Shown here: positions 1-64,000 of the stretch, piece by piece
How positions within the stretch are numbered: position 1 is the stretch's first letter
Layout of the letters: each line of letters opens with the position of its first letter
Made by a program: the position numbers and the translations under genes
Source: an uncultured Acholeplasmataceae bacterium
GTDB taxonomy: Bacteria > Bacillota_I > Bacilli_A > Acholeplasmatales > UBA5453
NCBI GenBank assembly: GCA_964649865.1
Contig: CAZYSQ010000001.1
Coordinates: 13,849 to 77,848 of the forward strand
Reading direction: 5' to 3'
DNA: 64,000 bases
The notes under the pieces: model-generated
What the model was told of the DNA's origin: nothing
Databases searched by the model: none
The model's input: the letters and a program-made list of their open reading frames with translations, nothing else

Positions 1-122
1 GCGCGGACACCGCGATAGGCGTTGATCAACTCATTGACTCTCGCGCTGATCTCGGCGTAAGCCTGGTCGAACGTGGCGGCCCGGTGCGCGGGCGGCTCGT
101 ATCTGGCCTGCGGTTGACTCAT
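1..122 (-). CDS. hypothetical protein, N-terminal part only (runs off left edge)
   Basis: ATG at 122 preceded by a GGGAGGA SD. ATGA overlap with the stop of 119..295. Translation MSQPQARYEPPAHRAATFDQAYAEISARVNELINAY. Confidence 0.4.
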   Translation of the reverse strand, partial: MSQPQARYEPPAHRAATFDQAYAEISARVNELINAYRGVR

Positions 123-295
123 CGGTCCTCCCGGTGGACGGTGCGGGGCATCACGTTCGCGGTCAAGGTCCCGTTCCGGACCTGCTGCCGCTCCGCATCC
201 GTCAACGGGCGCACCGGGCTACCGGCATGGCCGCAGCAACAGGCAGCGGTGAGGCAGCCGATGTGGTCACGGTCCCGGCAGGACTGGCAGATCAT
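119..295 (-). CDS. Cys-rich small protein (58 aa), not in ORF track
   Basis: Hand translation MICQSCRDRDHIGCLTAACCCGHAGSPVRPLTDAERQQVRNGTLTANVMPRTVHREDR. High GC3 and ATGA coupling at both ends. Confidence 0.45.
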   Translation of the reverse strand: MICQSCRDRDHIGCLTAACCCGHAGSPVRPLTDAERQQVRNGTLTANVMPRTVHREDR

Positions 296-744
296 TCGCG
301 TTCCTCCGTGTCGAGCCAGTAAGTCAGGGTGTTCCGGAGTTCCTCGACCTGGGCGCGGTCGAGAACGACCTGCGCGTAGCCGGGCTGGGATTCGCCGTAG
401 GTGGTTTCGTCCTCAGAGACCGACAGGCGCAGGAACTCCACAGGCGGGCCCTCGTCGGCGAGGGTGCCGCGCACCGACGGATGGCAATGGTTCGGGATCG
501 CAGCCACATCCACCGACCCGCCACGCGGGCCGTCATCAGCAGGGTTGACGTGCGACCCCTGGTAGACCAGCGGCGGCCGGTTCCCGCACGTGCACGGCTT
601 GCCGGTCCGGCGGTAGTAGACGCTGGCGGCGACCATGGCGGCGCCTTCGTCCCACGCCTGCCCGTCCGGCATCGGCTCGTACACCGCACAGTCGGGGGTG
701 TGGTCGTGGTCGTCGATGGACAGCCACGTCGCGTAGATCGACAT
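292..744 (-). CDS. hypothetical phage protein (150 aa)
   Basis: Internal ATG (MSIYATWLSIDD...) overlaps the stop of 744..1265 as ATGA. The upstream part of the long ORF is R/P-rich junk. Confidence 0.6.
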   Translation of the reverse strand: MSIYATWLSIDDHDHTPDCAVYEPMPDGQAWDEGAAMVAASVYYRRTGKPCTCGNRPPLVYQGSHVNPADDGPRGGSVDVAAIPNHCHPSVRGTLADEGPPVEFLRLSVSEDETTYGESQPGYAQVVLDRAQVEELRNTLTYWLDTEERE

Positions 745-1265
745 CAGAGGACACCCCCGACGACGGTCCGGTCTGCGACGTTCTTGATGCACCGGTACGG
801 CCACCCGTACGGTTTCGGGCCCTGCGGGTACCGGGACGGATCCGGCAAGCCAGGGTTGCTGAGCGCGAGAAGCACCGCCGCGTGACAGATGTCCGGCTGC
901 CCCGGTATGGGCAGCGGGCACCAGCAGGCGAGGTCCCGGCCGCCCAACTCCCGGCGGATCCGTTCGAGCGGGAACACGTCGTCGTGGTAGCGGATCCACA
1001 CCCGGAACAGGTCCACCGCCTCAGCACGCGACTGGACCGTCCACACCCGGTACGTGCGGGGCTCCCCGTCCACGCCCGCCACGTTGTAGACGCCGGGGTC
1101 GAGAGGGCCGTCGTACGGGTGGGTCGGCGCATACGGGGTCACGTCGCTGACCAGCTCGCCGATCTTGAACGGGTTGCCCCACCTCGATGTGCGGTCGACT
1201 ATCTTCGCGCCCTCAGGCAGCCGCCACCCACGGGTGCGTTCCCGGCGGATCCGGCGGGGGCTCAC
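744..1265 (-). CDS. DUF4326-like protein
   Basis: RWGNPF ... LACWCP ... CHAAVLL motif series is typical of DUF4326. Coupled to its neighbours. Confidence 0.65.
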   Translation of the reverse strand: MSPRRIRRERTRGWRLPEGAKIVDRTSRWGNPFKIGELVSDVTPYAPTHPYDGPLDPGVYNVAGVDGEPRTYRVWTVQSRAEAVDLFRVWIRYHDDVFPLERIRRELGGRDLACWCPLPIPGQPDICHAAVLLALSNPGLPDPSRYPQGPKPYGWPYRCIKNVADRTVVGGVL

Positions 1266-1591
1266 GAGTCCGCTCCCGCCAGCACCGCATCCGCCGTCCG
1301 GTCACCCGCACGAAGATTCGGCACCATGATCCGGGCCAGCCGGACCGCCTTCTCCTCCTCGAACAGATGCGCCTGCTCCCACTCTCGGGTGCGCTCGAAC
1401 GGGCTCGGCTCGGGCGACCACACACCCTCCACCGACAGGACCTGGGCGCCGCGGCGGACCATCCACCGGCCCTGCTCGTCACACTCCACCGTCACCGTGA
1501 AATCCCCCGCGTGATGGTGGTCGGGTGGGAGGCACGACACCTCGTAGCGGGTCACGCGGACCGTCGGGTAGGGCATCCTCGGCTCAGACAC
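1262..1591 (-). CDS. hypothetical protein
   Basis: ORF track. Balanced composition and 4-nt overlap with the upstream gene. Confidence 0.55.
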   Translation of the reverse strand: MSEPRMPYPTVRVTRYEVSCLPPDHHHAGDFTVTVECDEQGRWMVRRGAQVLSVEGVWSPEPSPFERTREWEQAHLFEEEKAVRLARIMVPNLRAGDRTADAVLAGADS

Positions 1592-1910
1592 GGGCCTTCT
1601 CCTTCAACGCTGTGAACACGCCGTCGTGGCCCGTCTGCGCCCGCACCCACGCCGCAGCCTCCCGCTGATGCGACGGGCGCTCACACACGTACGTCGACGC
1701 CATCGCGCCCCGGTGGGCCGGGTCCAGGTCGGCGGGCCACGACACGCGGCCCACCTCACGGCCGCAGGAGACCGTGCACGGCGGTTCCCCCGCCGGCGCC
1801 TGCAACGACCCGTCACAGCGGGAACCGCGGTCCTTGTGGGTTTTCACCGTGTCGTCGAGCCGGAGCTCCACCGGTCGGGAGCAGACACGGCAACGGATCT
1901 CATCGGTCAT
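1584..1910 (-). CDS. hypothetical protein with CxxC zinc-ribbon-like N-terminus
   Basis: MTDEIRCRVCSRPV... with further Cys pairs. In operon. Confidence 0.55.
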   Translation of the reverse strand: MTDEIRCRVCSRPVELRLDDTVKTHKDRGSRCDGSLQAPAGEPPCTVSCGREVGRVSWPADLDPAHRGAMASTYVCERPSHQREAAAWVRAQTGHDGVFTALKEKARV

Positions 1911-2232
1911 CGCGGGACGCCTCCTCGGGGCGATGGTCGATCTCGATGGGCAGGGACACGACCACGGCGCCGGTGTTGCGGGCGAACTCGTCGGCGCGGT
2001 TGGGGTTGTCGACCCAGGTGCCGGTGATGCCGCCCTTGGCGTCCACGGCGATCTGCACGGACGGCTCGGCGTCGTTCTCGGCGAGGTCGAACGCGCTGTT
2101 GGTCGTGTAGTCGATGTCCAGGCCGGGCAGGGCGTTGCGGACGGCGTCCAGCACCCCGGCCATGACCTGGTGGGCGGGCTCGTCTGTAGCGGCGATCAGC
2201 GTCACGGCCACGCGGCGAGTGGTGTCAGTCAT
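1900..2232 (-). CDS. hypothetical protein
   Basis: Start moved to ATG 2232 (MTDTTRRVAVTL...). In operon. Confidence 0.5.
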   Translation of the reverse strand: MTDTTRRVAVTLIAATDEPAHQVMAGVLDAVRNALPGLDIDYTTNSAFDLAENDAEPSVQIAVDAKGGITGTWVDNPNRADEFARNTGAVVVSLPIEIDHRPEEASRDDR

Positions 2233-2288
2233 GCGTTTGTCTCCTTCGAGGGGTTGATGGGCGTGGACCACGCCCTGGAAGCGGGGGA

Positions 2289-3851
2289 TCATGCGGCCAT
2301 CTCCAGGTCTTCGCCTGTGATGGCCTCCACGAGGGCGGAGATGAGGACCTCGGCTGCCGGGGGCGTCACGGCGTTGCCGAGTTGCTTGACCTTGGCGCGC
2401 TTGTCACCGAGCACGATGTAGCCGTCGTCGAACGCCATGCCGCGGGCGATCTCCTGCGGCTCCAGCATCCGAAAGCCGACCTCGTTCACATCGAGTGCCG
2501 GGGTTTTCAGCGGTTGCGCCAGGGCGTACCGGTCCTTCGTAGTGAGCGTGCCGACGGGCGTGGACACCGGCTTGGCCGAGCCGTTGCGGTAGTAGGACAC
2601 GAGCAGAGGCTCGGGAGTGATGAGGCCGTGATGGTTGCCGCCGGCCGTGACGGTGTGCAGGGGCTCGTGGACGGGCCGCGCCTGCTCTTTGTCGCCGCCT
2701 CCGCGCATCGGGATGATGAACGGCGGGAACGCGATACCGGTCTCGCGGCGGGTGGTCTGGGTGCGGCCGGGCTCGGTGACGGGCTGGGCGGTCTTGCCGT
2801 CGCGCCCCTCGGTTGGAACCAGCAGCGGCGGAAGGGCCAACCCATCAGTCTCGCGAGTCGTACGGGCAGGCATCGGGTCAGTCGTCGGCGTCGCCTTCGT
2901 CCGCCAGGTGCCTCCCGCCGGGGCCAGCAGCGGCACCCAGTACCGCTCCATGCCCACCTTGACGCGGGTGACCGTCGCGGCGGCGTACGGCCGGAACGTC
3001 TTCCCCGGCTTCCCCTCCCCGATCTTGCGGGTGGGAAGCGTGAGGTCGATCGCGGCCAGCGCAGGCAAAACCTCCGGTTCGACGATCGTGTTGCGACATG
3101 TCGACCGGGGGCAGCGGTACACGTACTGGGAGCGGTACATGCCCATGTCCTTGCGGGGGTCCTTGAAGACCTGCAAAGCGTGGACCTGCTCATCGCATAC
3201 CGGGCACCAGGCGGTGGGGCGGAGCCACTTGTCCCAGTCGGGGTCACGGCCGAGGGACTCGTGCCAGAACCCCACATACAGGCGGGTCCGGGACTGCGGA
3301 GCGCGGCGAGTCCGAACAGCCTGGGCGTGCATGCTGTTGAGCGCGATCACGCGGGTCTTGTAGCCAATCCGGTGGAACCGCTTGAGCCAGTCGCCGAATC
3401 CGTCCCAGGACCGTTCGGCCGGAACGTTCTCCACCACCCCCGCCTTGATGGTCCGGCCGCGGGAGTGGCAGCCCTCGACGTAGGAGGCGACCTGCGGCAT
3501 CAGCGCCCGCGACTCTTCGTCGATGTCGTCCTGGGCAATCTCTTCGGGCGTGCGCGGGTCGAACAGGCCCTCCTGCCTGGACCTGTCGTAGGTGCGCTTC
3601 TTGCCGCGCGCCAGGCTCCACTTCGTGCAGTCCGGGCTAGCCCAGAAGATGTCAGCCGTGGGCCACTCGTATACGGGCTGGTTGCGGATGTCTCCGACTT
3701 TGTGGTCGGCGTCCGGGAAGTTGGTGGCGTGGGTCTCCAGGGCCAGGTCCCAGTGGTTGGCTGCGAGGCGTACCTCGACGCCGGGGACGGCGTGCGCTCC
3801 CTGGCTGCTGCCGCCGGCGCCCGCGAACCAGTCCATGAGTGTGAGAGTCAT
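2289..3851 (-). CDS. DNA (cytosine-5)-methyltransferase
   Basis: Motif I DWFAGAGG, catalytic-loop ASPDCTKWS, ENV, C-terminal GNAVTPPAAEVL, and a long variable region between them. Confidence 0.88.
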   Translation of the reverse strand: MTLTLMDWFAGAGGSSQGAHAVPGVEVRLAANHWDLALETHATNFPDADHKVGDIRNQPVYEWPTADIFWASPDCTKWSLARGKKRTYDRSRQEGLFDPRTPEEIAQDDIDEESRALMPQVASYVEGCHSRGRTIKAGVVENVPAERSWDGFGDWLKRFHRIGYKTRVIALNSMHAQAVRTRRAPQSRTRLYVGFWHESLGRDPDWDKWLRPTAWCPVCDEQVHALQVFKDPRKDMGMYRSQYVYRCPRSTCRNTIVEPEVLPALAAIDLTLPTRKIGEGKPGKTFRPYAAATVTRVKVGMERYWVPLLAPAGGTWRTKATPTTDPMPARTTRETDGLALPPLLVPTEGRDGKTAQPVTEPGRTQTTRRETGIAFPPFIIPMRGGGDKEQARPVHEPLHTVTAGGNHHGLITPEPLLVSYYRNGSAKPVSTPVGTLTTKDRYALAQPLKTPALDVNEVGFRMLEPQEIARGMAFDDGYIVLGDKRAKVKQLGNAVTPPAAEVLISALVEAITGEDLEMAA

Positions 3852-4096
3852 GCCAGTGCCTCCGCAGGCGTGTGAGGGGTTTGAGTAGCCAGGTAGGTGT
3901 GTGCTGTGCGGAGGGCCGCGTCCCGCTCCCCCGCCCGCAGCGCGCTGCCGGTGTCCTCCGCGTCAGCGACCCGCTCAAGCAGAGCCGCCGCACGCTGGTG
4001 CGCTGCGAAGTCCGGGCAGTCCGGGCCGTGGGTGAACCGGGCGATCGTCGCAGCGGCACGGAGGTTGTTCGCCAGAGTGTCGGGGGCAGTGATCAT
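3848..4096 (-). CDS. hypothetical protein
   Basis: ORF track, coupled on both sides. Confidence 0.5.
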   Translation of the reverse strand: MITAPDTLANNLRAAATIARFTHGPDCPDFAAHQRAAALLERVADAEDTGSALRAGERDAALRTAHTYLATQTPHTPAEALA

Positions 4097-4710
4097 GCGG
4101 CATCACCTCGGGCCGCACCCCGCGGCCGGGCCTTCGGGTCATCCATGTCGACGCCGTCCCACGCGAGCGGCGGGGCGTGCCCACTCCCGCGGGCCTTGCT
4201 CGCGGTGATCCGGGACGGGCCCGGCGTCATGCACAGGTCCTCGTACACGGCGGCGACCCGTGCAGCCAGTGCGGCGGACGGGCGCCGGTCCGGGCGGATC
4301 AGGGTGTGCAGGCTCCGCTCCGTTGTCCCGGCGCGGGCCGCGACCTCACGGGCCGGCCAACCCAACCAGGCGAGGGCCTGGACACGGCGGCGGGTACCGG
4401 TCGAGTCGACCCCGTGATGCGAGTAGTACGGAACCAGCGGCACCGACAGCAGCCGATCCACCGTCTCCGGCCACACGTCGCACGTGTGGCCGAGGTGGAT
4501 CTGCCGGGCCGTCTGGGTCGCCAGGCCCGCCGTCTGGCCGATCGCCTCCCACGTCCAGCCGAGACGGCGGAGTTCAGCGACGTGGCCGCGGAGGGGTTCG
4601 GCGTCCCGGTACCCGAAGATCCGCATCCGGACCCGGCGGCGGTAGTCCGACTCGCAGAAGCCGCGGCTGGTGGCCTCCTCACCGCAGCCTTTCTGCGCAC
4701 AGGTGATCAT
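4093..4710 (-). CDS. hypothetical protein, possible DNA-binding
   Basis: Start at ATG 4710 (MITCAQKGCGEE...) forms ATGA with the upstream stop. Has repeated HTH-like segments (WTWEAIGQTAGL, WPAREVAARAG). Confidence 0.5.
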   Translation of the reverse strand: MITCAQKGCGEEATSRGFCESDYRRRVRMRIFGYRDAEPLRGHVAELRRLGWTWEAIGQTAGLATQTARQIHLGHTCDVWPETVDRLLSVPLVPYYSHHGVDSTGTRRRVQALAWLGWPAREVAARAGTTERSLHTLIRPDRRPSAALAARVAAVYEDLCMTPGPSRITASKARGSGHAPPLAWDGVDMDDPKARPRGAARGDAA

Positions 4711-5135
4711 GCCGCACCGCCGTTCGAGGTGAACGGGCGCACCGGGATCCCGGCGGCCTTCGCAAGCTGGGCGCAGCCGGACGTGCCATGCGACCAATGC
4801 GAGTCGACGCGTCGGCAGTGACGGCTCGTGCACGGGCCGAGAAACGCCAGACACACGTCCGCACCCAGGCCGACCATGTGCCTGTTGCGGAGCGGCCCGC
4901 ACGCCGGCCACCGCCCGAACGCCTTCGCAGGGTGGCGTTCCTGATCAACGAACCAGCCGACGCTGCGGACCTTCTCCACCCACTCGGCGGCGATCATGTC
5001 CGCTCCGGTGGGGCACGCCCCGTGGACGACGGTGACGAGTTCGCCGGCGGGAGAAGCGAAGTACACGTCTTCGAGGGCGTTCTCGACAGTGTCGCCGTCG
5101 GTCCAGTCTCGGGACCCGGTGATGAGGATCCTCAC
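4707..5135 (-). CDS. DUF2493 / SLOG-fold protein
   Basis: GTG 5135 (VRILITGSRDW...) forms GTGA with the upstream stop. RILITGSRDW and VVHGACPTGADMIA resemble DUF2493. Confidence 0.55.
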   Translation of the reverse strand: MRILITGSRDWTDGDTVENALEDVYFASPAGELVTVVHGACPTGADMIAAEWVEKVRSVGWFVDQERHPAKAFGRWPACGPLRNRHMVGLGADVCLAFLGPCTSRHCRRVDSHWSHGTSGCAQLAKAAGIPVRPFTSNGGAA

Positions 5136-5500
5136 GCCGCGTCCCGCATCAACTCGGACGCCGCAGCGTTCACCTGCTCCGGGTCGATCCCGGCCGACGT
5201 CAGCCACGCGTGCAGCCACTCAGCGACCGCCGCGCCGTCATGCCAGTCCGACCACAGGTCACGGGCGACCTCGTCCGCGACGTCCGGCGCCACCGTCTGC
5301 AGCACCTTCAACAGCTTCACGACGCCGTACACGTCGATCAGCCGGTTCCCGCCCGACACAGCGCCATCCGGCGTGCGGTCGTACATCATGCGGTGCCGGT
5401 TCGCCTGCGCCTGCACCATCAGCGACCGGGCCAGGGACTCCGCGGTCACCTCCGACTCGCGCGACGGGTACGGGGCGATGGTGTTCAGGGGGTTGCTCAT
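5132..5500 (-). CDS. hypothetical protein
   Basis: ATG 5500 preceded by GAAGGAG. MSNPLNTIAPYP... Confidence 0.55.
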   Translation of the reverse strand: MSNPLNTIAPYPSRESEVTAESLARSLMVQAQANRHRMMYDRTPDGAVSGGNRLIDVYGVVKLLKVLQTVAPDVADEVARDLWSDWHDGAAVAEWLHAWLTSAGIDPEQVNAAASELMRDAA

Positions 5501-5546
5501 GAGATCTCCTTCGAGGGGTTGTTGTTCTGCAGGGCAGGCCGTTGAG

Positions 5547-5957
5547 TCATGCGGCATCACCCGCCGCGAGTTCCTTGATCCGCCCCGACCGTCCCTCAGC
5601 CGCCGCACCAATCACCTGCGGCCAATCCGTCAGAGCAAGCCAGTTCTTCGCCATCAGCCGGGACGTCTCGAACAGCAACGCCCGCCACGTCCGGACCCGC
5701 GACACGTCGATGTCGTAGCCGTCCGCGCCCCGCTCCGGGTTGCAGTCGTCATGGTGGATGTGCCACGGCACCACCTCCGGCATCCGCAGCACGTCACTCA
5801 TCCGGTGCGGACCAGTCCCGTGCACCTGCTTCCACTCGCGCTCCGCGCGGCGGTAGGAGGTGATGTCGGCGAAGAACACCACCAGGCATCCCTCGTGGTC
5901 GGCGACCATCCGGCCGCACACGTCGCAGACGAAGTCCAACTCAACGGTCGTCGTCAC
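5547..5957 (-). CDS. hypothetical protein
   Basis: GTG 5957 preceded by AAGGAGG. VTTTVELDFVCDVCG... Confidence 0.5.
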   Translation of the reverse strand: MTTTVELDFVCDVCGRMVADHEGCLVVFFADITSYRRAEREWKQVHGTGPHRMSDVLRMPEVVPWHIHHDDCNPERGADGYDIDVSRVRTWRALLFETSRLMAKNWLALTDWPQVIGAAAEGRSGRIKELAAGDAA

Positions 5958-6150
5958 GGCCGGTCCCCTCCTTGATCCGGTTGAGTTTCCGTGCATGCCT
6001 CGCCTCCAGGCCGGCGGTGCGGCGGGCCTGCTTCTCGGCGTTCGCGCGGCGCCTCTCGGCACGGCGCCGGCGGGTCTCCTCGACCCGCTCCGCAACCCGG
6101 CGGCGGATCGCCTCCGCCAGCTCAGCGGCAGCCTCACGGTCGAGCGTCAT
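5941..6150 (-). CDS. small Arg/Glu-rich coiled-coil protein
   Basis: ORF track. Charged helical sequence, coupled to the upstream gene. Confidence 0.4.
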   Translation of the reverse strand: MTLDREAAAELAEAIRRRVAERVEETRRRRAERRRANAEKQARRTAGLEARHARKLNRIKEGTGRDDDR

Positions 6151-6359
6151 GCGGCATCACCCGCCACAGAGGAGTCCTCCGGGAGCGGCTGCGGGTTCCA
6201 CCAGCACCGCCACGAGTGAAGACACCGGCCGCACCGGTACACGCCGAGGAGGCTGTCGCCGTCCATCCGCGTGGTCGCCGGCTCGTACGGGCCTGTCACG
6301 CACTCCGAGCAGTTGTCCCGGTACGCCGACGGCGGACTGTTCGGGGGGATGTTGTTCAT
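6147..6359 (-). CDS. hypothetical Cys-containing small protein
   Basis: ORF track, coupled to dnaB. Confidence 0.45.
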   Translation of the reverse strand: MNNIPPNSPPSAYRDNCSECVTGPYEPATTRMDGDSLLGVYRCGRCLHSWRCWWNPQPLPEDSSVAGDAA

Positions 6360-7720
6360 GAGACCGGCCTCAGATGTCCCTTGGCGGCGGGCGCCGACGA
6401 CGCCGGGTCCGCAGCCATATCCATGAAGCGGGAGTAGTGGCCCTGGAACACGACCGTGACCGTGGACTGGGGCCCGGCGCGGTGCTTGTCGACGATGAAG
6501 TCGGCCTCACCGGCGCGTGGGGATTCCTTCTCGTACATGTCGGGCCGGTGGATCAGGATCACCGCGTCCGCGTCGGCCTCGATCGCGCCCGAGTCCTTCA
6601 GGTCGCTCGACACCGGGACCCGGTCCTGCCGGGTCATCACCTCACGGTTCAGCTGCGCGAGGAGGATGATCGGGACACCAACCTCACGGGCAATCTGCTT
6701 CAACCCGCGGGTCAGTTCGGCGATGGACTGCTGCCGGGTCTCCTGACGGCCCGAGGTCGACATGATCCCGAGGTAGTCGACAATCGCGATCCGGACACCG
6801 GTGGTGCGCTTCAGGTGCCGGAGCCGGGACCGGAGCCGGCCGAGCCCCGCCGATGACGCGTCGTCGATCGTGATCTGGGAGTCCTGGATCCGCTGCGACG
6901 CCGCCGCCATCCTGTGCCAGTCGTCCTCGGTGAGGAGTTCCCGGTCCACACGGTGATGGAGGATCGAGTGGAGATTCACGCGGGCCTCAGCGGCGATCAT
7001 CCGCTTCATCAGCTCTTTCGCGGTCATCTCCAGCGTCAGGAAGTACACCGGGTCCTGCAGCCGGATCCCGACATGCCGGGCCACATCCATTCCCAGGACC
7101 GACTTGCCGGCCCCAGGCCGCGCACCTACCACGATGAGCTGACCAGGGCGGATCGACATCAGGTTGTCCAGGTCCGCGAACCCGGTCGGGACCACGTCCG
7201 TGTCGGAGCCCTGCTCGATCTCGTCGATCACGTCCAGGACCAGGTCCGCGGCGCGGACCGTCCCGCCGCCCTGGTCGACGTCGGAGAGCTCATCGAGCCA
7301 CGACTGCAGCAGCTCCGCGTCCTCCTCCGGCGGGCGCTCCCCCCGCTCGGCGGCCTGCTGGACACGGCCACCGAACTCCCACAGCCGCCGCTTCCACGCC
7401 CGCGCTTTCACGTCCTGGACGTGGTAGCCGACCTGCGACGGAAGCGCGGCCTCCTCCACCAGCGCCATGAGGAGCGGCCCGTCCAGCCGGCCGGTGAGGA
7501 GCCGGGTCTTCTGCAGCTCCGACAGCACGATCGTCGGGGACACCTGCGACCCGCGCTCGACGAGTTCCAGGACGGCGCCGAAGACGGTCTGGAGGTTCCG
7601 GTCGGCGAGGTCGCGCGCCTTGATCTGCTCCACGACCCTGACCGCGAGATCAGTGCTGGCGATCGCGGCGCCGACCAGTGCGCGTTCCGACGCGGACGTG
7701 ACGTCCGCGGCGGCGGTCAC
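6356..7720 (-). CDS. dnaB: replicative DNA helicase DnaB
   Basis: Walker A GARPGAGKS, TLEM, IVDYLG, AQLNREV, and a DnaB-type N-terminal domain. Confidence 0.92.
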   Translation of the reverse strand: MTAAADVTSASERALVGAAIASTDLAVRVVEQIKARDLADRNLQTVFGAVLELVERGSQVSPTIVLSELQKTRLLTGRLDGPLLMALVEEAALPSQVGYHVQDVKARAWKRRLWEFGGRVQQAAERGERPPEEDAELLQSWLDELSDVDQGGGTVRAADLVLDVIDEIEQGSDTDVVPTGFADLDNLMSIRPGQLIVVGARPGAGKSVLGMDVARHVGIRLQDPVYFLTLEMTAKELMKRMIAAEARVNLHSILHHRVDRELLTEDDWHRMAAASQRIQDSQITIDDASSAGLGRLRSRLRHLKRTTGVRIAIVDYLGIMSTSGRQETRQQSIAELTRGLKQIAREVGVPIILLAQLNREVMTRQDRVPVSSDLKDSGAIEADADAVILIHRPDMYEKESPRAGEADFIVDKHRAGPQSTVTVVFQGHYSRFMDMAADPASSAPAAKGHLRPVS

Positions 7721-8271
7721 GACGCCCTCCGATCCGGGCCACCCAGAACGACCTCATTCATGCCATCTGATAGGCGGCTCGCGATCCTGTCGCCCAGGAT
7801 CTCCAGCACGTTCGGAAGGTTGCTGGACAGAACCACAGGCAACTGGTGGGACCAGCGGTAGTCGATGACGCCGTAGAAGTGCTCGATGGCCCAGTCGGTC
7901 AACCGCCAGGCGCCGACGTCATCGAGAGCGAGGAACTCGCAGCGGCGGATGCGGTCGAGCCGCAGCTCGTCAATCGGCGGGGCGGTCACGTCTCGGAAGT
8001 CGGTTGCGGTGACGATCTCCCACCGGCCCCGCCACCCGTTCGCCAGCAGCGTCTCCACGGATTTCCACAGCGACCAGGACTTGCCCGTGCCGGTCATTCC
8101 GCCGATCAGCAGGGTCCGGTTCTCGCCGCGGACCATGCCCTCCAGCCATGCGTGCACGTCTCGGTGCAACCAGCCGCGAGCGGAGAAGGCGGCAGGCCGA
8201 CGCTTCTGGAAGATCTCCAGCCGCATCTCGGTCTGGTCGCGTTCGAAGTCTTCGATGTCTTGCGCGGTCAT
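7717..8271 (-). CDS. DnaC/IstB-like AAA+ helicase loader
   Basis: GGMTGTGKS Walker A and FLALDDVG Walker B. ATG 8271 forms ATGA with the upstream stop. Confidence 0.75.
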   Translation of the reverse strand: MTAQDIEDFERDQTEMRLEIFQKRRPAAFSARGWLHRDVHAWLEGMVRGENRTLLIGGMTGTGKSWSLWKSVETLLANGWRGRWEIVTATDFRDVTAPPIDELRLDRIRRCEFLALDDVGAWRLTDWAIEHFYGVIDYRWSHQLPVVLSSNLPNVLEILGDRIASRLSDGMNEVVLGGPDRRAS

Positions 8272-9158
8272 CGGCCGCGTCCTCCTCGGGTGAATCCGTT
8301 CGACCAGTCGGCGTTGTTGACGCTGCCGTTGGCTCCGCCGCGGAATGGGTGGGCACCGTCTGTGCCTGTTGCGGCGCGCTGCCTGTCGCGGTCGGCGAAG
8401 TCCTGCGCCTTCAAGATCCAGTTGCGCCACGCGGCTACCCAGTCGCGGCAGCGGCGGTCGTTCTGGCGGGCGTTGTTGAGGAACCGTTCGGTCTGGTCTT
8501 CAAGGTCGACTGTGATCGTGCGCTTGTGGTTGTGAGCCCATGCCCGCATGTCGGCTGTGACAGGGAAGATCTCCGGAGCGGGCGTTTCCGGCTTGCGCCG
8601 CGAAGCGCGTCCCCCCGCACCCCCCTGTGTCTTCTCCGAAGGAGAAGTAGTTGAGGGGTTATGAGGGGTAGGGGGGGAACCTGTTCCCCCCTCTGGGGAC
8701 TCAGTTCCCCCCTCTGGGTCGAAGAGGGGGGCTTGCGTTCCCTCCTCCTCTGCGGAGAGGGGGGAACCTGTTCCCGCCTCTGTTTCCGATGGGCGGGAAT
8801 CCGAGTCTTCAGCCTGGTCGGCCAGGCGGGACTCTGTTCCCCCCTCAGAGGCGGGACTCTGTTCCCCGCTCTTGAGGGGGGGCAGCCGGTACGTGGACTG
8901 CTTGCCCTCGTAGGCGTAGACGGGATTCCCCTTCTTGTCAGTCTTGAGAGGAATCCGCACCTCAAGCCCAGCCTTCGCGAGCCGCTGGAACGCCTTCTTC
9001 AATGCCTCAGCACTCATCCCTGTGCGCTGGCAGAGATCGGCGCGCGTCAACGCCCAGGACTCGCGTGTGGCATCTCGCGCGTCCTCAGCGATGGCGACAA
9101 GCACCATCCGCTCAGACGGCCCAAGGTTGGCCGGAGCGTGCTTGAGAACCTCCACCAT
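8268..9158 (-). CDS. putative replication initiator (N-terminal wHTH, repeat-encoded acidic linker, C-terminal domain)
   Basis: Lies directly upstream of the loader and helicase. Has an HTH-like N-terminus (MVLVAIAEDARD...LCQRTGMSAEALKKAFQRL) and contains a DNA repeat array. The start (ATG 9158 or GTG 9173) is uncertain. Confidence 0.5.
   Translation of the reverse strand: MVEVLKHAPANLGPSERMVLVAIAEDARDATRESWALTRADLCQRTGMSAEALKKAFQRLAKAGLEVRIPLKTDKKGNPVYAYEGKQSTYRLPPLKSGEQSPASEGGTESRLADQAEDSDSRPSETEAGTGSPLSAEEEGTQAPLFDPEGGTESPEGGTGSPPTPHNPSTTSPSEKTQGGAGGRASRRKPETPAPEIFPVTADMRAWAHNHKRTITVDLEDQTERFLNNARQNDRRCRDWVAAWRNWILKAQDFADRDRQRAATGTDGAHPFRGGANGSVNNADWSNGFTRGGRGR
8674..8869. repeat. six iteron-like repeats GGG(G/A)AC(C/T)NNGTTCCC inside the initiator gene
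   Basis: Copies begin near 8674, 8695, 8727, 8761, 8828 and 8853. Several are GGAAC..GTTCC inverted repeats. Confidence 0.6.
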
Positions 9159-9342
9159 CAGTCCGATCCCCACTAGCTCATCTCCGTGCGGACGCACACC
9201 TCGCAAGGGGAGGCATGCGGGCGACCTGCTTGCTCCCACGTCATCGGCGTTGCGCCCCCTACTCGGTTGTGGATGGACACCCATGAGAGTAAGCACTGAG
9301 TACACGCTATCAGTACTTGCTCAAGTTGCGTATAGTTGAGGC

Positions 9343-9591
9343 ATGCTGCTTTTGCAAGCACGTGAGACGCTGTCCTGCGTGGACGACGACGTGAGAGCCG
9401 ACCTCAAGGAGGCCGCGGCGGCGCTGAAGGCAGCTCCCAACAACCTCAAGGCCGCGATCATCAGAGCCGCCGGCCGAGGCGAGAACGCCAACAAAATCAC
9501 CGAAGCGATCGAGTTCGTGTACTCCCCCGACTACGTGCGCCGGATCATCCGCGAGGCCCGAGCCAAGGGCGACCTGCCGTCCAAGGAGTGA
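9343..9591 (+). CDS. small plus-strand protein inside the early arm, possible regulator
   Basis: High GC3 on the plus strand, while the antisense ORF is compositionally junk. Divergent from the initiator gene across a low-GC spacer. Confidence 0.5.
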   Translation: MLLLQARETLSCVDDDVRADLKEAAAALKAAPNNLKAAIIRAAGRGENANKITEAIEFVYSPDYVRRIIREARAKGDLPSKE

Positions 9592-9593
9592 CA

Positions 9594-10040
9594 TCACGCT
9601 GCCGCCTCTCGCCGGCCCCGCTCCTGCTGCTCCCGCCCCTTACGCGCCTGCCGCCGCTGATGCCGGTCGGCCACGCACACCTTGCACGCCCACGTCAGCC
9701 CGTCCCGGCGTGAAGCGTCCGTGTGGAACTCCCGGCGATGACGGACCTGACCGCAGGCACCGCAGTACTTCTCCACCGCATCCAGCGCGAGCTCCCCGTA
9801 CGGGATCTGGTCCTGGCCGTGGGTCCATGCGACGAGGTCCCCGAAGCTGACGTCGTCGGGGACCATGACGGCGAGCGCGATGATCAGTGCGGCGGTGCGG
9901 TCCCGGTCGCCCGCGTCGAGGACGGGTGCGAGTGCGGCGGCGACGCCGTCAGCGTCACGGTCCCGGACGGTGACGGCGATCTCGGTTGCGGTGGGGAGCA
10001 TCTCCTCGACCAGGCTGTCGAGGGCGTGCGCCGCGGTCAT
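9594..10040 (-). CDS. hypothetical protein with C-terminal Cys cluster
   Basis: ORF track, coupled to whiB. Confidence 0.5.
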   Translation of the reverse strand: MTAAHALDSLVEEMLPTATEIAVTVRDRDADGVAAALAPVLDAGDRDRTAALIIALAVMVPDDVSFGDLVAWTHGQDQIPYGELALDAVEKYCGACGQVRHRREFHTDASRRDGLTWACKVCVADRHQRRQARKGREQQERGRREAAA

Positions 10041-10357
10041 GCCGCGCCCTTTTCGCGCCTGCGGCGCATCACGTTCTTACGCGCCGCCGCCCTTTCCTCC
10101 GGGCCCATGCCGCCCCACACGCCGTGCTGGCGCGGCTCCCGGTACGCCTCCTCCAGGCAGTCGGCCATCACGGGGCAGCCGGCGCAGACCTGCTTGGCTT
10201 TCCGTTCCCGAATCGCGCGGTCGCCGGCGCGTTCACCTTCGGTGCCGAAGAACAGGGCGAGGTCTTCGCCTCGGCAGTTCGCGTTCTCCTGCCACGCCCA
10301 GTCCGAGCGGGTGAACGCGGACCGTCCGAGACGGGCGGTCTCCTGACTGACGGTCAT
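10037..10357 (-). CDS. WhiB-family transcription factor
   Basis: NANCRGED ... CAGCPVMADC ... GVWGG. Start at ATG 10357 (MTVSQE...). Confidence 0.85.
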   Translation of the reverse strand: MTVSQETARLGRSAFTRSDWAWQENANCRGEDLALFFGTEGERAGDRAIRERKAKQVCAGCPVMADCLEEAYREPRQHGVWGGMGPEERAAARKNVMRRRREKGAA

Positions 10358-11265
10358 CAGAAGTTCCCCTCTGCCACTTGGAGCACGGTGAGGCCCATGG
10401 CCCGCCACATGTCGACGACCTGCTTGCGGTCGTCGAGGACGCACGTCACGTCGTAGGAGTCGCGGACGTGCGCGTCGAACAGTTCGGCCTTCACGATCGA
10501 GTCCTTGCGGAAGTCGCCGACGTGGCGCATGAACAGCCCGTCGAAGTCGGGCAGGACGTGGGTGCGGAGCCACGTCTCGGTCGCGGCGCGGCAGCCGGCG
10601 GTGCGGCCGGACAGGAACACCACCCCGTACCCGGCTGTGGCCATGGCGCGAACCACGTCGATCACCGGCTGGTTCGGGGTGTCCTCGCGGACGCGGGTCT
10701 CATCGAACGGGGACCGGGCACACATGATGGCGGTGGTGCCGTCGATGTCGACCAGGACGGTCTTCGGGGTGCCGGGCTTGGGTTCGTACCGGCGGGCAGC
10801 GTTCGTGGCGTCTACCGGTTCCTCGGGCAGCGGCAGCGGGCCCGTACGCCCCTTGAGGAACCTGGTGTGCATGTCCCGGATCGTTTGCTCCCCCACCTGC
10901 CGGTCCCGGAGCCGGTCCCGCTCGATGCACAACTCCAGCGGAACATCGGTGAAGTCAATGGCCTCGAAGTCAGCGGCGGCCTGGCGAGCGAGGTTGGCGA
11001 GGTCGCGGACGACCCGCTGTTTCAGGTTGGTGTCGTCGCAGATGACGTCGACACCCTTGCGGAGCAGCGCGAGGATCGTGGCGTCGCGTGCGGCGATGAT
11101 CCGCTGTTCGGTGACGCCGTGGACGTACTGGCCGTCGTCGATCATCTGGCGGAGGTCGTCGCGGTTGACGCGGGCGCGGTGCGCCGGGTCCTCCGCAGTC
11201 CACGACGCGGCGAAGTAGGTCTTGCCTGAGCCCGGCAGCCCGCGAGTGACGTAGAGGGTGGTCAT
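10357..11265 (-). CDS. polynucleotide 5'-kinase / 3'-phosphatase (T4 Pnk-like)
   Basis: N-terminal P-loop GLPGSGKT and C-terminal HAD phosphatase motif VLVDIDGT. Confidence 0.88.
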   Translation of the reverse strand: MTTLYVTRGLPGSGKTYFAASWTAEDPAHRARVNRDDLRQMIDDGQYVHGVTEQRIIAARDATILALLRKGVDVICDDTNLKQRVVRDLANLARQAAADFEAIDFTDVPLELCIERDRLRDRQVGEQTIRDMHTRFLKGRTGPLPLPEEPVDATNAARRYEPKPGTPKTVLVDIDGTTAIMCARSPFDETRVREDTPNQPVIDVVRAMATAGYGVVFLSGRTAGCRAATETWLRTHVLPDFDGLFMRHVGDFRKDSIVKAELFDAHVRDSYDVTCVLDDRKQVVDMWRAMGLTVLQVAEGNF

Positions 11266-12341
11266 GCCGTGTCCTCCGTGACGTTCACCGGGCGGTTCTC
11301 ACCGGAGGGGCGCAGGGTCCGCCAGATCTTCGGGGCCGGGTCCTTGCCGTCCAGGAGCATGAACAGCCACGCTCGATGCTCTGAGCGGGAGGCTTCGGCG
11401 GCGTAGTCCTTGCGGGTCCAGCCGTCGGGCAGCGCCGCCCTGATGCGGGCGTGTCCCTTGCGGGCACCAGTGAGGATCTGGGCTGCCCTGGTGGTCAGGT
11501 CAGTGGCGACACTTAGGACCCATGGGTGGAACTCGTCCGGGAGCGGCTCGCAGATCTGCTGGACGGTCTCGCCGGCGCCGAGCCGTTCCCACACCACGCG
11601 GGCGTTCAGCCCGGTGACCAGGCGATGCAGGGCGACGTAGTCTTCCTGCTTGACCTTTACGAGGGTGGCGTCGTGGGCGAAGCAGATCACGATGCCTTCG
11701 GCGCCGGGCCGGGGCTGCGCGGCGAGGGCCTCGGCGAGCGTGCCGTAGCTGAACCTGGTGACCTTCGGGCCGGGGTAGTCGAGGACGTCCGCGGCGACCG
11801 GGACGCCGTTGCGGTGGTGGACTCCGCCGAGGAGGAAGAGGTCGTCGGCGCCGCCGTAGTCGCAGACGATCCGGTTCTCCGGGTAGATGATCTCGAAGAG
11901 CCAGGTGATGTTCTCGTCGACCTGGGCGATGCCGGCGTAGCGGTTCTGCCAGATCTTCGTGGCGTGCTGTGCCTGGTCGCTGGTGAAGCTGCCGCGGGTC
12001 GCGATCGCGTGCCCGTCCGAGGTCGGGTACAGGATGCCGAGGGACCCGTCGAGCTTGTCGGTGACCGTGACGCGGGCGGTCAGGTCGAAGGTGCCTTCGG
12101 GGTGTTCGGAGTAGTTGAAGAACTTCTGGAAGGGGCGGGCGACGACCTTGCCGGTGTCGTCGACGATGAGGCCGCGGCAGTTGAGGGTGACGCCGTTCCA
12201 GGCCCGCTCGTACTGGGCCTTCTCGGTGTAGTTCAGGATCCGCAGCGGCAGGGTGGGGTGGTGCTGTTCGCGGACGTAGCCGTCCTCCAGCGCCGTGTCG
12301 AGCGCCTGGAGGTCGAGCAGGTCCCACAGATGGATGCTCAC
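11262..12341 (-). CDS. RNA ligase (nucleotidyltransferase KxDG family)
   Basis: TDKLDGSLG adenylylation motif and a T4 Rnl-like layout. GTG 12341 forms GTGA with the upstream stop. Confidence 0.78.
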   Translation of the reverse strand: MSIHLWDLLDLQALDTALEDGYVREQHHPTLPLRILNYTEKAQYERAWNGVTLNCRGLIVDDTGKVVARPFQKFFNYSEHPEGTFDLTARVTVTDKLDGSLGILYPTSDGHAIATRGSFTSDQAQHATKIWQNRYAGIAQVDENITWLFEIIYPENRIVCDYGGADDLFLLGGVHHRNGVPVAADVLDYPGPKVTRFSYGTLAEALAAQPRPGAEGIVICFAHDATLVKVKQEDYVALHRLVTGLNARVVWERLGAGETVQQICEPLPDEFHPWVLSVATDLTTRAAQILTGARKGHARIRAALPDGWTRKDYAAEASRSEHRAWLFMLLDGKDPAPKIWRTLRPSGENRPVNVTEDTA

Positions 12342-12538
12342 GAGGGGTCTCCGTTCGTGCCGTCGTCGGCGACCTGCCATGTCTCCAGCGACCCGTCCAG
12401 CAGCCCGGCGTGGTCGGCGCAGGCGTAGTAGGTGGCGTGGGTCGGGGTCATCCCGTTCGGCTGCACCGTGAAGATCCCGCCCCGTGTGGCAGGCTTCCGG
12501 CAGAACGGGCGGACGCACTCGATGCGCGGCGTGGTCAC
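12338..12538 (-). CDS. hypothetical small protein
   Basis: ORF track, coupled. Confidence 0.45.
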   Translation of the reverse strand: MTTPRIECVRPFCRKPATRGGIFTVQPNGMTPTHATYYACADHAGLLDGSLETWQVADDGTNGDPS

Positions 12539-12795
12539 GCGGCACCGCCCGTCCGGGTGATGTGCACCCAGTCCTCTGCGACCTCATCCGGGTTGATCAG
12601 CACCGGGACGGTCCGGCCCGCCTGCCGGTACATGGCGGCGACCAGATCACCGAGCCTGCATGCGGGGACCGTGACCTTCGTGCGGCGGCGGGTGCCCGCC
12701 TCCGTCGCCGTCAGGTCCACGCCGTTGCCGCCGGCGGAGGGGGCGGCGGTCAGGTAGTTACCGTCCCGGTCGGTGAACACGTACGGGGCGGTCAC
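12535..12795 (-). CDS. hypothetical protein
   Basis: ORF track, coupled. Confidence 0.5.
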   Translation of the reverse strand: MTAPYVFTDRDGNYLTAAPSAGGNGVDLTATEAGTRRRTKVTVPACRLGDLVAAMYRQAGRTVPVLINPDEVAEDWVHITRTGGAA

Positions 12796-13223
12796 GACGC
12801 CCGCTCCTCGACCTTGAAGCGGCGCAGCATCTGCCGGGCCAGACCCTCCGGGGAAGTGTCCGTGGCCTCCTCGCTGAAGAACGCAGCAAGGTGAGCGACC
12901 TCGGCAGGGTCCGGTTCGTTCTCGGCGTCCTCAGCCATCTCAGCGAGAGCACGCGCGATGAGACGCGCCGTGGTCGCGTTGATGACCTGCCCGAACACGG
13001 CGATCATCCGGCCGTCGCGGCGGACGCTGACACCGTTCAGGGTGTGGCGGGTGCGGTCGGTGCCGTACCAGTCGAGCCGGTCCAGCACGATCGGCGGCTT
13101 CTGATCGTTGACCTCGAAGCAGTACCGGAGGATCTGCGGGCCGGCGTCGAGTGCTTCGGCCTTGGTGACGGCGGCGCCGATCACGACCATGCCGTCGTCT
13201 TCGCGGAGGGTGTGGACAGTCAT
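12792..13223 (-). CDS. hypothetical protein
   Basis: ORF track, balanced composition. Confidence 0.55.
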   Translation of the reverse strand: MTVHTLREDDGMVVIGAAVTKAEALDAGPQILRYCFEVNDQKPPIVLDRLDWYGTDRTRHTLNGVSVRRDGRMIAVFGQVINATTARLIARALAEMAEDAENEPDPAEVAHLAAFFSEEATDTSPEGLARQMLRRFKVEERAS

Positions 13224-13229
13224 GAGGGG

Positions 13230-13739
13230 TTACTCCTGGTTGAAGGGTTCTAGTTCGGTGATGATCAGGACGATGCGGCCCCTCGGCCACGGGTCGCCGA
13301 TGTACATGTGCGGGCCGTCGAGACGCGTGTAGTCGTCATCAGCGAGGACCCCGGCATCCACGAGCCCATCGATCTGAGCCTTGAACGTCGGGTACCAGTT
13401 GCCTGCGTCGCGGCGGCGTGTGTCCGGCGGCTCGTACAGGCAGGTGATCCGGGCTCGTTCGAGGCGCGGGATCTTCAGGTAGCGGGCCATCACGTGCGCG
13501 TCGGAGCGGAGCTGCTTGGTGATGCGGTTCCGTTTCGACCAGTGGATGCGGTCGTTGGCGTTCAGGAGTTCCTGGCCCGCGGGCATCTCGATGCGCCACT
13601 GCCGGTCAAGGAAGGCGGGCCGGGCAGGCGGGCGGTCACCCTCGGGGGCCGGTGCGCCTCCCGCCTGCCCGGTGCTGGTGGTCTCGCCCGCCGCGGTGAA
13701 GGCGGCACGCGGCGGGCGAGACGACTGGTGGCGGGTCAC
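13230..13739 (-). CDS. rusA: RusA-family Holliday junction resolvase
   Basis: NANDRIHWSKR ... RRRDAGNWYPTFKAQIDGLVDAGVLADDD. The N-terminal extent is uncertain. Confidence 0.78.
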   Translation of the reverse strand: MTRHQSSRPPRAAFTAAGETTSTGQAGGAPAPEGDRPPARPAFLDRQWRIEMPAGQELLNANDRIHWSKRNRITKQLRSDAHVMARYLKIPRLERARITCLYEPPDTRRRDAGNWYPTFKAQIDGLVDAGVLADDDYTRLDGPHMYIGDPWPRGRIVLIITELEPFNQE

Positions 13740-13930
13740 GGCGCGGCCACCCCACGCGAAGGCACCTCACCTGCGGCAGCATTGACGCGGTCTTCCATGT
13801 GCCGGGCCACGTCCTGGGGCGGGTACCCGCGCTCCAACATCACCGCAGCCGTGTGGTAGATGCCGCGCAGCTGCAGCAGCGCCCGCCGCAGACCGGCGTT
13901 CTCCTCCCGGAGACGCTCCAACTCGGTCAT
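13736..13930 (-). CDS. hypothetical small protein
   Basis: ORF track, coupled. Confidence 0.45.
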   Translation of the reverse strand: MTELERLREENAGLRRALLQLRGIYHTAAVMLERGYPPQDVARHMEDRVNAAAGEVPSRGVAAP

Positions 13931-14463
13931 GACGACTCCACCTCCGGGACCTCGGTCGGGGACTGCGGCACCCCGGTCGTCGGCGGCGGGTCCGGCCGGT
14001 CCGAGGCGGGCGGCGCAGTGGCCGGGCTGGTCCGCAGCGTGGGGCTCGGTGAGGTCCGGGCCGGTGACGGGCTCGTGGCTGTGGTCGCCGGGGCCGGCGA
14101 GCGCGCGGGCCTGGTTGGGGTGGGACGGGGACTGCGGCGGTCCGCCTTCGTCCGGGACGGCCGTGTCACCGGCGACGACAGCGACGGAGACGGGGGCTCC
14201 ACAGCGATCGGCTCCTCCGACACCACCGACGGCGCGGGGGCCGGGACGGTCGGGGTGTGGCCGCCGAGCGTGTATGTGGCGTACATCGCCGCCACACCCG
14301 CGACGACGATCGCCGCCACACCAGCGACGGGTAGGAGCCGGGGACGGGACGGGCGACGATGCCTCGCACCAGCGACAGGCGCGAACGCGTCCACCGCCGT
14401 GTCCCCGGCCTCGGGCCGCAGTGCGGGGATGATGTCGGTCTGCTCGTTCTCGGGGGCGGTCAC
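13927..14463 (-). CDS. single-pass membrane protein with Pro/Thr/Ser-rich tail
   Basis: TM segment LLPVAGVAAIVVAGVAAMYATY followed by low-complexity sequence. Confidence 0.5.
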   Translation of the reverse strand: MTAPENEQTDIIPALRPEAGDTAVDAFAPVAGARHRRPSRPRLLPVAGVAAIVVAGVAAMYATYTLGGHTPTVPAPAPSVVSEEPIAVEPPSPSLSSPVTRPSRTKADRRSPRPTPTRPARSPAPATTATSPSPARTSPSPTLRTSPATAPPASDRPDPPPTTGVPQSPTEVPEVESS

Positions 14464-14798
14464 GTCAGCTCCCCGCGGTCACCGATCGGGCGGAGCTGCG
14501 CGGTAGGAGCGGACGGGTCACCCTGCCGCAGCGCCCGAAGCTCGGTGTCCTTCGCGGCCAGGTCGTAGTCGCGCTGCGCGATCTGTTCCCGCAACCGCGT
14601 CACCTGCAGCCACCAGCTGGCCCCGGCGATGTACGCCACCAGCAGGCCGGCGAGGACACCGGCCGCGACCGGGGACCACCACACGACGGCAGCGGCCAGG
14701 GCCAGCAGCCCCGCGAGGAGGACCGTGTCGAGGCGGCGCGGGTGCCGGGCGGCGGCGTCCAGGGCGCGGTTCACCGGGCGAGGGATACGGATCCTCAC
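14460..14798 (-). CDS. membrane protein
   Basis: Two hydrophobic segments, coupled. Confidence 0.5.
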   Translation of the reverse strand: MRIRIPRPVNRALDAAARHPRRLDTVLLAGLLALAAAVVWWSPVAAGVLAGLLVAYIAGASWWLQVTRLREQIAQRDYDLAAKDTELRALRQGDPSAPTAQLRPIGDRGELT

Positions 14799-15184
14799 GC
14801 CGCATCACCGCCGTCCCACGAGTGGACGAGGAGCCCCAGGTCGTACGCCCACGCCGGCCCGAGCGTGACCACGTCGTGGCATCCGCGGCAGAGCGGCACC
14901 ATGTTCGCCGGGTCCGTGATGGACCCACCGCGGGCACGGGTCAGGGGCTCGTGGACGTCGTCAGCGAGGCGACCGCAGCCAGGTGCGGCGCAGCCGGGCG
15001 CGTCCTCGAACGTTGCGTGGACGACCTTGCGGCGCTCGCGGTTCTCCGCGCGGCGTCTCCTGCTGACCGGTGCCAGTGGCGTCACCTGTGCCAGACCAGT
15101 GGTGGCTTCGATCGGGGTGCGCCGCTCGAGCGGCTTGTGCGCGACTAGCGGGGTGCGCCGCGTCAACGGCTTGCCGCGCTTCAC
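14795..15184 (-). CDS. HNH endonuclease
   Basis: CAAPGCG ... HEPLTRARGG ... NMVPLCRGCH. Confidence 0.8.
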   Translation of the reverse strand: MKRGKPLTRRTPLVAHKPLERRTPIEATTGLAQVTPLAPVSRRRRAENRERRKVVHATFEDAPGCAAPGCGRLADDVHEPLTRARGGSITDPANMVPLCRGCHDVVTLGPAWAYDLGLLVHSWDGGDAA

Positions 15185-15606
15185 GAGTGCCGCCCAGCCG
15201 TGTCGTACGCCTGCCGGACGATCGAGTTGATCGACTGCAGAACCTTCACCTGCGAGTCCAGGCGCCGCGCGTAGTCCTGCGCGTTCATCCGAACGACCTT
15301 CGCGGCCTGGTGCGCCCAGTACGGGTCAGGGATCCGGGCGCACAACCACTCCTCCTGCGCCGCCTTGCTCACGCCACTGCGTGTCGGGTCCGGGCAGTCC
15401 GGGTCCAGCAGGTGCGGCTGCTTGGCGTCGGAGTACGCCTTGAGCGCCTGGATCTCCTTGTAGCGCGCCTCCCGCAGGGCACGCTGCGCGTAGTACAGCT
15501 CGTTGTGGAGCCCGCGCAGGTACCGGTCCACATCGGCGGGGGTGAGGTCGGCGTCCAGGTCGATCGGTTCGAAGTTGTCCTGCGGGCGGGTCTGCTGCTC
15601 GGTCAT
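15181..15606 (-). CDS. hypothetical protein
   Basis: ATG 15606 (MTEQQTRPQD...) forms ATGA with the upstream stop. Confidence 0.55.
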   Translation of the reverse strand: MTEQQTRPQDNFEPIDLDADLTPADVDRYLRGLHNELYYAQRALREARYKEIQALKAYSDAKQPHLLDPDCPDPTRSGVSKAAQEEWLCARIPDPYWAHQAAKVVRMNAQDYARRLDSQVKVLQSINSIVRQAYDTAGRHS

Positions 15607-16649
15607 GCCGCACCGTCCTTCTCGTTGCCGTCCGGAAGGGCGTGCCAGCACTCACGCAGGAACCCGTCAAGCTCCTCAAAGACGTCGTCGCGGGTCATGA
15701 CCATGTCCTCCGTGACCCGCTCGGCGCGGGCCATCTGAACCAGCTCACCGATCCGCTGCTTACTGAGAGCGGTCTTCGCCTCGTCGGCGATCCATTGCGC
15801 CTTGCCCTGCGCACTCAAGGGCGCCAGCCCGTTCTCGGGCGCCGACTCCTGCGGGGGCGTCGGCGCGGCTCCAGCAGTCAGCGCCCGCTGCTGCTGGCCG
15901 GGCGGAGGCGGAAGCTGCGCCGCCAACCCGCCGGCCTCCAACTGGCCGGACGTGATCTGCCGGAACGTCGCCATGACCTCCAGCACCGGCACCGGGAACT
16001 TCTTCGTCCGCCCGTTCGCGACACGCTGCCGGTGCTCGATCCGCAGCACCGCCGGGAGGAACACGCCCTGGTCACGCGCGGCCTGCATCAGTGCGGCGGC
16101 GTCACCGATCTCCACGGCGGCGTAGTAGGAGTGGGTGTCGAGCCGGAACACGCCCAGACCGGGAAGGTCCGGGAGCATCACCGAGATCCGGGTGATGGCC
16201 TTGCATGCCTGCGGGACCTTCAGCGACGCGAGGCGGGCGCGTTCCTTCGCCGCCGCCTCGACCTGCGCGAGGTCGGTGGGGTCTTCGGCGTGGGGGCACA
16301 GGCACGGCTTCCCAGAGATCTGCTCGATCTGGGAATCACAACGTCTGGAACATCCGCCCGCCGACCACATCTCGTACCACTGCGACACGACTTGGTCGCG
16401 GGGCGGGACCGTGACACCGATCGCGGATTGGTCGGTGATGACCTCGAACTCGTTGTTCCAGTCCTTCACCACGCCGCCGTACAGTTCGGCGATCGCGTCT
16501 GCGGCGACACGGGACTGGGTTGTGATGCGGAAGGTGTCGAGCCGGGCAGGGCGCATCTTGGTCGGGTCGTCGCTGCGCGGAACCTGCTGGCCAATGCGGA
16601 TCCTTCCTAGCTGCTGGCCACGGCGCTGTATGTCGAGCAAGGGACTCAT
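15603..16649 (-). CDS. conserved phage protein, possibly phiC31 gp3-type recombination directionality factor
   Basis: N-terminus MSPLLDIQRRGQQLGRIRIGQQV...RPARLDTFRITT and a Cys cluster CSRRCD...CLCPH. The family assignment is from memory only. Confidence 0.4.
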   Translation of the reverse strand: MSPLLDIQRRGQQLGRIRIGQQVPRSDDPTKMRPARLDTFRITTQSRVAADAIAELYGGVVKDWNNEFEVITDQSAIGVTVPPRDQVVSQWYEMWSAGGCSRRCDSQIEQISGKPCLCPHAEDPTDLAQVEAAAKERARLASLKVPQACKAITRISVMLPDLPGLGVFRLDTHSYYAAVEIGDAAALMQAARDQGVFLPAVLRIEHRQRVANGRTKKFPVPVLEVMATFRQITSGQLEAGGLAAQLPPPPGQQQRALTAGAAPTPPQESAPENGLAPLSAQGKAQWIADEAKTALSKQRIGELVQMARAERVTEDMVMTRDDVFEELDGFLRECWHALPDGNEKDGAA

Positions 16650-17110
16650 CGCCGACCCTCCCAAGACTTCGCCGTGTTGCAGGAAAGGCACGCAGGACGA
16701 ATATTCGCTGGGAGGTTGAGCCCACCCTTTCCGATGGGCTTCACGTGATCGATCGTGTCGGCGTCGCCTCCGCATACCCAGCAATGACCGCCGAAGTAGG
16801 CGATCCGAGCCTCTAGCGCTTCGGCGGTTAGGACGCCCAGCACACCTAGCTGGTCAGCTCTCCGGTTGTGGAATGCAGCGATCCGGGCTAGGCGATTGCG
16901 CTGGTAGTAATCGCGAGCAATGACACGGAGACGCTCAGGGTCACGAGCCGCGTTGTTGGCCTTCAGCCTCTCTGGGTTGTTTCGATTCCACTCCCGTGTG
17001 GCCGCCTTAAGCCGTTCAGCATTGGCCCGGTAGTACGCCGCGTTGTAATGGCGGGAGCAAAGGCCCTTCGCTTTGACGGAGCGATCGCATTTGGAGCATG
17101 TGGGGGGCAT
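16646..17110 (-). CDS. HNH endonuclease (homing-type)
   Basis: CWVCGGDADTIDHVKPIGKGG...NIRPACLSCN. Visibly lower GC3 than its neighbours. Confidence 0.85.
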   Translation of the reverse strand: MPPTCSKCDRSVKAKGLCSRHYNAAYYRANAERLKAATREWNRNNPERLKANNAARDPERLRVIARDYYQRNRLARIAAFHNRRADQLGVLGVLTAEALEARIAYFGGHCWVCGGDADTIDHVKPIGKGGLNLPANIRPACLSCNTAKSWEGRR

Positions 17111-17112
17111 GG

Positions 17113-18258
17113 TCAGGCCACCTTGTCTTCGTGCTGAGGGGTTTCGTCTGCGAGGTGGAGGCCGTGGTCGGCGAGCATCCGGCGGGTCATGTCGGCGGAC
17201 TTGACGCCGATGTTCCGCACCGCCAGCAGGTCCTCGGCGGTGAGTGCGGCAACGTCGTCCAGGTCGGTGAGGCCGGCCTTCGCCAGCGCCGAGAGGGCAC
17301 GGCCGTAGCCTTCGCCGTCCAGGTCAGCTAGCAGCGGCGCCGGGATGGTGCCGTCCGGGCGGGGCGGACGCGCGACCTTGCCGGGCTTGGGGCCGACTTC
17401 GGATCGGCCTCCGACCAGTTCCACGGCGCGGCGGAACCTGTTCCATGCGTGGGCGTCGTCCACTGGGGCGATCGGGATGAGGCGGTACCCGTTGACGTGG
17501 TCGGGGCGAAGGTGCAGGATCGCGCCAGCGTCGGTCTCCGGCATCGGCACGACCTGCCCCATCGGCATCAGCGCCTCTCGCATCCGCCGGTAGGTGGCCA
17601 GCTGCTCGGGGATGGTGGCGTCGAGGTACTTGCCGGTCTTGGTGTCGACGCAGAGCCGCAGCACGTTGCCGGGCTTCGCGACGATCCGGCCGTCCGGGGT
17701 GAGCGCCACCCCGCCCAGGTGGACGATCATGTCGAGGGTTCCGGCGACGCCGAGGACCAGGTTGAACACGGTCATCTCGGACGCCTCGAACGCCGGGTTC
17801 CAGTCCGTGACGAACGCGATGAACCCGTCGACCATGAACTCGACGACCTCGTCCAGCGGGGCGTCGTCGTACCGGGCGCCTTCCAGATGCTCGGGCAGGG
17901 TCGGTAGGACGATGTCGGAGCCGGTGCGGTCGGGGGACGCGGCCCACAGGATGAGGGCTTCCTGAACGTCGTGGACGTAGGTGCCCGCGTCCCGCTTGCG
18001 GGAACGGAGCCGGTCCGCTTCGTCCTTCACCAGGGTCACGGCGTCGTCGCGGCGGTCGGTCTTGACGAGGTCAGCGATCGTGTCGAGGTTGTCGACGGCG
18101 TATTCGGCGGCGAGGCCTGCGGCCCAGCCGGTGAGCCACGGCTTCCCTGTCGTCGCTCCCAGCACGGTCGTGACGGAGACGAGCTGATCACCGGTGACGG
18201 GGTGGGTGTAGTGCCGGGACCCGTCGCCGTTGGTGCGGGCGGTGGCGGGGGCGGTCAC
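17113..18258 (-). CDS. PD-(D/E)XK RecB/Cas4-type exonuclease
   Basis: GTLDMIV ... CVDTKTGK ... QLATYRRM (D, D/ExK and QxxxY motifs). Confidence 0.68.
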   Translation of the reverse strand: MTAPATARTNGDGSRHYTHPVTGDQLVSVTTVLGATTGKPWLTGWAAGLAAEYAVDNLDTIADLVKTDRRDDAVTLVKDEADRLRSRKRDAGTYVHDVQEALILWAASPDRTGSDIVLPTLPEHLEGARYDDAPLDEVVEFMVDGFIAFVTDWNPAFEASEMTVFNLVLGVAGTLDMIVHLGGVALTPDGRIVAKPGNVLRLCVDTKTGKYLDATIPEQLATYRRMREALMPMGQVVPMPETDAGAILHLRPDHVNGYRLIPIAPVDDAHAWNRFRRAVELVGGRSEVGPKPGKVARPPRPDGTIPAPLLADLDGEGYGRALSALAKAGLTDLDDVAALTAEDLLAVRNIGVKSADMTRRMLADHGLHLADETPQHEDKVA

Positions 18259-19031
18259 GCCGCCTCCTCATCGGGCTCGTCGGTGGCCTCGTCCTCGGGG
18301 GCTTCGCTGGGCTCCTCGTCCGCTGCCTGCTCCTCACCGGGCTCGTCGGTCGGGTCGGCGTGTGCGGCGTCGGGGGTCGAGGGGTGCTCCTGCTCGGTCG
18401 GAGGGGGCGCCGGCCGGTCCCCGTCCGGGTCTGTGTCCGGGTGCTCACGCGGGTCGGGCATGTCGTCGGTGATTGCGGGGAACCGCTGTGTCTCGTCGAG
18501 GACGCAGCGGCGGACACCCTCTTCGATCGGCAGCACCGGGTCCGGCGCCGGCTCTGCGGCGGCGGGCAGCGCGAGCTGCGGTTCGGGGGTGATGTCCGCC
18601 CACACGGTCACCTGCACGCCGTCCACCGCACGAGACACCCGCATGTGCAGGCGGCCCTCCCTGGTCTCGTCCTGCACGAACGGGGCGTCCATAGCGGCGG
18701 CGTAGGCGAGGACAACGTTGCGGGCAGCGTCCGGAATCAGGCCAGGGTCGACCTGCGCGGTCGCGCGGCCCGGCTCGGTGTGCCAGTCGAGCGGGTACAG
18801 GCCGTTCGTGCCGGTCGGGAACAGGCGCTCCACAACCTCGCGGGCCTGGTCTGCCGACACCACGAGGGTCGGCGCCGCGACCTTGACCACGGCCGGCTCC
18901 GGGGTGGGCGGTGACACCAGTCGCGCCGCCGTCAGATCGTGGCGGGCACGGCCGATCCCGACCTGCCGCCACAGCGGGGTCTTCGCGGCGTGCCGTCCAC
19001 GGGTACGCGGCACAGTGAGCAGAGCCATCAC
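18255..19031 (-). CDS. hypothetical protein with a very acidic C-terminal tail
   Basis: ORF track. The tail reads ...DEPGEEQAADEEPSEAPEDEATDEPDEEAA. Confidence 0.5.
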   Translation of the reverse strand: MMALLTVPRTRGRHAAKTPLWRQVGIGRARHDLTAARLVSPPTPEPAVVKVAAPTLVVSADQAREVVERLFPTGTNGLYPLDWHTEPGRATAQVDPGLIPDAARNVVLAYAAAMDAPFVQDETREGRLHMRVSRAVDGVQVTVWADITPEPQLALPAAAEPAPDPVLPIEEGVRRCVLDETQRFPAITDDMPDPREHPDTDPDGDRPAPPPTEQEHPSTPDAAHADPTDEPGEEQAADEEPSEAPEDEATDEPDEEAA

Positions 19032-19348
19032 GCCACCTCCAGGCGAGACGTAGGGGCGGGAGCCTGAGCAGCAGCGAGCGCGGCACGGAACCTGTCGATG
19101 ACGGGCCGCATCGCCGGGTCCTCGCCGTGGGTCCGTTCGAGACGGTCCACATATGCGGTAAGCCGGACCTGGCCGTCGGGGGTAGCGGTCAATGTCGCCG
19201 TCCGGGCCGTGACATGGTCCCGCCCGGTGGGCGCGTGTGCGGTCTCGGCGGCCTGCTCCTCGGCGAGGATGTGCGCGGTCGCCTCGGTGTAGATCGCCAT
19301 CAGCCGCACAGCGGTGCGTAGCTCAGCGGGCGATAGCCGCGGGATCAA
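19028..19348 (-). CDS. hypothetical protein
   Basis: ORF track, ATGA coupling. Confidence 0.5.
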   Translation of the reverse strand: MIPRLSPAELRTAVRLMAIYTEATAHILAEEQAAETAHAPTGRDHVTARTATLTATPDGQVRLTAYVDRLERTHGEDPAMRPVIDRFRAALAAAQAPAPTSRLEVA

Positions 19349-19629
19349 CGGGCACCCCCGATCGGAGTGGCCGTGATGTCCGAGACGCCAGCCCTGCGTG
19401 GGTCGGTGGTGACCAGCGCATGATGCGGGGTGCCGTCCTCGAAGCGGCGGATCACCACTCCGTACCCGGCCTCAACCAGGCTCGGGATGTGGTCGACGAC
19501 AGATGCGATGCTGTCTTCGTCGAAGATCGTGGCGGTGGTACCGCCCAAGGGCGGGTCGGTACGGACCTGCCGCGGCTGTACACCCATCCCCCGCAGCACC
19601 TCGCGGAGTTTCTTCGTCGCGGGTTTCAT
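19345..19629 (-). CDS. hypothetical protein
   Basis: ATG 19629 (MKPATKKLREV...) forms ATGA with the upstream stop. Confidence 0.5.
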   Translation of the reverse strand: MKPATKKLREVLRGMGVQPRQVRTDPPLGGTTATIFDEDSIASVVDHIPSLVEAGYGVVIRRFEDGTPHHALVTTDPRRAGVSDITATPIGGAR

Positions 19630-19838
19630 GACGCCACCGCGTCCGGGTCGTGCCACGGGGCGTCGGGGTCGACCGGGCCCGGGTCAGTCCAGGTGGTGCC
19701 GCCAGCGGGGCGGCGGGGTGGGACCGGACGCACGGGGCACGCCCGGTCCTCCTCCCCCCGGCCCATCACCCAGCACAGGCACGCGAACATGAGGACGGCG
19801 GCAGCGGCGATGAGGATCTCGCTCAGAACGGCGCTCAC
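19626..19838 (-). CDS. small membrane protein
   Basis: N-terminal TM ILIAAAAVLMFACLCWVM. Confidence 0.45.
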   Translation of the reverse strand: MSAVLSEILIAAAAVLMFACLCWVMGRGEEDRACPVRPVPPRRPAGGTTWTDPGPVDPDAPWHDPDAVAS

Positions 19839-20032
19839 CGGGACACCTCCGTGCGGCGCGCGAGTTCCCGCGTGAGCCGGGCGATCTCGGCGTCCTTGGC
19901 CTCAAGCCGGTCGTTCAGTCCTCGGATCTCTTCGACGAACCCGTCGATGTCCTGCCGGGCGGCGGCGAGCTGCCGACGCAGGTCCACCTCGCTCATCGGG
20001 TCACCGCCTTCCGGGCGGTGCGGGTCAGCCAC
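19835..20032 (-). CDS. small coiled-coil protein
   Basis: ORF track. Confidence 0.45.
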   Translation of the reverse strand: MADPHRPEGGDPMSEVDLRRQLAAARQDIDGFVEEIRGLNDRLEAKDAEIARLTRELARRTEVSR

Positions 20033-20090
20033 TCGTAGGCGGCCATCACCCAGTCCGCTGCCGCGTGCCGACGGGACTCGTACTTGATCG

Positions 20091-20309
20091 TCACGACGTC
20101 ACCGCCGTCTCGACCAGGTGCCAGCCGGCGCCGGTGTTCACGACGAGACGGGCATCACGGTTGCCGCAGAACTCCAGGCCCCGCAGGAACCTGCGGGCGG
20201 CCTGCTCGTCCACGGACACGGTCACACGGTCCGGCGACGGGGAACCCTCGAACTCCACACCCCACCGCGTGGTGATCGGCGTCGTGGGCTTGGACAAGGT
20301 GACGGTCAC
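20091..20309 (-). CDS. hypothetical small protein
   Basis: GTG 20309 forms GTGA with the upstream stop. VTVTLSKPTTPITTRWGVEFEG... Confidence 0.45.
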   Translation of the reverse strand: MTVTLSKPTTPITTRWGVEFEGSPSPDRVTVSVDEQAARRFLRGLEFCGNRDARLVVNTGAGWHLVETAVTS

Positions 20310-20938
20310 CGATCCGCCTCCGTCCCGTCCAGGCAGCGGCGGGTGGGGCAGGGGTACCGGTCGTTGCACTCGGCGCAGACCAGGTCCCGCTCCTCGCACT
20401 CGCATGCGTCGTCCAGGCCGCAGGCTCCGTGGCATACCCCGTAGTGGAGGGCGCGGACGCGCTCCGCCTGCTCGCGCGCCGCGTCCCGCTCGGTCTCGGC
20501 CTGGACGGTGCGGTCGATCTGCTCGCCGAGGGTCTTCTCGGTGGAGGCCGCAACGGTGCGGGCCCGGTCCCGCTCGGCCTCGGCCTGCCGGATGTGGGCG
20601 ACGGACAGGTCCACGACCCGCGAGGACACGAAGGCCGTGAGGATTCCGGCGTTGATGAGGCTCGCGGCCTCCCGCGCGATCATGGACTGCGCGTGCGCGG
20701 GGTCCTTCGCGGTGCGCACGGAGACGCCGTCGATGATCCGGTGGACGCCGTCGGCGAGCCACGTCACGTCGGTCTCGGTGGTCCGGATCTCTTCCAGCTC
20801 GGCGCGGAGCTGCTCGACCTCGGCGGTCTGCCGCTCGGTGTACAGGGCGTCGAGGGCGTCAACGGTGTCGTTGCGCTTCTGTCCCTCGCGGGCGCCGTCG
20901 AGGATCTCGTCGAGGCGGTTGTAGAAGTTCTCAGGCAT
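20306..20938 (-). CDS. coiled-coil protein with C-terminal Cys cluster
   Basis: ATG 20938 (MPENFYNRLDEILDG...). Confidence 0.5.
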   Translation of the reverse strand: MPENFYNRLDEILDGAREGQKRNDTVDALDALYTERQTAEVEQLRAELEEIRTTETDVTWLADGVHRIIDGVSVRTAKDPAHAQSMIAREAASLINAGILTAFVSSRVVDLSVAHIRQAEAERDRARTVAASTEKTLGEQIDRTVQAETERDAAREQAERVRALHYGVCHGACGLDDACECEERDLVCAECNDRYPCPTRRCLDGTEADR

Positions 20939-21224
20939 CGGTCTCGTCTCCGTCCCGCTCGTCGGCGAGCGTGGGCAGCCCGAAAGCGGCGCGCTCCCGG
21001 TCAATGCGCTCGGCGCGGTCGTCGCCGTCCTCCTCGGCCAGCGCGGTCTCGCACCGGCCGCCGGGGATGAGCCCGTTGTCGCAGCCGGTCCCGCAGCACA
21101 TGAACGCCGCGCCATGGCAGCCGGGCGCGTCGCATCCGGTGTCGTAGCGGGGGTAGCCGCAGTCGGGGCACTCGTCGGGGACGATCACGATCGCGGCGCG
21201 GTCGTCGTCGTAGCCGATGGCCAT
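20931..21224 (-). CDS. Cys-rich small protein
   Basis: ATG 21224 (MAIGYDDDRAAIVIVPDECPDCGYP...) coupled to the upstream stop. Confidence 0.5.
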   Translation of the reverse strand: MAIGYDDDRAAIVIVPDECPDCGYPRYDTGCDAPGCHGAAFMCCGTGCDNGLIPGGRCETALAEEDGDDRAERIDRERAAFGLPTLADERDGDETDA

Positions 21225-21787
21225 CAGAGGTCTCCGTCCTGCGCGGTGATGATGGGGTGGCCGCCGGTGAGGCGGGCGAGGAGGCCGGGCCGGTCGGGCT
21301 TGGCGTGCCGGGGCTCGGCCGTCGGCGGTGCGGGCGGCAGCGGGTCCGGGTTGAGTCCGGTGTCCGGCATGGTGACCGTGGGGCCGTGGGTGGCGACGGG
21401 CTGCCCAGCAGGGTCCTGCGGGACGGGGCCGTGGAACGGGTCGTCGCAGATGTGGGTGACCTCGCCGCCGCCGGACACGGCCGGGTGAAGGCTGGGCTCC
21501 GGGGACTCGCACGTCGGGCAGTGCGTCGCGTCGGGTCCGGCGGGCTCATGCGGGACGGGCGGGGTGAGTGCGGCATTGACCTCGGCCGGGGTCCGGGCGG
21601 CCGGCGGCAGGTTGTCGCCGTTGACGGGCTTGCCGTTGCCCGCTATCTCCCGGCAGGCCGGGCATTCGGTCTGGGTGCTGGCGTCCCAGGGCAGGCAGGT
21701 GTGCGCGGGGTCGTGCGCGGCACCGCGCACCACCGTCGCGGCGGCGCGCAACTCCTCCGCGGGGCTGGTCGGGTTACTCTTCTCCAT
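21224..21787 (-). CDS. hypothetical Pro-rich protein
   Basis: ORF track, with a GGAAAGGAAG SD upstream. Confidence 0.5.
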   Translation of the reverse strand: MEKSNPTSPAEELRAAATVVRGAAHDPAHTCLPWDASTQTECPACREIAGNGKPVNGDNLPPAARTPAEVNAALTPPVPHEPAGPDATHCPTCESPEPSLHPAVSGGGEVTHICDDPFHGPVPQDPAGQPVATHGPTVTMPDTGLNPDPLPPAPPTAEPRHAKPDRPGLLARLTGGHPIITAQDGDL

Positions 21788-21884
21788 AGCCGGGACCGAC
21801 TTCCTTTCCTCTTCGTTGTGACTGGTGGTCGGGTTCGGTCAGGGCTCTGCGTCCGGGTGCGATCCGGGTGCGGGGCCCGTTCTG

Positions 21885-22085
21885 CTATGCGGCGTCGCGC
21901 TGCTCGCGGGCAGGCGCGAGGCATCCGCCCATCAGCTGGCGGAGCCGCAGGTACACGTCGTCGGCAGGGGTGAGTTCGGGGGCGGATGCGGCGGCGCGTT
22001 CGGCGGCTTCCCAGATCTGGGTGTCCGCGTCCGTCATCCCAGGCGTCCACCAGGCGGGGCGCGGCTGGCTCTGCGGGGCGCTCAC
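21885..22085 (-). CDS. hypothetical small protein
   Basis: ORF track, coupled to the cro-like gene. Confidence 0.45.
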   Translation of the reverse strand: MSAPQSQPRPAWWTPGMTDADTQIWEAAERAAASAPELTPADDVYLRLRQLMGGCLAPAREQRDAA

Positions 22086-22378
22086 GCTGCGGCCTGTTCG
22101 GTCGGCGCGTCCTCAACGATGTCGAAGAGGTTGCGGAAGTTCTCCCTCGGGAACGCAGCGAGAAGGGCCGCGATCACGCGGGGGCCGGGGCGCCCTCCGG
22201 ATTCGACGATCCGGGTGATGGTGGGCTGGGAGATGCCGAGGGCGGTGGCTTGCGCCACTTGGGTGGTCCAGCCTCGGGCCGCGACGAGTTCGCGGTAACG
22301 GAGTCGGTTGAGGTCGACGGTGAGCGGGTGTTCGCCCTGAGACCTCTTGTATCCGTGCATGGATGCGACTGTATCCAT
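22082..22378 (-). CDS. Cro/XRE-type HTH regulator (first gene of the early operon)
   Basis: HTH TQVAQATALGISQPTITRIV. The start is uncertain (ATG 22378 or 22360) because the operator repeats overlap the 5' end of the long ORF. Confidence 0.7.
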   Translation of the reverse strand: MDTVASMHGYKRSQGEHPLTVDLNRLRYRELVAARGWTTQVAQATALGISQPTITRIVESGGRPGPRVIAALLAAFPRENFRNLFDIVEDAPTEQAAA

Positions 22379-22547
22379 ATCCGAGCATGGATACAAGGGA
22401 CTTGAGTGTATTCAGTCGCGAATATCTAGAACGATCTTGCAGGTCAGCAGGTCAGATAGCACACACGTTCGAAACTCTCCGCCATCCCAGATACGCCGCG
22501 ACACGAACCCCCAACCCGGATGACCGTTAATATCCATACACGGATGC
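22348..22547. promoter_or_regulatory. genetic-switch intergenic region with (T)GTATCC(A/G)T operator half-sites
   Basis: Inverted repeat TGTATCCAT (22370-22378) N8 ATGGATACA (22387-22395). Related copies lie near 22349 and 22531. Low-GC spacer between divergent HTH genes. Confidence 0.6.
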
Positions 22548-22561
22548 TAAGCTCTGGCCCC

Positions 22562-23086
22562 ATGACCAGCGAGACCGCCATCTCGCGGTGGCTCCACACC
22601 GAGATGCCCCGACGCGGCTACCCCCTCCAAGGCCACAGAGCCGGAGGCATCTCCCGCCTCGCCGAAGACGCCGGCATCCCCCAAGCAACCATGAGCCGGA
22701 TCGTCAACGGCCGAGCCGAACCCTCCGTCGAGAGCCTCCGCAAGCTCGCGCACCTATGGAAGATCCCCCTCGGCGAACTACTCGTCCACGCCGGGCTCGC
22801 CGACCCCTCCGACCTCCACGTCTACATCACTCACCCCGACAGCGACCACGTCGACTCGCTCGCCTCAATTCCCGCCCACATCAAACTCGACGACCTGGAG
22901 CCGTGGGAACGAGGCATCTGGCTCATCCCTGACCTCACCGACAAGGAGAAGAAGTCGATGATCCTCCTGGTTCGGTTGCGGCGCGGGACCGTTGACGACG
23001 AGGGTCTCCTGCACCTCTACCATGCGCTGGGCCAGATCGTGGAGCGGCGTCTCGGCTCGGACAATCCACGTCGGCGGGCCATGTAA
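22562..23086 (+). CDS. CI-like XRE-family repressor
   Basis: HTH ISRLAEDAGIPQATMSRIVNG. Start moved to ATG 22562 because the first 14 codons of the long ORF have low GC3. Confidence 0.72.
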   Translation: MTSETAISRWLHTEMPRRGYPLQGHRAGGISRLAEDAGIPQATMSRIVNGRAEPSVESLRKLAHLWKIPLGELLVHAGLADPSDLHVYITHPDSDHVDSLASIPAHIKLDDLEPWERGIWLIPDLTDKEKKSMILLVRLRRGTVDDEGLLHLYHALGQIVERRLGSDNPRRRAM

Positions 23087-23269
23087 GGCGGCCTCCGTTT
23101 CCACAGCGACACACCCGTAAAAACACGGATAGTGAAGTAATAACTACATTACCTAGTTGATACGTTGCCGCCCCGCCACCATCCTGTAGCGTCACAACCT
23201 CACGGGGACCTGGCACACGCTCGACTGCGCCCCCACAGCGCAGCGCAACACGCAACGAGGTGTGCCTGC

Positions 23270-24331
23270 ATGTCCATCGTCGATGAATCCGGCATCACAC
23301 CGGAACCCGGCGACCACCCCATCCCCCTACCCGAGATCCGAGCCCTCGACTGGCTCGACATCTGGCACCACCACCACACCAAATACCCCGACCTCGCCGC
23401 CGAGCAGGACACAGCCGCGTTCGCCGCCGCACTCGACTACTACTCCGACTCCTGCGACGTCCCCGGCGCCTACCTCCGCGCCCTCCGCACCGGCACGCCC
23501 GACACCCGCTACCGCATCACCATCGACGGCCGGGACGTCTACATCGTCCTCGCGCACCCGCCCGGCCCCGTGGACCCGCCACGCGAGTCCGAATCCTGGG
23601 CCGAACTCTGCCACGCCATCGCCACCGCGACCGGCTGCGACGGCATCCACCCCGCCCTCCCCCGCGAACTCGCCCTCGCCATATGGACCGACGACAACGG
23701 CCACGAAATCACCGCGTGCCGGCCCGGCGCCCCCGTCGGCGCGATCCGCCGCGCCCGCTCCAGAATCCGCCGCCGCCTCACAGCACTCTCCCCGCTCCCC
23801 CTCGCCGGTGTCCTCGCCCAACCCCTCACCGGCAGCGCCACCCTCGTAGGCATCGCACTCGCACCCGTCATACCGCCCATCCACACCACCCCGCCACCAG
23901 CACCAGTGGTCCGCGAGTACGCCGGCGAGATCGACCGCCCCGAACTCCCCCACATTCCGGGGCTGCGCCTCACCGCGGCTACACCCACCCCACTCGCGCC
24001 TCTGACTCCCGAGCGGCCAGACGATGCCGCAGCCCCCGACACCAGCCCCCGCCCGACCATCACCCCCGCAGCGCCGACCACGGCACCCACCACACCTGCT
24101 GCCAGCCCCACACCGGGCGTCTCCACCCGCCCCACACCGACCAGCAGCCCCGCACCCGAAACAACCTCCGCCGACCCGACACCCGCGCCGACACAGCCAG
24201 ACCAGCCCCCCACGGACGACACAACCCCTACGGCGCAGCCGTCACCCAGCAGCAGCCACACACCCCGCGGACACGCCTACGGGCACGACAGACACCGGCA
24301 CAAGCCGCACCCGTCACACCGGCGCCGCTGA
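23270..24331 (+). CDS. membrane-anchored protein with Pro/Thr-rich C-terminus, between repressor and integrase
   Basis: ATG 23270 (MSIVDESGITPEPG...). Hydrophobic segment LSPLPLAGVLAQPLTGSATLVGIALAPVI, then PT-rich low complexity. The 3' end overlaps the int 3' end by 18 nt. Confidence 0.5.
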   Translation: MSIVDESGITPEPGDHPIPLPEIRALDWLDIWHHHHTKYPDLAAEQDTAAFAAALDYYSDSCDVPGAYLRALRTGTPDTRYRITIDGRDVYIVLAHPPGPVDPPRESESWAELCHAIATATGCDGIHPALPRELALAIWTDDNGHEITACRPGAPVGAIRRARSRIRRRLTALSPLPLAGVLAQPLTGSATLVGIALAPVIPPIHTTPPPAPVVREYAGEIDRPELPHIPGLRLTAATPTPLAPLTPERPDDAAAPDTSPRPTITPAAPTTAPTTPAASPTPGVSTRPTPTSSPAPETTSADPTPAPTQPDQPPTDDTTPTAQPSPSSSHTPRGHAYGHDRHRHKPHPSHRRR

Positions 24332-26146
24332 CCCGCCCGCGTCTTTACCGTCGTCCCGGCTGTTCGGCTGCCGCCACACGATCCGCACCGACTCCTCGAT
24401 CGTGAACCGTTTCTTGTCACGCAACGGCAGGATCTCCACCCGGTCCACCAGCGCCCGGATCACGGCCCGCCGCTGCGGCAACGACCGCGCCCCCCACGCT
24501 GCCCTGACATCGTTCACGTCCGGCAGCAGCAGCCCCTCCAACACCGGCCCCACCCGCACCTGGGCCAACCGTGCACGCGTCGCCTTGATCGCGGGTTCCA
24601 GAGTCGACTCCACCCGCAACAGTCCCTCCAACGACAGTCCTTTGCCTGTCGCATACGAGTCGCGAGCCTCGTCCAAGCGGGCCTGCATCCCGGCGATCTC
24701 CGCCGTCATCTCCGAAAGCTGCGACTCCACCCGCGCGTCCTCCGCTGTCAGCAGCTCCGCCAAGTCGGGCCGTGCCAGCCGCAGCCACACCGACCGTTCC
24801 ACATGGTCATCCACGTCTTTCATCGCGCGGGCCACGTGGTAGCTCTTCTCACGGTCGTCACCGGCTACGACAAGCTTCATCTCGCCGCGGCGGGCACGCT
24901 CGGCCTTCAGCCGCAGGCTCAGCGTGGACGGCCACAACCCCAGGCCCCGGGACACGCTGGCCTGAGTGACGCCGGTCTTCACCAGATCCAGGATCATCGC
25001 GGTCTGTTCTCCCACCGGTAGCCGGGCCAACACCGCGAGATCCTCTGCGTCCGCCTCCCTCGCTGCCCTGCGGGAACTACGCGCCACCAGAACCCTCGGC
25101 CGGCACGTGTACGCCAGACCGTTCCGGCGAGTGATCGGACGCACCACCGCACCGCACACCCCACACACGTACAGGCCCGACCCCAGATACTTGATGCTGG
25201 TGTCCTTCACCTTGCGCCGAGCCTGATCCGACAACCGCGCCACTAGGGCGTAATGGTCCGCCTTGCCCACCAGCGGCGGCCACGTCCCCTCCGCCACCAC
25301 CTCCCCGTAATACGACCGCATCCCCGCATACGTCGGGCTCATCGCAACCCGCCGCACCGCAGTCGGCGACCAGCCACGGTCACCGCCCGCAGGGGCAGGG
25401 ATACCGCGCCAATTCAGATCCGCGGCAACACTCCGTGACGCCTCTCCCCTCAACACGCGCCGTGCGATCTCCCGCACCACCCCAGCCCGCGTGTAGACAG
25501 ACACCTCGCCTGTGCGGGTCTTCGCCGACCGCGGCTCATCATCGGGTTCCTGGCTGACGATGTGCCGCTGCCCATGCCGGTCCACCTCGTATTCGCGGAC
25601 GTACCCGTATGGCACTGTCCCGTGAGGCTGACCCACCAACGCCATCGACTCAGTGTCCCGCTGGATCCGCTCAGAGGTCCGCTCCGCCTCGTCTGCGCTG
25701 TCCAGGCCCTCTTCGGCGAGAGTCTTGTAGTCGCGGCGGCGCCGCGGGTCGTAGGTGCGGCGGTGTGAGGTGATGTGGATCAGCACGCCGATCTTCCGGC
25801 ATGTGTGCAGGAATTCAAGCCAGCGCAGGTCGTCACGGTCACCGCGGGAAACCTCCCACACCACCACAACGTGGTACCGGCGAGCGGCCACGTCGGCGCG
25901 TAGCCGGTCCCAGTCAGGACGGGGTTTGGTCGCGAACCGTGACGCGGGCCGGTTGTTGTCGCAGTAGACGGCGTCCTCGGCGAGGACCCATGCTTCGGCC
26001 GCGCACACGGCACGGTTCCCGTCGTCCTGCTCTTTGACCGATCGGCGCCGCCCGGAGCGGTCCTTGCTGACCCGGTCGTAGATCGCGGCAAGCAGCGGGG
26101 TTCCCGCGTCGAGGGCTGCGTGGGCGAATCCGAGGGGGCGTGGCAT
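24314..26146 (-). CDS. int: large serine recombinase (phage integrase)
   Basis: Catalytic AAIYDRVSKD, VVVVWEVSRGDRD, and a long recombinase / zinc-ribbon / coiled-coil C-terminus. ATG 26146 is preferred over 26182 because the 36 nt between them are low GC. Confidence 0.9.
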   Translation of the reverse strand: MPRPLGFAHAALDAGTPLLAAIYDRVSKDRSGRRRSVKEQDDGNRAVCAAEAWVLAEDAVYCDNNRPASRFATKPRPDWDRLRADVAARRYHVVVVWEVSRGDRDDLRWLEFLHTCRKIGVLIHITSHRRTYDPRRRRDYKTLAEEGLDSADEAERTSERIQRDTESMALVGQPHGTVPYGYVREYEVDRHGQRHIVSQEPDDEPRSAKTRTGEVSVYTRAGVVREIARRVLRGEASRSVAADLNWRGIPAPAGGDRGWSPTAVRRVAMSPTYAGMRSYYGEVVAEGTWPPLVGKADHYALVARLSDQARRKVKDTSIKYLGSGLYVCGVCGAVVRPITRRNGLAYTCRPRVLVARSSRRAAREADAEDLAVLARLPVGEQTAMILDLVKTGVTQASVSRGLGLWPSTLSLRLKAERARRGEMKLVVAGDDREKSYHVARAMKDVDDHVERSVWLRLARPDLAELLTAEDARVESQLSEMTAEIAGMQARLDEARDSYATGKGLSLEGLLRVESTLEPAIKATRARLAQVRVGPVLEGLLLPDVNDVRAAWGARSLPQRRAVIRALVDRVEILPLRDKKRFTIEESVRIVWRQPNSRDDGKDAGGSAAPV

Positions 26147-26182
26147 GACGATACGATAGCTTGAAGTATTGACAACGCGCAT

Positions 26183-26221
26183 CGTCCAGAGACACGCTCG
26201 TACCTACGTGCTTCAGGGACG
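26183..26221. other. candidate attP-like imperfect inverted repeat upstream of the serine integrase
   Basis: CGTCCagagaCACG ... CGTGcttcagGGACG flanks a ctcgtaccta centre. Weak, seen by eye only. Confidence 0.25.
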
Positions 26222-26246
26222 CCGCCGCTGAGGAGGCGGCCCCTTC

Positions 26247-26468
26247 ATGACCAATGGAGACGACCTCATGATCGACCCGGATCTGGCCGCCGAGTGGGCG
26301 GTAGACAACGCGCTCGACGCCGACCACGACGACCCGTTCGCTGGCGACGACCCGCCGGCGGACTTGCAGCCGGAGCCGCTGCCCAGCGAGGACTCGGCGG
26401 TCCGGTCGGCGTTCGCCGCGGACGCCCGCCGCACGGACGTGCCGTTTGCCAGCGAGGCGCCGTTCTGA
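26247..26468 (+). CDS. highly acidic small protein (73 aa; 15 Asp, 4 Glu)
   Basis: ORF track. First gene of the plus-strand operon. TGATG coupling to the next gene. Confidence 0.55.
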   Translation: MTNGDDLMIDPDLAAEWAVDNALDADHDDPFAGDDPPADLQPEPLPSEDSAVRSAFAADARRTDVPFASEAPF

Positions 26469-26746
26469 TGGCCACCGACATCGTGACCTATGGCGTTCGA
26501 GGCCCGGACGCCCGCAACACCGTCGTCACCGCATCCTCCCGGCAATCTGCGCTCGACATGCTCCTCCCCGGCGACCGGCTCATGGAGTCGTTCGACGGCG
26601 GGCAGACGTGGGGTGACGGCCGAGCCCGGATCGTGGACGGTGAACTCCGCGACCACGGCAGCAGCAAGTGCGACGACTGCGGCGACGCCCTGATCATGCC
26701 CGGCTGGCTGTGCTACGACTGCGCGCAGGCCAGGGGGCTCCGATGA
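26468..26746 (+). CDS. hypothetical protein with C-terminal CxxC..CxxC
   Basis: ATG 26468 (MATDIVTYGV...). Confidence 0.5.
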   Translation: MATDIVTYGVRGPDARNTVVTASSRQSALDMLLPGDRLMESFDGGQTWGDGRARIVDGELRDHGSSKCDDCGDALIMPGWLCYDCAQARGLR

Positions 26747-26979
26747 CTGCCGGTATCCGCATCACGCCCGGCCAGGTCTACGAGTCCTGCGACCCGCGCG
26801 GCGGTTTCGCGATCAGGATCGTCACCTACACACCCGGCGCCAACCGCGCCGACGTCGTCGATCATCAGACGGGCAAGTACCCCAGGTCGATCCTCGTGAC
26901 GTCCCTTCACGTGGATGCCACCACCCATTACGGTACGCCCCGCCGCACTGGGTACCGACTCGTTCAGGATGCTTCGTGA
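26743..26979 (+). CDS. hypothetical protein
   Basis: ATG 26743 forms ATGA with the upstream stop. Confidence 0.5.
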   Translation: MTAGIRITPGQVYESCDPRGGFAIRIVTYTPGANRADVVDHQTGKYPRSILVTSLHVDATTHYGTPRRTGYRLVQDAS

Positions 26980-27242
26980 CCGCGCCGAGCGCTGAGGCGC
27001 GGGAGTTGGCGGCAGCGATCCGCGATGCGCTCCACGTGCCCAGCGCCGACACCAGCGCACCCGGCGCCGAGTACGCGGAGGACATGCTTCGGCTGAAGCG
27101 TGTCGGCTACGTGCGCGGCGTTCTGGGCGGTCTTGCCAACGGTACGTGCGGTGTGGTCGACACGGTGCACACGATCCGTGAGGCGACCGTCGAGTTCCCC
27201 GTCACGTATCCCGTCCGCCAGAAGGCCGGGGTGGCGTCGTGA
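26976..27242 (+). CDS. hypothetical protein
   Basis: GTG start coupled as GTGA. Confidence 0.5.
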   Translation: MTAPSAEARELAAAIRDALHVPSADTSAPGAEYAEDMLRLKRVGYVRGVLGGLANGTCGVVDTVHTIREATVEFPVTYPVRQKAGVAS

Positions 27243-27321
27243 GGGCGCGTGTTCAGGCCGTGGTTCTGGCTGCCGCCTGCTGGACGATCCTCATCCCACT
27301 TGCCGCCTACAGGGGGCTCCT

Positions 27322-27933
27322 GTGACTGAACCACTCGTCGCGATCATCGACGCGGAAACCACCGGCCTCGACCCGTCCGCCGGCCACGAAGCGTGGGAGT
27401 GGGGTCTGATCCTCCGTGACCCGGCCGCGCCGCCGCATGAGCGAGATGTGGAGTACCTGTGGCAGGTCCGTCCCGACTTGACCCGCGCGGACCCGTTGGC
27501 ACTGTCGAAGGGCGGCTACTACCGGCGTGCCCGGTTGAACGACCACGAGCCCGGTGCCGCTGAGCTGGTGGAGGGGCCGCCATCGGCGAAGGTCGGCAGC
27601 GCCCGCGCGTTGGCGTTCCTGCTCGCCCCGCTGCTGGACGGCGCGGTCGTGGTCGGCTGCAACCCGGCGTTCGACAGGGACTTCCTGCGCCCGTTCCTCC
27701 ACCGCCACGGGCAGGCGTACACGTGCCACTACCGGCCCCTGTGCGTCACCACCATGGGGGCCGGCTACCTGTACGGGCAGGGCTTCTCGCCTGGGGATCT
27801 GCCGTGGAGCAGCGACCGCGTCGCCGACCTGCTTGGTCTCGACGTCAGCGACTACGACCGACACACCGCCCTCCATGATTGCCGCTTCGCCCGAGACCAG
27901 TGGGACGCCATCACCGGAGGCGGCAATGGGTGA
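27322..27933 (+). CDS. DEDDh 3'-5' exonuclease (DnaQ-like)
   Basis: ExoI IIDAETTGL, ExoII GCNPAFDRDFL, ExoIII HTALHDC. GTG 27322 follows an AGGGGG SD. Confidence 0.85.
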   Translation: MTEPLVAIIDAETTGLDPSAGHEAWEWGLILRDPAAPPHERDVEYLWQVRPDLTRADPLALSKGGYYRRARLNDHEPGAAELVEGPPSAKVGSARALAFLLAPLLDGAVVVGCNPAFDRDFLRPFLHRHGQAYTCHYRPLCVTTMGAGYLYGQGFSPGDLPWSSDRVADLLGLDVSDYDRHTALHDCRFARDQWDAITGGGNG

Positions 27934-28210
27934 GTCTCCGCACCAGGTCATCGCTGACCGGGTCCGCGCCGATGTGCAACTCCGTCTCGGCCCGAACGCC
28001 CTCACGATCGCGATGCTTGAGAAGCCCGTGAACCTGTCCGGTGGGGAGGCTGACGCGATCGCAGATGCCGCGCTCGCCGGCCTGGACGCGGCCGGGCAGG
28101 TTGTGGTGGCCCGCGCCGACCTGGTCGCCTACCTCAACCACGGAACCGGTGACCTCGATGACGAGGTCGACGCCCTGAACCGTCTACTCGCTGCAGCAGG
28201 AATCGAGTAA
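27926..28210 (+). CDS. hypothetical protein
   Basis: ATG 27926 overlaps the exonuclease stop by 8 nt. Confidence 0.5.
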   Translation: MGESPHQVIADRVRADVQLRLGPNALTIAMLEKPVNLSGGEADAIADAALAGLDAAGQVVVARADLVAYLNHGTGDLDDEVDALNRLLAAAGIE

Positions 28211-28215
28211 CCCCC

Positions 28216-28833
28216 ATGACCGATCTGACGAAGTGGCCCCGCCTCATCGTCGCCGGTGACCCCGTCACCCGCGAGCAAGCCAACGACATTCTCATCCGCA
28301 CCAACGACCGCTACCTGTTCACCAACGACTCCGCCTGGGAGCAGGCCGTCACCGACATGTACGGCATCGCCACGGGCAAGTACGGGCCGGACTACCAGTC
28401 CGCCAAGACCGTGTTCGACAGGCTCGGTGTGCTGAACCTGCACTACCTCACCAACGCGCGGATCATGTCGTCGTGGATCGGTGGACCGCACGGCTGGTGC
28501 GACTGGGACGGCCGGATCGGCTGCAACACCCACAACATCGGCAAGTGGCCCACCGTCGAGGAAGTCCAGGAAGACCTCGATCAGATCGCCGCCGCATGGC
28601 CGTTCCTGCGGATGCAGGCCCAGCTCGTCACCGATGAGGGCGAGGGCCATCTCGCGGCGATGTGGGTGGTGCAGTCCGGGACTGCGACGTTCGTGGAGCC
28701 GGGCGAGCCGATGCCGACTGCTGACCTGACCGAGACCCAGATCCTGGACCGGCTCTTGACCGGTCGTCTCAGCGAGCGGGGTGTGCCCCTCGATCGGCTC
28801 CGTGAGGCGGTCGCGCAGGTGGCTGGGAGCTGA
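28216..28833 (+). CDS. hypothetical protein (205 aa)
   Basis: ORF track. Balanced composition, no motif recognised. Confidence 0.6.
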   Translation: MTDLTKWPRLIVAGDPVTREQANDILIRTNDRYLFTNDSAWEQAVTDMYGIATGKYGPDYQSAKTVFDRLGVLNLHYLTNARIMSSWIGGPHGWCDWDGRIGCNTHNIGKWPTVEEVQEDLDQIAAAWPFLRMQAQLVTDEGEGHLAAMWVVQSGTATFVEPGEPMPTADLTETQILDRLLTGRLSERGVPLDRLREAVAQVAGS

Positions 28834-28839
28834 CCGGTC

Positions 28840-29085
28840 GTGGCGTCGCTGCTGATCATCCGCCGTGGCCGGGATGTCATCGGCCAGTGCGACGAGCTCT
28901 GCTACGACGCCAAACACCCCAAGTGCGTGTGCCGCGCCTGCGGCGGGACCAACCACGGCATCGGCTACCAGGCCGCGGTAGAGAACACGCGCCGGCTGGT
29001 AGCCGCCTGGGACGACCCCGGCGAGATAGAACTCGCCGACGACGTCCAGAACTTCACCCTCTTCCTCCTCCCGGAGACGAGATGA
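28840..29085 (+). CDS. Cys-rich small protein
   Basis: CDELCYDAKHPKCVCRACGG. Confidence 0.5.
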   Translation: MASLLIIRRGRDVIGQCDELCYDAKHPKCVCRACGGTNHGIGYQAAVENTRRLVAAWDDPGEIELADDVQNFTLFLLPETR

Positions 29086-29687
29086 CGACCACAGACACCG
29101 AGACCACCCACCACGACACCATTGTCTTCATCCTGGCCCACCATGACGGGGGCCCACGTGTCGCCGTCTACAACCGGTCGAGCGGCGCGCTGACTCTCTA
29201 CCGTGACGGTCTCGTGGGAATGCGGCACGCCATGTGCGACCGGAAGCACTACGCGGCGACTAGGCGCTACATCGGCGCGCCCGTTGAGGAGGTCGTCGAG
29301 CGGGTCACCCGATGGGGACCCATCGTCAGCCAGCGGGCGATAGACGAGTGGTCGCTGCCGGACGACGAGTATTCAGCGCTGCTGCGCGGGGTCGAGCCCA
29401 GTGGGCGCCGGGAAACCGTGGCCGAGACCCCGGCTGCGCCGGCACCTGAAGCCGACTGGCCCATCAAGTGGAAGCGTGGCGTCCCCCCGGCGATGAGTCG
29501 TCCGCGAGTGCGTTACTACGAGACCCGAAGGTGCGGAGAGGCCACCTACCGGGTGGGTGGGAGCGCGGGCCGCTGGTTTGTGGCCCAGGTCAGTTCCAGT
29601 GCCATCTACCGGACTCCTTACGTGCGGAGCCACCAGCGCGCCCGCGATCTGTTCGATCGACTCACCTCCACGGAAGGGCAGGAGTAG
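29082..29687 (+). CDS. hypothetical protein
   Basis: ATG 29082 forms ATGA with the upstream stop. Confidence 0.55.
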   Translation: MTTTDTETTHHDTIVFILAHHDGGPRVAVYNRSSGALTLYRDGLVGMRHAMCDRKHYAATRRYIGAPVEEVVERVTRWGPIVSQRAIDEWSLPDDEYSALLRGVEPSGRRETVAETPAAPAPEADWPIKWKRGVPPAMSRPRVRYYETRRCGEATYRVGGSAGRWFVAQVSSSAIYRTPYVRSHQRARDLFDRLTSTEGQE

Positions 29688-29689
29688 GC

Positions 29690-29920
29690 ATGTCGACCAC
29701 CAGCAACCCGAACCCCCTAGCCGAGGAGCAGCACACCGACCCCCGGTTCAACCTCGGGCTCGTCTACGACATCACCCAGGTGCTGGAACAGCACGGATAC
29801 CGGACGCCCGAGCCGGGTCCGGACGGTGACGAGACGGCGAAGAACCGGGCGCACGGGCTGCTGCTGTCGACCTTGTCCCGGATGGTGCGGGAGTTCGAGG
29901 GCGTCACCGACGAGCCGTAA
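29690..29920 (+). CDS. hypothetical small protein (last gene of operon)
   Basis: ATG 29690. Followed by the GCCCCTGCC...GGTAGGGGC hairpin. Confidence 0.5.
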   Translation: MSTTSNPNPLAEEQHTDPRFNLGLVYDITQVLEQHGYRTPEPGPDGDETAKNRAHGLLLSTLSRMVREFEGVTDEP

Positions 29921-30089
29921 CCCACAGACTTGCCGCCGGGTGTCAAAGCCGGCCCCTGCCCCGAGACCGCGACCTTGGTAGGGGCATCGATCATGGGGGC
30001 CAGCCAAGGCCAGCTAGGGGACGGTCATGAGCGTCCCCGGTGACCTGTTCAAACCCCGTGTGGAAGCGGGGGCCTGCGCCCGGCGGCAT

Positions 30090-30413
30090 CTACTCCCCTG
30101 CCGAGCCCTTCTCACTGGCGGCTTCCCTCGCCGCCTTCGCCCAACGTCCGGTCGGGCCACCCTTCAAAATCTGCTGGATCCGAGTGAAGTGAAGGGGCTT
30201 GCCATCATGGCTGAAGCGTTCGCCGATCTGGGCGAGGGTCAGTCCTTGGCCTTTGAGTTCGCGGGCTGCGTCCTGCCTGATCTGGGCGATCTCTGCGTTG
30301 GCGTCCTTGATCGCGTCGAGGGCTTCGGTGGCGAGGGCGCCGCGCTTGCCGGGGTCTTCCACGGTGTTGAGGTCGTCGATGAGTTTCTTCAGCACGGTGG
30401 TTGGCCTCCTCAT
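30090..30413 (-). CDS. small HTH regulator (sigma region-4-like C-terminus)
   Basis: GLTLAQIGERFSHDGKPLHFTRIQQIL. Sits directly next to three palindromic operators. Confidence 0.6.
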   Translation of the reverse strand: MRRPTTVLKKLIDDLNTVEDPGKRGALATEALDAIKDANAEIAQIRQDAARELKGQGLTLAQIGERFSHDGKPLHFTRIQQILKGGPTGRWAKAAREAASEKGSAGE

Positions 30414-30423
30414 GGGGCGAGTC

Positions 30424-30494
30424 TAGAGGGTACCTCTCAAAGGATCTTGGTTGATTTAGAGGTTACCTCTTGTGATCTCTTAGAGGTTACCTCT
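30424..30494. promoter_or_regulatory. three copies of the palindromic operator TAGAGG(T/G)TACCTCT
   Basis: Copies at 30424-30437, 30457-30470 and 30481-30494. Low-GC spacer between divergent genes. Confidence 0.7.
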
Positions 30495-30537
30495 AAGGTG
30501 AAGGTGTCGGCAAGGAAGCACACAGCGGGAGCGCCAA

Positions 30538-30717
30538 GTGAACTACCAGGACATCAACCGGCAGCACCCCGAACTGGAGGACCTGGAGCCGTTCTCCGCC
30601 GAGTGGTACCGGCAGTGGCGCAAGGCGCACCTGGCCACGTACCCGAACTGCGACCGGGTGACGAGGGACAACCTCGACGTCATGGTCGCTGAAGCCGAAG
30701 CCCGAGAGACCAGCTGA
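30538..30717 (+). CDS. small protein (59 aa), not in ORF track
   Basis: Hand translation VNYQDINRQHPELEDLEPFSAEWYRQWRKAHLATYPNCDRVTRDNLDVMVAEAEARETS. High GC3. Confidence 0.4.
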   Translation: MNYQDINRQHPELEDLEPFSAEWYRQWRKAHLATYPNCDRVTRDNLDVMVAEAEARETS

Positions 30718-30755
30718 CACACCGCAGCCTGAGCAGGAGAGGACACCCGACGGTC

Positions 30756-30962
30756 ATGGACGAGCTCACCACTATCACCCACGGCGACGCCGGCTACAGC
30801 ATCACCACCGGGTACGGGTTCGTCCTTGCCGAGAACGCCACCCGCCGCGAGGCTCTCACCGCCTTGTTCCACCGCGGGTTCACGCCCCTGTCCGCCGTCA
30901 CCGCCCTCAACGCCGCCGTCCGCATCGGCCACTTCGCCGTCGCTGGCCTCCCCGCCGACTGA
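30756..30962 (+). CDS. hypothetical small protein
   Basis: ORF track. Confidence 0.5.
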   Translation: MDELTTITHGDAGYSITTGYGFVLAENATRREALTALFHRGFTPLSAVTALNAAVRIGHFAVAGLPAD

Positions 30963-30980
30963 ACCCCCCGGAGACACGCC

Positions 30981-31325
30981 ATGCGTTTCGACCTGGACGA
31001 GCCCCTGTTCCCGCCCCACCACGTTCTGCCCGGCCTCCTCGGCGCTCTGGAGATCGACGACCTGGAGCACGAGTGGAAGGCCGAGAAGATCAACGAGTGG
31101 TGCGCCGTCCGCGCGCTCACCTCCGCCGGAGACGTGGTCCGCCACGCGGTCGGCGCCAACTCCAAGGCCCCAATCGCCGCGGTCCTGGTGGTCGCCGAGT
31201 CGACGGACAGCCCCCGCGCCCGCCGGGCGCTGGACGCCTACCGGGACGCCGCGACCAAGTACGAGGGCGTGCGTGTCGCGCTGGCCGACATTCGCCGCCG
31301 GGCGTTCGTCGCACCCGCCACCTGA
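30981..31325 (+). CDS. hypothetical protein
   Basis: ORF track. Confidence 0.55.
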   Translation: MRFDLDEPLFPPHHVLPGLLGALEIDDLEHEWKAEKINEWCAVRALTSAGDVVRHAVGANSKAPIAAVLVVAESTDSPRARRALDAYRDAATKYEGVRVALADIRRRAFVAPAT

Positions 31326-31370
31326 CCCCACCCCCTTCACTACTGACCGGTCCTCTTCTTAGGAGTTCAC

Positions 31371-31628
31371 ATGCAGACCGTCACCCACCGCTCCGGCGTC
31401 ACCCGCGACGAGCACGGCAAGTTCGTCGCCCAGTTCACCCTCACCTACGAGACGACCAACACCGACGGGAAGCACACCCAGGTCCGGCGGCAGCTGCCCG
31501 CGCAGGGCGTCGAGACGGTCGGCCGGGTCATCAACCGGATGGGCGACCGCGGGGAGGCGTGGAACATCCGCGTCACCGACGCCGGCGGCCAGGACGTGAC
31601 GCAGGAGTTCGCCTGCTTCCAGGACTGA
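31371..31628 (+). CDS. hypothetical protein
   Basis: ORF track, with an AGGAG SD upstream. Confidence 0.55.
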   Translation: MQTVTHRSGVTRDEHGKFVAQFTLTYETTNTDGKHTQVRRQLPAQGVETVGRVINRMGDRGEAWNIRVTDAGGQDVTQEFACFQD

Positions 31629-31701
31629 CTGCCTGTCTCGCTCTGGAACATCAGTGTCCAGGGCGGGGCAGGACGCCAGACCGGCAAGGAAGGAACCCCC
31701 A

Positions 31702-31953
31702 ATGGGCACCACCACCGCGACCCGCTGCGAGGTTGTCGACCAGATCATCGAGTGGACCGACACGGACGACACCCTGCAGATCTACGTCGGGGACCTGGTC
31801 GTGGACGACGGCCAGTTCAAGCAGATCGACTACGTCGAACTCGACGGCGAGAGCCTCGTGGGCTACTCGTTCGACGGGCACCTCGGCGTGGACTTCGCGC
31901 GCCGGACCGACCTGGTCGCGGTCCGCCGCTACATCGAGACCACCGAGGAGTAG
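31702..31953 (+). CDS. hypothetical acidic protein
   Basis: ATG 31702 follows a GGAAGGAA SD. Confidence 0.5.
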   Translation: MGTTTATRCEVVDQIIEWTDTDDTLQIYVGDLVVDDGQFKQIDYVELDGESLVGYSFDGHLGVDFARRTDLVAVRRYIETTEE

Positions 31954-31957
31954 AGCC

Positions 31958-32155
31958 ATGACGTTCAAGATGACGCCTGAGGATCTGCAGGAGGACCGGA
32001 TCGTGTCCTCCTGCCTGCGCGCCAAGGCCGCGCTTGAAGTTGCAGCTGAACTGATCAAGAAGCCTCTGCCTCACAGCACCGGCACGGTCAAGGCGCTGAA
32101 GGCGGTGCGGTCCGAACTGGACTGGTACCTGAGCGAACTGGAGAAGCAGGCATGA
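31958..32155 (+). CDS. hypothetical small helical protein
   Basis: ATG 31958 (MTFKMTPEDL...). The rest of the long ORF is junk. Confidence 0.5.
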   Translation: MTFKMTPEDLQEDRIVSSCLRAKAALEVAAELIKKPLPHSTGTVKALKAVRSELDWYLSELEKQA

Positions 32156-32544
32156 TCGACGCCAGCAGCATCGCGGACATCGTCGGCCCCGTCGCCGTCA
32201 CCGAGTTCGACAACGCCAGCGACCACTACAAGCCGGGCCTGATCACTTGGGCGCGCAGGCTGCCGACCCTCACCGACGAGCAGTTCCTCACCGAGTGCAG
32301 CCGAGCGATCTACGAGTCCGCGCTCGTCGGCCGGTTCCGCGGGAACTGGAACCACGAGCACTTCAAGGTTTCGGCGTGCCACTACGACGCCAAGCGCCGG
32401 CATGTTGCTGCCGGGCACTCGTCCGACTGCCGGGGCGGCACCCTCTACGCGCAGGGCCACGCTGCGGCGATGCGGTCCGCCGGGCATTCCCCGTCCCCGC
32501 TGGCCGAGTGCACGTGCGGAACTAAGGAGCAGGCCAATGGCTGA
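32152..32544 (+). CDS. hypothetical protein
   Basis: ORF track, ATGA coupling. Confidence 0.55.
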   Translation: MIDASSIADIVGPVAVTEFDNASDHYKPGLITWARRLPTLTDEQFLTECSRAIYESALVGRFRGNWNHEHFKVSACHYDAKRRHVAAGHSSDCRGGTLYAQGHAAAMRSAGHSPSPLAECTCGTKEQANG

Positions 32545-32788
32545 CAAGTACGCGCCCAAGGCCACTCCGCCGACCGCGCAGGAACAGGCCGCTGAGATCC
32601 TCCAAGCCCGGCTGTCCTGGCGTGACGCTGAACGGTACGCCGTCGAACTCGACGAAGCGGGAGCGCTGGACTCTGGGGACGAGGTGGTGGGAGTCGCTGT
32701 GCTGACCGCGCACATGCCCCGCACCCGGGCCGAAGCGCTCATCAGGGACCTGCGCATGTACGGAGCGATGGAGAAGACCGATGGCTGA
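32537..32788 (+). CDS. hypothetical protein
   Basis: ATG 32537 follows an AAGGAG SD. Confidence 0.5.
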   Translation: MADKYAPKATPPTAQEQAAEILQARLSWRDAERYAVELDEAGALDSGDEVVGVAVLTAHMPRTRAEALIRDLRMYGAMEKTDG

Positions 32789-33032
32789 CAGGACGCTGAA
32801 GGCCGGCGCCCCGGTGGTCGTTGTCGAGCACGACGAGGCCACACGGATGCCGCTCGAAGGGGGCCGTCGGCTCCCCGGCCGCGTCGTCAAGACGGAAGGG
32901 ATCTACATCCAGGTCGACTACGACGACCGCGCCGTCAACGGTGGCCGCACCGACGTGTTCTACGCGGAGTCGTGGTGGAGGGCATGGGACGGCGCCATGC
33001 GCTGGCGACTGACCACCGAGGAGAAGCCGTGA
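32781..33032 (+). CDS. hypothetical protein
   Basis: ORF track. Confidence 0.5.
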   Translation: MADRTLKAGAPVVVVEHDEATRMPLEGGRRLPGRVVKTEGIYIQVDYDDRAVNGGRTDVFYAESWWRAWDGAMRWRLTTEEKP

Positions 33033-33211
33033 AGGTCGACAAGGCCCCGTGCTGGCACTGCCGCCGCATGTTCGAGCCGTGGACGAACGAGAAGTTCTGT
33101 TCCGACAAGTGCACCGCCGCCTACGATCCGGACCGCGCTGCGGAACGCCTCCGAGACGCGATGATCGATGGCCTCGTTGAGGAAGCTTTCCGCGAAGCCG
33201 GAGAGACGTAA
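33029..33211 (+). CDS. small zinc-ribbon-like protein
   Basis: GTG 33029 forms GTGA. CWHCRR...CSDKC. Confidence 0.45.
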   Translation: MKVDKAPCWHCRRMFEPWTNEKFCSDKCTAAYDPDRAAERLRDAMIDGLVEEAFREAGET

Positions 33212-33321
33212 TGAGCGGCCGCTACCCGGATTGCACGTGCTGGGCACCCGACGATGCCGAGCCCGAAGACCACGACACAGACTGCCCAGAGAACCCCGGA
33301 ACCGAAGAGGAGAGGTGAACC

Positions 33322-33510
33322 ATGGCACGCGAAGAGGTACGGATCAGCGAGCAAGAGATGGAGCGGCACTACGCCGGGCGAGAGCCGTACGAGACCGCCG
33401 CCATGCGGGCCGGTCGTGCCTACGAGGAGGCTCACCCGGAGAGGCGGGTGGTGGGGTGCCGGTCCACGAACGCTGGATTCTGGCTGCTCGTGGCGCCGCG
33501 CCCTCAGTGA
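33322..33510 (+). CDS. hypothetical small protein
   Basis: ORF track, with a GAGGAGAGG SD upstream. Confidence 0.45.
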   Translation: MAREEVRISEQEMERHYAGREPYETAAMRAGRAYEEAHPERRVVGCRSTNAGFWLLVAPRPQ

Positions 33511-33569
33511 CCCCCCATCGCCCCCGTAGCGCCCTCCTGTGCCTTCACCGGCTGGGAGGACGCTTCACG

Positions 33570-34037
33570 TCACGGACAGATCTTGTGATCCGGATCCCAC
33601 CAGATCACATAGAACACACGAGGAGACTCCTCCGACAGCACACCCCACAGCCGGCCCCTGTTCACGAGTCGGAACCGGAACAGCTCCTCGAACTCGTCCA
33701 ACTGCAGCTCAGCGAGCCGGTCCTGCGCCGTCTTCACCAGGCTCGACACCGGGATGAACTTGTGCTTCTGGCTGTCCCGCCGCTTGGAGTGTGCCCGCTG
33801 GTCCCAGATCTCCCGCCAGGTCAACCGCTCCATCTCGCAGAGGAACCGGACCAGCATCGTGCTCGTGGCCTGGTCGATCCGCCAATGCCACTCGCCGTCG
33901 TACTCGGCGTCCAGCAGCGACAGCCGCCATAAGGGGTGATGGTCGCCCTCGCCGTCATGCGCGACGCCAGCAAGGCACCGCGGCAGCGGCTTACGAACTA
34001 CGGTCGGCGAGGGCGCCCGCTTAGCCTTCTTCGCCAT
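33570..34037 (-). CDS. unknown protein downstream of the Panacea antitoxin (candidate toxin)
   Basis: Overlaps the 3' end of 34021..34488 by 17 nt. C-terminal motif FRFRLVNRGRLWGVL...VFYVIWWDPDHKICP. No family assigned. Confidence 0.6.
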   Translation of the reverse strand: MAKKAKRAPSPTVVRKPLPRCLAGVAHDGEGDHHPLWRLSLLDAEYDGEWHWRIDQATSTMLVRFLCEMERLTWREIWDQRAHSKRRDSQKHKFIPVSSLVKTAQDRLAELQLDEFEELFRFRLVNRGRLWGVLSEESPRVFYVIWWDPDHKICP

Positions 34038-34488
34038 TGGCGTCTGCGGCGGTCAGCGCATCGAAGAACTCGGCGATCTCCTCATCAGTGAGTTCTTCCT
34101 TGCTGCGCTCCATCGGGCCCACGCGGGCACGGTTGCGGGCGCTGACCCACGGGCCATCGCGGTGCGTCATCTGCGACAGCTCATGCGCCGAGTACGTCCC
34201 GAGCCCTTCGAGGACCAGGTCGACCGATTCGCGTTCCCCGCTGTCCAGCGCGGCCGGGTTGCCGGGGATGTCGCCGGCGTCGAGCTGGAACTTGCCGCGG
34301 TGCCACCGGTACAGGGCGGGGGCGACGGGCCCGTTGGCCCATGCCTCGAACCGCTCGGAGAACAGGGGGCGTTCCTCCCACGCCAGGTGGTAGCCGTAGG
34401 CGTAGAAGCACAGCTTCTGCAGCTTCATCGCCGACATCGGTCCGCGGTGTTCCAGGATGTACGCCGCTACGTCGGTGACGGTTGCCAT
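34021..34488 (-). CDS. Panacea-domain (DUF4065, SocA/GepA-like) protein, putative PanA antitoxin
   Basis: MATVTDVAAYILEHRGPMSAMKLQKLCFYAYGYHLAWEERPLFSERFEAWANGPV matches the DUF4065 core. ATG 34488 follows a GGAAGGAGG SD. Confidence 0.75.
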   Translation of the reverse strand: MATVTDVAAYILEHRGPMSAMKLQKLCFYAYGYHLAWEERPLFSERFEAWANGPVAPALYRWHRGKFQLDAGDIPGNPAALDSGERESVDLVLEGLGTYSAHELSQMTHRDGPWVSARNRARVGPMERSKEELTDEEIAEFFDALTAADANGEEG

Positions 34489-34684
34489 GTGTGTCGCCCC
34501 TCCTTCCCTCTCTGTTATTCGTACCCGTTTGCGGGAACGGATCGGCATGTCGGGTCCTTACTGGTTCGTAACGTTTTTCCGTACGGACGGCAACCCAAGG
34601 TCTACTGTTCGTTACTACACGGGTGCTGACCGTGGACACGGACGGTTAGCCAAACGAGACCAACACTTCACCCCCACCCCAGCA

Positions 34685-35014
34685 TCAGCCGTACACCTTG
34701 TAGTGCTTCTTCCGGTTCCGCCAGTTCCTCCACACCTGCCAGCACCGGACCGTCGCCCACCAGCCCCAGTAGAACGGAAGCCACATCCCGCACGTGAACA
34801 GCGTCAACGTCCAGTTGAACCCGTGGCCGCTCGCCGACATGCCGCGCTTCGCACGCACCGGGACCGGAGCCGGGGCTTGCACGTACACCACCTGCGGCGG
34901 TGGAGGCGGTGGAGGCATCGGCCCCGTGTACGGCTGCGCCGGCTGCCCGGCAGATGTCGGGGGCCACGGCCCGTCAGGGTCACTCGGGTCACGCGGCAGA
35001 GGAGGAACACCCAT
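34685..35014 (-). CDS. small membrane protein with a Pro-rich N-terminus
   Basis: PPPPPPPQ tract, then the hydrophobic/Trp-rich WTLTLFTCGMWLPFYWGWWATV. Confidence 0.55.
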   Translation of the reverse strand: MGVPPLPRDPSDPDGPWPPTSAGQPAQPYTGPMPPPPPPPQVVYVQAPAPVPVRAKRGMSASGHGFNWTLTLFTCGMWLPFYWGWWATVRCWQVWRNWRNRKKHYKVYG

Positions 35015-35234
35015 TCGCGGTCACTCTCTAACTGGAGGGGAAGACCGCCTCAGTGTCCGCCGCCCCACGCCCCAGTGCCCCGCAGACGGGCAGACACGGC
35101 CGCACCCGGACGCCATGACAACCCGTCGGCCTACAACGCGTCACCCGTCAACCAGCGTCAGGCGTAGACCCGGCTAGCGTGCCGCAACCGGACGCCCCCG
35201 TGACCCGAGGTCGGCGCACGGGCACACAACCCGC

Positions 35235-35426
35235 ATGGACCCTGAGCTAGTAGCCGGCGCCATCCACGAAGTCGAACGCCTCGCCTACCTCGCCGGCGCC
35301 GGCCCCCACACCAGCCCAGACCCCAACATCCCACCGGCCATCTACGCGCAACTCGCGCACACATGGGCCATAGTCGCCCTCGCCCGCGCCATCGTCATCC
35401 ACGCCGACCGGTACCCGCCCACCTGA
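35235..35426 (+). CDS. hypothetical small protein
   Basis: ORF track. Confidence 0.4.
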   Translation: MDPELVAGAIHEVERLAYLAGAGPHTSPDPNIPPAIYAQLAHTWAIVALARAIVIHADRYPPT

Positions 35427-35471
35427 GACCCTGAGAACACCACACGCGGCGACAGGAAGGCCCACACACGC

Positions 35472-35678
35472 ATGGCAGGCAGCGGCCCCCGGCACTACCA
35501 AGACGCCGAAGACCTCCTCCGGAAAGCCCAGTACACCAACAACGAGACCGAACGCGCCCGCTACCTCCAAGAGGCCCAGGTGCATGCGACACTCGCGCTC
35601 GTCGCCGCCACCGTCCAAGGTGGGCAGATCGGCGACAGAGAACTCCGCGACTGGCAAACGTTCGGGCTCAAGGTCTAG
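35472..35678 (+). CDS. hypothetical small helical protein
   Basis: ORF track. Confidence 0.45.
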   Translation: MAGSGPRHYQDAEDLLRKAQYTNNETERARYLQEAQVHATLALVAATVQGGQIGDRELRDWQTFGLKV

Positions 35679-36337
35679 CCGCGGGACACGGCCGGCGCCA
35701 GCAGATCAACCCGGCCGTGCTTGACCAGATACTCCACCAGCCTGAGCGGAGCCTCGGGATGCTCGTTGTGCCGGCTGTTGAACAGCGGTGAGAGCGTCCT
35801 GATTCGCTCTTCTTCCTCGGCCTCGGCCGCCTCGCGTGTCGGGAACCGCTCAACCGTCGACCGGACCGCGAAGTCCATCCATGACGAGCGCTTCACATGG
35901 GCGTACGTCCGCTCGTGCAGATTGTCGGTGATCCCGACGTACAGCAGCACGTCATCAGCGTCGTAGTAGCTGTAGAGCGCCGTGCGCGTCACAGGCGCTG
36001 CGTCGTCCCGGCCCCGCTCTCCTAGTCCCTCAGAGAGCCACTCACCCAAGGACCGGACGTCAGACTCGCGTGTGCGGTAGGCCGTCGCGCGCTCGATCCC
36101 CAGCCGCGCGGCTGCCTCAACCCGATCACAGTCCCAGAGCGCCATGCCGATGCGGATGGTCATGCGGATGTAGTCGTCGGGTTCGTCGAGGAGGATCGTC
36201 TCGATAGCGGCGAGTGTATGGCTGGCCTGATCAGCTTCGGTCTGTGGCGCCATTGGGATCGGGTCGAGCATGAGGGCCTCTTCGGGGGTCATGCGGCCTC
36301 GCCGCGCATCCTCGATCACCTGACGGATAGTCGTCAT
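35675..36337 (-). CDS. HTH + GIY-YIG nuclease domain protein
   Basis: ALYSYYDADDVLLYVGITDNLHERTYAHVK ... REAAEAEEEERIRTLSPLFN (GIY..YIG, R, E, N). Has an HTH-like segment AAARLGIERATAYR. Starts 4 nt after the HD gene stop. Confidence 0.75.
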   Translation of the reverse strand: MTTIRQVIEDARRGRMTPEEALMLDPIPMAPQTEADQASHTLAAIETILLDEPDDYIRMTIRIGMALWDCDRVEAAARLGIERATAYRTRESDVRSLGEWLSEGLGERGRDDAAPVTRTALYSYYDADDVLLYVGITDNLHERTYAHVKRSSWMDFAVRSTVERFPTREAAEAEEEERIRTLSPLFNSRHNEHPEAPLRLVEYLVKHGRVDLLAPAVSRG

Positions 36338-36341
36338 GGTC

Positions 36342-36923
36342 TTAGCGCCGGCCGTAGTTGGAGACGATGTCGTACCACCAGGCGTTCGGGGTCACCTCAA
36401 GCGCGGCGTTGGCGAGTGCCTTCCCTGAGGGTGTCTTCACAGCGTCGACCATCGTGTCGATCCACGGCTGCGCATCTTGGTATCCCTGGGTCAGGTACTC
36501 GCGGGCTTGGAGGAGGCACTCCAACTTGTCGGCGTCTTTCGCGCACCGCGCCTCGGGGGTCGACCGGTCCTCGAACTCTTCGATGAGGGATTGGATCCGC
36601 TCGGCCAAGGCGGCCGGGAGCTGTGCCGTCTGATCACGGATGACGTCGGTGTCGGACGCCATTGAGACGTAGCGTTTCCCGGTTGAGGGGATGTCTCCCT
36701 GGCGGGTCTCTGGTAGGTCGTGAAACAGGCAGAGCGTTGCCGTCCGCTCAGCATCGGCTCCTTCCATCATGGCGATCACGTAGCCCACGATCGCGGTGCG
36801 GAAGCTGTGCTCGGCGACCGACTCAGGATTCTGCACGCCTGCGATCCACCAGCCCTGCCGGGCTGACCGCTTCAGGTGGCCTGCCTCATGCAGGAACGGG
36901 ACTATCTCGCGGGCGTCAGACAT
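36342..36923 (-). CDS. HD-domain phosphohydrolase, YfbR-like 5'-deoxynucleotidase
   Basis: ESVAEHSFRTA, LFHDLPETRQGDIPS and AKDADKLECLLQAREY align motif-for-motif with E. coli YfbR as I remember it. Overlaps the upstream gene by 8 nt. Confidence 0.82.
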   Translation of the reverse strand: MSDAREIVPFLHEAGHLKRSARQGWWIAGVQNPESVAEHSFRTAIVGYVIAMMEGADAERTATLCLFHDLPETRQGDIPSTGKRYVSMASDTDVIRDQTAQLPAALAERIQSLIEEFEDRSTPEARCAKDADKLECLLQAREYLTQGYQDAQPWIDTMVDAVKTPSGKALANAALEVTPNAWWYDIVSNYGRR

Positions 36924-37959
36924 CGGTTCTCCTTGAGGGGTTCGCGGCCATACGTGCCGCGTAGTTGATGTTCTCCAGTTCGCGTCTGCTCTGCGCCGGC
37001 ACATCAATGCCGTCGTCCAGCAGCTCTGCGGACTGGGTTCGGATTCGGTCCGCGAGGTCAGGGTCCTGCATCAGAAGCGCGGGTCGGCGCTGAATGAGCG
37101 CGGACACCGCGTGCGCAGACAGGCTCATGTACGGAACCCTCGATGCGAGCCCGTCAGCAAGATGCCTCAGCAACACCGCGCCACGCCAAGGCCCGAGGTC
37201 GCTGGCCATGAACGTGTCGTTGGTCGCCGCCCCGTTCGTCTCCTCCACCCAGTACGACCAGTAGTTCAGGTTCGCCGCCTCGCACAGGTCGTCAGTGAGG
37301 TGATCCCGGATGAAGTCATTCAGCAAAGTCGGGTCGCCCTGGCAGGCACGTGCAACGGCAGTGGACCTCAAGAGCGACCAGCCCGGAGTCCACGCATCGT
37401 GGCGGCGAGCACGTCCGACCTCCGCCTTCTCCATGGCGGCGAGCCAGTTGCGGCCGTCGCGGGATGGATCCCAGGCGGTCATGTAGTACACCTGCCGGCG
37501 CAGGAGCATCGCCCGAGGGTCATCCGCTCGGGCTTGCTCGGCTGCAGCGCGGAGCACACGAAAGAACTCCAGCCGGGCCGCCATGGGCAGCGGCGACCGC
37601 GGCACCTGGGCCAGGCTCGCGCTGAGCACTAGCGGCGGTTTGTCAGCGAGAACCCACGCGAGCAGGTCGCTCCACGTGCGGGTTGCGACCCACTCTCCCA
37701 GCGGAGACGCGTCGCCGTCATCGAGAACCTGGGCAATGAACAGGTCCGCGTCCATCGCGGTGTTGAGGTGCTCGACCAGGGCGGGCGATGCGCCGAGCCC
37801 TAGGAGCCGGTGCCTCATGATGCGGAGGTTCCTGGCTGAGGTGTTGAGGAGTGGGCGACGTCCCGTCTCCCAGCCTTTAAGAGTGTTCGGGTCCACGGTG
37901 AGGAGCTCGGCGAGCTGCTCCTGGGTGAACCCGACCGATTCCCGGATCGTCCGCAGCAT
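36916..37959 (-). CDS. XRE-family HTH protein with a ~280-aa uncharacterised helical C-terminal domain
   Basis: MLRTIRESVGFTQEQLAELLTVDPNTLKGWETG. ATG 37959 is preferred over 38031 because the first 24 codons of the long ORF have low GC3. Confidence 0.7.
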   Translation of the reverse strand: MLRTIRESVGFTQEQLAELLTVDPNTLKGWETGRRPLLNTSARNLRIMRHRLLGLGASPALVEHLNTAMDADLFIAQVLDDGDASPLGEWVATRTWSDLLAWVLADKPPLVLSASLAQVPRSPLPMAARLEFFRVLRAAAEQARADDPRAMLLRRQVYYMTAWDPSRDGRNWLAAMEKAEVGRARRHDAWTPGWSLLRSTAVARACQGDPTLLNDFIRDHLTDDLCEAANLNYWSYWVEETNGAATNDTFMASDLGPWRGAVLLRHLADGLASRVPYMSLSAHAVSALIQRRPALLMQDPDLADRIRTQSAELLDDGIDVPAQSRRELENINYAARMAANPSRRTDV

Positions 37960-38144
37960 GATGCCGGCGACGATGCCGCCGGATGGCCGGGGTGTACTCC
38001 CGGTACCTGTGCGTCCTGCAGGTCTGCTCATCGCTGGGACCTGAGCCTCCCGAACGTGTACTGCCAGTGTCTCTAGATGCGCTGTGCGTCTAGCTAGCGT
38101 GTGTGCAATGAGTCCAGGTGAGCGCAGTCAGATGATCCAGGAGA

Positions 38145-38543
38145 TCAGCGGTCTCTCTGATCGGCTTGATCGACTGACGGCGCAGCTTGCGGAGCTGAGA
38201 GCTCTCGCCGCAGCGCGTCGAGCTGCATCTCAAAATCATCCATCCGCTGACGCAACTCCTCTAGAAGCTTCGCCTGATCATGAATGTCCGGAAGCGGCTC
38301 CCGCTTCGCTGGCTTCATAAGGACGAAGGTTCCCCGAGTTGAGCGGGTCTCCAGTACCCCCTTCGACTTCAACTCGTCCAGCGCCTTCTTGAGGGTCTCA
38401 GGCGCGACGCCATAGTCCGCTGCCATCTGCTTTCGCGCTGGCAGTTGCTCTCCGGGCTCATACCGACCCTGCTCGATCTGCTCCCACAGGTCATCGGCGA
38501 TCTGCAGGTAGACGGGGTGCGGGCTACTGAAATCAATGGGCAC
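38145..38543 (-). CDS. GntR-family repressor with a short C-terminal coiled coil (KorSA-like)
   Basis: PVYLQIADDLWEQIEQGRYEPGEQLPARKQMAADYGVAPETLKKALDELKSKGVLETRSTRGTFV. Confidence 0.8.
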   Translation of the reverse strand: MPIDFSSPHPVYLQIADDLWEQIEQGRYEPGEQLPARKQMAADYGVAPETLKKALDELKSKGVLETRSTRGTFVLMKPAKREPLPDIHDQAKLLEELRQRMDDFEMQLDALRRELSAPQAAPSVDQADQRDR

Positions 38544-38562
38544 TCTCCAAGGCTAGGCCGAT

Positions 38563-38608
38563 CTAGCTCAACTAGGAAGCAAGGTCTTGCTAGCTCAGAC
38601 TAGACTAG
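38563..38608. promoter_or_regulatory. CTAG-rich operator-like repeats between the GntR gene and the xis-like operon
   Basis: CTAGCTCAACTAG (38563-38575) and CTAGCTCAGACTAG (38590-38603), plus ACTAG. A further CTAGCTAG lies at 38090-38097. Confidence 0.5.
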
Positions 38609-38653
38609 TTCAACGTGTACAGCTATGGTGAAGAGGTCGAAGGAGGAACAGCC

Positions 38654-38932
38654 TTGAGCGAGCAGATCAGTCCCGCGAGCGGGACGCAGACGGCGGATCC
38701 CCGCCTCCTGCTGCCCGTGTCGGAGGTGGCCGCCCTGCTCGGGCTGTCCACGATGACCGTCTACCGCCGCATCCGGTCCGGGCAGTGGCCCAGCGGCAGG
38801 AGCGGACGCAAGCACCTCATCCCCCGCAACTTCGTCGAGGGCCTCCTCAGCGAGATGCGGACGGGTGAGCAGGTCAACATCGAGGCGTACGGCGCTGCCG
38901 CATGGCCGGCGAAGGCTGAGGAGCTCGCGTGA
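38654..38932 (+). CDS. excisionase-family (MerR-like) HTH DNA-binding protein
   Basis: LLLPVSEVAALLGLSTMTVYRRIRSGQWP. TTG 38654 lies 7 nt after a GAAGGAGG SD. Confidence 0.7.
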   Translation: MSEQISPASGTQTADPRLLLPVSEVAALLGLSTMTVYRRIRSGQWPSGRSGRKHLIPRNFVEGLLSEMRTGEQVNIEAYGAAAWPAKAEELA

Positions 38933-39069
38933 ACGCCGAGCAAACGCCCAAGCAGGCCGCCGCCCCGCGCCCCGCCGTCGAGGACCGGGTCGAGCGGATC
39001 GCCACCTACTGGGGCCGCGCCGTCGTGGACGCGTGGCGCACCGTCTTCCCTCGCCGGGAGGACACCTGA
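38929..39069 (+). CDS. small protein (46 aa), not in ORF track
   Basis: GTG 38929 forms GTGA. High GC3. Confidence 0.35.
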   Translation: MNAEQTPKQAAAPRPAVEDRVERIATYWGRAVVDAWRTVFPRREDT

Positions 39070-39219
39070 TGAGCACCTCCGCCGCCCCGGGCCCCGCAGT
39101 GACCGCTGCAGGGGCGGCGGAGGCCCGCACCCCGAACAGCACAAAGCCCCGCCCGGTGCAGCAACACCGGAACGGGGCCGATCGGAACCGCTCAACCCTC
39201 CAAGGAAGGAACCGCTCCT

Positions 39220-39327
39220 ATGTCGAACCGTACCAGCCGCGGCGGCGAGGCCACCGCACCCACGTCCAGCATGTGGGGCAAGAAGGGCAAGGGCCTGCCG
39301 GAGCTCGGCAAGGGCGGGAAGAAGTGA
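39220..39327 (+). CDS. Lys/Gly-rich micro-protein (35 aa), not in ORF track
   Basis: ATG after a CAAGGAAGGA SD. MSNRTSRGGEATAPTSSMWGKKGKGLPELGKGGKK. Its GC3 is much higher than that of the overlapping long ORF frame. Confidence 0.35.
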   Translation: MSNRTSRGGEATAPTSSMWGKKGKGLPELGKGGKK

Positions 39328-39578
39328 CCGCCCCCGACCTCACGCCGGTGGACCTCGCGCAGGTCGAGCGGGACATCGCCGCCGTCCTCGTCGCCCACGG
39401 CCTCACCACCCACGACACCGTCCAGGTCGCCGCCTACGAGATCGAGCAGGCCGGCCAGACCGCCGGTGTCACCGTCACCGCGTACGCCTACACCCCGCCC
39501 GCCGGCGTCCCCGCCCCTCGACCCGCCGACGACAGCCCGCTCACGGCGCTCGCCGAGCAGCTGGAGGCCGTGTCGTGA
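39324..39578 (+). CDS. hypothetical protein
   Basis: GTG 39324 forms GTGA. VTAPDLTPVDLAQVERDIAAVLVAHG... Confidence 0.45.
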   Translation: MTAPDLTPVDLAQVERDIAAVLVAHGLTTHDTVQVAAYEIEQAGQTAGVTVTAYAYTPPAGVPAPRPADDSPLTALAEQLEAVS

Positions 39579-39667
39579 ACGGCTACGTCAAGGCCCGGCT
39601 CGTGATCGCGTCGGTGTTCATCGCGCTCGCCGCCCTGATCATCCTGGCGGGAGGGATCACCTCGTGA
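39575..39667 (+). CDS. 30-aa single-TM peptide, not in ORF track
   Basis: VNGYVKARLVIASVFIALAALIILAGGITS. GTGA coupling at both ends. Confidence 0.35.
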   Translation: MNGYVKARLVIASVFIALAALIILAGGITS

Positions 39668-39813
39668 ACGCCACCCGCACCCGCACCGCCCGGGCGACCG
39701 CGCGTTGCCCCCGCCACCCCGACACCGTCCTCGACGAGGGCCCGGTCCAGTACCGGTGCCCCCGCGGGCACCGCGTCCAAGCCGCGGACCTGAACCGGGA
39801 GGTGACCCGGTGA
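39664..39813 (+). CDS. 49-aa zinc-ribbon-like protein
   Basis: CPRHPD...CPRGH. GTGA coupling. Confidence 0.4.
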   Translation: MNATRTRTARATARCPRHPDTVLDEGPVQYRCPRGHRVQAADLNREVTR

Positions 39814-40106
39814 AGCTCATCGCGAGCATGATCGTGGACACCGCCGCAACCCGCCTGCAGAAGACGATCGCCCGGCTGCGTGTCCGCAAGCCGCAGCCGT
39901 GGCAGTGCAACCACCGGTGGGAGCCCTGCCCCGTCGTCACGCTCGGCGTCCCCGGACGGTACTGCACCCGCTGCACCGCCCTGGAAACCCGCTGCGCCGG
40001 GCAGCCGCTCGGACACCCCGAGTCCATGGCGATCCTCCTTCCGCAAGTGATGGAGAACGCCCTTGCCGCGATCGACGCCGAGACCTGGCCCGAGGAGGTC
40101 GCCTGA
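39810..40106 (+). CDS. hypothetical Cys-containing protein
   Basis: GTG 39810 forms GTGA. Confidence 0.45.
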   Translation: MKLIASMIVDTAATRLQKTIARLRVRKPQPWQCNHRWEPCPVVTLGVPGRYCTRCTALETRCAGQPLGHPESMAILLPQVMENALAAIDAETWPEEVA

Positions 40107-40108
40107 CC

Positions 40109-40363
40109 ATGTACCACCTCAACGCCGGCAACAGCCCCACCGACCGTGAGATCGCCGTCGGCGGGCGCCCCTTCACCAACCTCGGCCCCGTCTACGACGG
40201 ACACCACGCCAAGCCCGCCGACTGGTACCTGTTCCTCCACGCCGGCTGCTGGCGCATCGCCCAAGTCTGCGAGGTCCGTGACCACGGCCACGAGGTCCGG
40301 TTCATCGGAGACGGCCAGTGGCGCCGTGTCGCCGGGATGACCGCGCTGCGGGAGCCGACGTGA
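40109..40363 (+). CDS. hypothetical protein
   Basis: ATG 40109 (MYHLNAGNSPTD...). Confidence 0.5.
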   Translation: MYHLNAGNSPTDREIAVGGRPFTNLGPVYDGHHAKPADWYLFLHAGCWRIAQVCEVRDHGHEVRFIGDGQWRRVAGMTALREPT

Positions 40364-40468
40364 CACAGCAGCAGCCGCAAAAGCCCAGGCCGCCCCGCCG
40401 GCCTGACCCGACCATCGACCGCCGGACACCGTCCGGCCGTCCCCTCCCCTACTGAGGAGTAACCCGCC

Positions 40469-40795
40469 ATGCCCGCGCTCCACCGCCGCAGCCTCCACAT
40501 CCAGCTGCCCTGGGACGACCCCGTCCCGCCCGGCCTGGCCCTGGAGATCCCCGCCTGGACCGAAAAAGCACGGTGCACCGAGGTCGGCGGCGACGAATTC
40601 TACCCCGAGAAGGGCCAGTCCAGCGTCCCCGCCAAGCAGGTGTGCATGGGCTGCGAGGTCCGCATGCAGTGCCTGGAGTGGGCGCTCGACAACGGTGAGC
40701 GCTTCGGCGTGTGGGGTGGGAAGTCCGAGCGGGAGCGCCGCAAGATCGCCCGCGACCGCCGCACCGCCGCAACCGTCACGGAGGTGTCGGCATGA
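40469..40795 (+). CDS. WhiB-family transcription factor (second copy in the window)
   Basis: CTEVGGDEFYPE...CMGCEVRMQCLEWAL...GVWGG. Confidence 0.85.
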   Translation: MPALHRRSLHIQLPWDDPVPPGLALEIPAWTEKARCTEVGGDEFYPEKGQSSVPAKQVCMGCEVRMQCLEWALDNGERFGVWGGKSERERRKIARDRRTAATVTEVSA

Positions 40796-42051
40796 AGCTC
40801 ATCTGGAAGCACACCCGGCCGCCGGTGGTCGAGTCCGTTCAGGACCAGACCGCCCAGGCCGCGGACCTTGCCCGGATCCCCGGGCAGGACATGCTCACCG
40901 ACCCGCGCACCAACCCTGCGGTCCGGGCCCTGCTCGACCACCTCCGTAACGAGCAGCACCGCATGCAGCTCGAAGCCGAACACGGGAGGGCCAAGCGCCG
41001 GCACCGTGTCGACGACCGTCACCGTGCCGAGGCCGAGCTGACCCTGCACGCCATCCTGCAAGCGAAGCAGGCGTCCTCTCCGGCCCGCTCTGTCCTCGCC
41101 CTGCACCGCGGACGCACCTGGTTCATGGGTGCTTCTCTGGCCGCGTCGGTGTCCCTGTCCGTCGGGTCCGCGTTCGGTGTGGGGCATCTCGCCGACGAGC
41201 TCGGCGCCCCCAAGGTCACCGGGTGGGTGGCTGAGGTCGGCATGGTCGGCCTGTCCACCATCACGATCCTCTACCTGGCACACCTGTTCCGCCACGGATG
41301 GGTGCCTTCCGTCCTGCACCGGCTGCTGCTGGGGTTCCTGGCGATCGGGCCGCTGCTCGGTTCGGTGGTCGCGAACTCGTTCGGTGCCGGCCCTGTCGGT
41401 GTCGCCTGCTCGGTGGGCGCAGCGTTGTTCGGGGTGTTCAGCCACCTCGTGAGTGACAACTCGGCTGGTGCGCTGCGGAAGAAGGCGGACGAGGTCGGGA
41501 TGGAGGACGCGCAGGCGCTCCGCGCCACGGCGCTGGGCGACGACCTGTTCGCTCTGCCTGCCGAACCGCGAACCACTGAAGAGGTTCCAGAACCGGAGTT
41601 CGCGAACCAGCAGGTTCAGGTTCACGCGGAGGTTCAGGAACCACCCGCTGTGGAGGTTCACGAACCGGCCGTCTCCGAGGTTCGCGAACCGCAGCAGGTT
41701 CCGAACCACGCTCCCGAACCCGCGAACCCCGAACCGGGCGAGAACCGCGAACCGGTGAACCCCGAACCGCAGGTTCACGAACCCGCCCCGGCCGAACCCG
41801 CGAACTCCGAGGTTCCAAACCACGAGCCCACCACGCAGCACAAGTCCCGCACCAAGCCGGCCACGAGCCTCAACGACCGCGCCCAGCGGAAGGCCGCCGA
41901 GGTTCAGCAAGTCGTGGACCTGATCCGTGAGCGGGGCGAGGACGCCGTGACGCTGAACGTGGTTCGCGAGGAACTCGAGTTCGCGAAGACGACCGCGTAT
42001 CACCGCCTTGTCGCTGCCCGCGAACTCGTGAACCAGGCGGTGGCGTCGTGA
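40792..42051 (+). CDS. polytopic membrane protein (DUF2637-like) with a repeat-encoded Pro/Glu linker and C-terminal HTH-like domain
   Basis: ATG 40792 forms ATGA. Four hydrophobic segments. Linker EVPEPEFANQQVQVHAEVQEPPAVEVHEP... is encoded by the GAACC repeat field. Confidence 0.6.
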   Translation: MKLIWKHTRPPVVESVQDQTAQAADLARIPGQDMLTDPRTNPAVRALLDHLRNEQHRMQLEAEHGRAKRRHRVDDRHRAEAELTLHAILQAKQASSPARSVLALHRGRTWFMGASLAASVSLSVGSAFGVGHLADELGAPKVTGWVAEVGMVGLSTITILYLAHLFRHGWVPSVLHRLLLGFLAIGPLLGSVVANSFGAGPVGVACSVGAALFGVFSHLVSDNSAGALRKKADEVGMEDAQALRATALGDDLFALPAEPRTTEEVPEPEFANQQVQVHAEVQEPPAVEVHEPAVSEVREPQQVPNHAPEPANPEPGENREPVNPEPQVHEPAPAEPANSEVPNHEPTTQHKSRTKPATSLNDRAQRKAAEVQQVVDLIRERGEDAVTLNVVREELEFAKTTAYHRLVAARELVNQAVAS

Positions 42052-42250
42052 ACCTGAAGCACGCGAACCCCGAACCGCGAACCTCTGAGTCTGGAACCTG
42101 CGCTGCCGCGAACCTCGGCCAGCAGTGCCCCGAGCCGGCCACGCTTCTTGAACCTGTCGCGCTCTGCGACGAGCACAAGGTTCAGGTTGCCCTACTGGTT
42201 GCGCCCGAGGTGCTGTCTGCTGTCCTTGCTGAGGTTCGCGTGAACCAGCA
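41563..42250. repeat. dense GAACC/GGTTC repeat field (candidate clt / TraB recognition array)
   Basis: About 37 GAACC or GGTTC pentamers by manual count in ~690 bp. Eight exact CGCGAACC octamers. Palindromes GGTTCGCGAACC and GGTTCACGAACC. Spans the junction of two genes. Confidence 0.8.
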
Positions 42251-42818
42251 TGGCCCCGGCCATCCCTCCCCCTCCGTCGAAGTCCAGTTGATCAACGCCG
42301 CACAGGCGGTCAAGACACCGGCCGATGAGCGGCATGAGCCGCTCGTGTACTTCATGGCCAACGGCGGCCGGGTGAAGATCGGCCACACGAAGAGCCTGGC
42401 CGCGCGCCTGCGGGCGCTCTCTCTTCCTGGCGATGCGGTCCTCCTGCTTCTGCAGGGCGGGCTCCCCCTCGAACGCGCTTTGCACCTGAAGTTCCGCTCT
42501 TTCCGGATCGGCAAGAGCGAGTGGTTCGAGCTCGCGCCCGAGATTGTGCACTTCATCGCAAGCAAGAGCACCACACTGAACCGCCCTCTGACCAGCACGA
42601 ACAGGCTCGGCGGCCGGTTCGGTGTGGCGCGGAGGCCGCGCCGCACACGCGATCAGATCCGGGTCCAGCTCGAGGCGGCGCTTCGGGACCGTGCCCCTGG
42701 GACGACTCTGCGCGTGAAGCCGCTGGCGGAGCAGATCGGAGTGAATCGGCGCATCGTTCGCGAGCTTCTCGACGAGATGGGCGTTCGCCCAGCTGAGGGG
42801 CGCAGCGATGGCAGGTAA
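42048..42818 (+). CDS. T5orf172 (MUG113, GIY-YIG-superfamily) domain protein with C-terminal HTH
   Basis: LVYFMANGGRVKIGHTKSLAARLRAL ... ERALHLKFRSFRIGKSEWFEL. C-terminal AEQIGVNRRIVRELL. Confidence 0.68.
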   Translation: MNLKHANPEPRTSESGTCAAANLGQQCPEPATLLEPVALCDEHKVQVALLVAPEVLSAVLAEVRVNQHGPGHPSPSVEVQLINAAQAVKTPADERHEPLVYFMANGGRVKIGHTKSLAARLRALSLPGDAVLLLLQGGLPLERALHLKFRSFRIGKSEWFELAPEIVHFIASKSTTLNRPLTSTNRLGGRFGVARRPRRTRDQIRVQLEAALRDRAPGTTLRVKPLAEQIGVNRRIVRELLDEMGVRPAEGRSDGR

Positions 42819-43053
42819 GCGTCGTGGCACGGGCCGGCCGTATCAGCGGCGCTCGCGCCCAGAACGGCGACGGTCCGCCCTCAACGTCGAGCTTGCCGCT
42901 GCCCACGACTCAAGAGCCCGGGTCGCACTCGCTGCGGACTATCTGCGCAGCGCACTCGCGATCCATCCCGATCCGGCCACCGCTGAGGAAGCCGTGAATC
43001 TGCTGATTCAGGCGGCCGACCGCCTGTATGCGAGGAAGGAGGCACAGACGTGA
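42808..43053 (+). CDS. hypothetical basic protein
   Basis: ORF track. Confidence 0.45.
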   Translation: MAGKRRGTGRPYQRRSRPERRRSALNVELAAAHDSRARVALAADYLRSALAIHPDPATAEEAVNLLIQAADRLYARKEAQT

Positions 43054-43553
43054 CCGCGACCGAGAGTGACATCCAGTCCGCCAAGCAGGCGGGGGGAGAG
43101 GGAACTGTGCACTGTGCAGTGCACAGTCCGGGAGAAACCCCGGATGCGGGACCCAACGCGCGCCCGCGCGGGCGCCCGCGCGAGAGTAGCGGTGAGAGTG
43201 CACAGTCGCAACCCGACAGTGCACCCCCGCCGGAGGCCGACGACCCCACCCCGCCGGTCACGTGGAGTGACCGTCTCGCGGACACCGCGCGCGGGTTCTC
43301 CCCGCCGGACATCTGGTCGACGGACCGGCCGTCCCTGTCCCTCATGTGGGGGTACGCGGCCCGCGGCGACTGGACGACCGAAGCCGGGCTGCCGCGCCGT
43401 GCCGGGCAGGTATACGCGGTCTTGGTCGCGGTCCCGGTCACGGCCGTCACCTACCTCCTGGCGTGGGCCGCTGAACGGCCGTCCCGCCTGGCCGCAGCGA
43501 TCGTGCTGCTTGTCCTGCTGTTCCGGGTCCCGCCGCTGGCGTGGCTCACCTAA
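43050..43553 (+). CDS. membrane protein (Spd-like)
   Basis: GTGA coupling. C-terminal TM pair VYAVLVAVPVTAVTYLLAW / AAAIVLLVLLF. Confidence 0.55.
   Translation: MTATESDIQSAKQAGGEGTVHCAVHSPGETPDAGPNARPRGRPRESSGESAQSQPDSAPPPEADDPTPPVTWSDRLADTARGFSPPDIWSTDRPSLSLMWGYAARGDWTTEAGLPRRAGQVYAVLVAVPVTAVTYLLAWAAERPSRLAAAIVLLVLLFRVPPLAWLT
43104..43224. repeat. 24-bp perfect palindrome plus dispersed GTGCACAGT / GTGCACTGT 9-mers
   Basis: ACTGTGCACTG-tg-CAGTGCACAGT at 43104-43127. AGTGCACAGT at 43197-43206. ACAGTGCAC at 43216-43224. Confidence 0.7.
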
Positions 43554-43572
43554 CACCGAAAGGAGACTCGTC

Positions 43573-44016
43573 ATGGGATGGGTCGTTCTTCTGCCCACCG
43601 CCGCCGTGTGGTTCGTGGTGTCCAAGCGGGTACGGCTCCGCCGTGGCGCCGCGGCGGTGTCCGTCGCGGTGATGCTGCTCGCCGCGATCGCCGGCTGCGG
43701 GTTCGCGTACACGTTCGCCGGGCGCTGGTTCGCCGGGCTGGTCGCTTGGATCGGCCGGATCCTCGCGAACATCACCGGTGAGGCTGGGATCGCGTCCGGG
43801 ATCGCTGTCTCGCTCACCCTGCTGCTGCTGCTGACCGCGGTCGCCGACATCGCCTGTGACCGCCGCGCGGACCGTGCCGCGCAGGTGTCGGCTTTCCTGA
43901 TGCCGGTGGCGCTGGCGCTGGTCATCGGCGGGTCGCTGGGAGCCAGTGGCGGCACCGCCGTCGAGTCGGTCACCAGCCAGGTGTCGGCGTTCATGTCCCA
44001 GATCGGGGGTGCGTGA
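43573..44016 (+). CDS. polytopic membrane protein (Spd-like)
   Basis: ATG 43573 follows an AAAGGAG SD. Four hydrophobic segments. Confidence 0.6.
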   Translation: MGWVVLLPTAAVWFVVSKRVRLRRGAAAVSVAVMLLAAIAGCGFAYTFAGRWFAGLVAWIGRILANITGEAGIASGIAVSLTLLLLLTAVADIACDRRADRAAQVSAFLMPVALALVIGGSLGASGGTAVESVTSQVSAFMSQIGGA

Positions 44017-45236
44017 TGGATCCGCTGTCGGCGATGCTGCTGGCGCTGTGGGTCGCCGGGTACTTCACCCGCAACACGGTGCAGGACCTGGTGTGGAAGG
44101 CGCGGGGGGAGGACCCGCCGTCGGTGCGGCGGGAGCAGGCCCGCCGTGAGCGCCGCGCCGAGCGGGCCGCGGACCCGGGGCCGGGCCGCCGGTTCTGGGG
44201 GCATGTGTGGGCTGACGCGGTCGCGTCGGCGGAGGAGCACCGCGAGCGTGTCGCTGCGCGGAAGGCCCAGAAGCGCCGGGCCCGGTGGTCGGAGCAGGAC
44301 GCTGCCGCGGCGGAGGACGAGGCGTACGAGACCAACGAGCGGTTCGTCCCCGCCGAGGAACCCACCGCCACCATCGAGCCGGCGAAGCGCGACGAAGGCG
44401 TCTGCGACACCTGCAACAGGGCGTGCAAGCAGTCCGTGCTGGTGACCCGGCGCGTGGACGGCTACGGGCGGCTGTGGGTCTGCCCATCCTGTGCTGAGGA
44501 CCTCAAGGCGGGCCGGACGGTGCCGCTCATCGCCGAGCGGGACCAGGCCGATCCTGTCGTCCACGACGAGGTCGTCTGGTACTGCCGGGGATGCGGCACC
44601 CGCATGTGCAACGCCGGCATGGACTCCTACGAGCGCGGCGAGGAACTGTGCCGCGCCTGCCGCGCCATCGAGGACAATGCGGCGGCGCCGCGTCGCTGCC
44701 GCTTCTGCCACCGCACCTTCCCCACCGTGGAGTTGTGGCCCACGCGCACCACGGACGGGCAGACGGTCGGGGCCTGCCCGGACTGCTGGCACGACCAGAA
44801 CACCCACCGCCCCGCACCGGCCACCGTCGACGACGCAGAGCAGCCGGAACCACCCACCACCGCCGACCCCGAACCGGGGGACGCGGAGATCATCCAGTTC
44901 GCCGACTGGCAGCGCCCCGCCACCGGCAGCACCGAGAAGGAGAACAACATGTCCGCTGAGATCACCGGCCTGCAGTCCGCGATCGCCTACGCGACAGGAT
45001 CCGCCGCCGCCGCGGAACGCGCCGCGGGCCAGGACGAGATGGCCATCGCCAACCTCCAGGCCGGCGGTACCACCGGTGCCGCGATCGCGAGCCTGCAGGC
45101 GTCGATGGAGGGCCACACCCAGAACGCCGCCCACTACCGCGCCGCAGCGGCAACGCTGACGCAGCAGCTGCAGGTCAAGGAGGCGTACGAGGCGAACCAG
45201 GGTGCTGGCGAGAAGAAGTTCGTCACCTCCGAGTAG
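44013..45236 (+). CDS. membrane-anchored protein with several CxxC zinc-ribbon units and a C-terminal helical domain
   Basis: N-terminal TM, then CDTCNR..CPSC, CRGCG..CRAC, CRFCH..CPDC. Confidence 0.55.
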   Translation: MMDPLSAMLLALWVAGYFTRNTVQDLVWKARGEDPPSVRREQARRERRAERAADPGPGRRFWGHVWADAVASAEEHRERVAARKAQKRRARWSEQDAAAAEDEAYETNERFVPAEEPTATIEPAKRDEGVCDTCNRACKQSVLVTRRVDGYGRLWVCPSCAEDLKAGRTVPLIAERDQADPVVHDEVVWYCRGCGTRMCNAGMDSYERGEELCRACRAIEDNAAAPRRCRFCHRTFPTVELWPTRTTDGQTVGACPDCWHDQNTHRPAPATVDDAEQPEPPTTADPEPGDAEIIQFADWQRPATGSTEKENNMSAEITGLQSAIAYATGSAAAAERAAGQDEMAIANLQAGGTTGAAIASLQASMEGHTQNAAHYRAAAATLTQQLQVKEAYEANQGAGEKKFVTSE

Positions 45237-45336
45237 CGAATAGGACGCGCTGGCGTTGCGTCCTGGCACCCCGCGCCTGGCGGGGTGTCTCACGGAGCGC
45301 CAGCCCCCTCCCAGCCAGTAGCGAAGGAACAGGGAC

Positions 45337-47388
45337 ATGGACACCACCACGATGGAGCCGCCCGCCACGGTCGGCGCACCCGAGCCCGACCGGTTCACTG
45401 CCGTCCCGGCGCAGCCCGATGCGTCTGCGTCGTCCGGGCGGTGGAACGCGGAGGGCATGGTCGGCCGGGCCCGCACCGACGCCTACGACACTGCGGTGCG
45501 GCTCCGTGCGCAGATCGCGCCGCACGCCGCCGCAGGGGCTGTCTTGGCGGTCGGGTTGGGGATGGACTCTGTCGTCGCCGCAGGTGGCATGTCCGCGCCC
45601 GCTATGGCGTTGACGGCTGCGGCGGTGTCCGCTCCGACCGTCACGGGGCTGGTGTTGCGTGCCCGCGCCCGCGGCTCGGAATGGGTCCGCCGTCTCCTGA
45701 TCGGTGGCGTCGCCGCAGCGGGCTGGCTCGTGGCCGCACCGTTCGGTGTTGAGCCGGTCAGTGTCGCCGCACTCGTCGCTGCCGAGTACGCGGTTGCCGC
45801 GCGGTGGTGGCAGACCCACCGGCCCGGCTACCCCGGCGACGATGTGCCCGAACTGGCCACCGAGGACGCGCTCCCGGAGGAGGAGCCCGTCCCCGAGCCC
45901 CTCACACCGGTCGAGCAGATCGTCGCGGACTGGGACGAGTACATCGCCTGTTCCGGCGGCCCGCTGCAGAACTCCCGGCTGATCGCCCCTCAGCAGCACA
46001 AGCACGGGTTCGCGTTCACGCTGCAGCTGTGGCGGGGCCGGCACACCCTCACCAGTGCGATCGCCGCGCTCGACAAGCTCGCGTCCGGGTTGGACTGCGG
46101 CGTTGATCAGATCATCGTGGAGTCTCACCCGCTGCTGAAGGGGGAGGCGAACTGCCGGTTCCAGCTCATCACCAACTCCCCGATCGCCGGGGACGTGGTG
46201 TTCGATGGGCCCCGCCGCCGCGGCGGACTACTGGAGCTCGGTCCGTATGCGGACGGGTCCGGCGAGGCGCCGTACCGGTTGTACACGCCCGGGTCGATGT
46301 GGTCCGGCGTCATCATCGGCGGCACCGGCATCGGCAAGTCCCGCGTCGTGGAGAACATCATCATCTCCGCGCTGTCCGGCGGCGACACCGAGTTCTGGTA
46401 CCTCGACCCGGCCCGCGGCGGGTCCAGTCCCGCCCTCGCCGAGGCCGCGGACTGGTTCGTCACGATGGACCAAGTCGACGTGTTCCTCGACACGGTCATC
46501 GCGGTCCTGGAGGCCCGCACCGATGAGAACGCCGTCGAGGGGTGGACGGGGTTCACCCCATCGCCCGAGCGGCCGGGACTGCTGATCGGGGTGGAGGAGT
46601 GCCACAACCCGTTCCAGGGGGCTGAACGCGCCGAGAAGTGGGCGAAGATCGCCCGCGAGGGACGCAAGGTCGGGATCTCCCTGCTGTGTGTCTCCCAGTA
46701 CCCCGGTCTGATCACCTTCGGCGGGAACGAGGCGCTGCGGTCCAGCGTGATGGAGGGCAACGCGCTGGTCCTCCGCTCCACCAGCAACCAGACCGGTGGG
46801 CTGATGGCCGGGTTGACTGTCGACCCCAAGAGCCTCCCGAAGATCCCCGGCTACGCCTACGTGCAGGGGTCGGAGGAGACCGGGACGCGCACGGCCCCGT
46901 TCAGGAACCGCAACACCGCGCCCCCGAACGGTCCAGGCGCCGGCCGATGGCTCGCGTCCCAGCCCCGTCCCGGACTCGACGTGCTCGCCGTGACCGCGAC
47001 TCTCGCCGCCGGCCCCGCCTACCAGGACCGGCGCACCTCAACCGACACCGGCCGTGCCGGTTCCCGCGCACGCGTCGAGTCGCTCCGCAATGGGCACCTG
47101 CCCGCCGACATGCTCAAGGGCCGGAAGAACACCGCCGAGGTCCCCACCATCGCCCAGGTGATCGAGTTCCCCCAGTTCCGCCTCATCGAGACAACCACGC
47201 CCGCGTCTGGCCTCAGCGCCTCGCACCAGGCCGTGCTCGACGCGGTCGCCGCCGGCGTCACCCGCCCCGCCGACATCGAGACGGCGGTCGGGTTGAAGCA
47301 CCGCCGTGTCGCCGCGATCCTCGCCGACCTTGTCACCTCCGGGCACCTCACCAAGACCGGCCACGGCCGCTACCAGACCGCGGCCTAA
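45337..47388 (+). CDS. traB: FtsK/SpoIIIE-family DNA translocase, Streptomyces TraB/TraSA-like
   Basis: N-terminal TM region, Walker A GGTGIGKS, Walker B LLIGVEE, and a C-terminal wHTH (VTRPADIETAVGLKHRRVAAILADLVTSGHLTK). Confidence 0.85.
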   Translation: MDTTTMEPPATVGAPEPDRFTAVPAQPDASASSGRWNAEGMVGRARTDAYDTAVRLRAQIAPHAAAGAVLAVGLGMDSVVAAGGMSAPAMALTAAAVSAPTVTGLVLRARARGSEWVRRLLIGGVAAAGWLVAAPFGVEPVSVAALVAAEYAVAARWWQTHRPGYPGDDVPELATEDALPEEEPVPEPLTPVEQIVADWDEYIACSGGPLQNSRLIAPQQHKHGFAFTLQLWRGRHTLTSAIAALDKLASGLDCGVDQIIVESHPLLKGEANCRFQLITNSPIAGDVVFDGPRRRGGLLELGPYADGSGEAPYRLYTPGSMWSGVIIGGTGIGKSRVVENIIISALSGGDTEFWYLDPARGGSSPALAEAADWFVTMDQVDVFLDTVIAVLEARTDENAVEGWTGFTPSPERPGLLIGVEECHNPFQGAERAEKWAKIAREGRKVGISLLCVSQYPGLITFGGNEALRSSVMEGNALVLRSTSNQTGGLMAGLTVDPKSLPKIPGYAYVQGSEETGTRTAPFRNRNTAPPNGPGAGRWLASQPRPGLDVLAVTATLAAGPAYQDRRTSTDTGRAGSRARVESLRNGHLPADMLKGRKNTAEVPTIAQVIEFPQFRLIETTTPASGLSASHQAVLDAVAAGVTRPADIETAVGLKHRRVAAILADLVTSGHLTKTGHGRYQTAA

Positions 47389-47419
47389 CTCCCACACCGC
47401 AACAGGAAGGAACCGACCC

Positions 47420-47671
47420 ATGCGCGCCAACACCTGGGACGACGTGGAGCGTCTCATCCTCACCGCGACCCGCGAGCCCGCCACCGCCCGGCAAGTCACC
47501 GACTCCACTGGCCTCACCGACCGGATCGCCCAGGCGCAGCTCGATGTGTTCCAGCGCCAAGGGCTCCTCATCCAGACCGTGGACGTCGGTGTCCGCTACG
47601 AGCTCACTCTCGCCGGGCGGCAGCGTCTGGCGTCCCTCGACCCCCAGCCCGGCCACCAGGCAGCGGCCTGA
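47420..47671 (+). CDS. winged-helix (MarR-like) small protein
   Basis: ATG 47420. ATARQVTDSTGLTDRIAQAQLDVFQRQGLL. Confidence 0.5.
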   Translation: MRANTWDDVERLILTATREPATARQVTDSTGLTDRIAQAQLDVFQRQGLLIQTVDVGVRYELTLAGRQRLASLDPQPGHQAAA

Positions 47672-47745
47672 CTGGTCTGGTGCTGCGTCCTGGCGGCCAC
47701 TACCCCCGTGGTGGCCGCCTCACGGAACACCAGAACGGAGACACC

Positions 47746-47982
47746 ATGCCTGATAAGAACCGCATCGTCACCCCGTACACCGACCCCAACCGGTTCACCC
47801 CCGAAGAGAAGGCTGCGTTCGACGCCGGCGAATGCTGCTGGGACTGCGGCGACTCCCATTGGGGGCAGCGCGACACCAAGTGCCACGAGCCGAGCGCCCC
47901 CGACGCGCCGATGGGGTACTGCGTCGGCCACGTCGAGACGCTGCTAGAGGACCACTGGCCGGACGGGAGCCCCCGCCGATGA
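47746..47982 (+). CDS. hypothetical Cys-containing protein
   Basis: ATG 47746 (MPDKNRIVTPY...). Confidence 0.45.
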   Translation: MPDKNRIVTPYTDPNRFTPEEKAAFDAGECCWDCGDSHWGQRDTKCHEPSAPDAPMGYCVGHVETLLEDHWPDGSPRR

Positions 47983-48092
47983 GCACCACATGCTCCAGAT
48001 GTGGTGCACCGAAAAGCATCACCCGGGTCTTGGACCCGCTGACCGGCAAGACCGTCAAGAAGGTCACTCAGCCGTGCCGGAGGTGCACGTGA
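47979..48092 (+). CDS. 37-aa zinc-ribbon peptide, not called at this start in the track
   Basis: MSTTCSRCGAPK...CRRCT. ATGA and GTGA coupling. Confidence 0.35.
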   Translation: MSTTCSRCGAPKSITRVLDPLTGKTVKKVTQPCRRCT

Positions 48093-48274
48093 GCCACGTC
48101 AACTTTGACGTAGACGGAAACGGACGCTCAGCGCTCATCACCATCACCGCCTCAGAACGCGGGCAGACCGTCCGGATCCACGCACGCATGGACCAGGACT
48201 CCCTTCGCCGCCTCATCCGGAAGCTGTGCGACCGGGCCGGGCTGCCTGAACCGTGGAAGGAGGAGACACGATGA
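48089..48274 (+). CDS. hypothetical small protein
   Basis: GTG 48089 forms GTGA. Confidence 0.45.
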   Translation: MSHVNFDVDGNGRSALITITASERGQTVRIHARMDQDSLRRLIRKLCDRAGLPEPWKEETR

Positions 48275-48711
48275 GTCTCGCAACGATGGGTGGCGTGTAC
48301 GCCGCTCTCCACGCCGGCCACACCGTGGGCGACTACTGGGGTCAGAGCGACTACCAGGCGCAGGTGAAGGGGAAGCCCGGCACCGACGGGCAGGCCGCGT
48401 GCGCGCGGCACGTCGCGGTCCTCACAGCCACACAGGCAGCGTTCCTCGGTCTCGCCTGCCTCGCCACAGGGGAACGACTCAACGCCCGCCGTGTCGCCGC
48501 TGGGCTGGCCGTGAACGCTCTCTCCCACTACGCCATCGACCGCCGCGACCACGGCGTCATGCCCGTGTTGTGCCGAGCCCTGTGCCGCTACGGCAAGGAA
48601 GACTTCGCCGCGGCTGGCGACGGTCTCGCGACCGGGGCCGCGCTACTCGACCAGGCGTGGCACATCGGATGGTGCGCCATCACCGCAGCCGTCATCGCTG
48701 GAAAGGACTAG
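48271..48711 (+). CDS. membrane protein, DUF3307-like
   Basis: HAGHTVGDYWGQSDYQA resembles the HxxGD(F/Y)xxQ signature of DUF3307. ATGA coupling. Confidence 0.45.
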   Translation: MSLATMGGVYAALHAGHTVGDYWGQSDYQAQVKGKPGTDGQAACARHVAVLTATQAAFLGLACLATGERLNARRVAAGLAVNALSHYAIDRRDHGVMPVLCRALCRYGKEDFAAAGDGLATGAALLDQAWHIGWCAITAAVIAGKD

Positions 48712-48715
48712 CCAG

Positions 48716-48868
48716 ATGAGCAACCCGCCCCCGATCGTGAACGCCAACGTCACCTGCCGCAAATGCGGCCGCAATCAGACCCGCACCTTCCGGGCGAAGC
48801 GCGGAGACACCGTCGTTCTGCGGTGTGAGAGCTGCAACGTTCGGATGACCCTCGTCCTTGAGGGGTAG
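48716..48868 (+). CDS. 50-aa zinc-ribbon protein, not in ORF track
   Basis: CRKCGRN...CESCN. Confidence 0.35.
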   Translation: MSNPPPIVNANVTCRKCGRNQTRTFRAKRGDTVVLRCESCNVRMTLVLEG

Positions 48869-48952
48869 CTACGGGCCCCAGGTCACGTAGGGATTGGGAA
48901 ATCGCGGCAGCGCTAAACATGCGGATGACCTGCGGAAATGAGAGAATAGAGC

Positions 48953-49153
48953 ATGGCTGAGGAAAGCGAATCGGTGAGCATCGATGACCTGTCCGGGGGC
49001 GGTCCTGCCGAACTGTTCCGGCACATCGATGAGGAGTACCGGGCTGCATCGGAGGCGATGGCCCGAGGGGACATGGCGGCGTGGGTAGAGCACGCCGGGC
49101 GCGGTGCGGAACTGTACGAGGAGGCCGCACGGCTGAATGGCTGGCGGGACTGA
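48953..49153 (+). CDS. hypothetical acidic small protein
   Basis: ORF track, after a low-GC spacer. Confidence 0.45.
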   Translation: MAEESESVSIDDLSGGGPAELFRHIDEEYRAASEAMARGDMAAWVEHAGRGAELYEEAARLNGWRD

Positions 49154-49155
49154 AC

Positions 49156-49488
49156 ATGACTGACGACCTCACCCACGCCCGCGAATTCCGGGCCAACAGA
49201 GACGTCCTCGCTACCGTCGATTGCCCGGTCGTGATCGGTGGGCCATTCCCGCCAGCGCCGACGGTGCGGTTCTGCGACCTCGGAGGAGAACGCCTCCCCA
49301 GCGACGCCCACTGGTGGCTGGTTCAGGCCCCAGATCGAAGTTGGGAAGCGGACCGTGGGGCGTCATGTGCTGCCCACTGCGGTGAGGCCCCCGTACCGGC
49401 ACCACTGCGCCGCCCCCGTGACGGTTACAGCCAGGCCGTTGAGTGGATCGAGGACGGACGCCCGTTCGAGGGCACCCGGACAACCTGA
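49156..49488 (+). CDS. hypothetical protein
   Basis: ATG 49156 (MTDDLTHAREFR...). Confidence 0.5.
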   Translation: MTDDLTHAREFRANRDVLATVDCPVVIGGPFPPAPTVRFCDLGGERLPSDAHWWLVQAPDRSWEADRGASCAAHCGEAPVPAPLRRPRDGYSQAVEWIEDGRPFEGTRTT

Positions 49489-49550
49489 GTCATGGGCTCA
49501 CAGAATGCCGATTCCGGGAAGTTGACGACTGAAACGGAGATCACCGGACC

Positions 49551-50570
49551 GTGACCGAACTCGTCCCCCACAGTGCCGCGCCCGCCGGCGGCCCGCTGCT
49601 CGCGCTCACATCTCCTCCACACGGTGCCGCTGACCCGTACCTGGTGTACCGGAACTCCCTCGACAGCGCCGAGTCCAAGACGACCATGACCGCATGCCTC
49701 GACCGCATCGCCCGCATGATCCTCGAAGAGGAGATCGGCGAACCACTCCCCCGTGACCAGACGGTCACCGGCGCAGGCCGGTCCTGGTGGCTCCTCAGAT
49801 ATGAGCACACCTCACGTATCCGCGACCTCCTACTGCAGACAGGCTGGTCCCCCAGCCACGTCAACAAGCACCTGTCCGCGCTCCGACGCGTACTCAAGGA
49901 ATGCCAGTACCTCGGCCTGATGAGCGCCGACCAGTACGAATCCGCCGCACGGATCAAGAACGTGAACGCCAAACGAGAGAAGGCCGGCCGGAACCTCAAC
50001 GCGGACGAGCTCGCGTCGATGCTGCGCGTCTGCGAGAACGTCGAAGGGCCCGCTGGCGTGCGGGATGCCGCACTGATCGGTGTGCTGTGGTGCACGGGCG
50101 CGCGACGGGAAGAGGTCGCGAACATCGTCCTGGAGCGCTACGACGCTGGCACCCGCGCTCTGAAGCTCACTGGCAAGGGCAACAAAGAACGCGCGGTCTA
50201 CATCCACCCGCGGGTACTCCCCCACCTGGAAGCCTGGCTGTCCTTGCTCGGCACCCGTCGGGGGCCGATGTTCCAGCCGGTCGACCGGTGGGGGCATGTG
50301 CGGACGGGAGGGATGTCCAAGCGTGCGGTCGGGATGGTCGTTGCGCGGGTCCGTGCCCGCGCCGGCCTCCCGCCCCTGTCCACGCACGACTTTCGACACA
50401 CCTTCATCGGTGACCTCCTCGACAAGGGCGTCGACCTAGCCACGGTGCAGGCCCTCGTGGGGCACGCGTCCCCCGTCACCACTGCGGCGTACGACCGGCG
50501 TCCTGAGCGCGTCAAGCAGGACGCCGTGGACAGCCTCGACTACCCCGGCAACGACAGGAGTGAGACATGA
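49551..50570 (+). CDS. int: tyrosine recombinase / integrase
   Basis: GARREEV (Arg I), HDFRHTF (HxxR), GHASPVTTAAYDRR (catalytic Tyr), and an N-terminal SAM-like domain. Confidence 0.88.
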   Translation: MTELVPHSAAPAGGPLLALTSPPHGAADPYLVYRNSLDSAESKTTMTACLDRIARMILEEEIGEPLPRDQTVTGAGRSWWLLRYEHTSRIRDLLLQTGWSPSHVNKHLSALRRVLKECQYLGLMSADQYESAARIKNVNAKREKAGRNLNADELASMLRVCENVEGPAGVRDAALIGVLWCTGARREEVANIVLERYDAGTRALKLTGKGNKERAVYIHPRVLPHLEAWLSLLGTRRGPMFQPVDRWGHVRTGGMSKRAVGMVVARVRARAGLPPLSTHDFRHTFIGDLLDKGVDLATVQALVGHASPVTTAAYDRRPERVKQDAVDSLDYPGNDRSET

Positions 50571-50818
50571 CGAAGTGGACAATCGACATGGACGGGCGCT
50601 ATGTGGCGACGTCGGACACCGACACCTCTGGGATGAGGGACCCTGTCCAATGCGCCCACTGCCCCGGTGTCTACGACCTCGCCACCGTCAACGTCACGGC
50701 CCGGTACACGGACTGCTCTATGTGGCGGTCGCCGTGCTGCGGGCTGCTGGTGGATGACCGCGGCGAGACGGGGTGGAAGTCGCGTGGCGACTACGTGCGT
50801 CTCCGCCCGACCAGGTGA
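50567..50818 (+). CDS. hypothetical Cys-rich protein
   Basis: ATGA coupling to int. Confidence 0.5.
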   Translation: MTKWTIDMDGRYVATSDTDTSGMRDPVQCAHCPGVYDLATVNVTARYTDCSMWRSPCCGLLVDDRGETGWKSRGDYVRLRPTR

Positions 50819-51018
50819 AGGCTCCGCCTGCTGACGCCCGGTGGATCTGGGTGTCTCTCCCGCGGGCGACGTTCGCTTTGATCGTGCATGAGGGGCGTGT
50901 GGTGGACGCGGCACCGTACGGGCGCCGGTACCTCGGGTGGGATGAGCGGCGGGCGGCGGATGCGTTGCGGCGGGCCGGGGCCGAGTGTCGTCCACTCCCC
51001 CAGCCTTCGGATGTCTAG
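50815..51018 (+). CDS. hypothetical small protein
   Basis: GTG 50815 forms GTGA. Confidence 0.4.
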   Translation: MKAPPADARWIWVSLPRATFALIVHEGRVVDAAPYGRRYLGWDERRAADALRRAGAECRPLPQPSDV

Positions 51019-51182
51019 GGTTCTCTAGAATCTGCTACACGGTCGTGACGCGCGGCCCGGCGGGTTATCGGGATGCGTACAGTTCCCGGACGGGTTACGG
51101 TCTCGGTAGCACCTCTCCCGAAGTGCTGGGATCGACGGCTACTTCTTGCGGAAAGATCAACGCCGTCGCCCGATCCGTTATC

Positions 51183-51368
51183 GGGAGGGTCGACAACTTC
51201 AGATGGGGTGCCCGAAGTGCAGGCTGGTCCTACTTCCACTGTTAATGGAGAGGTTGCAGGTTCGAGTCCTGTCATCGGTCTTCGACCGGTGTAGCTCAAC
51301 GGCAGAGCACTACGTTGGATCCGCCGACATCGTTGTCGGGCACCTCCTCTGAAGTCGAACCCCCTCCC
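51183..51368 (+). ncRNA. yrlA: YrlA-type bacterial Y RNA: long terminal stem plus a circularly permuted tRNA-like module
   Basis: Terminal stem GGGAGGG/CCCTCCC (51183-89 / 51362-68), TCGAC/GTCGA, CTTCAGA/TCTGAAG, GGTGCCCGA/TCGGGCACC (51207-15 / 51336-44). T-arm GCAGG-TTCGAGT-CCTGT (51256-72). Acceptor-like stem CATCGGTC-ttc-GACCGGTG (51273-91). D-arm GCTC-AACGGCA-GAGC (51294-308). Ends 23 nt before rsr. Confidence 0.72.
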
Positions 51369-51390
51369 CCAGTCGCCTGGGGTTGCAGGA

Positions 51391-59307: not shown

Positions 59308-60174
59308 TCAGGGGTTGCCGATGCGCGCGGCGAGCTCGTTCACGACCTGCTCGGCCAGCTCAGCGGGGATCGCCGCGGCGATCTTCTCCGGGGTGAGGCC
59401 GGCCAGGACAGCGGCAGCGATCGCACCCTCGTCGACGTCTGCGGCGGCCGGGTCCCGCGCGAGCAGCTGAAGAACGCCGTCGTGCGCGGTCTCCAGCGCG
59501 ACGCCGACCGTGTGCCCGCGGCGGTTGTACTTCGCGGTGAGCAGCTGCTCGACCGTCTCCTTCGCGATGGCCTTCCTGTCATCCTCGGAAACCACGTCGT
59601 CCTCCTCGAACATCCAGCGGGGCATCGGCCCCGGGTCGGTGTGATCGTTAGCGGGCACGTGACAGTGCCCGAAGTGACCGGACCTGTTCCGCCAGTTCGC
59701 CGCGTTGCGGGAGTTCCCCGACCATCGCGGCCAGCCGGACGGCCACTCATCCTCGACGCCCCAGGAGCGGAGCCACGCCATGATCTCCGGGAGGCCCTTG
59801 CAAGGTGTGTCCGCGACCGTGGCGTACTTCCGCCCGTCACGGACGGCGCCGGGCGAGAAGAACACCTCGATCTGAATGCACACGCGGCCCATGCGGTTGG
59901 TTTCGGCTGTGCCAGCGGGGTGGGCGAGCGCTCTCGCGGATTGGTTGGCCGGATAGAACTGGACAATGCGTCCGGTCCACGGGTCCCACATCAGGTGCGG
60001 GGCGTAGTTCACGGACTGCAGGTAGCCCGCGATGTTGTCGAAGGCGGGTTGCTTCCCGCCCTTCCCGAGCGAGTCCCACGTGATATGCCACACGGCGCGG
60101 GCCGGTCCACCCGCCATGCTGCCGCCGTTGCCTTCGGGACGGCGTTCCGCGCCAGACATCCACAGGTCTGCCAT
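59308..60174 (-). CDS. endolysin, N-acetylmuramoyl-L-alanine amidase-like
   Basis: WHITWDS ... RVCIQIEVF ... GHCHVPANDHTDPG. ATG 60174 follows a GAGGGGAG SD. Flanked by small TM proteins. Confidence 0.6.
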   Translation of the reverse strand: MADLWMSGAERRPEGNGGSMAGGPARAVWHITWDSLGKGGKQPAFDNIAGYLQSVNYAPHLMWDPWTGRIVQFYPANQSARALAHPAGTAETNRMGRVCIQIEVFFSPGAVRDGRKYATVADTPCKGLPEIMAWLRSWGVEDEWPSGWPRWSGNSRNAANWRNRSGHFGHCHVPANDHTDPGPMPRWMFEEDDVVSEDDRKAIAKETVEQLLTAKYNRRGHTVGVALETAHDGVLQLLARDPAAADVDEGAIAAAVLAGLTPEKIAAAIPAELAEQVVNELAARIGNP

Positions 60175-60207
60175 GTCAACGGCTCCCCTCTTCGCCACGA
60201 GTGGGCA

Positions 60208-60471
60208 TTAGCCGCACCTCAGTTCGCTGCGCAGCTCGTGGATCTGCTGCTGGATCCGCGCACCCCGCTCCGTTGTCGGCGGCGCCTGTGGCTGATCCAG
60301 CGAACTGAGCAGGTCACACCAGCGCTGATCAGACTCCCGCTGCACATGCCTCGTGTACGCGGTCGACGCGACCAGCGCCGCGACGAACAGCAACCCCACC
60401 GCGATCACCATCGCCACCGCGTACATCCGCCGCGCCGAGTACCTCACGGCACCATCACCCGGAGGTACCAT
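60208..60471 (-). CDS. single-TM protein (holin/spanin-like)
   Basis: MYAVAMVIAVGLLFVAALVAS. Confidence 0.5.
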   Translation of the reverse strand: MVPPGDGAVRYSARRMYAVAMVIAVGLLFVAALVASTAYTRHVQRESDQRWCDLLSSLDQPQAPPTTERGARIQQQIHELRSELRCG

Positions 60472-60697
60472 TCGACGGCGGCGACGAGGGCGACGAGGGT
60501 GAGGGCTCCACCGGAGGCGCCGAGGACTGCCCAGCGGTACCAGACTGCGCGAGCCACAGCGTCGCGAGAATGCCCGGCGCGATCATCAGGACGGCGAAGA
60601 ATGCGAGCCTCCCCAGGTCGGCGTGACCGCTCAACTCCTCGTGAATGACGCCCCAGACCCCGACGCCCAAACACACCAGGTCGCGGACGATGGTCAT
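60455..60697 (-). CDS. two-TM small protein (holin-like)
   Basis: VCLGVGVWGVI and LAFFAVLMIAPGILATLWL. The start is uncertain (60697 or 60718). Confidence 0.5.
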   Translation of the reverse strand: MTIVRDLVCLGVGVWGVIHEELSGHADLGRLAFFAVLMIAPGILATLWLAQSGTAGQSSAPPVEPSPSSPSSPPSNGTSG

Positions 60698-60804
60698 CCA
60701 TGCGGGCCCACGCCACACGCGCTCACCCCTCTATCTCTCGGAGCGGCGGCCGGACCGCTGACTGTGCCTTCATCTCTGGTCATCACCACACCGCACGGCC
60801 AGCG

Positions 60805-61590
60805 TTAGGGCCTCACGTAGTGGTTCGCGGTTCCGTTCTCGGGCCCACTGAAGTAGGACACGGAGTGGTATCCGGTCGCGAACGCGCCGGACGCGGGCTG
60901 CCATGCCCGGTAGCACCAGCCGGCGCGGCGGGCCATCTGCACGATCTCGACGGCCTGGGCGGACGGCAGCCCGTACGTGGACGCGCCCGCCGCGCTCACC
61001 TGCTCGGGCTTCACCGTCCACCGCACGTCACCGAAGTGGTCGTCGTCGGCCGCGTTCAGTGTGGCCAGCGCGCTGCCGAGCGCCGCATGGTCCGGGTGAT
61101 TGTCGCCGGCCCACATCGTGTAGTGCCCGACGGACGGCCAGCCGGCCGCAGCGAAGTGGTCCGCCCACGACTGGATCACCTGCGTTGCCCACGCCGTGCT
61201 GATGGTGTCCGGCAGGTCCGGCGACGCCATGGCCGGGGCGTCCGCCCGGCCGAGATGCACCCGCGACGCGGGGACGCCGAGTTGCGCGCACGCCGCGACG
61301 AACTCCCGGGTCCTCGCCTCAGAGAACGCGTCCAGGGTCAGCGGCGTGTAGCCCTCCCGGGCCGGGTAGTGCGAGCCCTTCCAGTACGTACCGTCGCTGG
61401 TCTCGCCGTTGATCTCCGCCCGGGCGCCCGACGACGCTCCGTTGCTGCACAGCACGACGTGGACTTCACGGCCGGCCAGCGCATGATGCGCGATCACCTG
61501 ACCCATGAAGAGCGTCTCGTCGTCCTGGTGCGGGCTGTAGAAGATCACCGGCTTCCCGGTCGGGTTCGCCGGTACGGGGTCAGTGGGCAC
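60805..61590 (-). CDS. PIG-L / LmbE-family deacetylase
   Basis: VIFYSPHQDDETLFMG and later HPDHAALG. Confidence 0.75.
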   Translation of the reverse strand: MPTDPVPANPTGKPVIFYSPHQDDETLFMGQVIAHHALAGREVHVVLCSNGASSGARAEINGETSDGTYWKGSHYPAREGYTPLTLDAFSEARTREFVAACAQLGVPASRVHLGRADAPAMASPDLPDTISTAWATQVIQSWADHFAAAGWPSVGHYTMWAGDNHPDHAALGSALATLNAADDDHFGDVRWTVKPEQVSAAGASTYGLPSAQAVEIVQMARRAGWCYRAWQPASGAFATGYHSVSYFSGPENGTANHYVRP

Positions 61591-61593
61591 AGG

Positions 61594-62940
61594 TCATCGC
61601 CTCTCAAGAGTGTTGAGCCGCCGCTCGATCGCGCTCGGCCAGCGGCGAAAATCAGGTTTCGGGCCGCCGAGGGTGAGGGTGACGGCCTCGCCGCCCTCCT
61701 CGTCCACGTCGAGCTGGACCTCGAACACCCTGGCCGTGGTGTCCACCGCCAGGCGCCCCGACGGGACAATCAGCCGGACCGTGTCCCCCACCCAGATGTG
61801 GTCCGGGCCCTCCCAGCCGCCGCGGACGAGCCGCACCGTGTACGTGGGCCGGATCACCTGCGACTGCGCAAGCTGCCATTCAGCGCGTTCATCCAAAGCG
61901 GCCTGCGTCACAAGACCGTCGTCGCCGAGCGCGGAATCCCACCGGCCCTGCGGATAAGCGCCGACCACATCCAGGTACGGGGCTTCCAACTCCGCCGGCG
62001 ACGGGCCCGGGGTCACATCGTCGCCCTGCGCACCAGTGAACCGGAGCGCGTTCGCGTACCCGCCCGTGTCGACCTCGCGGGACACCGTCGCGGCAAGGCC
62101 CCCCTGGACGAGGACCACACCCCGGTCACTGCCACGCTGCGGATACCACGCCTCCAGCGCCAGACCCGACGCCGACTGCGGCAAAATGTCCCAGTCGAAA
62201 CCGTTGATGACGTCGGACAACTCCTGGATCCGCTGCCCTATGGAGTCGCCAACTTCATACGTCCGATCACGGGCAACACCGGTGTAGCCGTCCGGGAACG
62301 CCTTGGCGATGCCCAGGCCACCGGACGTGTGCGTCTGTGTCTGCTGGATCAGGTCCCAGGCGATGTCGGTCTGGTCGACGGCGGTGTAAGTGAGCGTGTC
62401 GCCGGTCCACAAGATGCGGCGCCCGAGGACGGCCCGGTAGTCCAGGCAGGACACCTCGGTGCGGTGCTGGTTCTCGTCGATCTCGTCGCGGGTGCCGCCG
62501 ACCCGGCACCTGTCCAGGATCCGTGTGCCGGTCGCAGTCGAGAAGAGAAGGTGGACGTCGGTGGCCAACTCCTGGATCGACGCGGCTTGCGGGTGGCGTC
62601 CGTCGATGGAGAAAGACAGGTCGCTGTTGTCGGTGAGGCGGGCGGTGTAGCGGCGCCCCGTCGCCTCGGTCAACGCCAGTTCATGCCCGCCGGACGCAGG
62701 CCCGATGACGAGTTGCCAGCGGGTACGAGGGCGGGGCGGCGGCCCGATCCCCGTTTGCTTGGTGCCGGTGAGAGTAAGCGACGGTGCCCCGGCAAGAGCC
62801 AGGTCACCGGACCGGCCGGCGGTACCGGTAAGGGTCAGGGACGGTGACCCGGCGAGGACGAGGTCGCCGTGCGGCGGGCCGCCACTCGGAACCCTGCCCA
62901 CAACGGGCCGGGCCGGTTGGCCGCGCCCGAGCCTGGCCAT
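61594..62940 (-). CDS. minor tail protein (tail-tip / baseplate-hub-like)
   Basis: 448 aa in tail-gene position. N-terminal near-duplicate GDL(V/A)LAG(S/A)PSLTLTGT. No enzyme motif seen. Confidence 0.55.
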   Translation of the reverse strand: MARLGRGQPARPVVGRVPSGGPPHGDLVLAGSPSLTLTGTAGRSGDLALAGAPSLTLTGTKQTGIGPPPRPRTRWQLVIGPASGGHELALTEATGRRYTARLTDNSDLSFSIDGRHPQAASIQELATDVHLLFSTATGTRILDRCRVGGTRDEIDENQHRTEVSCLDYRAVLGRRILWTGDTLTYTAVDQTDIAWDLIQQTQTHTSGGLGIAKAFPDGYTGVARDRTYEVGDSIGQRIQELSDVINGFDWDILPQSASGLALEAWYPQRGSDRGVVLVQGGLAATVSREVDTGGYANALRFTGAQGDDVTPGPSPAELEAPYLDVVGAYPQGRWDSALGDDGLVTQAALDERAEWQLAQSQVIRPTYTVRLVRGGWEGPDHIWVGDTVRLIVPSGRLAVDTTARVFEVQLDVDEEGGEAVTLTLGGPKPDFRRWPSAIERRLNTLERR

Positions 62941-62951
62941 CGGCTACCCCC

Positions 62952-63656
62952 TCACCAGGTAGCGGCGCGGCGTACCGCGGCACGGGCAGCGACCCGAGCG
63001 ACGGGGCGGCTACTGTCGATAGGCCGCAACGCGATCGACCACGTCAGCACGTTCGCCGACGCGAACGGGTCCGCCGACACCCAGTTCGGGGGCGTGACAG
63101 CTACCCCGGCTGCCCGCGGCGTGGACAGGCCATCGTCAGCGATCGCGCAGATCGTCCCGCCCGACCCGGTTGCAAGCGATGCAGAGTCCGCTCGCTTGCT
63201 GTAAGCCGTCGTCCAGCTCGTGGTGCCTGATGAGGCACGCTCGCCGACGCCTGACAGGATCACGCATCCGCCGTGCAGTGGTGTCACCTGCGGGCACGGA
63301 TGCGTGGATACCGAGGAGCCCTCATCGCGGACGGCCCATGCCGAGATCGGCGCAGTCGGATGCGCGCCCCGATAGACGGCCATGACCGCCGACTGACGGT
63401 TGATCGCCGACCCGTCCAGGGTGACTGACCCGCCCGCGGACAGCGCCTGCCAGTACAGGCCCATCCGCATGGACCCCGAGTCGCCATCCACCAGCCCACC
63501 GGACGGCAACGTGAACCCGGACGGGAGGGCCGGCGTCGAGGTGTTCTGCATGAGCCACAGAAGTACTGCAACGTCACCGGCTTGCACGGACGGGAACGTG
63601 ACCGTCAAGTCTTCGACGTTGCCGCCTTCGGTGTCCTGCCCGACGAAAGACGTCAC
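62952..63656 (-). CDS. minor tail protein
   Basis: 234 aa, Gly/Ser/Thr/Ala-rich, coupled to the upstream tail gene. Confidence 0.5.
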   Translation of the reverse strand: MTSFVGQDTEGGNVEDLTVTFPSVQAGDVAVLLWLMQNTSTPALPSGFTLPSGGLVDGDSGSMRMGLYWQALSAGGSVTLDGSAINRQSAVMAVYRGAHPTAPISAWAVRDEGSSVSTHPCPQVTPLHGGCVILSGVGERASSGTTSWTTAYSKRADSASLATGSGGTICAIADDGLSTPRAAGVAVTPPNWVSADPFASANVLTWSIALRPIDSSRPVARVAARAAVRRAATW

Positions 63657-64000
63657 CCTTCCTCAAATTCGAGATATGCCTGGGTATTCACCGCGGCCGG
63701 TGCGGTGCAGCGCAGCACGAGCGCGTCCGCTGTGGTGGTCTGCATCGGTTCCCGGCCGAGCGGGAACTGCAGCACCATCCCCGTCTGCGGATGCACCAGC
63801 CACCGCTTCAGGACGGTGAGCACAGTCGGCTCGATGGTGAAGTTCCGCTTCCCCGACGACTGCGCGGCCCGCGGCACCCCACCCGACTGCGCGATCGTGT
63901 GCGACGTTGCCGTGCCCGCGGTCGCCTCAGTGGACGAACACAGCTCGACCGTGACGGGCTCGGCGGTCCCCGACGTCCCGTCGAAGGAGACGCCGAGCTC
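63653..64000 (-). CDS. phage structural (tail) protein, C-terminal part only
   Basis: The frame stays open to the window edge (ELGVSFDGTSGTAEPVTVELCSS...). The M in the ORF track is an internal GTG. Confidence 0.5.
   Translation of the reverse strand, partial: ELGVSFDGTSGTAEPVTVELCSSTEATAGTATSHTIAQSGGVPRAAQSSGKRNFTIEPTVLTVLKRWLVHPQTGMVLQFPLGREPMQTTTADALVLRCTAPAAVNTQAYLEFEEG

Follow-up and report, generated by a model that had tools for sequence, protein, structure and literature searches.

The 64-kb stretch of DNA analyzed here (hereafter, the window) contains three co-oriented minus-strand open reading frames that encode an XRE-family regulator, an HD phosphohydrolase and a GIY-YIG nuclease-like protein, and the question raised by this locus is whether the three genes form one functional system. 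The earlier note on this DNA had proposed such a system, placed in a prophage between integrase and lysis genes, in which an XRE sensor, an HD nucleotidase and a GIY-YIG nuclease would jointly confer anti-phage defense or addiction, combining nucleotide depletion with a nuclease effector. The analysis described below dissociates the third gene from the other two and places the locus in a different type of mobile element.

The first gene (36916..38031, minus strand) encodes an XRE-family regulator. The helix-turn-helix (HTH) domain is recognized by both Pfam HTH_31 (E=3e-7, 31 bits; gathering score 27) and HTH_3 (E=5e-7, 30.2 bits; gathering score 23), at approximately residues 25-80, and Foldseek matches ClgR and C.AhdI across this region with probability 1.0. 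The rest of the protein is an all-helical C-terminal domain of ~290 aa; the AF2 model has 21 helices and a pLDDT of 90. A Pfam search with the helical domain retrieved no family, and beyond the HTH there is no structural neighbor in PDB or BFVD. The domain layout given in the earlier note is thus confirmed, unlike the length of 347 aa: the start codon is most likely the ATG at 38031 (371 aa) rather than 37959, because the homologs are ~370 aa long and have a conserved N-terminus, and this ATG is kept, together with its GGGAGG, in three diverged loci. The family is large (237 clusters at 50% identity, E<=1e-30) and is represented in 396 species genomes; a tblastn search of 50,697 phage records with the XRE protein yielded no match. 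The arrangement of an N-terminal XRE-type HTH and a ~290-aa all-alpha domain resembles that of the RNPP regulators (PlcR/PrgX/Rgg), AimR and SaPI Stl, and the position of the gene is typical of a mobile-element switch regulator. However, the C-terminal domain does not show an RNPP/AimR-like fold, all full-length structural matches having TM <=0.30: PrgX shows no significant structural similarity (E=0.34, TM 0.20), and Stl aligns only with the N-terminal part (TM ~0.35). Furthermore, unlike in RNPP and AimR systems, there is no adjacent peptide gene, and the partner is an enzyme.

This enzyme is encoded by the second gene (36342..36923, minus strand), the start of which is preceded, 6 nt upstream, by AAGGAG. 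The product, a 193-aa metal-dependent phosphohydrolase of the HD_3 (YfbR/HDDC2/AF1432-like) type, scores far above the Pfam cut-offs for HD_3 (PF13023; E=6e-34, 117.7 bits against 22.5), YfbR-like (E=1e-13, 51.7 bits against 25.9) and HD (PF01966; 46.7 bits against 22), in agreement with the original call of a YfbR-type HD phosphohydrolase. The R-x-G-W nucleotide-contact motif and the H, HD and D metal ligands are all intact (RQGWW at residue 22, AEHS at 37, FHDLPE at 67 and DADKLE at 130), and conservation is nearly complete among 84 loci (R.GW and HD..E in 84/84, D.D[KR] in 82/84). The closest relatives with solved structures are nucleotide phosphohydrolases, with PDB matches to AF1432 (3e-22), HDDC2 (1e-19), an OxsA-like protein (3e-18), YfbR (3e-7) and DatZ (5e-3), and there is also a match to PHROG 7076, 'dATP triphosphohydrolase' (4e-11). 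The protein shares its size (~190 aa), the R-x-G-W motif and the H/HD/D metal ligands with the HD_3 family that includes YfbR, HDDC2, AF1432, OxsA, DatZ and PenF. Nevertheless, it falls outside the YfbR equivalog (NCBIfam NF003009; 40 bits against a cut-off of 122), matches the phage dATPase DatZ only distantly and differs from the characterized HD_3 members, none of which is known to be paired with an XRE protein. Membership in the HD_3/YfbR-like group, and the NCBI labels of its relatives ('5'-deoxynucleotidase' or 'HD family hydrolase'), would fit a plain housekeeping 5'-(deoxy)nucleotidase that lies beside an ordinary regulator without constituting any special system. Such an explanation is hardly credible in view of the equivalog score, which is far too low, the patchy and mobile distribution on plasmids and actinomycete integrative conjugative elements (AICEs) with variable flanks, and the obligate coupling of the HD gene to a single XRE family, with which it is even fused in one lineage.

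In the window, the XRE and HD genes overlap by 8 nt (ATGTCTGA), with the HD start lying over the XRE stop, exactly as initially described. The HD gene is located directly downstream of the XRE gene, on the same strand, in 80/80 loci from species-representative GTDB genomes, in every metagenomic locus and in all 5 plasmid loci inspected out of 37 matching plasmid records; where genes were called, the overlaps or gaps are 4-13 nt. Across the 84 loci, the identities of the two proteins to the query are correlated (Pearson r=0.93; Spearman 0.28, low because most loci cluster near 40%/50%), and a cluster of three independent sequences of 603-606 aa contains both fused in one protein. The pair co-diverges and travels as a unit among chromosomes, plasmids and AICEs. 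XRE–HD is a conserved two-gene operon, adjacent, co-oriented and usually translationally coupled.

The third gene (35675..36337, minus strand; alternative starts at 36292 and 36271) does not follow this pattern. Its C-terminal domain has a GIY-YIG fold: although the Pfam score (PF01541, 20.5 bits) is just under the gathering score of 22.6, Foldseek matches the N-terminal GIY-YIG domain of UvrC (probability 1.0, TM 0.67-0.70, rmsd 1.8-2.0 Å), residues Y122, Y133, G135, R143, E175 and N187 are invariant, and there is a match to a PHROG endonuclease (6.5e-14). The fold, the catalytic residues and PHROG 'endonuclease' matches are shared with the GIY-YIG/T5orf172/MUG113 proteins of phages and mobile elements, from which the protein differs in the sub-gathering Pfam score and an invariant extra C-terminal tail that is strongly conserved (…LVEYLVKHGRxDLLAPAVSRG). 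The N-terminus is helical and HTH-like ('AARLGIERATAYR'), with Foldseek matches to sigma-4 and KorA at a probability of ~0.5, and the HTH assigned to this region in the earlier note is weakly supported; the resulting domain order, HTH-like followed by GIY-YIG, is the reverse of that in classical homing endonucleases. The 4-nt gap to the HD gene reported originally exists only if the ATG at 36337 is used. Gene callers on identical contigs place the start at ATG 36292, leaving 49 nt, and the first residue of the orthologs corresponds to M23 (ATG 36271), leaving 70 nt; both these starts are likelier.

There are some observations that appear compatible with a three-gene system: the genes are close and co-oriented, with no terminator-like site between them; the same three are kept in near-identical metagenomic copies; a toxin-antitoxin (TA) pair is encoded nearby; and in several other mobile-element loci a GIY-YIG-superfamily (MUG113/T5orf172) gene lies beside or near the HD gene (on the same strand in L005, on the opposite strand in L002, two genes down in L100, and also in L016). 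The MUG113 genes of these loci, however, are not orthologous to the third gene (no tblastn match at 1e-5), and genes of this type are common in these elements; a second one is present in the window itself (42048-42818). Among the 61 genes downstream of HD in genome loci, none encodes a GIY-YIG or MUG113 protein, and the downstream genes are randomly oriented (37+/35−) and include no recurrent family. Conversely, orthologs of the third gene (70-75% identity) are found in sister elements that lack XRE–HD, beside the same backbone genes. This occurrence assigns the GIY-YIG gene to the backbone of these elements, outside the XRE–HD module. The earlier note had named lack of co-conservation as grounds for abandoning its three-gene claim, and on these results the claim falls. 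A search of PADLOC-DB 2.0, of the kind that the note had suggested, returned no match for the HD and GIY-YIG proteins and, for the XRE protein, only an HTH-level match (E=1.4e-3). That the three genes constitute a single anti-phage or addiction system is therefore highly improbable.

The neighborhood of the pair points to a conjugative element and not to a prophage. Directly upstream of the XRE gene there is a small gene for a GntR-family regulator (38145..38543, minus strand; 132 aa, wHTH only; Pfam GntR E=8e-18) which occupies the place where AICEs keep KorSA-type repressors; by tblastn, the GntR–XRE–HD synteny is shared by the locus pairs L001/L014, L005/L006 and L096/L098. Next comes an Xis-like HTH_17 gene (38615..38932, plus strand; E=2e-7; 82% identical in L005/L006) that opens a long divergent operon reaching the integrase and encoding WhiB (40469-40795, plus strand), a 446-aa protein, a MUG113 fusion and a TraB-like protein. 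The latter (45337..47388, plus strand) is a candidate conjugative DNA translocase of the FtsK/HerA type that matches NCBIfam plasmid_TraB over 454 residues with E=3.7e-15, under the family cut-off; it has homologs in 103 actinomycete plasmids and no tblastn match among the 50,697 phage records. The last gene of this rightward operon encodes a tyrosine recombinase (49551..50570, plus strand; Pfam Phage_integrase E=2e-22; Xer-like in NCBIfam). On the other side of the locus lies the TA pair, which was correctly recognized at the outset: a Panacea (SocA-like) antitoxin (34021-34548, minus strand; SocA_Panacea E=9e-16, NCBIfam SocA_antitoxin 1e-14) and, overlapping it, a putative 155-aa toxin (33570-34037, minus strand), with further matches of the pair to NCBIfam MAG6450_fam (2e-5) and PHROG 8366. 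This pair is separate from XRE–HD. The same backbone, together with XRE–HD, is found on Pseudonocardia and Saccharothrix plasmids. The TraB-like translocase marks the element as conjugative, and overall it looks like an AICE or conjugative plasmid; a search for att sites found none. The originally proposed prophage setting, with the operon as cargo (moron) genes, was rejected: neither the XRE nor the TraB-like protein has a tblastn match in the 50,697 phage records, no virion PHROGs were detected among the backbone proteins, and the window DNA matches phages only in fragments of 40-150 nt. The accompanying remarks that the genes do not correspond to a named system and that they look like mobile accessory or regulatory cargo were fair.

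The 113-nt intergenic region 5' of the XRE gene (38032..38144, minus strand) is a candidate promoter/operator. In an alignment of the window, L005 and L001, it is kept across elements even though the XRE proteins are only 59-78% identical, and it carries CTAG-rich short palindromes (GCTAGC and TCTAGA, palindrome I4). No match to the sigma-70 consensus was detected in this region, and no operator palindrome common to the whole XRE–HD family was found; the best motifs occur in 9/84 and 6/84 loci and may reflect shared ancestry.

Given a strictly coupled HTH-enzyme pair on mobile DNA, the possibility has to be considered that XRE–HD is itself a TA or abortive infection/defense module. Under this scenario, the HD protein would deplete or cleanse (deoxy)nucleotides, such as dNMP/dNTP or modified phage nucleotides, and the XRE protein would restrain the enzyme or control its transcription, with the helical domain sensing infection. 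The order of the genes, HTH protein first and enzyme second, and their coupling would suit a type II TA module, and the pair shows a patchy spread over plasmids, AICEs and variable chromosomal sites. It occupies a cargo slot which in sister elements holds DUF6879/DUF397/XRE-DUF5753 genes, Panacea TA pairs adjoin it in the window and in L099 (there directly after HD), and the dNTP/dNMP hydrolases DatZ and YfbR belong to the same HD family. Defense systems also include fused sensor–effector proteins, such as CapRel. On the other hand, HD_3 is not a recognized toxin family, a 371-aa 'antitoxin' would be unusually large, and none of the PADLOC models matches the pair. The neighboring genes give no defense-island signal, the defense matches among them being only domain-level or sporadic, and many copies are chromosomal and divergent from regulatory or RiPP genes, as would be a local transcription factor. 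Nothing found specifically supports defense or addiction for XRE–HD, and this interpretation appears unlikely.

The chromosomal copies bring up another interpretation. Of the 80 genome loci, about two thirds lie on Streptomyces/Kitasatospora chromosomes, at sites where no obvious element genes are seen within ±6 kb, so that XRE–HD cannot be solely a regulator of AICE transfer. In 70/77 loci, the gene upstream of XRE is transcribed divergently, the median distance being 281 nt, and the recurrent families at this position are HATPase_c_2 (10/74), DUF6415 (5/74), PCMT (4) and rSAM (3). Thus, the pair could be a portable regulatory cassette that is not specific to mobile elements, the XRE protein being a local regulator of the divergent neighbors and HD an accessory enzyme of the respective pathway. 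In Streptomyces, these neighbors are often genes for HATPase_c_2 anti-sigma-like proteins, DUF6415 proteins, RiPP maturases, graspetide ATP-grasp with a PIMT-type methyltransferase (TIGR04187/TIGR04188, above cut-off) or rSAM/SPASM with GNAT. In the same vein, HTH_31 and HATPase_c_2 are listed among the genes associated with graspetide loci (PMC8939145), and HD_3-type nucleotidases, for example PenF, are found in Streptomyces natural-product clusters (PMC11592144). Yet the upstream partner varies widely, with no family exceeding ~25%, the obligate coupling and even fusion of the regulator with an HD nucleotidase is left unexplained, and the divergent operon in the window and on the plasmids is xis–whiB–tra–int rather than a biosynthetic cluster. 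Accordingly, a purely local regulatory function seems rather improbable.

Two precedents from AICEs are closer to the arrangement in the window. An uncharacterized xre–mdp(–nud) cluster common to AICEs, in which mdp encodes an HD protein, was noted in 2008 and 2011 (Ghinet et al. 2011; PMC2440964, PMC3218068), with xre and mdp genes published for pMEA100, pSE211 and AICESco5349. As in the window, this cluster combines an XRE-HTH regulator with an adjoining HD phosphohydrolase, on elements that carry a GntR/Kor-type regulator, Xis, Int and a Tra translocase. XRE–HD probably corresponds to this cluster, matched on gene content rather than sequence. There are two differences. The AICE cluster includes a Nudix gene, whereas the 64-kb window contains no Nudix box in any frame, and XRE–HD–Nudix in a row is seen only in two Kitasatospora loci (L032 and L051); and the family described here, with 396 species genomes, 37 plasmid records and a large number of sites on chromosomes, extends far beyond AICEs. 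The second precedent is pSAM2, in which Pif, a Nudix protein, together with the GntR regulator KorSA, confers conjugal immunity (PMC2440964, PMC3218068). As summarized in PMC2440964, the KorSA–Pif operon (Possoz et al. 2003) likewise couples a small GntR gene by co-transcription to a gene for a nucleotide-phosphate hydrolase, and both operons lie in the AICE control region, divergent from replication and transfer functions. The hydrolases differ, Nudix in pSAM2 and HD_3 in the window, and the window adds the 371-aa XRE protein as an obligate partner that KorSA–Pif lacks.

By this reasoning, XRE–HD, a regulator combined with a nucleotide hydrolase, most likely serves the element as a control or immunity module. 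More specifically, we tentatively favor a scenario in which the operon, as part of the region that controls an actinomycete integrative/conjugative element, sets the expression state of that element, with the GIY-YIG gene belonging to the backbone; the odds of this being correct in full are slightly less than even. The XRE protein would bind either to the conserved DNA 5' of its own gene or at the divergent promoter, and its helical domain might sense the HD protein or, alternatively, a small molecule of the nucleotide type. The HD enzyme, in turn, would hydrolyze a (deoxy)nucleoside phosphate that either is the signal or controls it. Together, the two proteins could set the state of the element with respect to excision, replication, transfer or immunity to redundant transfer, by analogy with the KorSA–Pif (GntR plus Nudix) conjugal-immunity operon of pSAM2. 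A less likely variant is that XRE–HD represents a self-contained sensor–enzyme module of actinomycete mobile DNA that has not been described before, in which a new helical sensor fold, carried by an XRE regulator, is linked physically, and in one lineage by fusion, to an HD_3 nucleotide phosphohydrolase. Such a module would mediate conjugal immunity/exclusion, or phage and plasmid defense, through degradation of a nucleotide-derived signal or a (deoxy)nucleotide pool, as an HD counterpart of the long-unexplained, Nudix-based Pif immunity of pSAM2.

In annotation, the GIY-YIG gene should be kept apart from XRE–HD, and the element should not be labeled a prophage. The pair itself is a clean target, with only two genes, a natural fusion, assayable enzyme chemistry and a confidently modeled regulator domain for which neither the PDB nor BFVD yields a detectable structural relative. 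If the proposed role is correct, a function would be assigned to a gene pair of ~400 actinomycete species and many Streptomyces plasmids. In particular, should XRE–HD control AICE transfer or immunity, it would help explain how an element senses that a neighbor already carries it, a question that dates from the description of Pif in 2003.

The only conserved unit within the minus-strand gene trio at 35675-38031 is the pair formed by the XRE regulator and the HD phosphohydrolase. The XRE gene (36916-38031, minus strand) encodes a 371-aa protein with an XRE-type HTH that matches Pfam HTH_31 and HTH_3, each above the gathering score, and the HD gene (36342-36923, minus strand) encodes a 193-aa HD_3/YfbR-like phosphohydrolase (HD_3, E=6e-34). 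The start of the XRE gene is placed at ATG 38031 rather than at 37959, as proposed previously (347 aa), because the homologues are about 370 aa long with a conserved N-terminus, and because this ATG and its GGGAGG Shine-Dalgarno sequence are kept in loci where the XRE proteins are just 59-78% identical. The 8-nt overlap described in the earlier note is exact: the HD ATG, preceded by AAGGAG, overlaps the XRE stop in ATGTCTGA. The three genes have a GC3 of 0.805-0.81, slightly lower than that of many neighbors.

Searches with the XRE protein yield a well-populated family represented in Streptomyces, Kitasatospora, Nonomuraea and other genera. An HD_3 gene lies directly 3' of XRE in every metagenomic or homologue neighborhood inspected. 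With each GTDB species represented by a single genome, XRE relatives were detected in 396 genomes, and in all 80 loci returned (tblastn) a same-strand HD gene follows immediately. Likewise, 37 plasmid records match XRE, and the five inspected (from Streptomyces, S. rimosus, Nocardia, Pseudonocardia and Saccharothrix) all encode both proteins. In the reciprocal search, the ORF ahead of HD homologues with 58-60% identity is 352-364 aa long and overlaps HD by 4 nt. Across 84 loci, identity to the query in one protein correlates with that in the other (Pearson r=0.93), with a Spearman coefficient of only 0.28 because most loci bunch near 40%/50%. Furthermore, one 50%-identity cluster (P0415) consists of clean in-frame XRE–HD fusions; its three sequences, each 603-606 aa long, come from NCBI and from two IMG data sets. 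This cluster was taken in place of another Rosetta-stone candidate, P0053, which was dropped given its visibly frameshifted sequence. The pair is a strictly conserved, widespread two-gene module that has probably been noticed before.

Previous accounts describe a conserved three-gene cluster of mdp (metal-dependent HD phosphohydrolase), nud (Nudix) and xre, without an assigned function, that is common to pMEA100, pSE211, AICESco5349 and the AICEs (integrative and conjugative elements from actinomycetes) of Frankia and Mycobacterium (te Poele et al. 2008, PMC2440964; Ghinet et al. 2011, PMC3218068). In pSAM2, the Nudix protein Pif is expressed together with the GntR repressor KorSA and provides conjugal immunity through an unexplained mechanism (PMC2440964, PMC3218068). 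Unlike these clusters, the window lacks a Nudix gene, with no Nudix box in any frame; XRE, HD and Nudix genes stand in a row in two Kitasatospora loci of the same XRE–HD family. This family and the published xre/mdp family are probably one and the same.

The GIY-YIG gene is a different case. The earlier note interpreted the trio as a candidate three-gene defense or addiction system in a prophage; its domain calls are largely correct, whereas the start of the first gene, the HD/GIY-YIG spacing and the type of element required correction. The trio as a conserved unit is rejected on the neighborhoods of XRE, HD and GIY-YIG homologues and on the 80 genome loci, and its reading as a three-gene defense system is not supported. 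The gene 3' of HD is on the plus strand in 37 loci and on the minus strand in 35, none of its Pfam families is recurrent (maximum 2/61), and neither GIY-YIG nor MUG113 is the downstream neighbor in any of 61 genome loci. Orthologues of the GIY-YIG gene (70-75% identical) are found in sister elements that share a backbone, namely counterparts of four small window genes (35472-35678, 35235-35426, 32781-33032 and 28840-29085), of the Xis-like gene and of WhiB, and that hold, in place of XRE–HD, DUF6879/DUF397/XRE-DUF5753 genes, an HTH_36 protein or nothing. Judging from this distribution, the GIY-YIG gene belongs to the element and not to the XRE–HD module. MUG113/T5orf172 genes of the GIY-YIG superfamily do occur near HD in some mobile-element loci (L002, L005, L100 and L016), but these are not orthologous to the GIY-YIG gene of the window and represent a gene type common among such elements; the association is, at most, a loose one.

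The GIY-YIG protein itself (35675-36337, minus strand) scores marginally below the Pfam GIY-YIG cut-off, with the fold backed by other evidence: matches to PHROG endonuclease families (1e-13), an AF2 model (pLDDT 77 overall, >90 over the domain) on which the UvrC GIY-YIG domain superposes with probability 1.0, TM 0.70 and rmsd ~2 Å, and catalytic Tyr, Tyr-x-Gly, Arg, Glu and Asn residues that are invariant across 24 homologues. The N-terminal half is helical and contains a classic-looking candidate HTH ('AARLGIERATAYR'), for which structural matches are weak (sigma-4/KorA, probability ~0.5). The last ~30 residues past the core (35675-35740; PEAxRRLVEYLVKHGRxDLLAPAVSRG) are (near-)invariant and are kept even among homologues with unrelated N-terminal halves, DnaB-N fusions among them, suggesting a tail conserved for an interaction or for DNA binding. 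The reported 4-nt gap between HD and GIY-YIG applies only if ATG 36337 is the start; since the orthologues start at the equivalent of M23 (ATG 36271) and gene callers on identical contigs choose ATG 36292, the gap may be 49-70 nt. A scan for promoters and terminators across 35.0-38.8 kb found neither, with no terminator-like site between the three genes.

The host element (~26.5-50.8 kb, with numerous small ORFs) resembles the backbone of an AICE or a conjugative plasmid. A 132-aa GntR regulator is encoded directly upstream of XRE in the same orientation, and GntR–XRE–HD synteny recurs in L001/L014, L005/6 and L096/98. Divergent from GntR is a long operon that encodes, in order, a Xis-like HTH_17 protein (38615-38932), WhiB (40469-40795), a 446-aa protein (40711-42051, plus strand), a second GIY-YIG-superfamily protein of 256 aa in which a T5orf172/MUG113 domain is combined with a GntR-like winged helix (42048-42818, plus strand), a 407-aa protein, a 683-aa TraB-like translocase (45337-47388; a 454-residue match to NCBIfam plasmid TraB, E=3.7e-15, below cut-off) and a tyrosine integrase (49551-50570). 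The 446-aa protein, which was assigned to no family, contains a repetitive stretch rich in proline and glutamate (…EPANPEPGENREPVNPEPQVHEP…) that corresponds to imperfect 32-nt direct repeats in the DNA (41706-42078, core GAACCCCGAACC). The region also encodes a DUF3307 membrane protein (48253-48711) and a DnaQ-like exonuclease (27100-27933). Homologues of the TraB-like protein occur on 103 actinomycete plasmids but in none of 50,697 phage records, and the Pseudonocardia and Saccharothrix plasmids with XRE–HD also bear this translocase. The prophage setting is abandoned in favor of this AICE architecture: XRE has no tblastn match among phages, and blastn of the region against phage DNA gave no meaningful match. 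No convincing att direct repeats and no tRNA were found. Near-identical copies of the element are present in the soil metagenome assemblies ERZ27276804, ERR5004569 and ERR5005182.

On the left, a distinct set of phage-like genes occupies the minus strand of 1-26.2 kb and is possibly another integrated element, directly adjoining the AICE. It includes a C5 DNA methylase (2289-3851), a DnaB helicase (6356-7720), an RNA-repair pair of polynucleotide kinase (10357-11265; PHROG 505, 7e-90) and the adjoining T4-type RNA ligase (11262-12587), a PHROG 16191 protein (15603-16784) and a large serine recombinase (24314-26182). Just past the integrase is a gene for a TROVE (Ro60-like) domain protein (51391-53016, plus strand), with no Y-RNA or any other Rfam family detected in the whole window, followed by a WhiJ-type XRE-DUF5753 regulator (54120-55031, minus strand).

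The nearest solved relatives of the HD protein are small nucleotide phosphohydrolases (AF1432, 3e-22; HDDC2, 1e-19; OxsA-like, 3e-18; YfbR, 3e-7; the phage dATPase DatZ, 5e-3); the top PHROG is 'dATP triphosphohydrolase'. The protein is not a YfbR equivalog (40 bits vs a cut-off of 122). The enzyme is probably active, given that 82-84 of 84 loci retain the motifs R-x-G-W, HD..E and D-x-D-[KR]. The role of a housekeeping nucleotidase is unlikely because the distribution of HD is patchy and mobile and a fusion with XRE exists. In the XRE protein, no Pfam, NCBIfam or PADLOC family covers the ~290 residues outside the HTH. The C-terminal domain is confidently predicted to be all-alpha (pLDDT 90, pTM 0.87) and is rich in invariant Trp, Arg, Tyr and Asn (e.g., EAANLNYWxYW, LLRRQ). 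Foldseek searches of PDB and BFVD returned nothing significant (best full-length TM <=0.30), and the weak likenesses to ARM, importin, 14-3-3, PrgX and Stl (TM <=0.35) were judged to be generic helical-repeat noise; as modeled, this is a regulator domain without a detectable structural relative in PDB or BFVD.

The upstream neighbor of XRE is divergent in 70 of 77 genome loci, the pattern of a local transcription factor. Among elements with 59-78% XRE protein identity, the non-coding DNA upstream of XRE (38032-38144 in the window; L005 931-1046; L001 ~5820-5931) is conserved at about the coding level, with the blocks GGACTCAT, ACGCTAG and GGAGACAC..GCAGTACACGTT, and is a candidate operator/promoter or leader. 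Palindromes listed upstream of 84 XRE genes provide no common operator for the family: the best ones, AGCCT-N7-AGGCT (9 loci) and GTGGTT-N7-AACCAC (6 loci), exceed shuffled sequences but are not family-wide, and inheritance may account for both. In Streptomyces, the divergent neighbor is often an HATPase_c_2 anti-sigma-like protein, DUF6415 or a RiPP-like cluster, with no partner in more than ~25% of loci. These clusters contain either a graspetide ATP-grasp maturase (TIGR04187) with a PIMT-type methyltransferase (TIGR04188), both above cut-off (loci L028-L030, L041, L043, L044, L069, L079 and others), or rSAM/SPASM and GNAT proteins (L034, L060, L080, L082, L087 and others). On Streptomyces chromosomes, the anti-sigma-like gene and/or DUF6415 usually lies between XRE–HD and the cluster; no literature on a graspetide-linked HD gene was found. 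A portable local regulator of neighboring biosynthetic genes fits these chromosomal copies but leaves the obligate enzyme partner unexplained.

A two-gene toxin-antitoxin (TA) or abortive-infection module is possible as well, and would suit the coupling of the two genes, their mobility, the variable cargo slot and the Panacea pairs nearby. The neighboring TA pair recognized earlier is indeed in the same cargo stretch: a 175-aa Panacea (SocA-like) antitoxin gene and an overlapping downstream 155-aa ORF (PHROG 8366, weak MAG6450_fam) at 33570-34548 on the minus strand are a probable PanA/PanT-type pair, and in another locus, L099, a Panacea gene comes directly after HD. However, PADLOC gave no match to XRE–HD, and for the six local proteins and 135 immediate neighbors only domain-level matches (mad2 to HATPase-like, pVip to rSAM) and sporadic RT/TIR/TnpB; no literature on an HD/YfbR and XRE defense system was found. 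That the pair is a genuinely new nucleotide-based immunity or defense module appears rather unlikely.

The best reading is control of the element by the pair together with the GntR regulator. XRE would bind the conserved upstream or divergent region, its helical domain would sense a nucleotide-type ligand or the HD protein, and HD would hydrolyze that ligand or its precursor; XRE–HD and the Kor-like GntR would thereby set the excision/transfer or immunity state of the element.

Follow-up and report, generated by a model that had tools for sequence, protein, structure and literature searches.

Closest described systems

The closest described hybrid is the Streptomyces plasmid-phage pZL12/phiZL12 (GQ919031, 90.4 kb), to which pSLE1 and PhiNon1 are similar. 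These are temperate tailed phage genomes of approximately 90-100 kb from mycelial actinomycetes, and pZL12 has a tra gene resembling FtsK/SpoIIIE next to membrane-protein genes, as well as a GntR regulator (pZL12.71c-73c, pZL12.80). Two integrase genes are present in pSLE1 (PMC4487206). The actinomycete integrative-conjugative elements (AICEs) pSAM2, SLP1 and pMEA300 have only one dsDNA translocase, of TraB type, along with a repressor of the GntR family, an HTH gene of the excisionase family, small membrane proteins at the Spd position and a tyrosine recombinase nearby. In pSVH1, pIJ101 and pJV1, TraB is an FtsK-like hexameric pump that is anchored in the membrane and has a winged helix at its C-terminus; the element bears short direct repeats in clusters, and a repressor gene stands beside the operon (PMC4447253, PMC3583192). 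The 8-bp repeats of clt are bound by TraB, and traR and traB form a kil-kor pair (PMC4447253).

The stretch of DNA analysed here (the window, 64 kb) resembles all three systems in these respects, the hexamer, the repeat binding and the kil-kor pair being predicted in this case. Its block from 38.1 to 51.0 kb is probably a TraB-type (FtsK-like, dsDNA) actinomycete conjugation module. A temperate siphovirus-like element of about 97 kb, whose host is of the Actinomadura type (Streptosporangiales), probably carries this module as a resident and conserved component rather than having received it by separate insertion of an AICE. The findings are best explained by a phage lineage into which a TraB transfer module is built, a hybrid of the same type as pZL12 with an unrelated sequence. 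The phage-plasmid hybrid of the preliminary description is thus supported in its architecture. Similarity to pZL12 is almost nil: only the GntR and WhiB genes, g94 and g106 match, but not TraB or the phage arms. pZL12 lives as a plasmid with ParAB, whereas the window encodes a serine integrase and a Gp3-like RDF, with no ParAB. The module lies here between lysis cassette and integrase, in pZL12 near the unannotated cluster pZL12.66c-68c of mycobacteriophage-like genes, and the host group differs. The source contig has a length of 96.7 kb; about one third of it, where head and packaging genes and any plasmid replication genes of this element would have to lie, is outside the window.

Gene content of the module

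The leftmost gene, g77 (38145-38543, minus strand), encodes a short GntR-family repressor of 132 aa with a winged-helix domain only (Pfam GntR, E 4.3e-17). It is divergent from a 9-kb plus-strand operon beginning with the excisionase-family HTH gene g78 (38654-38932; HTH_17, E 1.5e-06; TIGR01764, 37.4 bits against a cut-off of 28.8), in agreement with the preliminary description, which had placed a GntR repressor opposite an Xis-like operon. GntR homologs occupy the equivalent position in the related loci L007, L035 and L054 and on an Amycolatopsis linear plasmid; homologs of g78 occur in L005 and L007 (41-51% identity). The g77 product is a candidate Kor/TraR-type repressor of the transfer operon; it lacks the effector domain typical of TraR/KorSA regulators, which counts against the main reading. 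The spacers flanking g77 (38061-38653) are rich in CTAG, with 9 of the 38 such sites of the window, and are likely to be an operator and promoter region, the operator function being presumed.

Small ORFs without assigned function follow (g79-g83, 38929-40363, plus strand), partly kept in relatives; g82 is missing from metagenome relatives, where position 39814 is joined to 40103. The WhiB-family gene that had been reported in the operon is g84 (40469-40795, plus strand; Pfam Whib, E 2.2e-20), and a WhiB gene upstream of TraB-family genes is kept in many loci.

The following gene, g85 (40792-42051, plus strand), encodes a 419-aa membrane protein with two hydrophobic segments and a Pro/Glu-rich repeat linker; homologs with 44-51% identity are found in L005, L007, L035 and L036, and profile searches of Pfam, NCBIfam and PHROG gave no family match. 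Gene g86 (42048-42818, plus strand) combines a T5orf172/MUG113 (GIY-YIG-like) domain with a C-terminal HTH (Pfam MUG113, E 1e-06; T5orf172, 2.4e-05; phrog_8604, 5.6e-10). Small membrane proteins are encoded by g87 and g88 (43050-44016, plus strand), which accompany TraB-family genes in most of the loci L005-L049. The Spd-like membrane proteins of the preliminary description thus stand as far as the hydrophobic segments of g85, g87 and g88 are concerned, while g85 is Spd-like by position only. Directly upstream of TraB lies a conserved partner, g89 (44013-45236, plus strand; 407 aa), with several CxxC pairs and no family match in Pfam, NCBIfam or PHROG. Genes g87 to g90 form the conserved core, and none of the four belongs to a PHROG family.

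The only P-loop motor of the block, again as first described, is g90 (45337-47388, plus strand), a TraB-like dsDNA translocase of 683 aa with N-terminal membrane helices, an FtsK-type ATPase (Walker A GGTGIGKS) and a C-terminal winged helix. Its TraB identity is supported by a match to the NCBIfam plasmid_TraB model (E 3.7e-15; residues 227-680 aligned to positions 149-631 of 639) and by an FtsK/TcpA fold (E about 1e-13). The NCBIfam score of 55.5 bits is far under the family cut-off of 800, in which g90 differs from TraB of pSVH1, pIJ101 and pJV1, and Pfam FtsK_SpoIIIE gave no match at E 0.01. The AlphaFold model (pLDDT 77) has membrane helices at residues 39-161 and the winged helix at 628-683; Foldseek ranked FtsK motors and TcpA, a coupling protein of conjugation, as its best matches (E 9e-14 to 1e-11). 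In tblastn searches g90 matched 77 actinomycete plasmids (PLSDB records) against 0 INPHARED phages; its TraB family is present in 16 IMG/VR viral genomes. Small genes lie downstream (g91-g96, 47420-49153, plus strand), among them the DUF3307-like membrane protein gene g94 (phrog_2470, E 3.1e-16); g91, g92 and g94 are kept in L005, L007 and L035.

Candidate cis-acting site

At 41561-42114, copies of CG(C/T)GAACC and of the inverse GGTTC are densely arrayed, as seen in k-mer clustering, and 18 of the 47 SCGAACC sites of the window fall within these 554 bp. The array is a candidate cis-acting site, clt/TRS-like or composed of iterons. L007, L035, L036 and L053 have this motif cluster at an equivalent position. 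It occurs in relatives whose TraB has the tail GLKHR, and clades with other tails have other motifs; the array is weak or absent in L005 and L054, two relatives sharing that tail. Unlike the repeats of pSVH1, pIJ101 and pJV1, the array is separated by 3 kb from traB, which lies downstream, is contained in a different gene and has copies in both orientations. Because it overlaps coding DNA for the Pro/Glu-rich peptide repeat, it could be a by-product of the protein repeats.

Right end and flanking phage genes

The Xer-like tyrosine recombinase g98 (49644-50570, 308 aa; Pfam Phage_integrase, E 3.8e-22) and the small g99 occupy 49644-50818 on the plus strand. Matches of g98 to the XerC and XerD models (1e-32 and 4e-27) are both under the cut-offs. 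Identity is 83% in L035 and below 26% in L005 and L007, a counterpart is absent from L054, and g98/g99 constitute the variable part of the arrangement. Adjoining g98 are a YrlA-like Y RNA (51209-51345; Rfam YrlA, 35.2 bits, E 5.8e-6, below the gathering score) and the TROVE/Rsr-like gene g101 (51391-53016; Pfam TROVE, E 6.8e-12), both on the plus strand. This pair lies outside the right border first proposed, yet within the same conserved arrangement; an integrase plus TROVE pair is present in L001 and L058 too. A regulator set follows at 53258-55540 (g102, GntR, minus strand; g103, XRE-DUF5753, minus strand; g104, HATPase_c_2, plus strand), located between module and lysis cassette in all relatives examined.

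The module is located in the accessory arm, with the lysis cassette on one side and the serine integrase on the other, and is transcribed towards the lysis genes. The early arm and integration genes (1-26146, minus strand) comprise a C5 methylase, DnaB, WhiB, PNKP, RNA ligase, a Gp3-like RDF (15603-16691), HTH regulators and a large serine integrase (24314-26146). The late arm (57613-62673, minus strand) contains holin g108 (phrog_9752, E 3.1e-20), g109, endolysin g111 (phrog_17214, 2.5e-38), PIG-L g114 and minor tail g115 (phrog_1885, 2.7e-17), with 62-83% identity of g108-g110 to L052. The phage flanks noted in the preliminary description are therefore present on both sides.

Conserved position in relatives

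Three relatives of about 100 kb carry the same module in the slot between lysis cassette and serine integrase, differing in the integrase and TROVE part. In the soil contig Ga0633669_0000009 (101,564 bp), early genes with a Gp3-like gene are followed by a serine recombinase and by GntR, HTH_17, WhiB and TraB, the order early genes, serine recombinase, TraB module being that of the window; after TraB come GntR, XRE-DUF5753, HATPase_c_2, endolysin, minor tail protein, Dit, tape measure and tail tube. A. rubrisoli SMKU01000002 (104,490 bp) reads tape measure, Dit, minor tail, holin and CHAP lysin, then GntR, XRE, TROVE and tyrosine integrase, then the TraB module; IMG/VR holds a UViG of equal length. 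UViG_2898571807_000002 (100,976 bp) was matched by g77 through g110. The same block at the same place is seen in L035 with L052, in L054/L055/L057 and in L007/L058, and in two Micromonospora loci the module converges on tail and lysis genes. The relatives belong to Actinomadura, Thermomonospora and other Streptosporangiales, not to Streptomyces.

Synteny with these relatives crosses both borders of the proposed 13-kb block; the tyrosine integrase had been called terminal, and g98 is such an enzyme but, because of this synteny, not terminal. An Amycolatopsis linear plasmid shows the same order of GntR, WhiB, membrane protein and TraB-like gene. No phage genes were seen within 20 kb of the homologous module on this plasmid, nor within 10 kb on the Thermomonospora umbrina chromosome, so that the module is not phage-specific. 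Soil metagenome contigs cover 38.8-47.7 kb up to approximately 500x and leave the flanks uncovered; the exact element was found in no public run.

Alternative explanations

An AICE of about 13 kb (Kor, Xis, Spd, TraB, Int) integrated in a prophage and still able to excise and transfer alone is very unlikely, even though the GntR repressor, excisionase-family HTH, TraB-like motor and tyrosine recombinase make up a similar gene set, the length fits AICE size, homologous modules exist on plasmids and chromosomes, and the soil contigs cover the core without the flanks, so that it circulates in other contexts. The preliminary description had tentatively delimited a 12.96-kb unit by the 8-bp repeat TCTCTAGA, itself calling 8 bp weak evidence. 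This repeat does occur in exactly two copies (38070-38077, in the left g77 spacer, and 51022-51029), both inside CTAG-rich, AT-richer spacers, but is a chance match: the two flanking intergenic regions have 8 octamers in common, TCTCTAGA among them, against 3.6 expected by chance, and a common octamer is the rule among the intergenic regions of the window (157 of 190 pairs). No longer direct repeat bracketing the block and no att repeats were found. The 64-kb window has no tRNA gene, and the tRNA-like YrlA gene faces away from the block. As already noted when the block was first described, no Rep gene is recognisable; Pfam and NCBIfam show no Rep (RepSA, RepAM), Prim-pol or ParAB in g76-g103. 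An AICE-sized unit bounded by repeats is accordingly not supported. Unlike pSAM2, SLP1 and pMEA300, the locus shows no Rep gene, att repeats or tRNA target, has a short, Xer-like recombinase 11 kb away from the Xis-like g78 rather than adjacent to it, lacks NUDIX genes (present in relatives), and is embedded at a conserved place of a phage genome of about 100 kb. That related phage-like elements have the same block at the same place had itself been named beforehand as an observation telling against an AICE. TraB and integrase histories are also discordant (L035, TraB 50% and Int 83%; Actinomadura sp. CNU-125, TraB 71% and Int below 26%), and one relative has the module with the tyrosine recombinase wholly absent.

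Capture of a phage or its remnant by the backbone of a large conjugative plasmid or integrative element, with the phage genes as a perhaps defective passenger, is unlikely. Such TraB-family modules are common on actinomycete plasmids (the PLSDB records above, pKutB-C4 and pPmurDSM45305), the lengths of independent contigs that carry TraB, the Gp3-like gene or both group around 86-108 kb, which is what discrete replicons would show, and pZL12 and pSLE1 are plasmids with ParAB. Against this, phage genes lie on both sides in the usual temperate order of tail, lysis, accessory genes, integrase, immunity and early genes, the serine integrase and Gp3-like RDF point to an integrating phage, no plasmid replication or partition genes (Rep, ParAB) were seen in the 64-kb window, and the relatives are classed as viral by IMG/VR; the difference from the resident-module reading is partly one of naming. 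It is also quite improbable that the ATPase, together with its membrane partners, works for the phage itself in plasmid-prophage segregation, exclusion of superinfecting DNA or mobilisation of host DNA, and not in element transfer. FtsK/HerA-type pumps have many roles, g90 weakly matches HerA defence helicases and a terminase PHROG, and transfer of the element is itself something we infer; yet these matches are limited to the P-loop region (E 1e-3 to 1e-4), whereas the plasmid TraB model is aligned over almost its whole length, and a membrane anchor, FtsK motor and winged helix with a GntR/WhiB/small membrane operon match plasmid transfer loci.

Proposed function

For the preferred reading, a resident transfer module, the g77 protein would repress the divergent operon in the lysogen, in a kil-kor arrangement like that of TraR and TraB. 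Once repression is lifted, g90 would form a membrane-anchored hexameric pump whose C-terminal winged helix may bind short repeats clustered on the element, for which the CG(C/T)GAACC array is the candidate, and would drive the element, double-stranded and unprocessed, into an adjacent hypha. The membrane proteins g85, g87 and g88 and the partner g89 may aid passage and spread within the mycelium. If so, the phage genome gains a horizontal route without lysis besides particle infection, and the element may spread both by virus particles and by cell-to-cell mating. Multimer resolution or a second integration function is more likely for g98 than a role as end marker of a mobile unit.

Gene content of the window

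Genes were called by third-position G+C, a method chosen because the window has a G+C content of about 68-70%, and 117 genes (g01-g117) were obtained. Phage early genes occupy positions 1-22360 on the reverse strand and include a C5 methylase, DnaB, a WhiB protein, a polynucleotide kinase-phosphatase, a T4-type RNA ligase and a Gp3-like recombination directionality factor (RDF; g32, match at 1.5e-41). HTH regulators and a large serine integrase with Resolvase and Recombinase domains (g47, 24314-26146, reverse strand) are located at 22.1-26.1 kb; the combination of such an integrase with a Gp3-like RDF, both present here, is a hallmark of phiC31-type integrating temperate phages. Small forward-strand ORFs without a family match (26.2-33 kb) are followed by a Panacea-type antitoxin pair, an HD-domain protein and an XRE regulator (33.5-38 kb). 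The block with the TraB transfer module (38.1-50.8 kb) is succeeded by a Y-RNA-like gene and a TROVE protein (51.2-53.0 kb), by GntR, XRE-DUF5753 and HATPase_c_2 regulators together with a Phd antitoxin (53.2-57.5 kb), and by reverse-strand genes for a holin, an endolysin and a minor tail protein (57.6-64 kb). To these tailed-phage genes the relatives add tape measure, Dit and tail tube genes. No plasmid replication (Rep) or partition (ParAB) gene was found in the 64-kb window, about 33 kb of the source contig (96,738 bp) lying outside it. Genes for head and packaging likewise fall outside the window.

The sole megablast match of the left arm to phages was a 73-bp methylase stretch, and a tblastn search of phages with the tail protein returned one distant Streptomyces phage only. 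In single-protein scans of IMG/VR, the tail protein matched two distant contigs only and the serine integrase none. The minor tail protein g115 (61594-62951; 359 aa) is probably called short at its N-terminus, as homologs, one of them 89% identical, have 440-470 aa.

The antitoxin g70, which has a SocA/Panacea domain (Pfam 1.6e-14), is overlapped upstream by a partner gene, g69 (33570-34488 for both), and the two likely make up a toxin-antitoxin or defence pair of the accessory arm. Another antitoxin, of the Phd/YefM type (g107), is found at 57047-57529. In the early arm the polynucleotide kinase-phosphatase g21 adjoins the T4-type RNA ligase g22 (10357-12341). Such RNA repair pairs are a phage counter to tRNA-cleaving defences. 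The element carries two WhiB-family genes, g20 in the early arm (10037-10357) and g84 in the transfer operon (40469-40795), which cross-match each other in tblastn searches of related loci. The HD-domain protein g75 and the XRE-like protein g76 (36342-37959) immediately precede the block on its left side and share 54% and 37% identity, respectively, with a pair in Solihabitans fulvus (locus L019) that adjoins a TraB-family module there, so that the neighbours of the module have evidently been swapped between elements too.

The putative transfer module

The 132-aa GntR protein g77 is divergent from a forward-strand operon, which is opened by the excisionase-family HTH protein g78 (clearing the TIGR01764 cut-off) and also holds the WhiB gene g84 and the membrane proteins g85, g87 and g88. 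Family and membrane searches thus recovered all the genes that the preliminary description had named for the block, namely a GntR gene divergent from an operon, an Xis-like HTH gene, WhiB, membrane proteins and a tyrosine integrase (g98).

The motor gene g90 (45337-47388) has no Pfam match, the FtsK_SpoIIIE model included. It matches the NCBIfam equivalog for plasmid TraB (NF041214) with an E-value of 3.7e-15 over residues 227-680, scoring 55.5 bits against a cut-off of 800, and as judged by sequence comparison is a distant homolog of plasmid TraB outside that equivalog. An AlphaFold model (alignment of 21 homologs; pLDDT 77) places membrane helices at residues 39-161 and a winged helix at 628-683, together with an ATPase core. 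Among PDB structures the model most resembles TcpA, the conjugation coupling protein of pCW3, and the motor domains of FtsK (E 9e-14 to 1e-11). The protein therefore has the architecture of TraB-like motors, with an N-terminal membrane anchor, an FtsK-type motor with Walker A and B motifs and a C-terminal winged helix; G333-K334-S335 and E421 are invariant across the 21 homologs. By tblastn, the g90 family was found in 77 actinomycete plasmids and in 0 INPHARED phages. Taken together, the NCBIfam, model, PDB and tblastn evidence upholds the TraB reading of g90 for architecture and homology, and the TraB/FtsK motor proposed earlier is borne out by the FtsK/TcpA fold (E ~1e-13) in combination with the TraB family match.

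The core genes g87-g90 match no PHROG family. An Amycolatopsis linear plasmid has the same order of GntR, WhiB, membrane protein and TraB-like gene, with phage genes absent within 20 kb. Judged by its gene families, the transfer module is of plasmid type, not of phage type. The block gave no megablast match in PLSDB or INPHARED.

Related genomes and position of the module

Homologs of g90 occur in Actinomadura, Thermomonospora, Actinoallomurus and relatives. All window proteins were compared with 30 loci from species-genome scans and 16 from IMG/VR. The core g87-g88-g89-g90 is widely kept across these loci; in most cases WhiB and a regulator of the GntR or XRE-DUF5753 type stand upstream of it. 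The full layout could be traced in three relatives. The soil contig Ga0633669_0000009 (101,564 bp) starts with early genes including a Gp3-like gene, followed by a serine recombinase, GntR, HTH_17, WhiB and TraB; after TraB it continues with GntR, DUF397, XRE-DUF5753, HATPase_c_2, endolysin, a g115 homolog, Dit, tape measure and tail tube, and both the tyrosine recombinase and the TROVE gene are absent between its module and these regulators. Contig SMKU01000002 of A. rubrisoli (104,490 bp) has the order tape measure, Dit, minor tail, holin, CHAP lysin, GntR, XRE, TROVE, tyrosine integrase and TraB module, and IMG/VR includes a viral genome of exactly the same size. The viral genome UViG_2898571807_000002 (100,976 bp) has matches to the window across g77-g104 and again at g108-g110 of the lysis region. 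From this shared layout it follows that the module holds the same slot, from lysis cassette to serine integrase, in a phage-like lineage of about 100 kb. The lengths of contigs that carry the Gp3-like gene or the TraB gene, or the two together, cluster at about 86-108 kb, which suggests complete genomes of discrete elements.

The TraB protein of UViG_2898571807_000002 (~101 kb) is 50% identical to that of the window and its recombinase 83%; in Actinomadura sp. CNU-125 the identity is 71% for TraB but under 30% for both the recombinase and the TROVE protein. On these identities, TraB and the recombinase have discordant histories across the relatives. The module region is a typical phage accessory-arm mosaic, with a stable transfer core and exchangeable neighbours.

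In two Micromonospora genomes, also represented as IMG/VR proviruses of 40-43 kb, a more distant TraB-family gene converges on tail and lysis genes, among them tail phrog_1887 (1.8e-54), a tape-measure-like protein and a minor tail protein. Smaller prophages of Micromonospora (40-56 kb) may represent a phage-TraB fusion of the same sort that arose independently.

The region 38.8-47.7 kb is covered by soil metagenome contigs at up to ~500x depth, and its flanks are uncovered. The core-holding runs (X1, X2, X9 and X10, with ~500x in X1) are small 'soil metagenome' runs from several studies, and g82 (39810-40106) is deleted in these soil-metagenome relatives. Soil samples do not usually reach such a depth, which hints that the runs came from enrichment cultures or that the element has a high copy number.

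Borders of the block

The block had been proposed to be either an actinomycete integrative and conjugative element (AICE) inserted into a prophage or part of a phage-plasmid hybrid; the 8-bp direct repeat TCTCTAGA, itself called weak evidence, would delimit a unit at 38070-51029. By definition, an AICE carries Int, Rep and Tra within a single unit that is bounded by att sites and most often located in a tRNA gene (PMC2440964, PMC3218068). The window shares with AICEs the Tra component, but Rep, att site and tRNA target were not found. RepSA, RepAM and Prim-pol were absent from g76-g103 (Pfam, E 0.01) and from ten block proteins (NCBIfam), and no Rep, Prim-pol or ParAB family was detected in the block with Pfam or NCBIfam; the preliminary description had likewise recognised no Rep gene. 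No tRNA gene is present in the window. The repeat does occur in exactly two copies in the window, but a delimiting role is not supported, as octamer sharing is at chance level: the two flanking intergenic regions share 8 octamers against 3.6 expected, and 157 of the 190 pairs of intergenic regions in the window share at least one. No direct repeats longer than 8 bp bracket the block, and att-like and inverted repeats near both recombinase genes did not exceed chance. The end structure of an AICE (terminal recombinase, att site, flanking direct repeats) is thus missing, and synteny with the relatives spans both proposed ends. An inserted AICE is contradicted by the related phage-like genomes of about 100 kb, which keep the module in the same slot, an outcome that the preliminary description had given as speaking against an insertion. 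A phage-plasmid hybrid fares better, since tailed-phage structural and lysis genes do accompany the TraB module, but Rep and ParAB are missing from the 64-kb window. The favoured reading is therefore that of a resident conjugation module within a temperate phage-like element.

Two further candidates for AICE features were rejected. Read 'joints' resembling excision junctions were chance joins of 21-30 bases or small indels. The exact flanks of the element are in no indexed public run, at most 0.32 and 0.12 of the sampled words being present; where the core module does turn up, it is in soil metagenome runs whose elements are related to this one but distinct from it, and the flanks are missing from all of these runs. 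A tRNA-like sequence at 51.2 kb is the permuted tRNA-like domain of a YrlA RNA and is directed away from the block.

Comparison with plasmid-phages

The closest known kind of element is the Streptomyces plasmid-phage pZL12 (90.4 kb), to which pSLE1 and PhiNon1 are similar cases. Its genes include ParAB, a GntR regulator and an FtsK/SpoIIIE-like gene with membrane-protein neighbours, and in the literature searched it is the actinomycete plasmid-phage with a report of conjugal transfer. According to the account in PMC3583192, its transfer requires tra and two adjacent genes; a passage in PMC7157519 describes it as a singleton without close relatives. As a sequence relative of the window pZL12 was rejected, almost no sequence being shared. 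The window has a serine integrase and an RDF with no ParAB seen, whereas pZL12 has ParAB. In view of these differences the element is filed as a variant of the pZL12 kind, not as a relative.

Candidate transfer site

The interval 41561-42114 contains 18 of the window's 47 SCGAACC sites and many inverse GGTTC copies. This CG(C/T)GAACC array is within coding sequence, occupying the 3' part of g85 as well as the start of g86, and encodes a Pro/Glu-rich peptide repeat. The corresponding place in A. rubrisoli, in two UViGs and in the chromosome of Thermomonospora umbrina bears the same motif cluster. The array is kept in five elements whose TraB proteins share a C-terminal GLKHR helix and is weak in two other relatives; clades with other TraB tails have other clustered motifs (CCGGAG, CGTCACC, GCGCGAC) at the same place. 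The array appears to co-vary with the TraB C-terminal helix. In Streptomyces, TraB binds plasmid-specific 8-bp repeats in the transfer site clt, and traR-traB forms a kil-kor pair (PMC4447253). By analogy with this binding of short repeats, the array, although it encodes a peptide repeat, is a reasonable clt candidate.

Implications

Phages and conjugative elements are usually viewed as separate vehicles of gene transfer, and surveys of phage-plasmids centre on replication and partition genes rather than on transfer genes. In the present case, no fewer than four independent genomes, each about 100 kb long, have the TraB module at one fixed place in the phage genome, and 16 predicted viral genomes have a gene of the TraB family of g90, which points to a stable, selected combination. 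It is possible, if somewhat doubtful, that an entire, previously undescribed lineage of temperate tailed phages (about 95-108 kb; hosts Actinomadura and allied soil actinomycetes) is self-transmissible by TraB-type conjugation. The genome of such phages would move as virions or as naked dsDNA via hyphal contacts, with an element-specific repeat array as transfer site. Transfer, excision and particle formation of the element are presumed here. If the module works, lysogens could hand the prophage to neighbours without a phage receptor, and TraB could also mobilise host DNA. Tools that sort elements as virus or plasmid would mislabel such hybrids.

Regulators and Y RNA locus

GntR, XRE-DUF5753 (WhiJ-like) and HATPase_c_2 (anti-sigma-like kinase) regulators are encoded at 53258-55540, with DUF397 added in some relatives. 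This set is kept between transfer module and lysis cassette in all relatives examined (loci L052, L054, L057 and L058, from UViG_2898571807_000002, the soil contig and A. rubrisoli), and may link lysis or transfer to the development of the host or to stress.

A YrlA-type Y RNA (Rfam RF02553, 35.2 bits, E 5.8e-6, below the gathering score), of a type with a permuted tRNA-like domain, lies directly upstream of the TROVE/Rsr-like protein g101 (51209-53016 for both). This possible phage-borne Ro/Y-RNA system is of interest in its own right. The pairing of tyrosine integrase and TROVE protein recurs in Actinomadura sp. CNU-125 and A. rubrisoli, the proteins being only 25-29% identical.

Follow-up and report, generated by a model that had tools for sequence, protein, structure and literature searches.

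The clt loci of pSVH1, pIJ101, pJV1 and pWTY27 are made of short (5–9 bp), element-specific direct or inverted repeats that lie in a TraB-type double-stranded DNA (dsDNA) transfer module (PMC3583192, PMC4447253). They hold 3–9 sites over 50–175 bp, are placed at or next to the 3' end of tra in pWTY27-type examples (the clt of pIJ101 lies near korB), and can overlap with coding sequence, as where clt overlaps the traA 3' end (PMC3583192). In the Streptomyces model, the specificity of TraB resides in helix alpha-3 of its C-terminal winged helix (quoted in PMC3583192), and clt is presumed to nucleate a higher-order protein–DNA complex at the membrane. Short 8-bp words are also read by the winged-helix domains of a hexameric pump in the FtsK/KOPS and SpoIIIE/SRS systems, where they are distributed chromosome-wide and strongly strand-polarised. 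Chromosomes can also contain clt-like sequences, through which chromosomal DNA is mobilised.

Binding sites located inside the gene of their own binding protein have been described as well. SpdA2, a spread/stability-type protein of pIJ101 and related plasmids, binds palindromic sps sites within its own coding sequence, where the sites show up as a recurring peptide motif (PMC4170104). The sps site is one conserved 12-bp palindrome (CGTCACGTGACG type), present in 1–3 copies in the small spdA gene and common to many plasmids. In actinomycete integrative conjugative elements of the pMEA300 type, the soluble replication initiator RepAM recognises several identical 8-bp repeats towards the 3' end of the repAM gene itself (PMC2440964), and these form one stable hairpin with a pC194-like nick site. 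Further, SpdB2 of pSVH1, a protein of ~410 aa with an N-terminal coiled coil, four transmembrane (TM) helices and a C-terminal domain, binds dsDNA in a reportedly non-specific manner, oligomerises, and interacts and co-purifies with TraB; homologues have been noted on actinophages (PMC4447253).

Here we describe a repeat array that shares features with each of these systems. It lies in a 64-kb stretch of DNA (the window), in an element that combines genes for a phage tail, lysis and an integrase with a TraB transfer module and also encodes a recombination directionality factor. Like clt, the array consists of short element-specific direct and inverted repeats in a TraB-type dsDNA module, overlaps with coding sequence and presumably nucleates a complex at the membrane; like sps and the RepAM repeats, it lies within the gene of its proposed binder. 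However, it comprises 39 sites over 684 bp and lies upstream of traB. It differs from sps in having tens of copies, at least seven cassette-specific words among relatives and an integral membrane protein with a C-terminal helix-turn-helix (HTH) as host, and from the RepAM repeats in having a membrane-protein host and no nick site. Unlike KOPS and SRS, it is confined to one place, and relatives differ in its strand ratio. The features of the locus are collected in Table 1.

Table 1. Features of the array locus, in window coordinates.
Feature	Position	Strand	Basis
whiB-like gene, ATGA overlap with the array-bearing gene (translationally coupled)	40469..40795	+	
Array-bearing gene, 419 aa	40792..42051	+	AlphaFold2 model from 16 sequences; homologues; ATG start
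Linker-coding segment, residues 246–354, pLDDT ~31	41527..41853	+	Model, homologues
C-terminal HTH-coding segment, residues 360–418, pLDDT 85–92	41869..42045	+	Model, weak TetR-N-like matches, covariation
GAACC/GGTTC array, 39 copies, consensus C-N-Y-GAACC	41563..42246	26 on +, 13 on -	Counts, weight table, reading frames, spacing
Dense block, 26 sites in disordered-linker codons of the membrane protein	41563..41815		Frames, codon enrichment
Distal block, 10 sites, 5' end of the next gene, all three frames	42050..42246		Site positions, frames
Next gene, T5orf172/MUG113 (GIY-YIG-like) with a C-terminal HTH of another type ('B1', VNRRIVRELLDEM)	42048..42818	+	Pfam
Three conserved genes between array and traB	43050..45236	+	Synteny, identities
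167-aa membrane protein	43050..43553	+	
~147-aa membrane protein	43573..44016	+	
407-aa zinc-ribbon/coiled protein	44013..45236	+	
TraB-like FtsK-type translocase	45337..47388	+	Walker A, hhalign

The array-bearing gene likely starts at the ATG that overlaps the whiB stop codon and not at 40711, as judged from homologues, and the order of whiB followed by the array gene is kept in most relatives whose context was read. In the AlphaFold2 model, its product has a long N-terminal helix (residues 42–94), four TM helices (97–232), a disordered linker of ~110 aa and a C-terminal three-helix HTH, here called type A. The confident three-helix model and weak TetR-N-like matches (sequence profile E 0.03, and also by fold) identify the C-terminal domain as a putative DNA-binding fold, with KTTAYHRLVAAREL as the putative recognition helix; the invariant residues concentrate in helix 3. 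A Foldseek search with the full model gave no significant match and only local TetR-N-like alignments, and the linker-plus-HTH fragment found no matches as a protein-search query. A single-sequence AlphaFold2 prediction of the HTH alone gave two long helices and was discarded. The first-pass annotation had called this gene DUF2637-like, a label that is not confirmed: Pfam assigned the product to no family, and DUF2637 (PF10935) was unmatched even at E <= 1. PF10935 was matched only by two distant positional analogues (L010 and L012), and the window family aligned with the first of these, the L010 protein, at an hhalign probability of 0.4%. The resemblance to SpdB2 is one of architecture only, with pSVH1 SpdB2 compared by description, and the product has no detectable similarity to pIJ101 SpdB (hhalign 0.3%). 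In contrast to the non-specific binding of SpdB2, we infer a sequence-specific HTH with a cognate array for this protein.

The gene downstream passes the Pfam cut-offs for T5orf172/MUG113, as first annotated, and takes up 10 array sites in its 5' 200 bp, so that the repeat field indeed crosses two genes. The B1-class word GTGNCCAC is not clustered at any point of the window. The three conserved genes that follow, whose products are presumed to be partners in a transfer or spreading apparatus, matched neither Pfam nor PHROG families. The translocase beyond them, which had been recognised from the sequence as FtsK/TraB-type with a C-terminal winged helix about 3 kb from the repeats, has N-terminal hydrophobic segments and the Walker A motif GGTGIGKS. 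It has no Pfam FtsK (FtsK_SpoIIIE) match at E <= 0.01, and its hhalign alignment with pIJ101 Tra (probability 96.5%, E 1e-9) extends over both the ATPase and the winged helix (residues ~620–683); the array ends 3.1 kb upstream of its gene. Elsewhere in the window, a classical iteron cluster (5 copies of 24 nt, 8672–8873) lies beside a DnaB-like helicase gene and a small wHTH gene.

The array contains 26 GAACC and 13 GGTTC pentamers with starts from 41563 to 42242, where a manual count had given about 37 against one or two expected. The background in the 64-kb window is 1.8–2.2 pentamers per 688 bp, the excess corresponds to a Poisson P of 1.3e-37, and any other 690-bp segment of the window has at most 5. 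A position weight table extends the word by a C at -3 (32 of 39 copies) and a C or T at -1 (also 32 of 39). Exact CGCGAACC occurs eight times and GGTTCGCG three times within the array; GGTTCGCGAACC (once) and GGTTCACGAACC (twice) account for the two palindromes that had been noticed beside the eight octamers. Between the dense and the distal block, the segment 41816–42049, which includes the HTH-coding part, holds three sites. Neighbouring sites in the dense block are often spaced by 7 bp (9 of 25 gaps vs 3.3 expected, P ~0.003). A 7-bp pitch is tight for adjacent HTH domains, which counts against the reading favoured below. No Rfam family and no promoter-like or terminator-like signal was found that would explain the field, and the opposite-strand and other-frame ORFs that cover it (for example 40600–42003 on the minus strand and 41453–41758 on the plus strand) were treated as high-G+C artefacts.

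The array is maintained by selection on DNA, and rare codons are forced by the word. Within the array-bearing gene, the word is read in frames f0, f1 and f2 on the plus strand (11, 1 and 6 copies) and in f2 on the minus strand (11 copies), so that across both strands and two genes all three reading frames are used. GTT makes up 13 of the 21 Val codons in the field vs 31 of 413 in reference genes (P = 2e-9), and GAA 14 of 27 vs 64 of 303 (P = 1e-3). A conserved Val of the type-A HTH is encoded by GTT in 7/7 GAACC elements and by GTC in 2/2 orphan copies located within RGACC fields. Further, the odd linker peptide quoted in the first-pass annotation is correct, and peptides of this kind vary among homologues while the DNA word stays conserved: the linker is hypervariable in length and sequence, yet the DNA word that makes it up is always the same. 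Among the 55 homologues of the N-terminal domain, similarity ends shortly past a conserved GDDLF-like motif, and beyond it at least eight HTH types are found, each with its own set of linker peptides.

The locus was compared with relatives whose TraB is 51–81% identical, using 10-kb flanks (~20 kb per locus). In every relative having the region, the counterpart gene carries an array at the matching position in its 3' part, and at least seven different words are used, which bears out the expectation that related elements would keep a repeat field with a different word; in addition to GAACC, these are RGACC, GTGNCCAC, GGTCAC, ACCGGT, GACACG and CCGCAC. Among relatives with the GAACC-type word, the strand ratio is 26:13 (window), 29:9, 8:15 or 15:16. 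When word counts are set against the expectation from the rest of each locus, the matrix is block-diagonal by HTH type. GAACC goes with type A (7 elements, 21–39 copies vs 1–2.5 expected), RGACC with type C (4 elements, 34–44 vs 6–7), TGNCCAC with type B1 (2 elements, 17–24 vs 0.5), GGTCAC with type B2 (8 vs 0.6), ACCGGT with type F (10 vs 0.5), GACACG with type H (14 vs 0.6) and CCGCAC with type E (38 vs 1.8). There is no cross-enrichment among the A, C, B1, H, E and D2 classes, and GGTCAC is mildly raised in B1 and F arrays too. Within the B fold, the recognition helices VNRRIVRELLDEM and IGRDRARRLLDQM pair with different words.

The word follows the HTH and neither the winged helix of TraB nor the N-terminal membrane domain. 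Two loci fetched by HTH type alone had the predicted word (L037, type A, GAACC; L040, type C, RGACC). Two N-terminal membrane domains each occur with type A or type C, and the word tracks the HTH in 4/4 combinations; the two domains are unrelated, and hhalign aligns the linker and HTH only. Over the compared ~20 kb, WhiB, the three downstream genes and TraB follow the backbone phylogeny and not the word. Sites and linker length turn over completely, and the word is fixed per HTH type across N-terminal domains and backbones. The association has exceptions. Array-free HTH copies of types A and B1 occur in the T5orf172 gene of the window and in orphan ORFs of L002 and L038. In addition, dense arrays are not universal because type-D homologues have few sites: the homologue on a 16-kb Actinomadura graeca plasmid has only ~2 candidate sites, and type-D relatives from the protein search have 1–3 copies of a GHID-like peptide.

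Some candidate patterns were set aside. A finer covariation within type A (His/Asn after TTAY vs C/T at -1) was dropped because L006, L007 and L037 break it. In the 'AGGACG' fields of L008–L010, which were rejected as arrays, most copies share one frame and supply Asp codons to an acidic tract; the TGAACAC arrays of L011 and L012 count weakly because they too are mostly in one frame. Megablast of 38–50 kb against plasmid and phage collections gave no matches, a TraB-alignment scan of genome contigs yielded 600 pattern matches and 0 confirmed relatives, and a metagenome scan returned mostly short or distant loci. About 64 of the ~97 kb of the element were seen, and a reader of the word may be encoded outside the compared ~20 kb.

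On these comparisons, the most likely reader of the array is the type-A HTH of the host protein, whose coding segment lies mid-array. To the reading that the array is an element-specific cis site, clt- or centromere-like, bound by this membrane protein's own HTH, we would give about an even chance. The 39 sites of 7–8 bp, many of them set 7 bp from a direct or inverted copy, would form a multi-copy binding array, housed in what may be the only tolerant place, the codons of a disordered linker, with an overflow into the 5' part of the gene that follows. The membrane protein with its four helices is presumably oligomeric, as SpdB2 is. It would carry its HTHs on flexible tethers of ~110 residues, and several such domains could jointly bind the array and so fix the dsDNA of the element at the membrane, close to the TraB-like pump and to the remaining conserved membrane proteins. 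In that case, the array would act in cis, and specifically for its own element, in intercellular transfer, in spreading through the mycelium or in both. It would work like clt or a centromere with a Spd-like protein in place of TraB as its reader, and array and HTH would constitute one exchangeable cassette that sets element specificity.

The alternative that survives best, although we consider it improbable, retains the HTH of the membrane protein as reader and assigns to the array a role without transfer, as a centromere-like stability or segregation site or as a self-regulatory roadblock. SpdA2 offers a precedent, since it binds palindromes in its own gene and its loss affects segregational stability and not transfer (PMC4170104), and dense multi-site arrays are typical of centromeres. 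A partition site of the parS type would consist of palindromes beside parA/parB genes; no ParA/ParB was found in the 40 window ORFs scanned (64 of ~97 kb visible), and a membrane-anchor mechanism could therefore substitute. However, in most relatives read the array gene belongs to a conserved operon-like block with TraB and membrane proteins (in L043 with traB first), the integrase and recombination directionality factor make an extrachromosomal stability function less obviously needed, and 39 sites are far beyond the need of autoregulation.

The first-pass annotation had proposed a classical clt, that is, a TraB loading site where the C-terminal winged helices recognise the 8-bp word. Part of this proposal stands, namely that element-specific repeats, selected at the DNA level, lie in a TraB-type dsDNA transfer module; TraB as the reader we now regard as unlikely. 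In its favour, the translocase is truly related to pIJ101 Tra and the winged helices align, described clt loci consist of short clustered repeats that differ from plasmid to plasmid (PMC4447253, PMC3583192), a tiling of 7–8 bp fits a hexamer with six winged helices, and the word differs between elements as TraB recognition sequences would. In two relatives (L043 and L044) the array lies within ~1.5 kb of traB, and CCGCAC, the word of L044, is similar to the clt repeat of pJV1 as given in PMC3583192. However, if specificity lies in helix alpha-3 of TraB, the word should covary with that helix, and it does not. The window and L002 have an identical TraB helix 3 and the words GAACC and RGACC, with 91% identity over the 34 residues of helix 3 and wing; helix 3 and wing are 85% identical between L029 and L030 (GAACC vs RGACC) and 82% between L028 and L003 (RGACC vs GTGNCCAC), whereas L001 and L003 share one word at only 44% identity. 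Pairs of the same class average 0.64 identity over helix 3 and wing, and pairs of different classes 0.59. Unlike in the Streptomyces clt model, the word covaries with the HTH of another membrane protein. In addition, the distance from traB and a size 4–10 times that of described clt loci argue against this reading, and no repeat cluster of the TraB-recognition type was found at the traB 3' end (46900–48400).

Somewhat more doubtful still is a reader of another kind, a host factor or a protein encoded elsewhere in the ~97-kb element, in which case the HTH would covary with the word by hitch-hiking in one recombining segment. Array and HTH-coding DNA are contiguous, and the covariation is explicable by simple linkage because the two adjoin in one recombining cassette; the 10-kb flanks used for relatives and the orphan HTH copies without arrays also fit. 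Against this stands the constancy of the word per HTH type, across unrelated N-terminal domains and backbones and despite the turnover of sites and linker length; at least seven words speak against one host factor, and none of the other proteins encoded in the 20 kb compared varies with the word.

We think it very unlikely that the array is a replication origin in which, on the model of pMEA300 RepAM (PMC2440964), an initiator would bind iterons inside the gene that encodes it. As a single strand, the field does fold better than its shuffled versions (z = -3.7), but the fold is a diffuse by-product of inverted words and not one hairpin, the host protein has four TM helices and no Rep-like domain, and a pC194-type nick site (CTTGAT/ATCAAG) is absent from 41000–43000. 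Iterons of theta-type origins are tandem units of 17–24 bp in non-coding DNA beside replication genes, and the iteron-type origin that had been named as an alternative is disfavoured also by units of 7–8 bp in a coding field, and by the separate iteron cluster near the DnaB-like helicase. Finally, a field without DNA function, arising as a by-product of a repetitive peptide or by replication slippage, is hardly credible: the encoded linker is Pro/Glu-rich and of low complexity and TRF detects weak 7- and 15-nt periodicities, but a protein repeat is excluded as the source by a pentamer that occurs in three frames and on both strands, continues past a gene boundary, forces rare codons, is placed by synonymous choice in a conserved domain and persists where the linker peptides do not.

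Returning to the membrane protein's HTH as reader, a broader proposal can be put forward tentatively, and we hold it to be possible and short of probable. In phage-like and conjugative elements of Actinomadura and Thermomonospora, recognition of the element's own DNA for TraB-type dsDNA transfer may have moved from the pump to a membrane anchor with an exchangeable array–HTH cassette. Because the array would be dual-coded as the tether of its own protein, the nascent HTH could capture its template DNA in cis, and cassette swaps (at least eight types on one N-terminal domain) could give rise to new transfer or incompatibility specificities.

If true, the cis site of actinomycete dsDNA conjugation or spreading would not always be read by TraB, and a membrane protein of the Spd-like kind would act as a DNA receptor with sequence specificity, which would give a concrete, testable role to a protein class of unclear function. 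The locus is also a clear natural case of overlapping codes: tens of candidate protein-binding sites occupy codons of a disordered linker, can be seen in its peptides, which differ from element to element, and change hands along with the DNA-binding domain that matches them. The pairs of word and HTH (C-N-Y-GAACC, RGACC, GTGNCCAC, GGTCAC, ACCGGT, GACACG and CCGCAC) amount to a table of predicted specificities for small HTH domains. Further, the combination of phage tail, lysis and integrase genes with a TraB module bears on the particle-free mycelial spread of temperate actinophage genomes.

The gene that follows whiB carries, in its 3' part, a dense field of the word GAACC/GGTTC that extends into the next gene. 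The 26 GAACC and 13 GGTTC copies compare with 1.8–2.2 expected per 688 bp from the window background (Poisson 1e-37); elsewhere in the 64 kb, at most five fall in any 690-bp stretch. The pentamer field that the first-pass annotation had counted by hand is thus borne out, together with its eight CGCGAACC octamers and the palindromes GGTTCGCGAACC (n = 1) and GGTTCACGAACC (n = 2). The 39 copies, once aligned, yield C-N-Y-G-A-A-C-C as an 8-bp consensus, and a 7-bp spacing between neighbours is favoured in the dense block (9 of 25 gaps vs 3.3 expected, P about 0.003), both for direct pairs and for GGTTC-NN-GAACC pairs.

For the encoded 419-aa anchor protein, AlphaFold2 (16 sequences) predicts a long N-terminal helix followed by four transmembrane helices. 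Residues 246–354 come out as disordered (pLDDT about 31), and residues 360–418 form a C-terminal domain of three helices that is modelled with confidence (pLDDT 85–92). In its sequence profile (E 0.03) and in local fold matches, this domain bears a weak resemblance to the TetR N-terminal HTH. An earlier DUF2637-like label finds no counterpart in Pfam DUF2637 membership. The dense block of 26 sites falls within the DNA that codes for the disordered segment; a further 3 sites lie in the HTH-coding part and 10 within the opening 200 bp of the following gene, whose product combines a T5orf172 domain with a second HTH.

It is the DNA that carries the signal and not the protein. Plus-strand copies in the first gene number 11 in frame 0, 1 in frame 1 and 6 in frame 2, minus-strand copies come to 11, and the next gene uses all three frames. 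Rare codons are forced by the word: of the field's 21 Val codons, 13 are GTT, vs 31 of 413 in twelve window reference genes (P = 2e-9), and of its 27 Glu codons, 14 are GAA, vs 64 of 303 (P = 1e-3). A conserved Val in the C-terminal domain is GTT (giving GGTTC) in 7/7 GAACC-using elements and GTC (giving GGTCC) in both domain copies located inside RGACC fields. Among 16 homologues the linker is unalignable and varies widely in length, but is built from the same word throughout.

We compared the surroundings of TraB homologues 29–85% identical to the window TraB. Wherever a fetched locus extends over the gene after whiB, the 3' part of that gene holds an array, and the word varies from element to element, which answers affirmatively whether relatives keep an equivalent field with another word. 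The word tracks the type of HTH (our labels) fused behind the linker: type A with GAACC (window, L033, L029, L005, L006, L007, L037), C with RGACC (L002, L028, L030, L040), B1 with GTGNCCAC (L001, L003; also L004, outside the scored count matrix), B2, of the same fold with another recognition helix, with GGTCAC (L032), F with ACCGGT (L042), H with GACACG (L043) and E with CCGCAC (L044). The observed-versus-expected matrix of word by HTH type is block-diagonal, and both loci picked solely by HTH type (2/2) carried the expected word. Types A and C each occur behind two unrelated N-terminal membrane domains, and in every combination the word goes with the HTH; hhalign between these families aligns the linker and HTH alone. 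Among 55 homologues of the window N-terminal domain, divergence begins right after a conserved GDDLF-like motif, behind which at least eight HTH types occur, and every type has its own characteristic linker peptides. The remaining conserved neighbours track backbone phylogeny, not the word.

The CCGCAC array of L044 (38 copies in 800 bp vs 1.8 expected) is even across three frames, lies directly 5' of a traB-like gene and resembles the nine-copy clt repeat of pJV1, CCGCACA[C/G][C/G] (quoted in PMC3583192). An AGGACG-rich field in the gene upstream of traB in distant relatives (L008–L010) falls mostly in one frame, on Asp codons of an acidic tract, so it probably reflects composition and not an array of sites. 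Some HTH copies lack an array to match; the window's type-B1 HTH has no GTGNCCAC cluster in the 64 kb. The pattern of these orphans resembles a stacked replacement of cassettes, in which the nuclease-like domain may have helped.

In the simplest account, to which we give roughly an even chance, the HTH encoded within the array has that array as its cognate site cluster, the two travelling as one cassette with a clt- or centromere-like role; we infer the binding, the tethering and the connection to transfer, and since the array adjoins the HTH-coding DNA, linkage by itself could yield the covariation. With several HTH domains carried on long flexible tethers and about 40 sites to bind, such a membrane protein would fix the element DNA to the membrane next to the TraB pump. 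The same HTH reader may instead serve stability or segregation, a role we regard as unlikely but worth some weight. That TraB itself reads the array as a clt through its winged helix, as first proposed, is improbable, since helix 3 and the wing fail to covary with the word. Both are identical between the window and L002, with words GAACC vs RGACC; L029 and L030 (85% identical in the winged-helix region) differ likewise, L028 and L003 (82%) have RGACC vs GTGNCCAC, and L001 and L003 share GTGNCCAC at only 44%. Size and position also differ from known clt. The field would work like a clt, yet it lacks two of the defining features examined: its word does not covary with helix 3 of TraB, and it is not a compact locus adjoining a tra gene. 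Another reader of the word, with HTH covariation as hitch-hiking, is likewise improbable; the comparison covered 10-kb flanks only. An origin of replication, the earlier iteron-type alternative, is very unlikely because the host is a membrane protein, a search of the field for a nick site came back negative, and elsewhere, beside a helicase gene, lies a classical iteron cluster that is likely the element's replication origin. The frames and codons used contradict a peptide-repeat by-product, a reading that can practically be dismissed.

Three conserved genes separate the array from the translocase, which aligns to pIJ101 Tra across ATPase and winged helix (probability 96.5%) and is, by this alignment, a genuine TraB/Tra relative. 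Overall, the window resembles a temperate phage, with endolysin, minor tail protein, serine integrase and Gp3-like recombination directionality factor genes, besides DnaB, PNKP, RNA ligase and a TROVE/Ro60 protein. Temperate-phage genes and a Streptomyces-type TraB/Spd double-stranded-DNA transfer module are combined in one element. Related elements are IMG/VR contigs of 87–105 kb, and a 16-kb circular Actinomadura graeca plasmid carries a homologous module (anchor protein, DUF3307 protein, TraB-like protein, GntR regulator, NUDIX protein). Its anchor homologue (type-D HTH; L041, pAGRA3207_2, NZ_CP059574.1) has only about 2 candidate CA-CATCGA sites.

Features of the window and of related loci
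Feature	Location	Strand	Remarks
DnaB-like helicase gene	6356-7753	-	one side of iteron gap
Iteron cluster	8672-8873		five copies of ~24-nt palindrome (GGGGGGAACCTGTTCCCCCCTCTG), non-coding gap
Small winged-helix ORF	8893-9200	-	other side of gap; weak MarR_2, HTH_36 matches
Anchor protein gene	40792-42051	+	start most likely ATG at 40792, overlapping whiB stop codon
Repeat field	41563-42246		
T5orf172 (GIY-YIG-like) gene	42048-42818		C-terminal type-B1 HTH; orphan
Gene immediately 5' of traB	44013-45236		Cys-pair (zinc-ribbon-like) motifs; no family assigned; homologues in L008-L012, L017; C-terminal segment (…EAYEANQGAG..F) kept even where TraB only about 30% identical
TraB-like translocase gene	45337-47388		
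Second recombinase, tyrosine type	49551-50570		
Phage and transfer-module mix	1-64000		examples: 24314-26203, 15603-16853, 59308-60207, 61594-62943, 45337-47388
Small ORF, type-A HTH	L002 7101-7427		orphan, just 3' of type-C cassette
Small ORF, type-A HTH	L038 ~2850-3180		orphan, just 3' of type-C cassette
AGGACG-rich field	L010 8250-9160		
ACCTGA repeat	L041 12235-12978		16 copies in 500 bp; gene annotated pentapeptide-repeat protein; probably protein-level repeat
CCGCAC array	L044 ~6600-7480		Actinomadura bangladeshensis, JAAGLI010000213.1

The cassette reading would match a recurring design of actinomycete mobile elements, namely a protein whose binding repeats lie within its own gene. SpdA2 binds sps inside its own gene (PMC4170104), RepAM binds 8-bp repeats inside its own (PMC2440964), and for TraA the clt overlaps traA (PMC3583192). 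SpdB2, which binds dsDNA, oligomerises, co-purifies with TraB and has homologues noted on actinophages (PMC4447253), has the same architecture as the modelled anchor protein, a likeness in architecture only. The open literature on TraB/clt/repeats, SpdB2 with phage, and DUF2637 gave no account of such arrays. Binding-site arrays embedded in the binder's own gene are already known from actinomycete mobile elements; what is unusual here is how large the array is, that it doubles as code for a disordered tether, and that it has diversified in cassette-like fashion.
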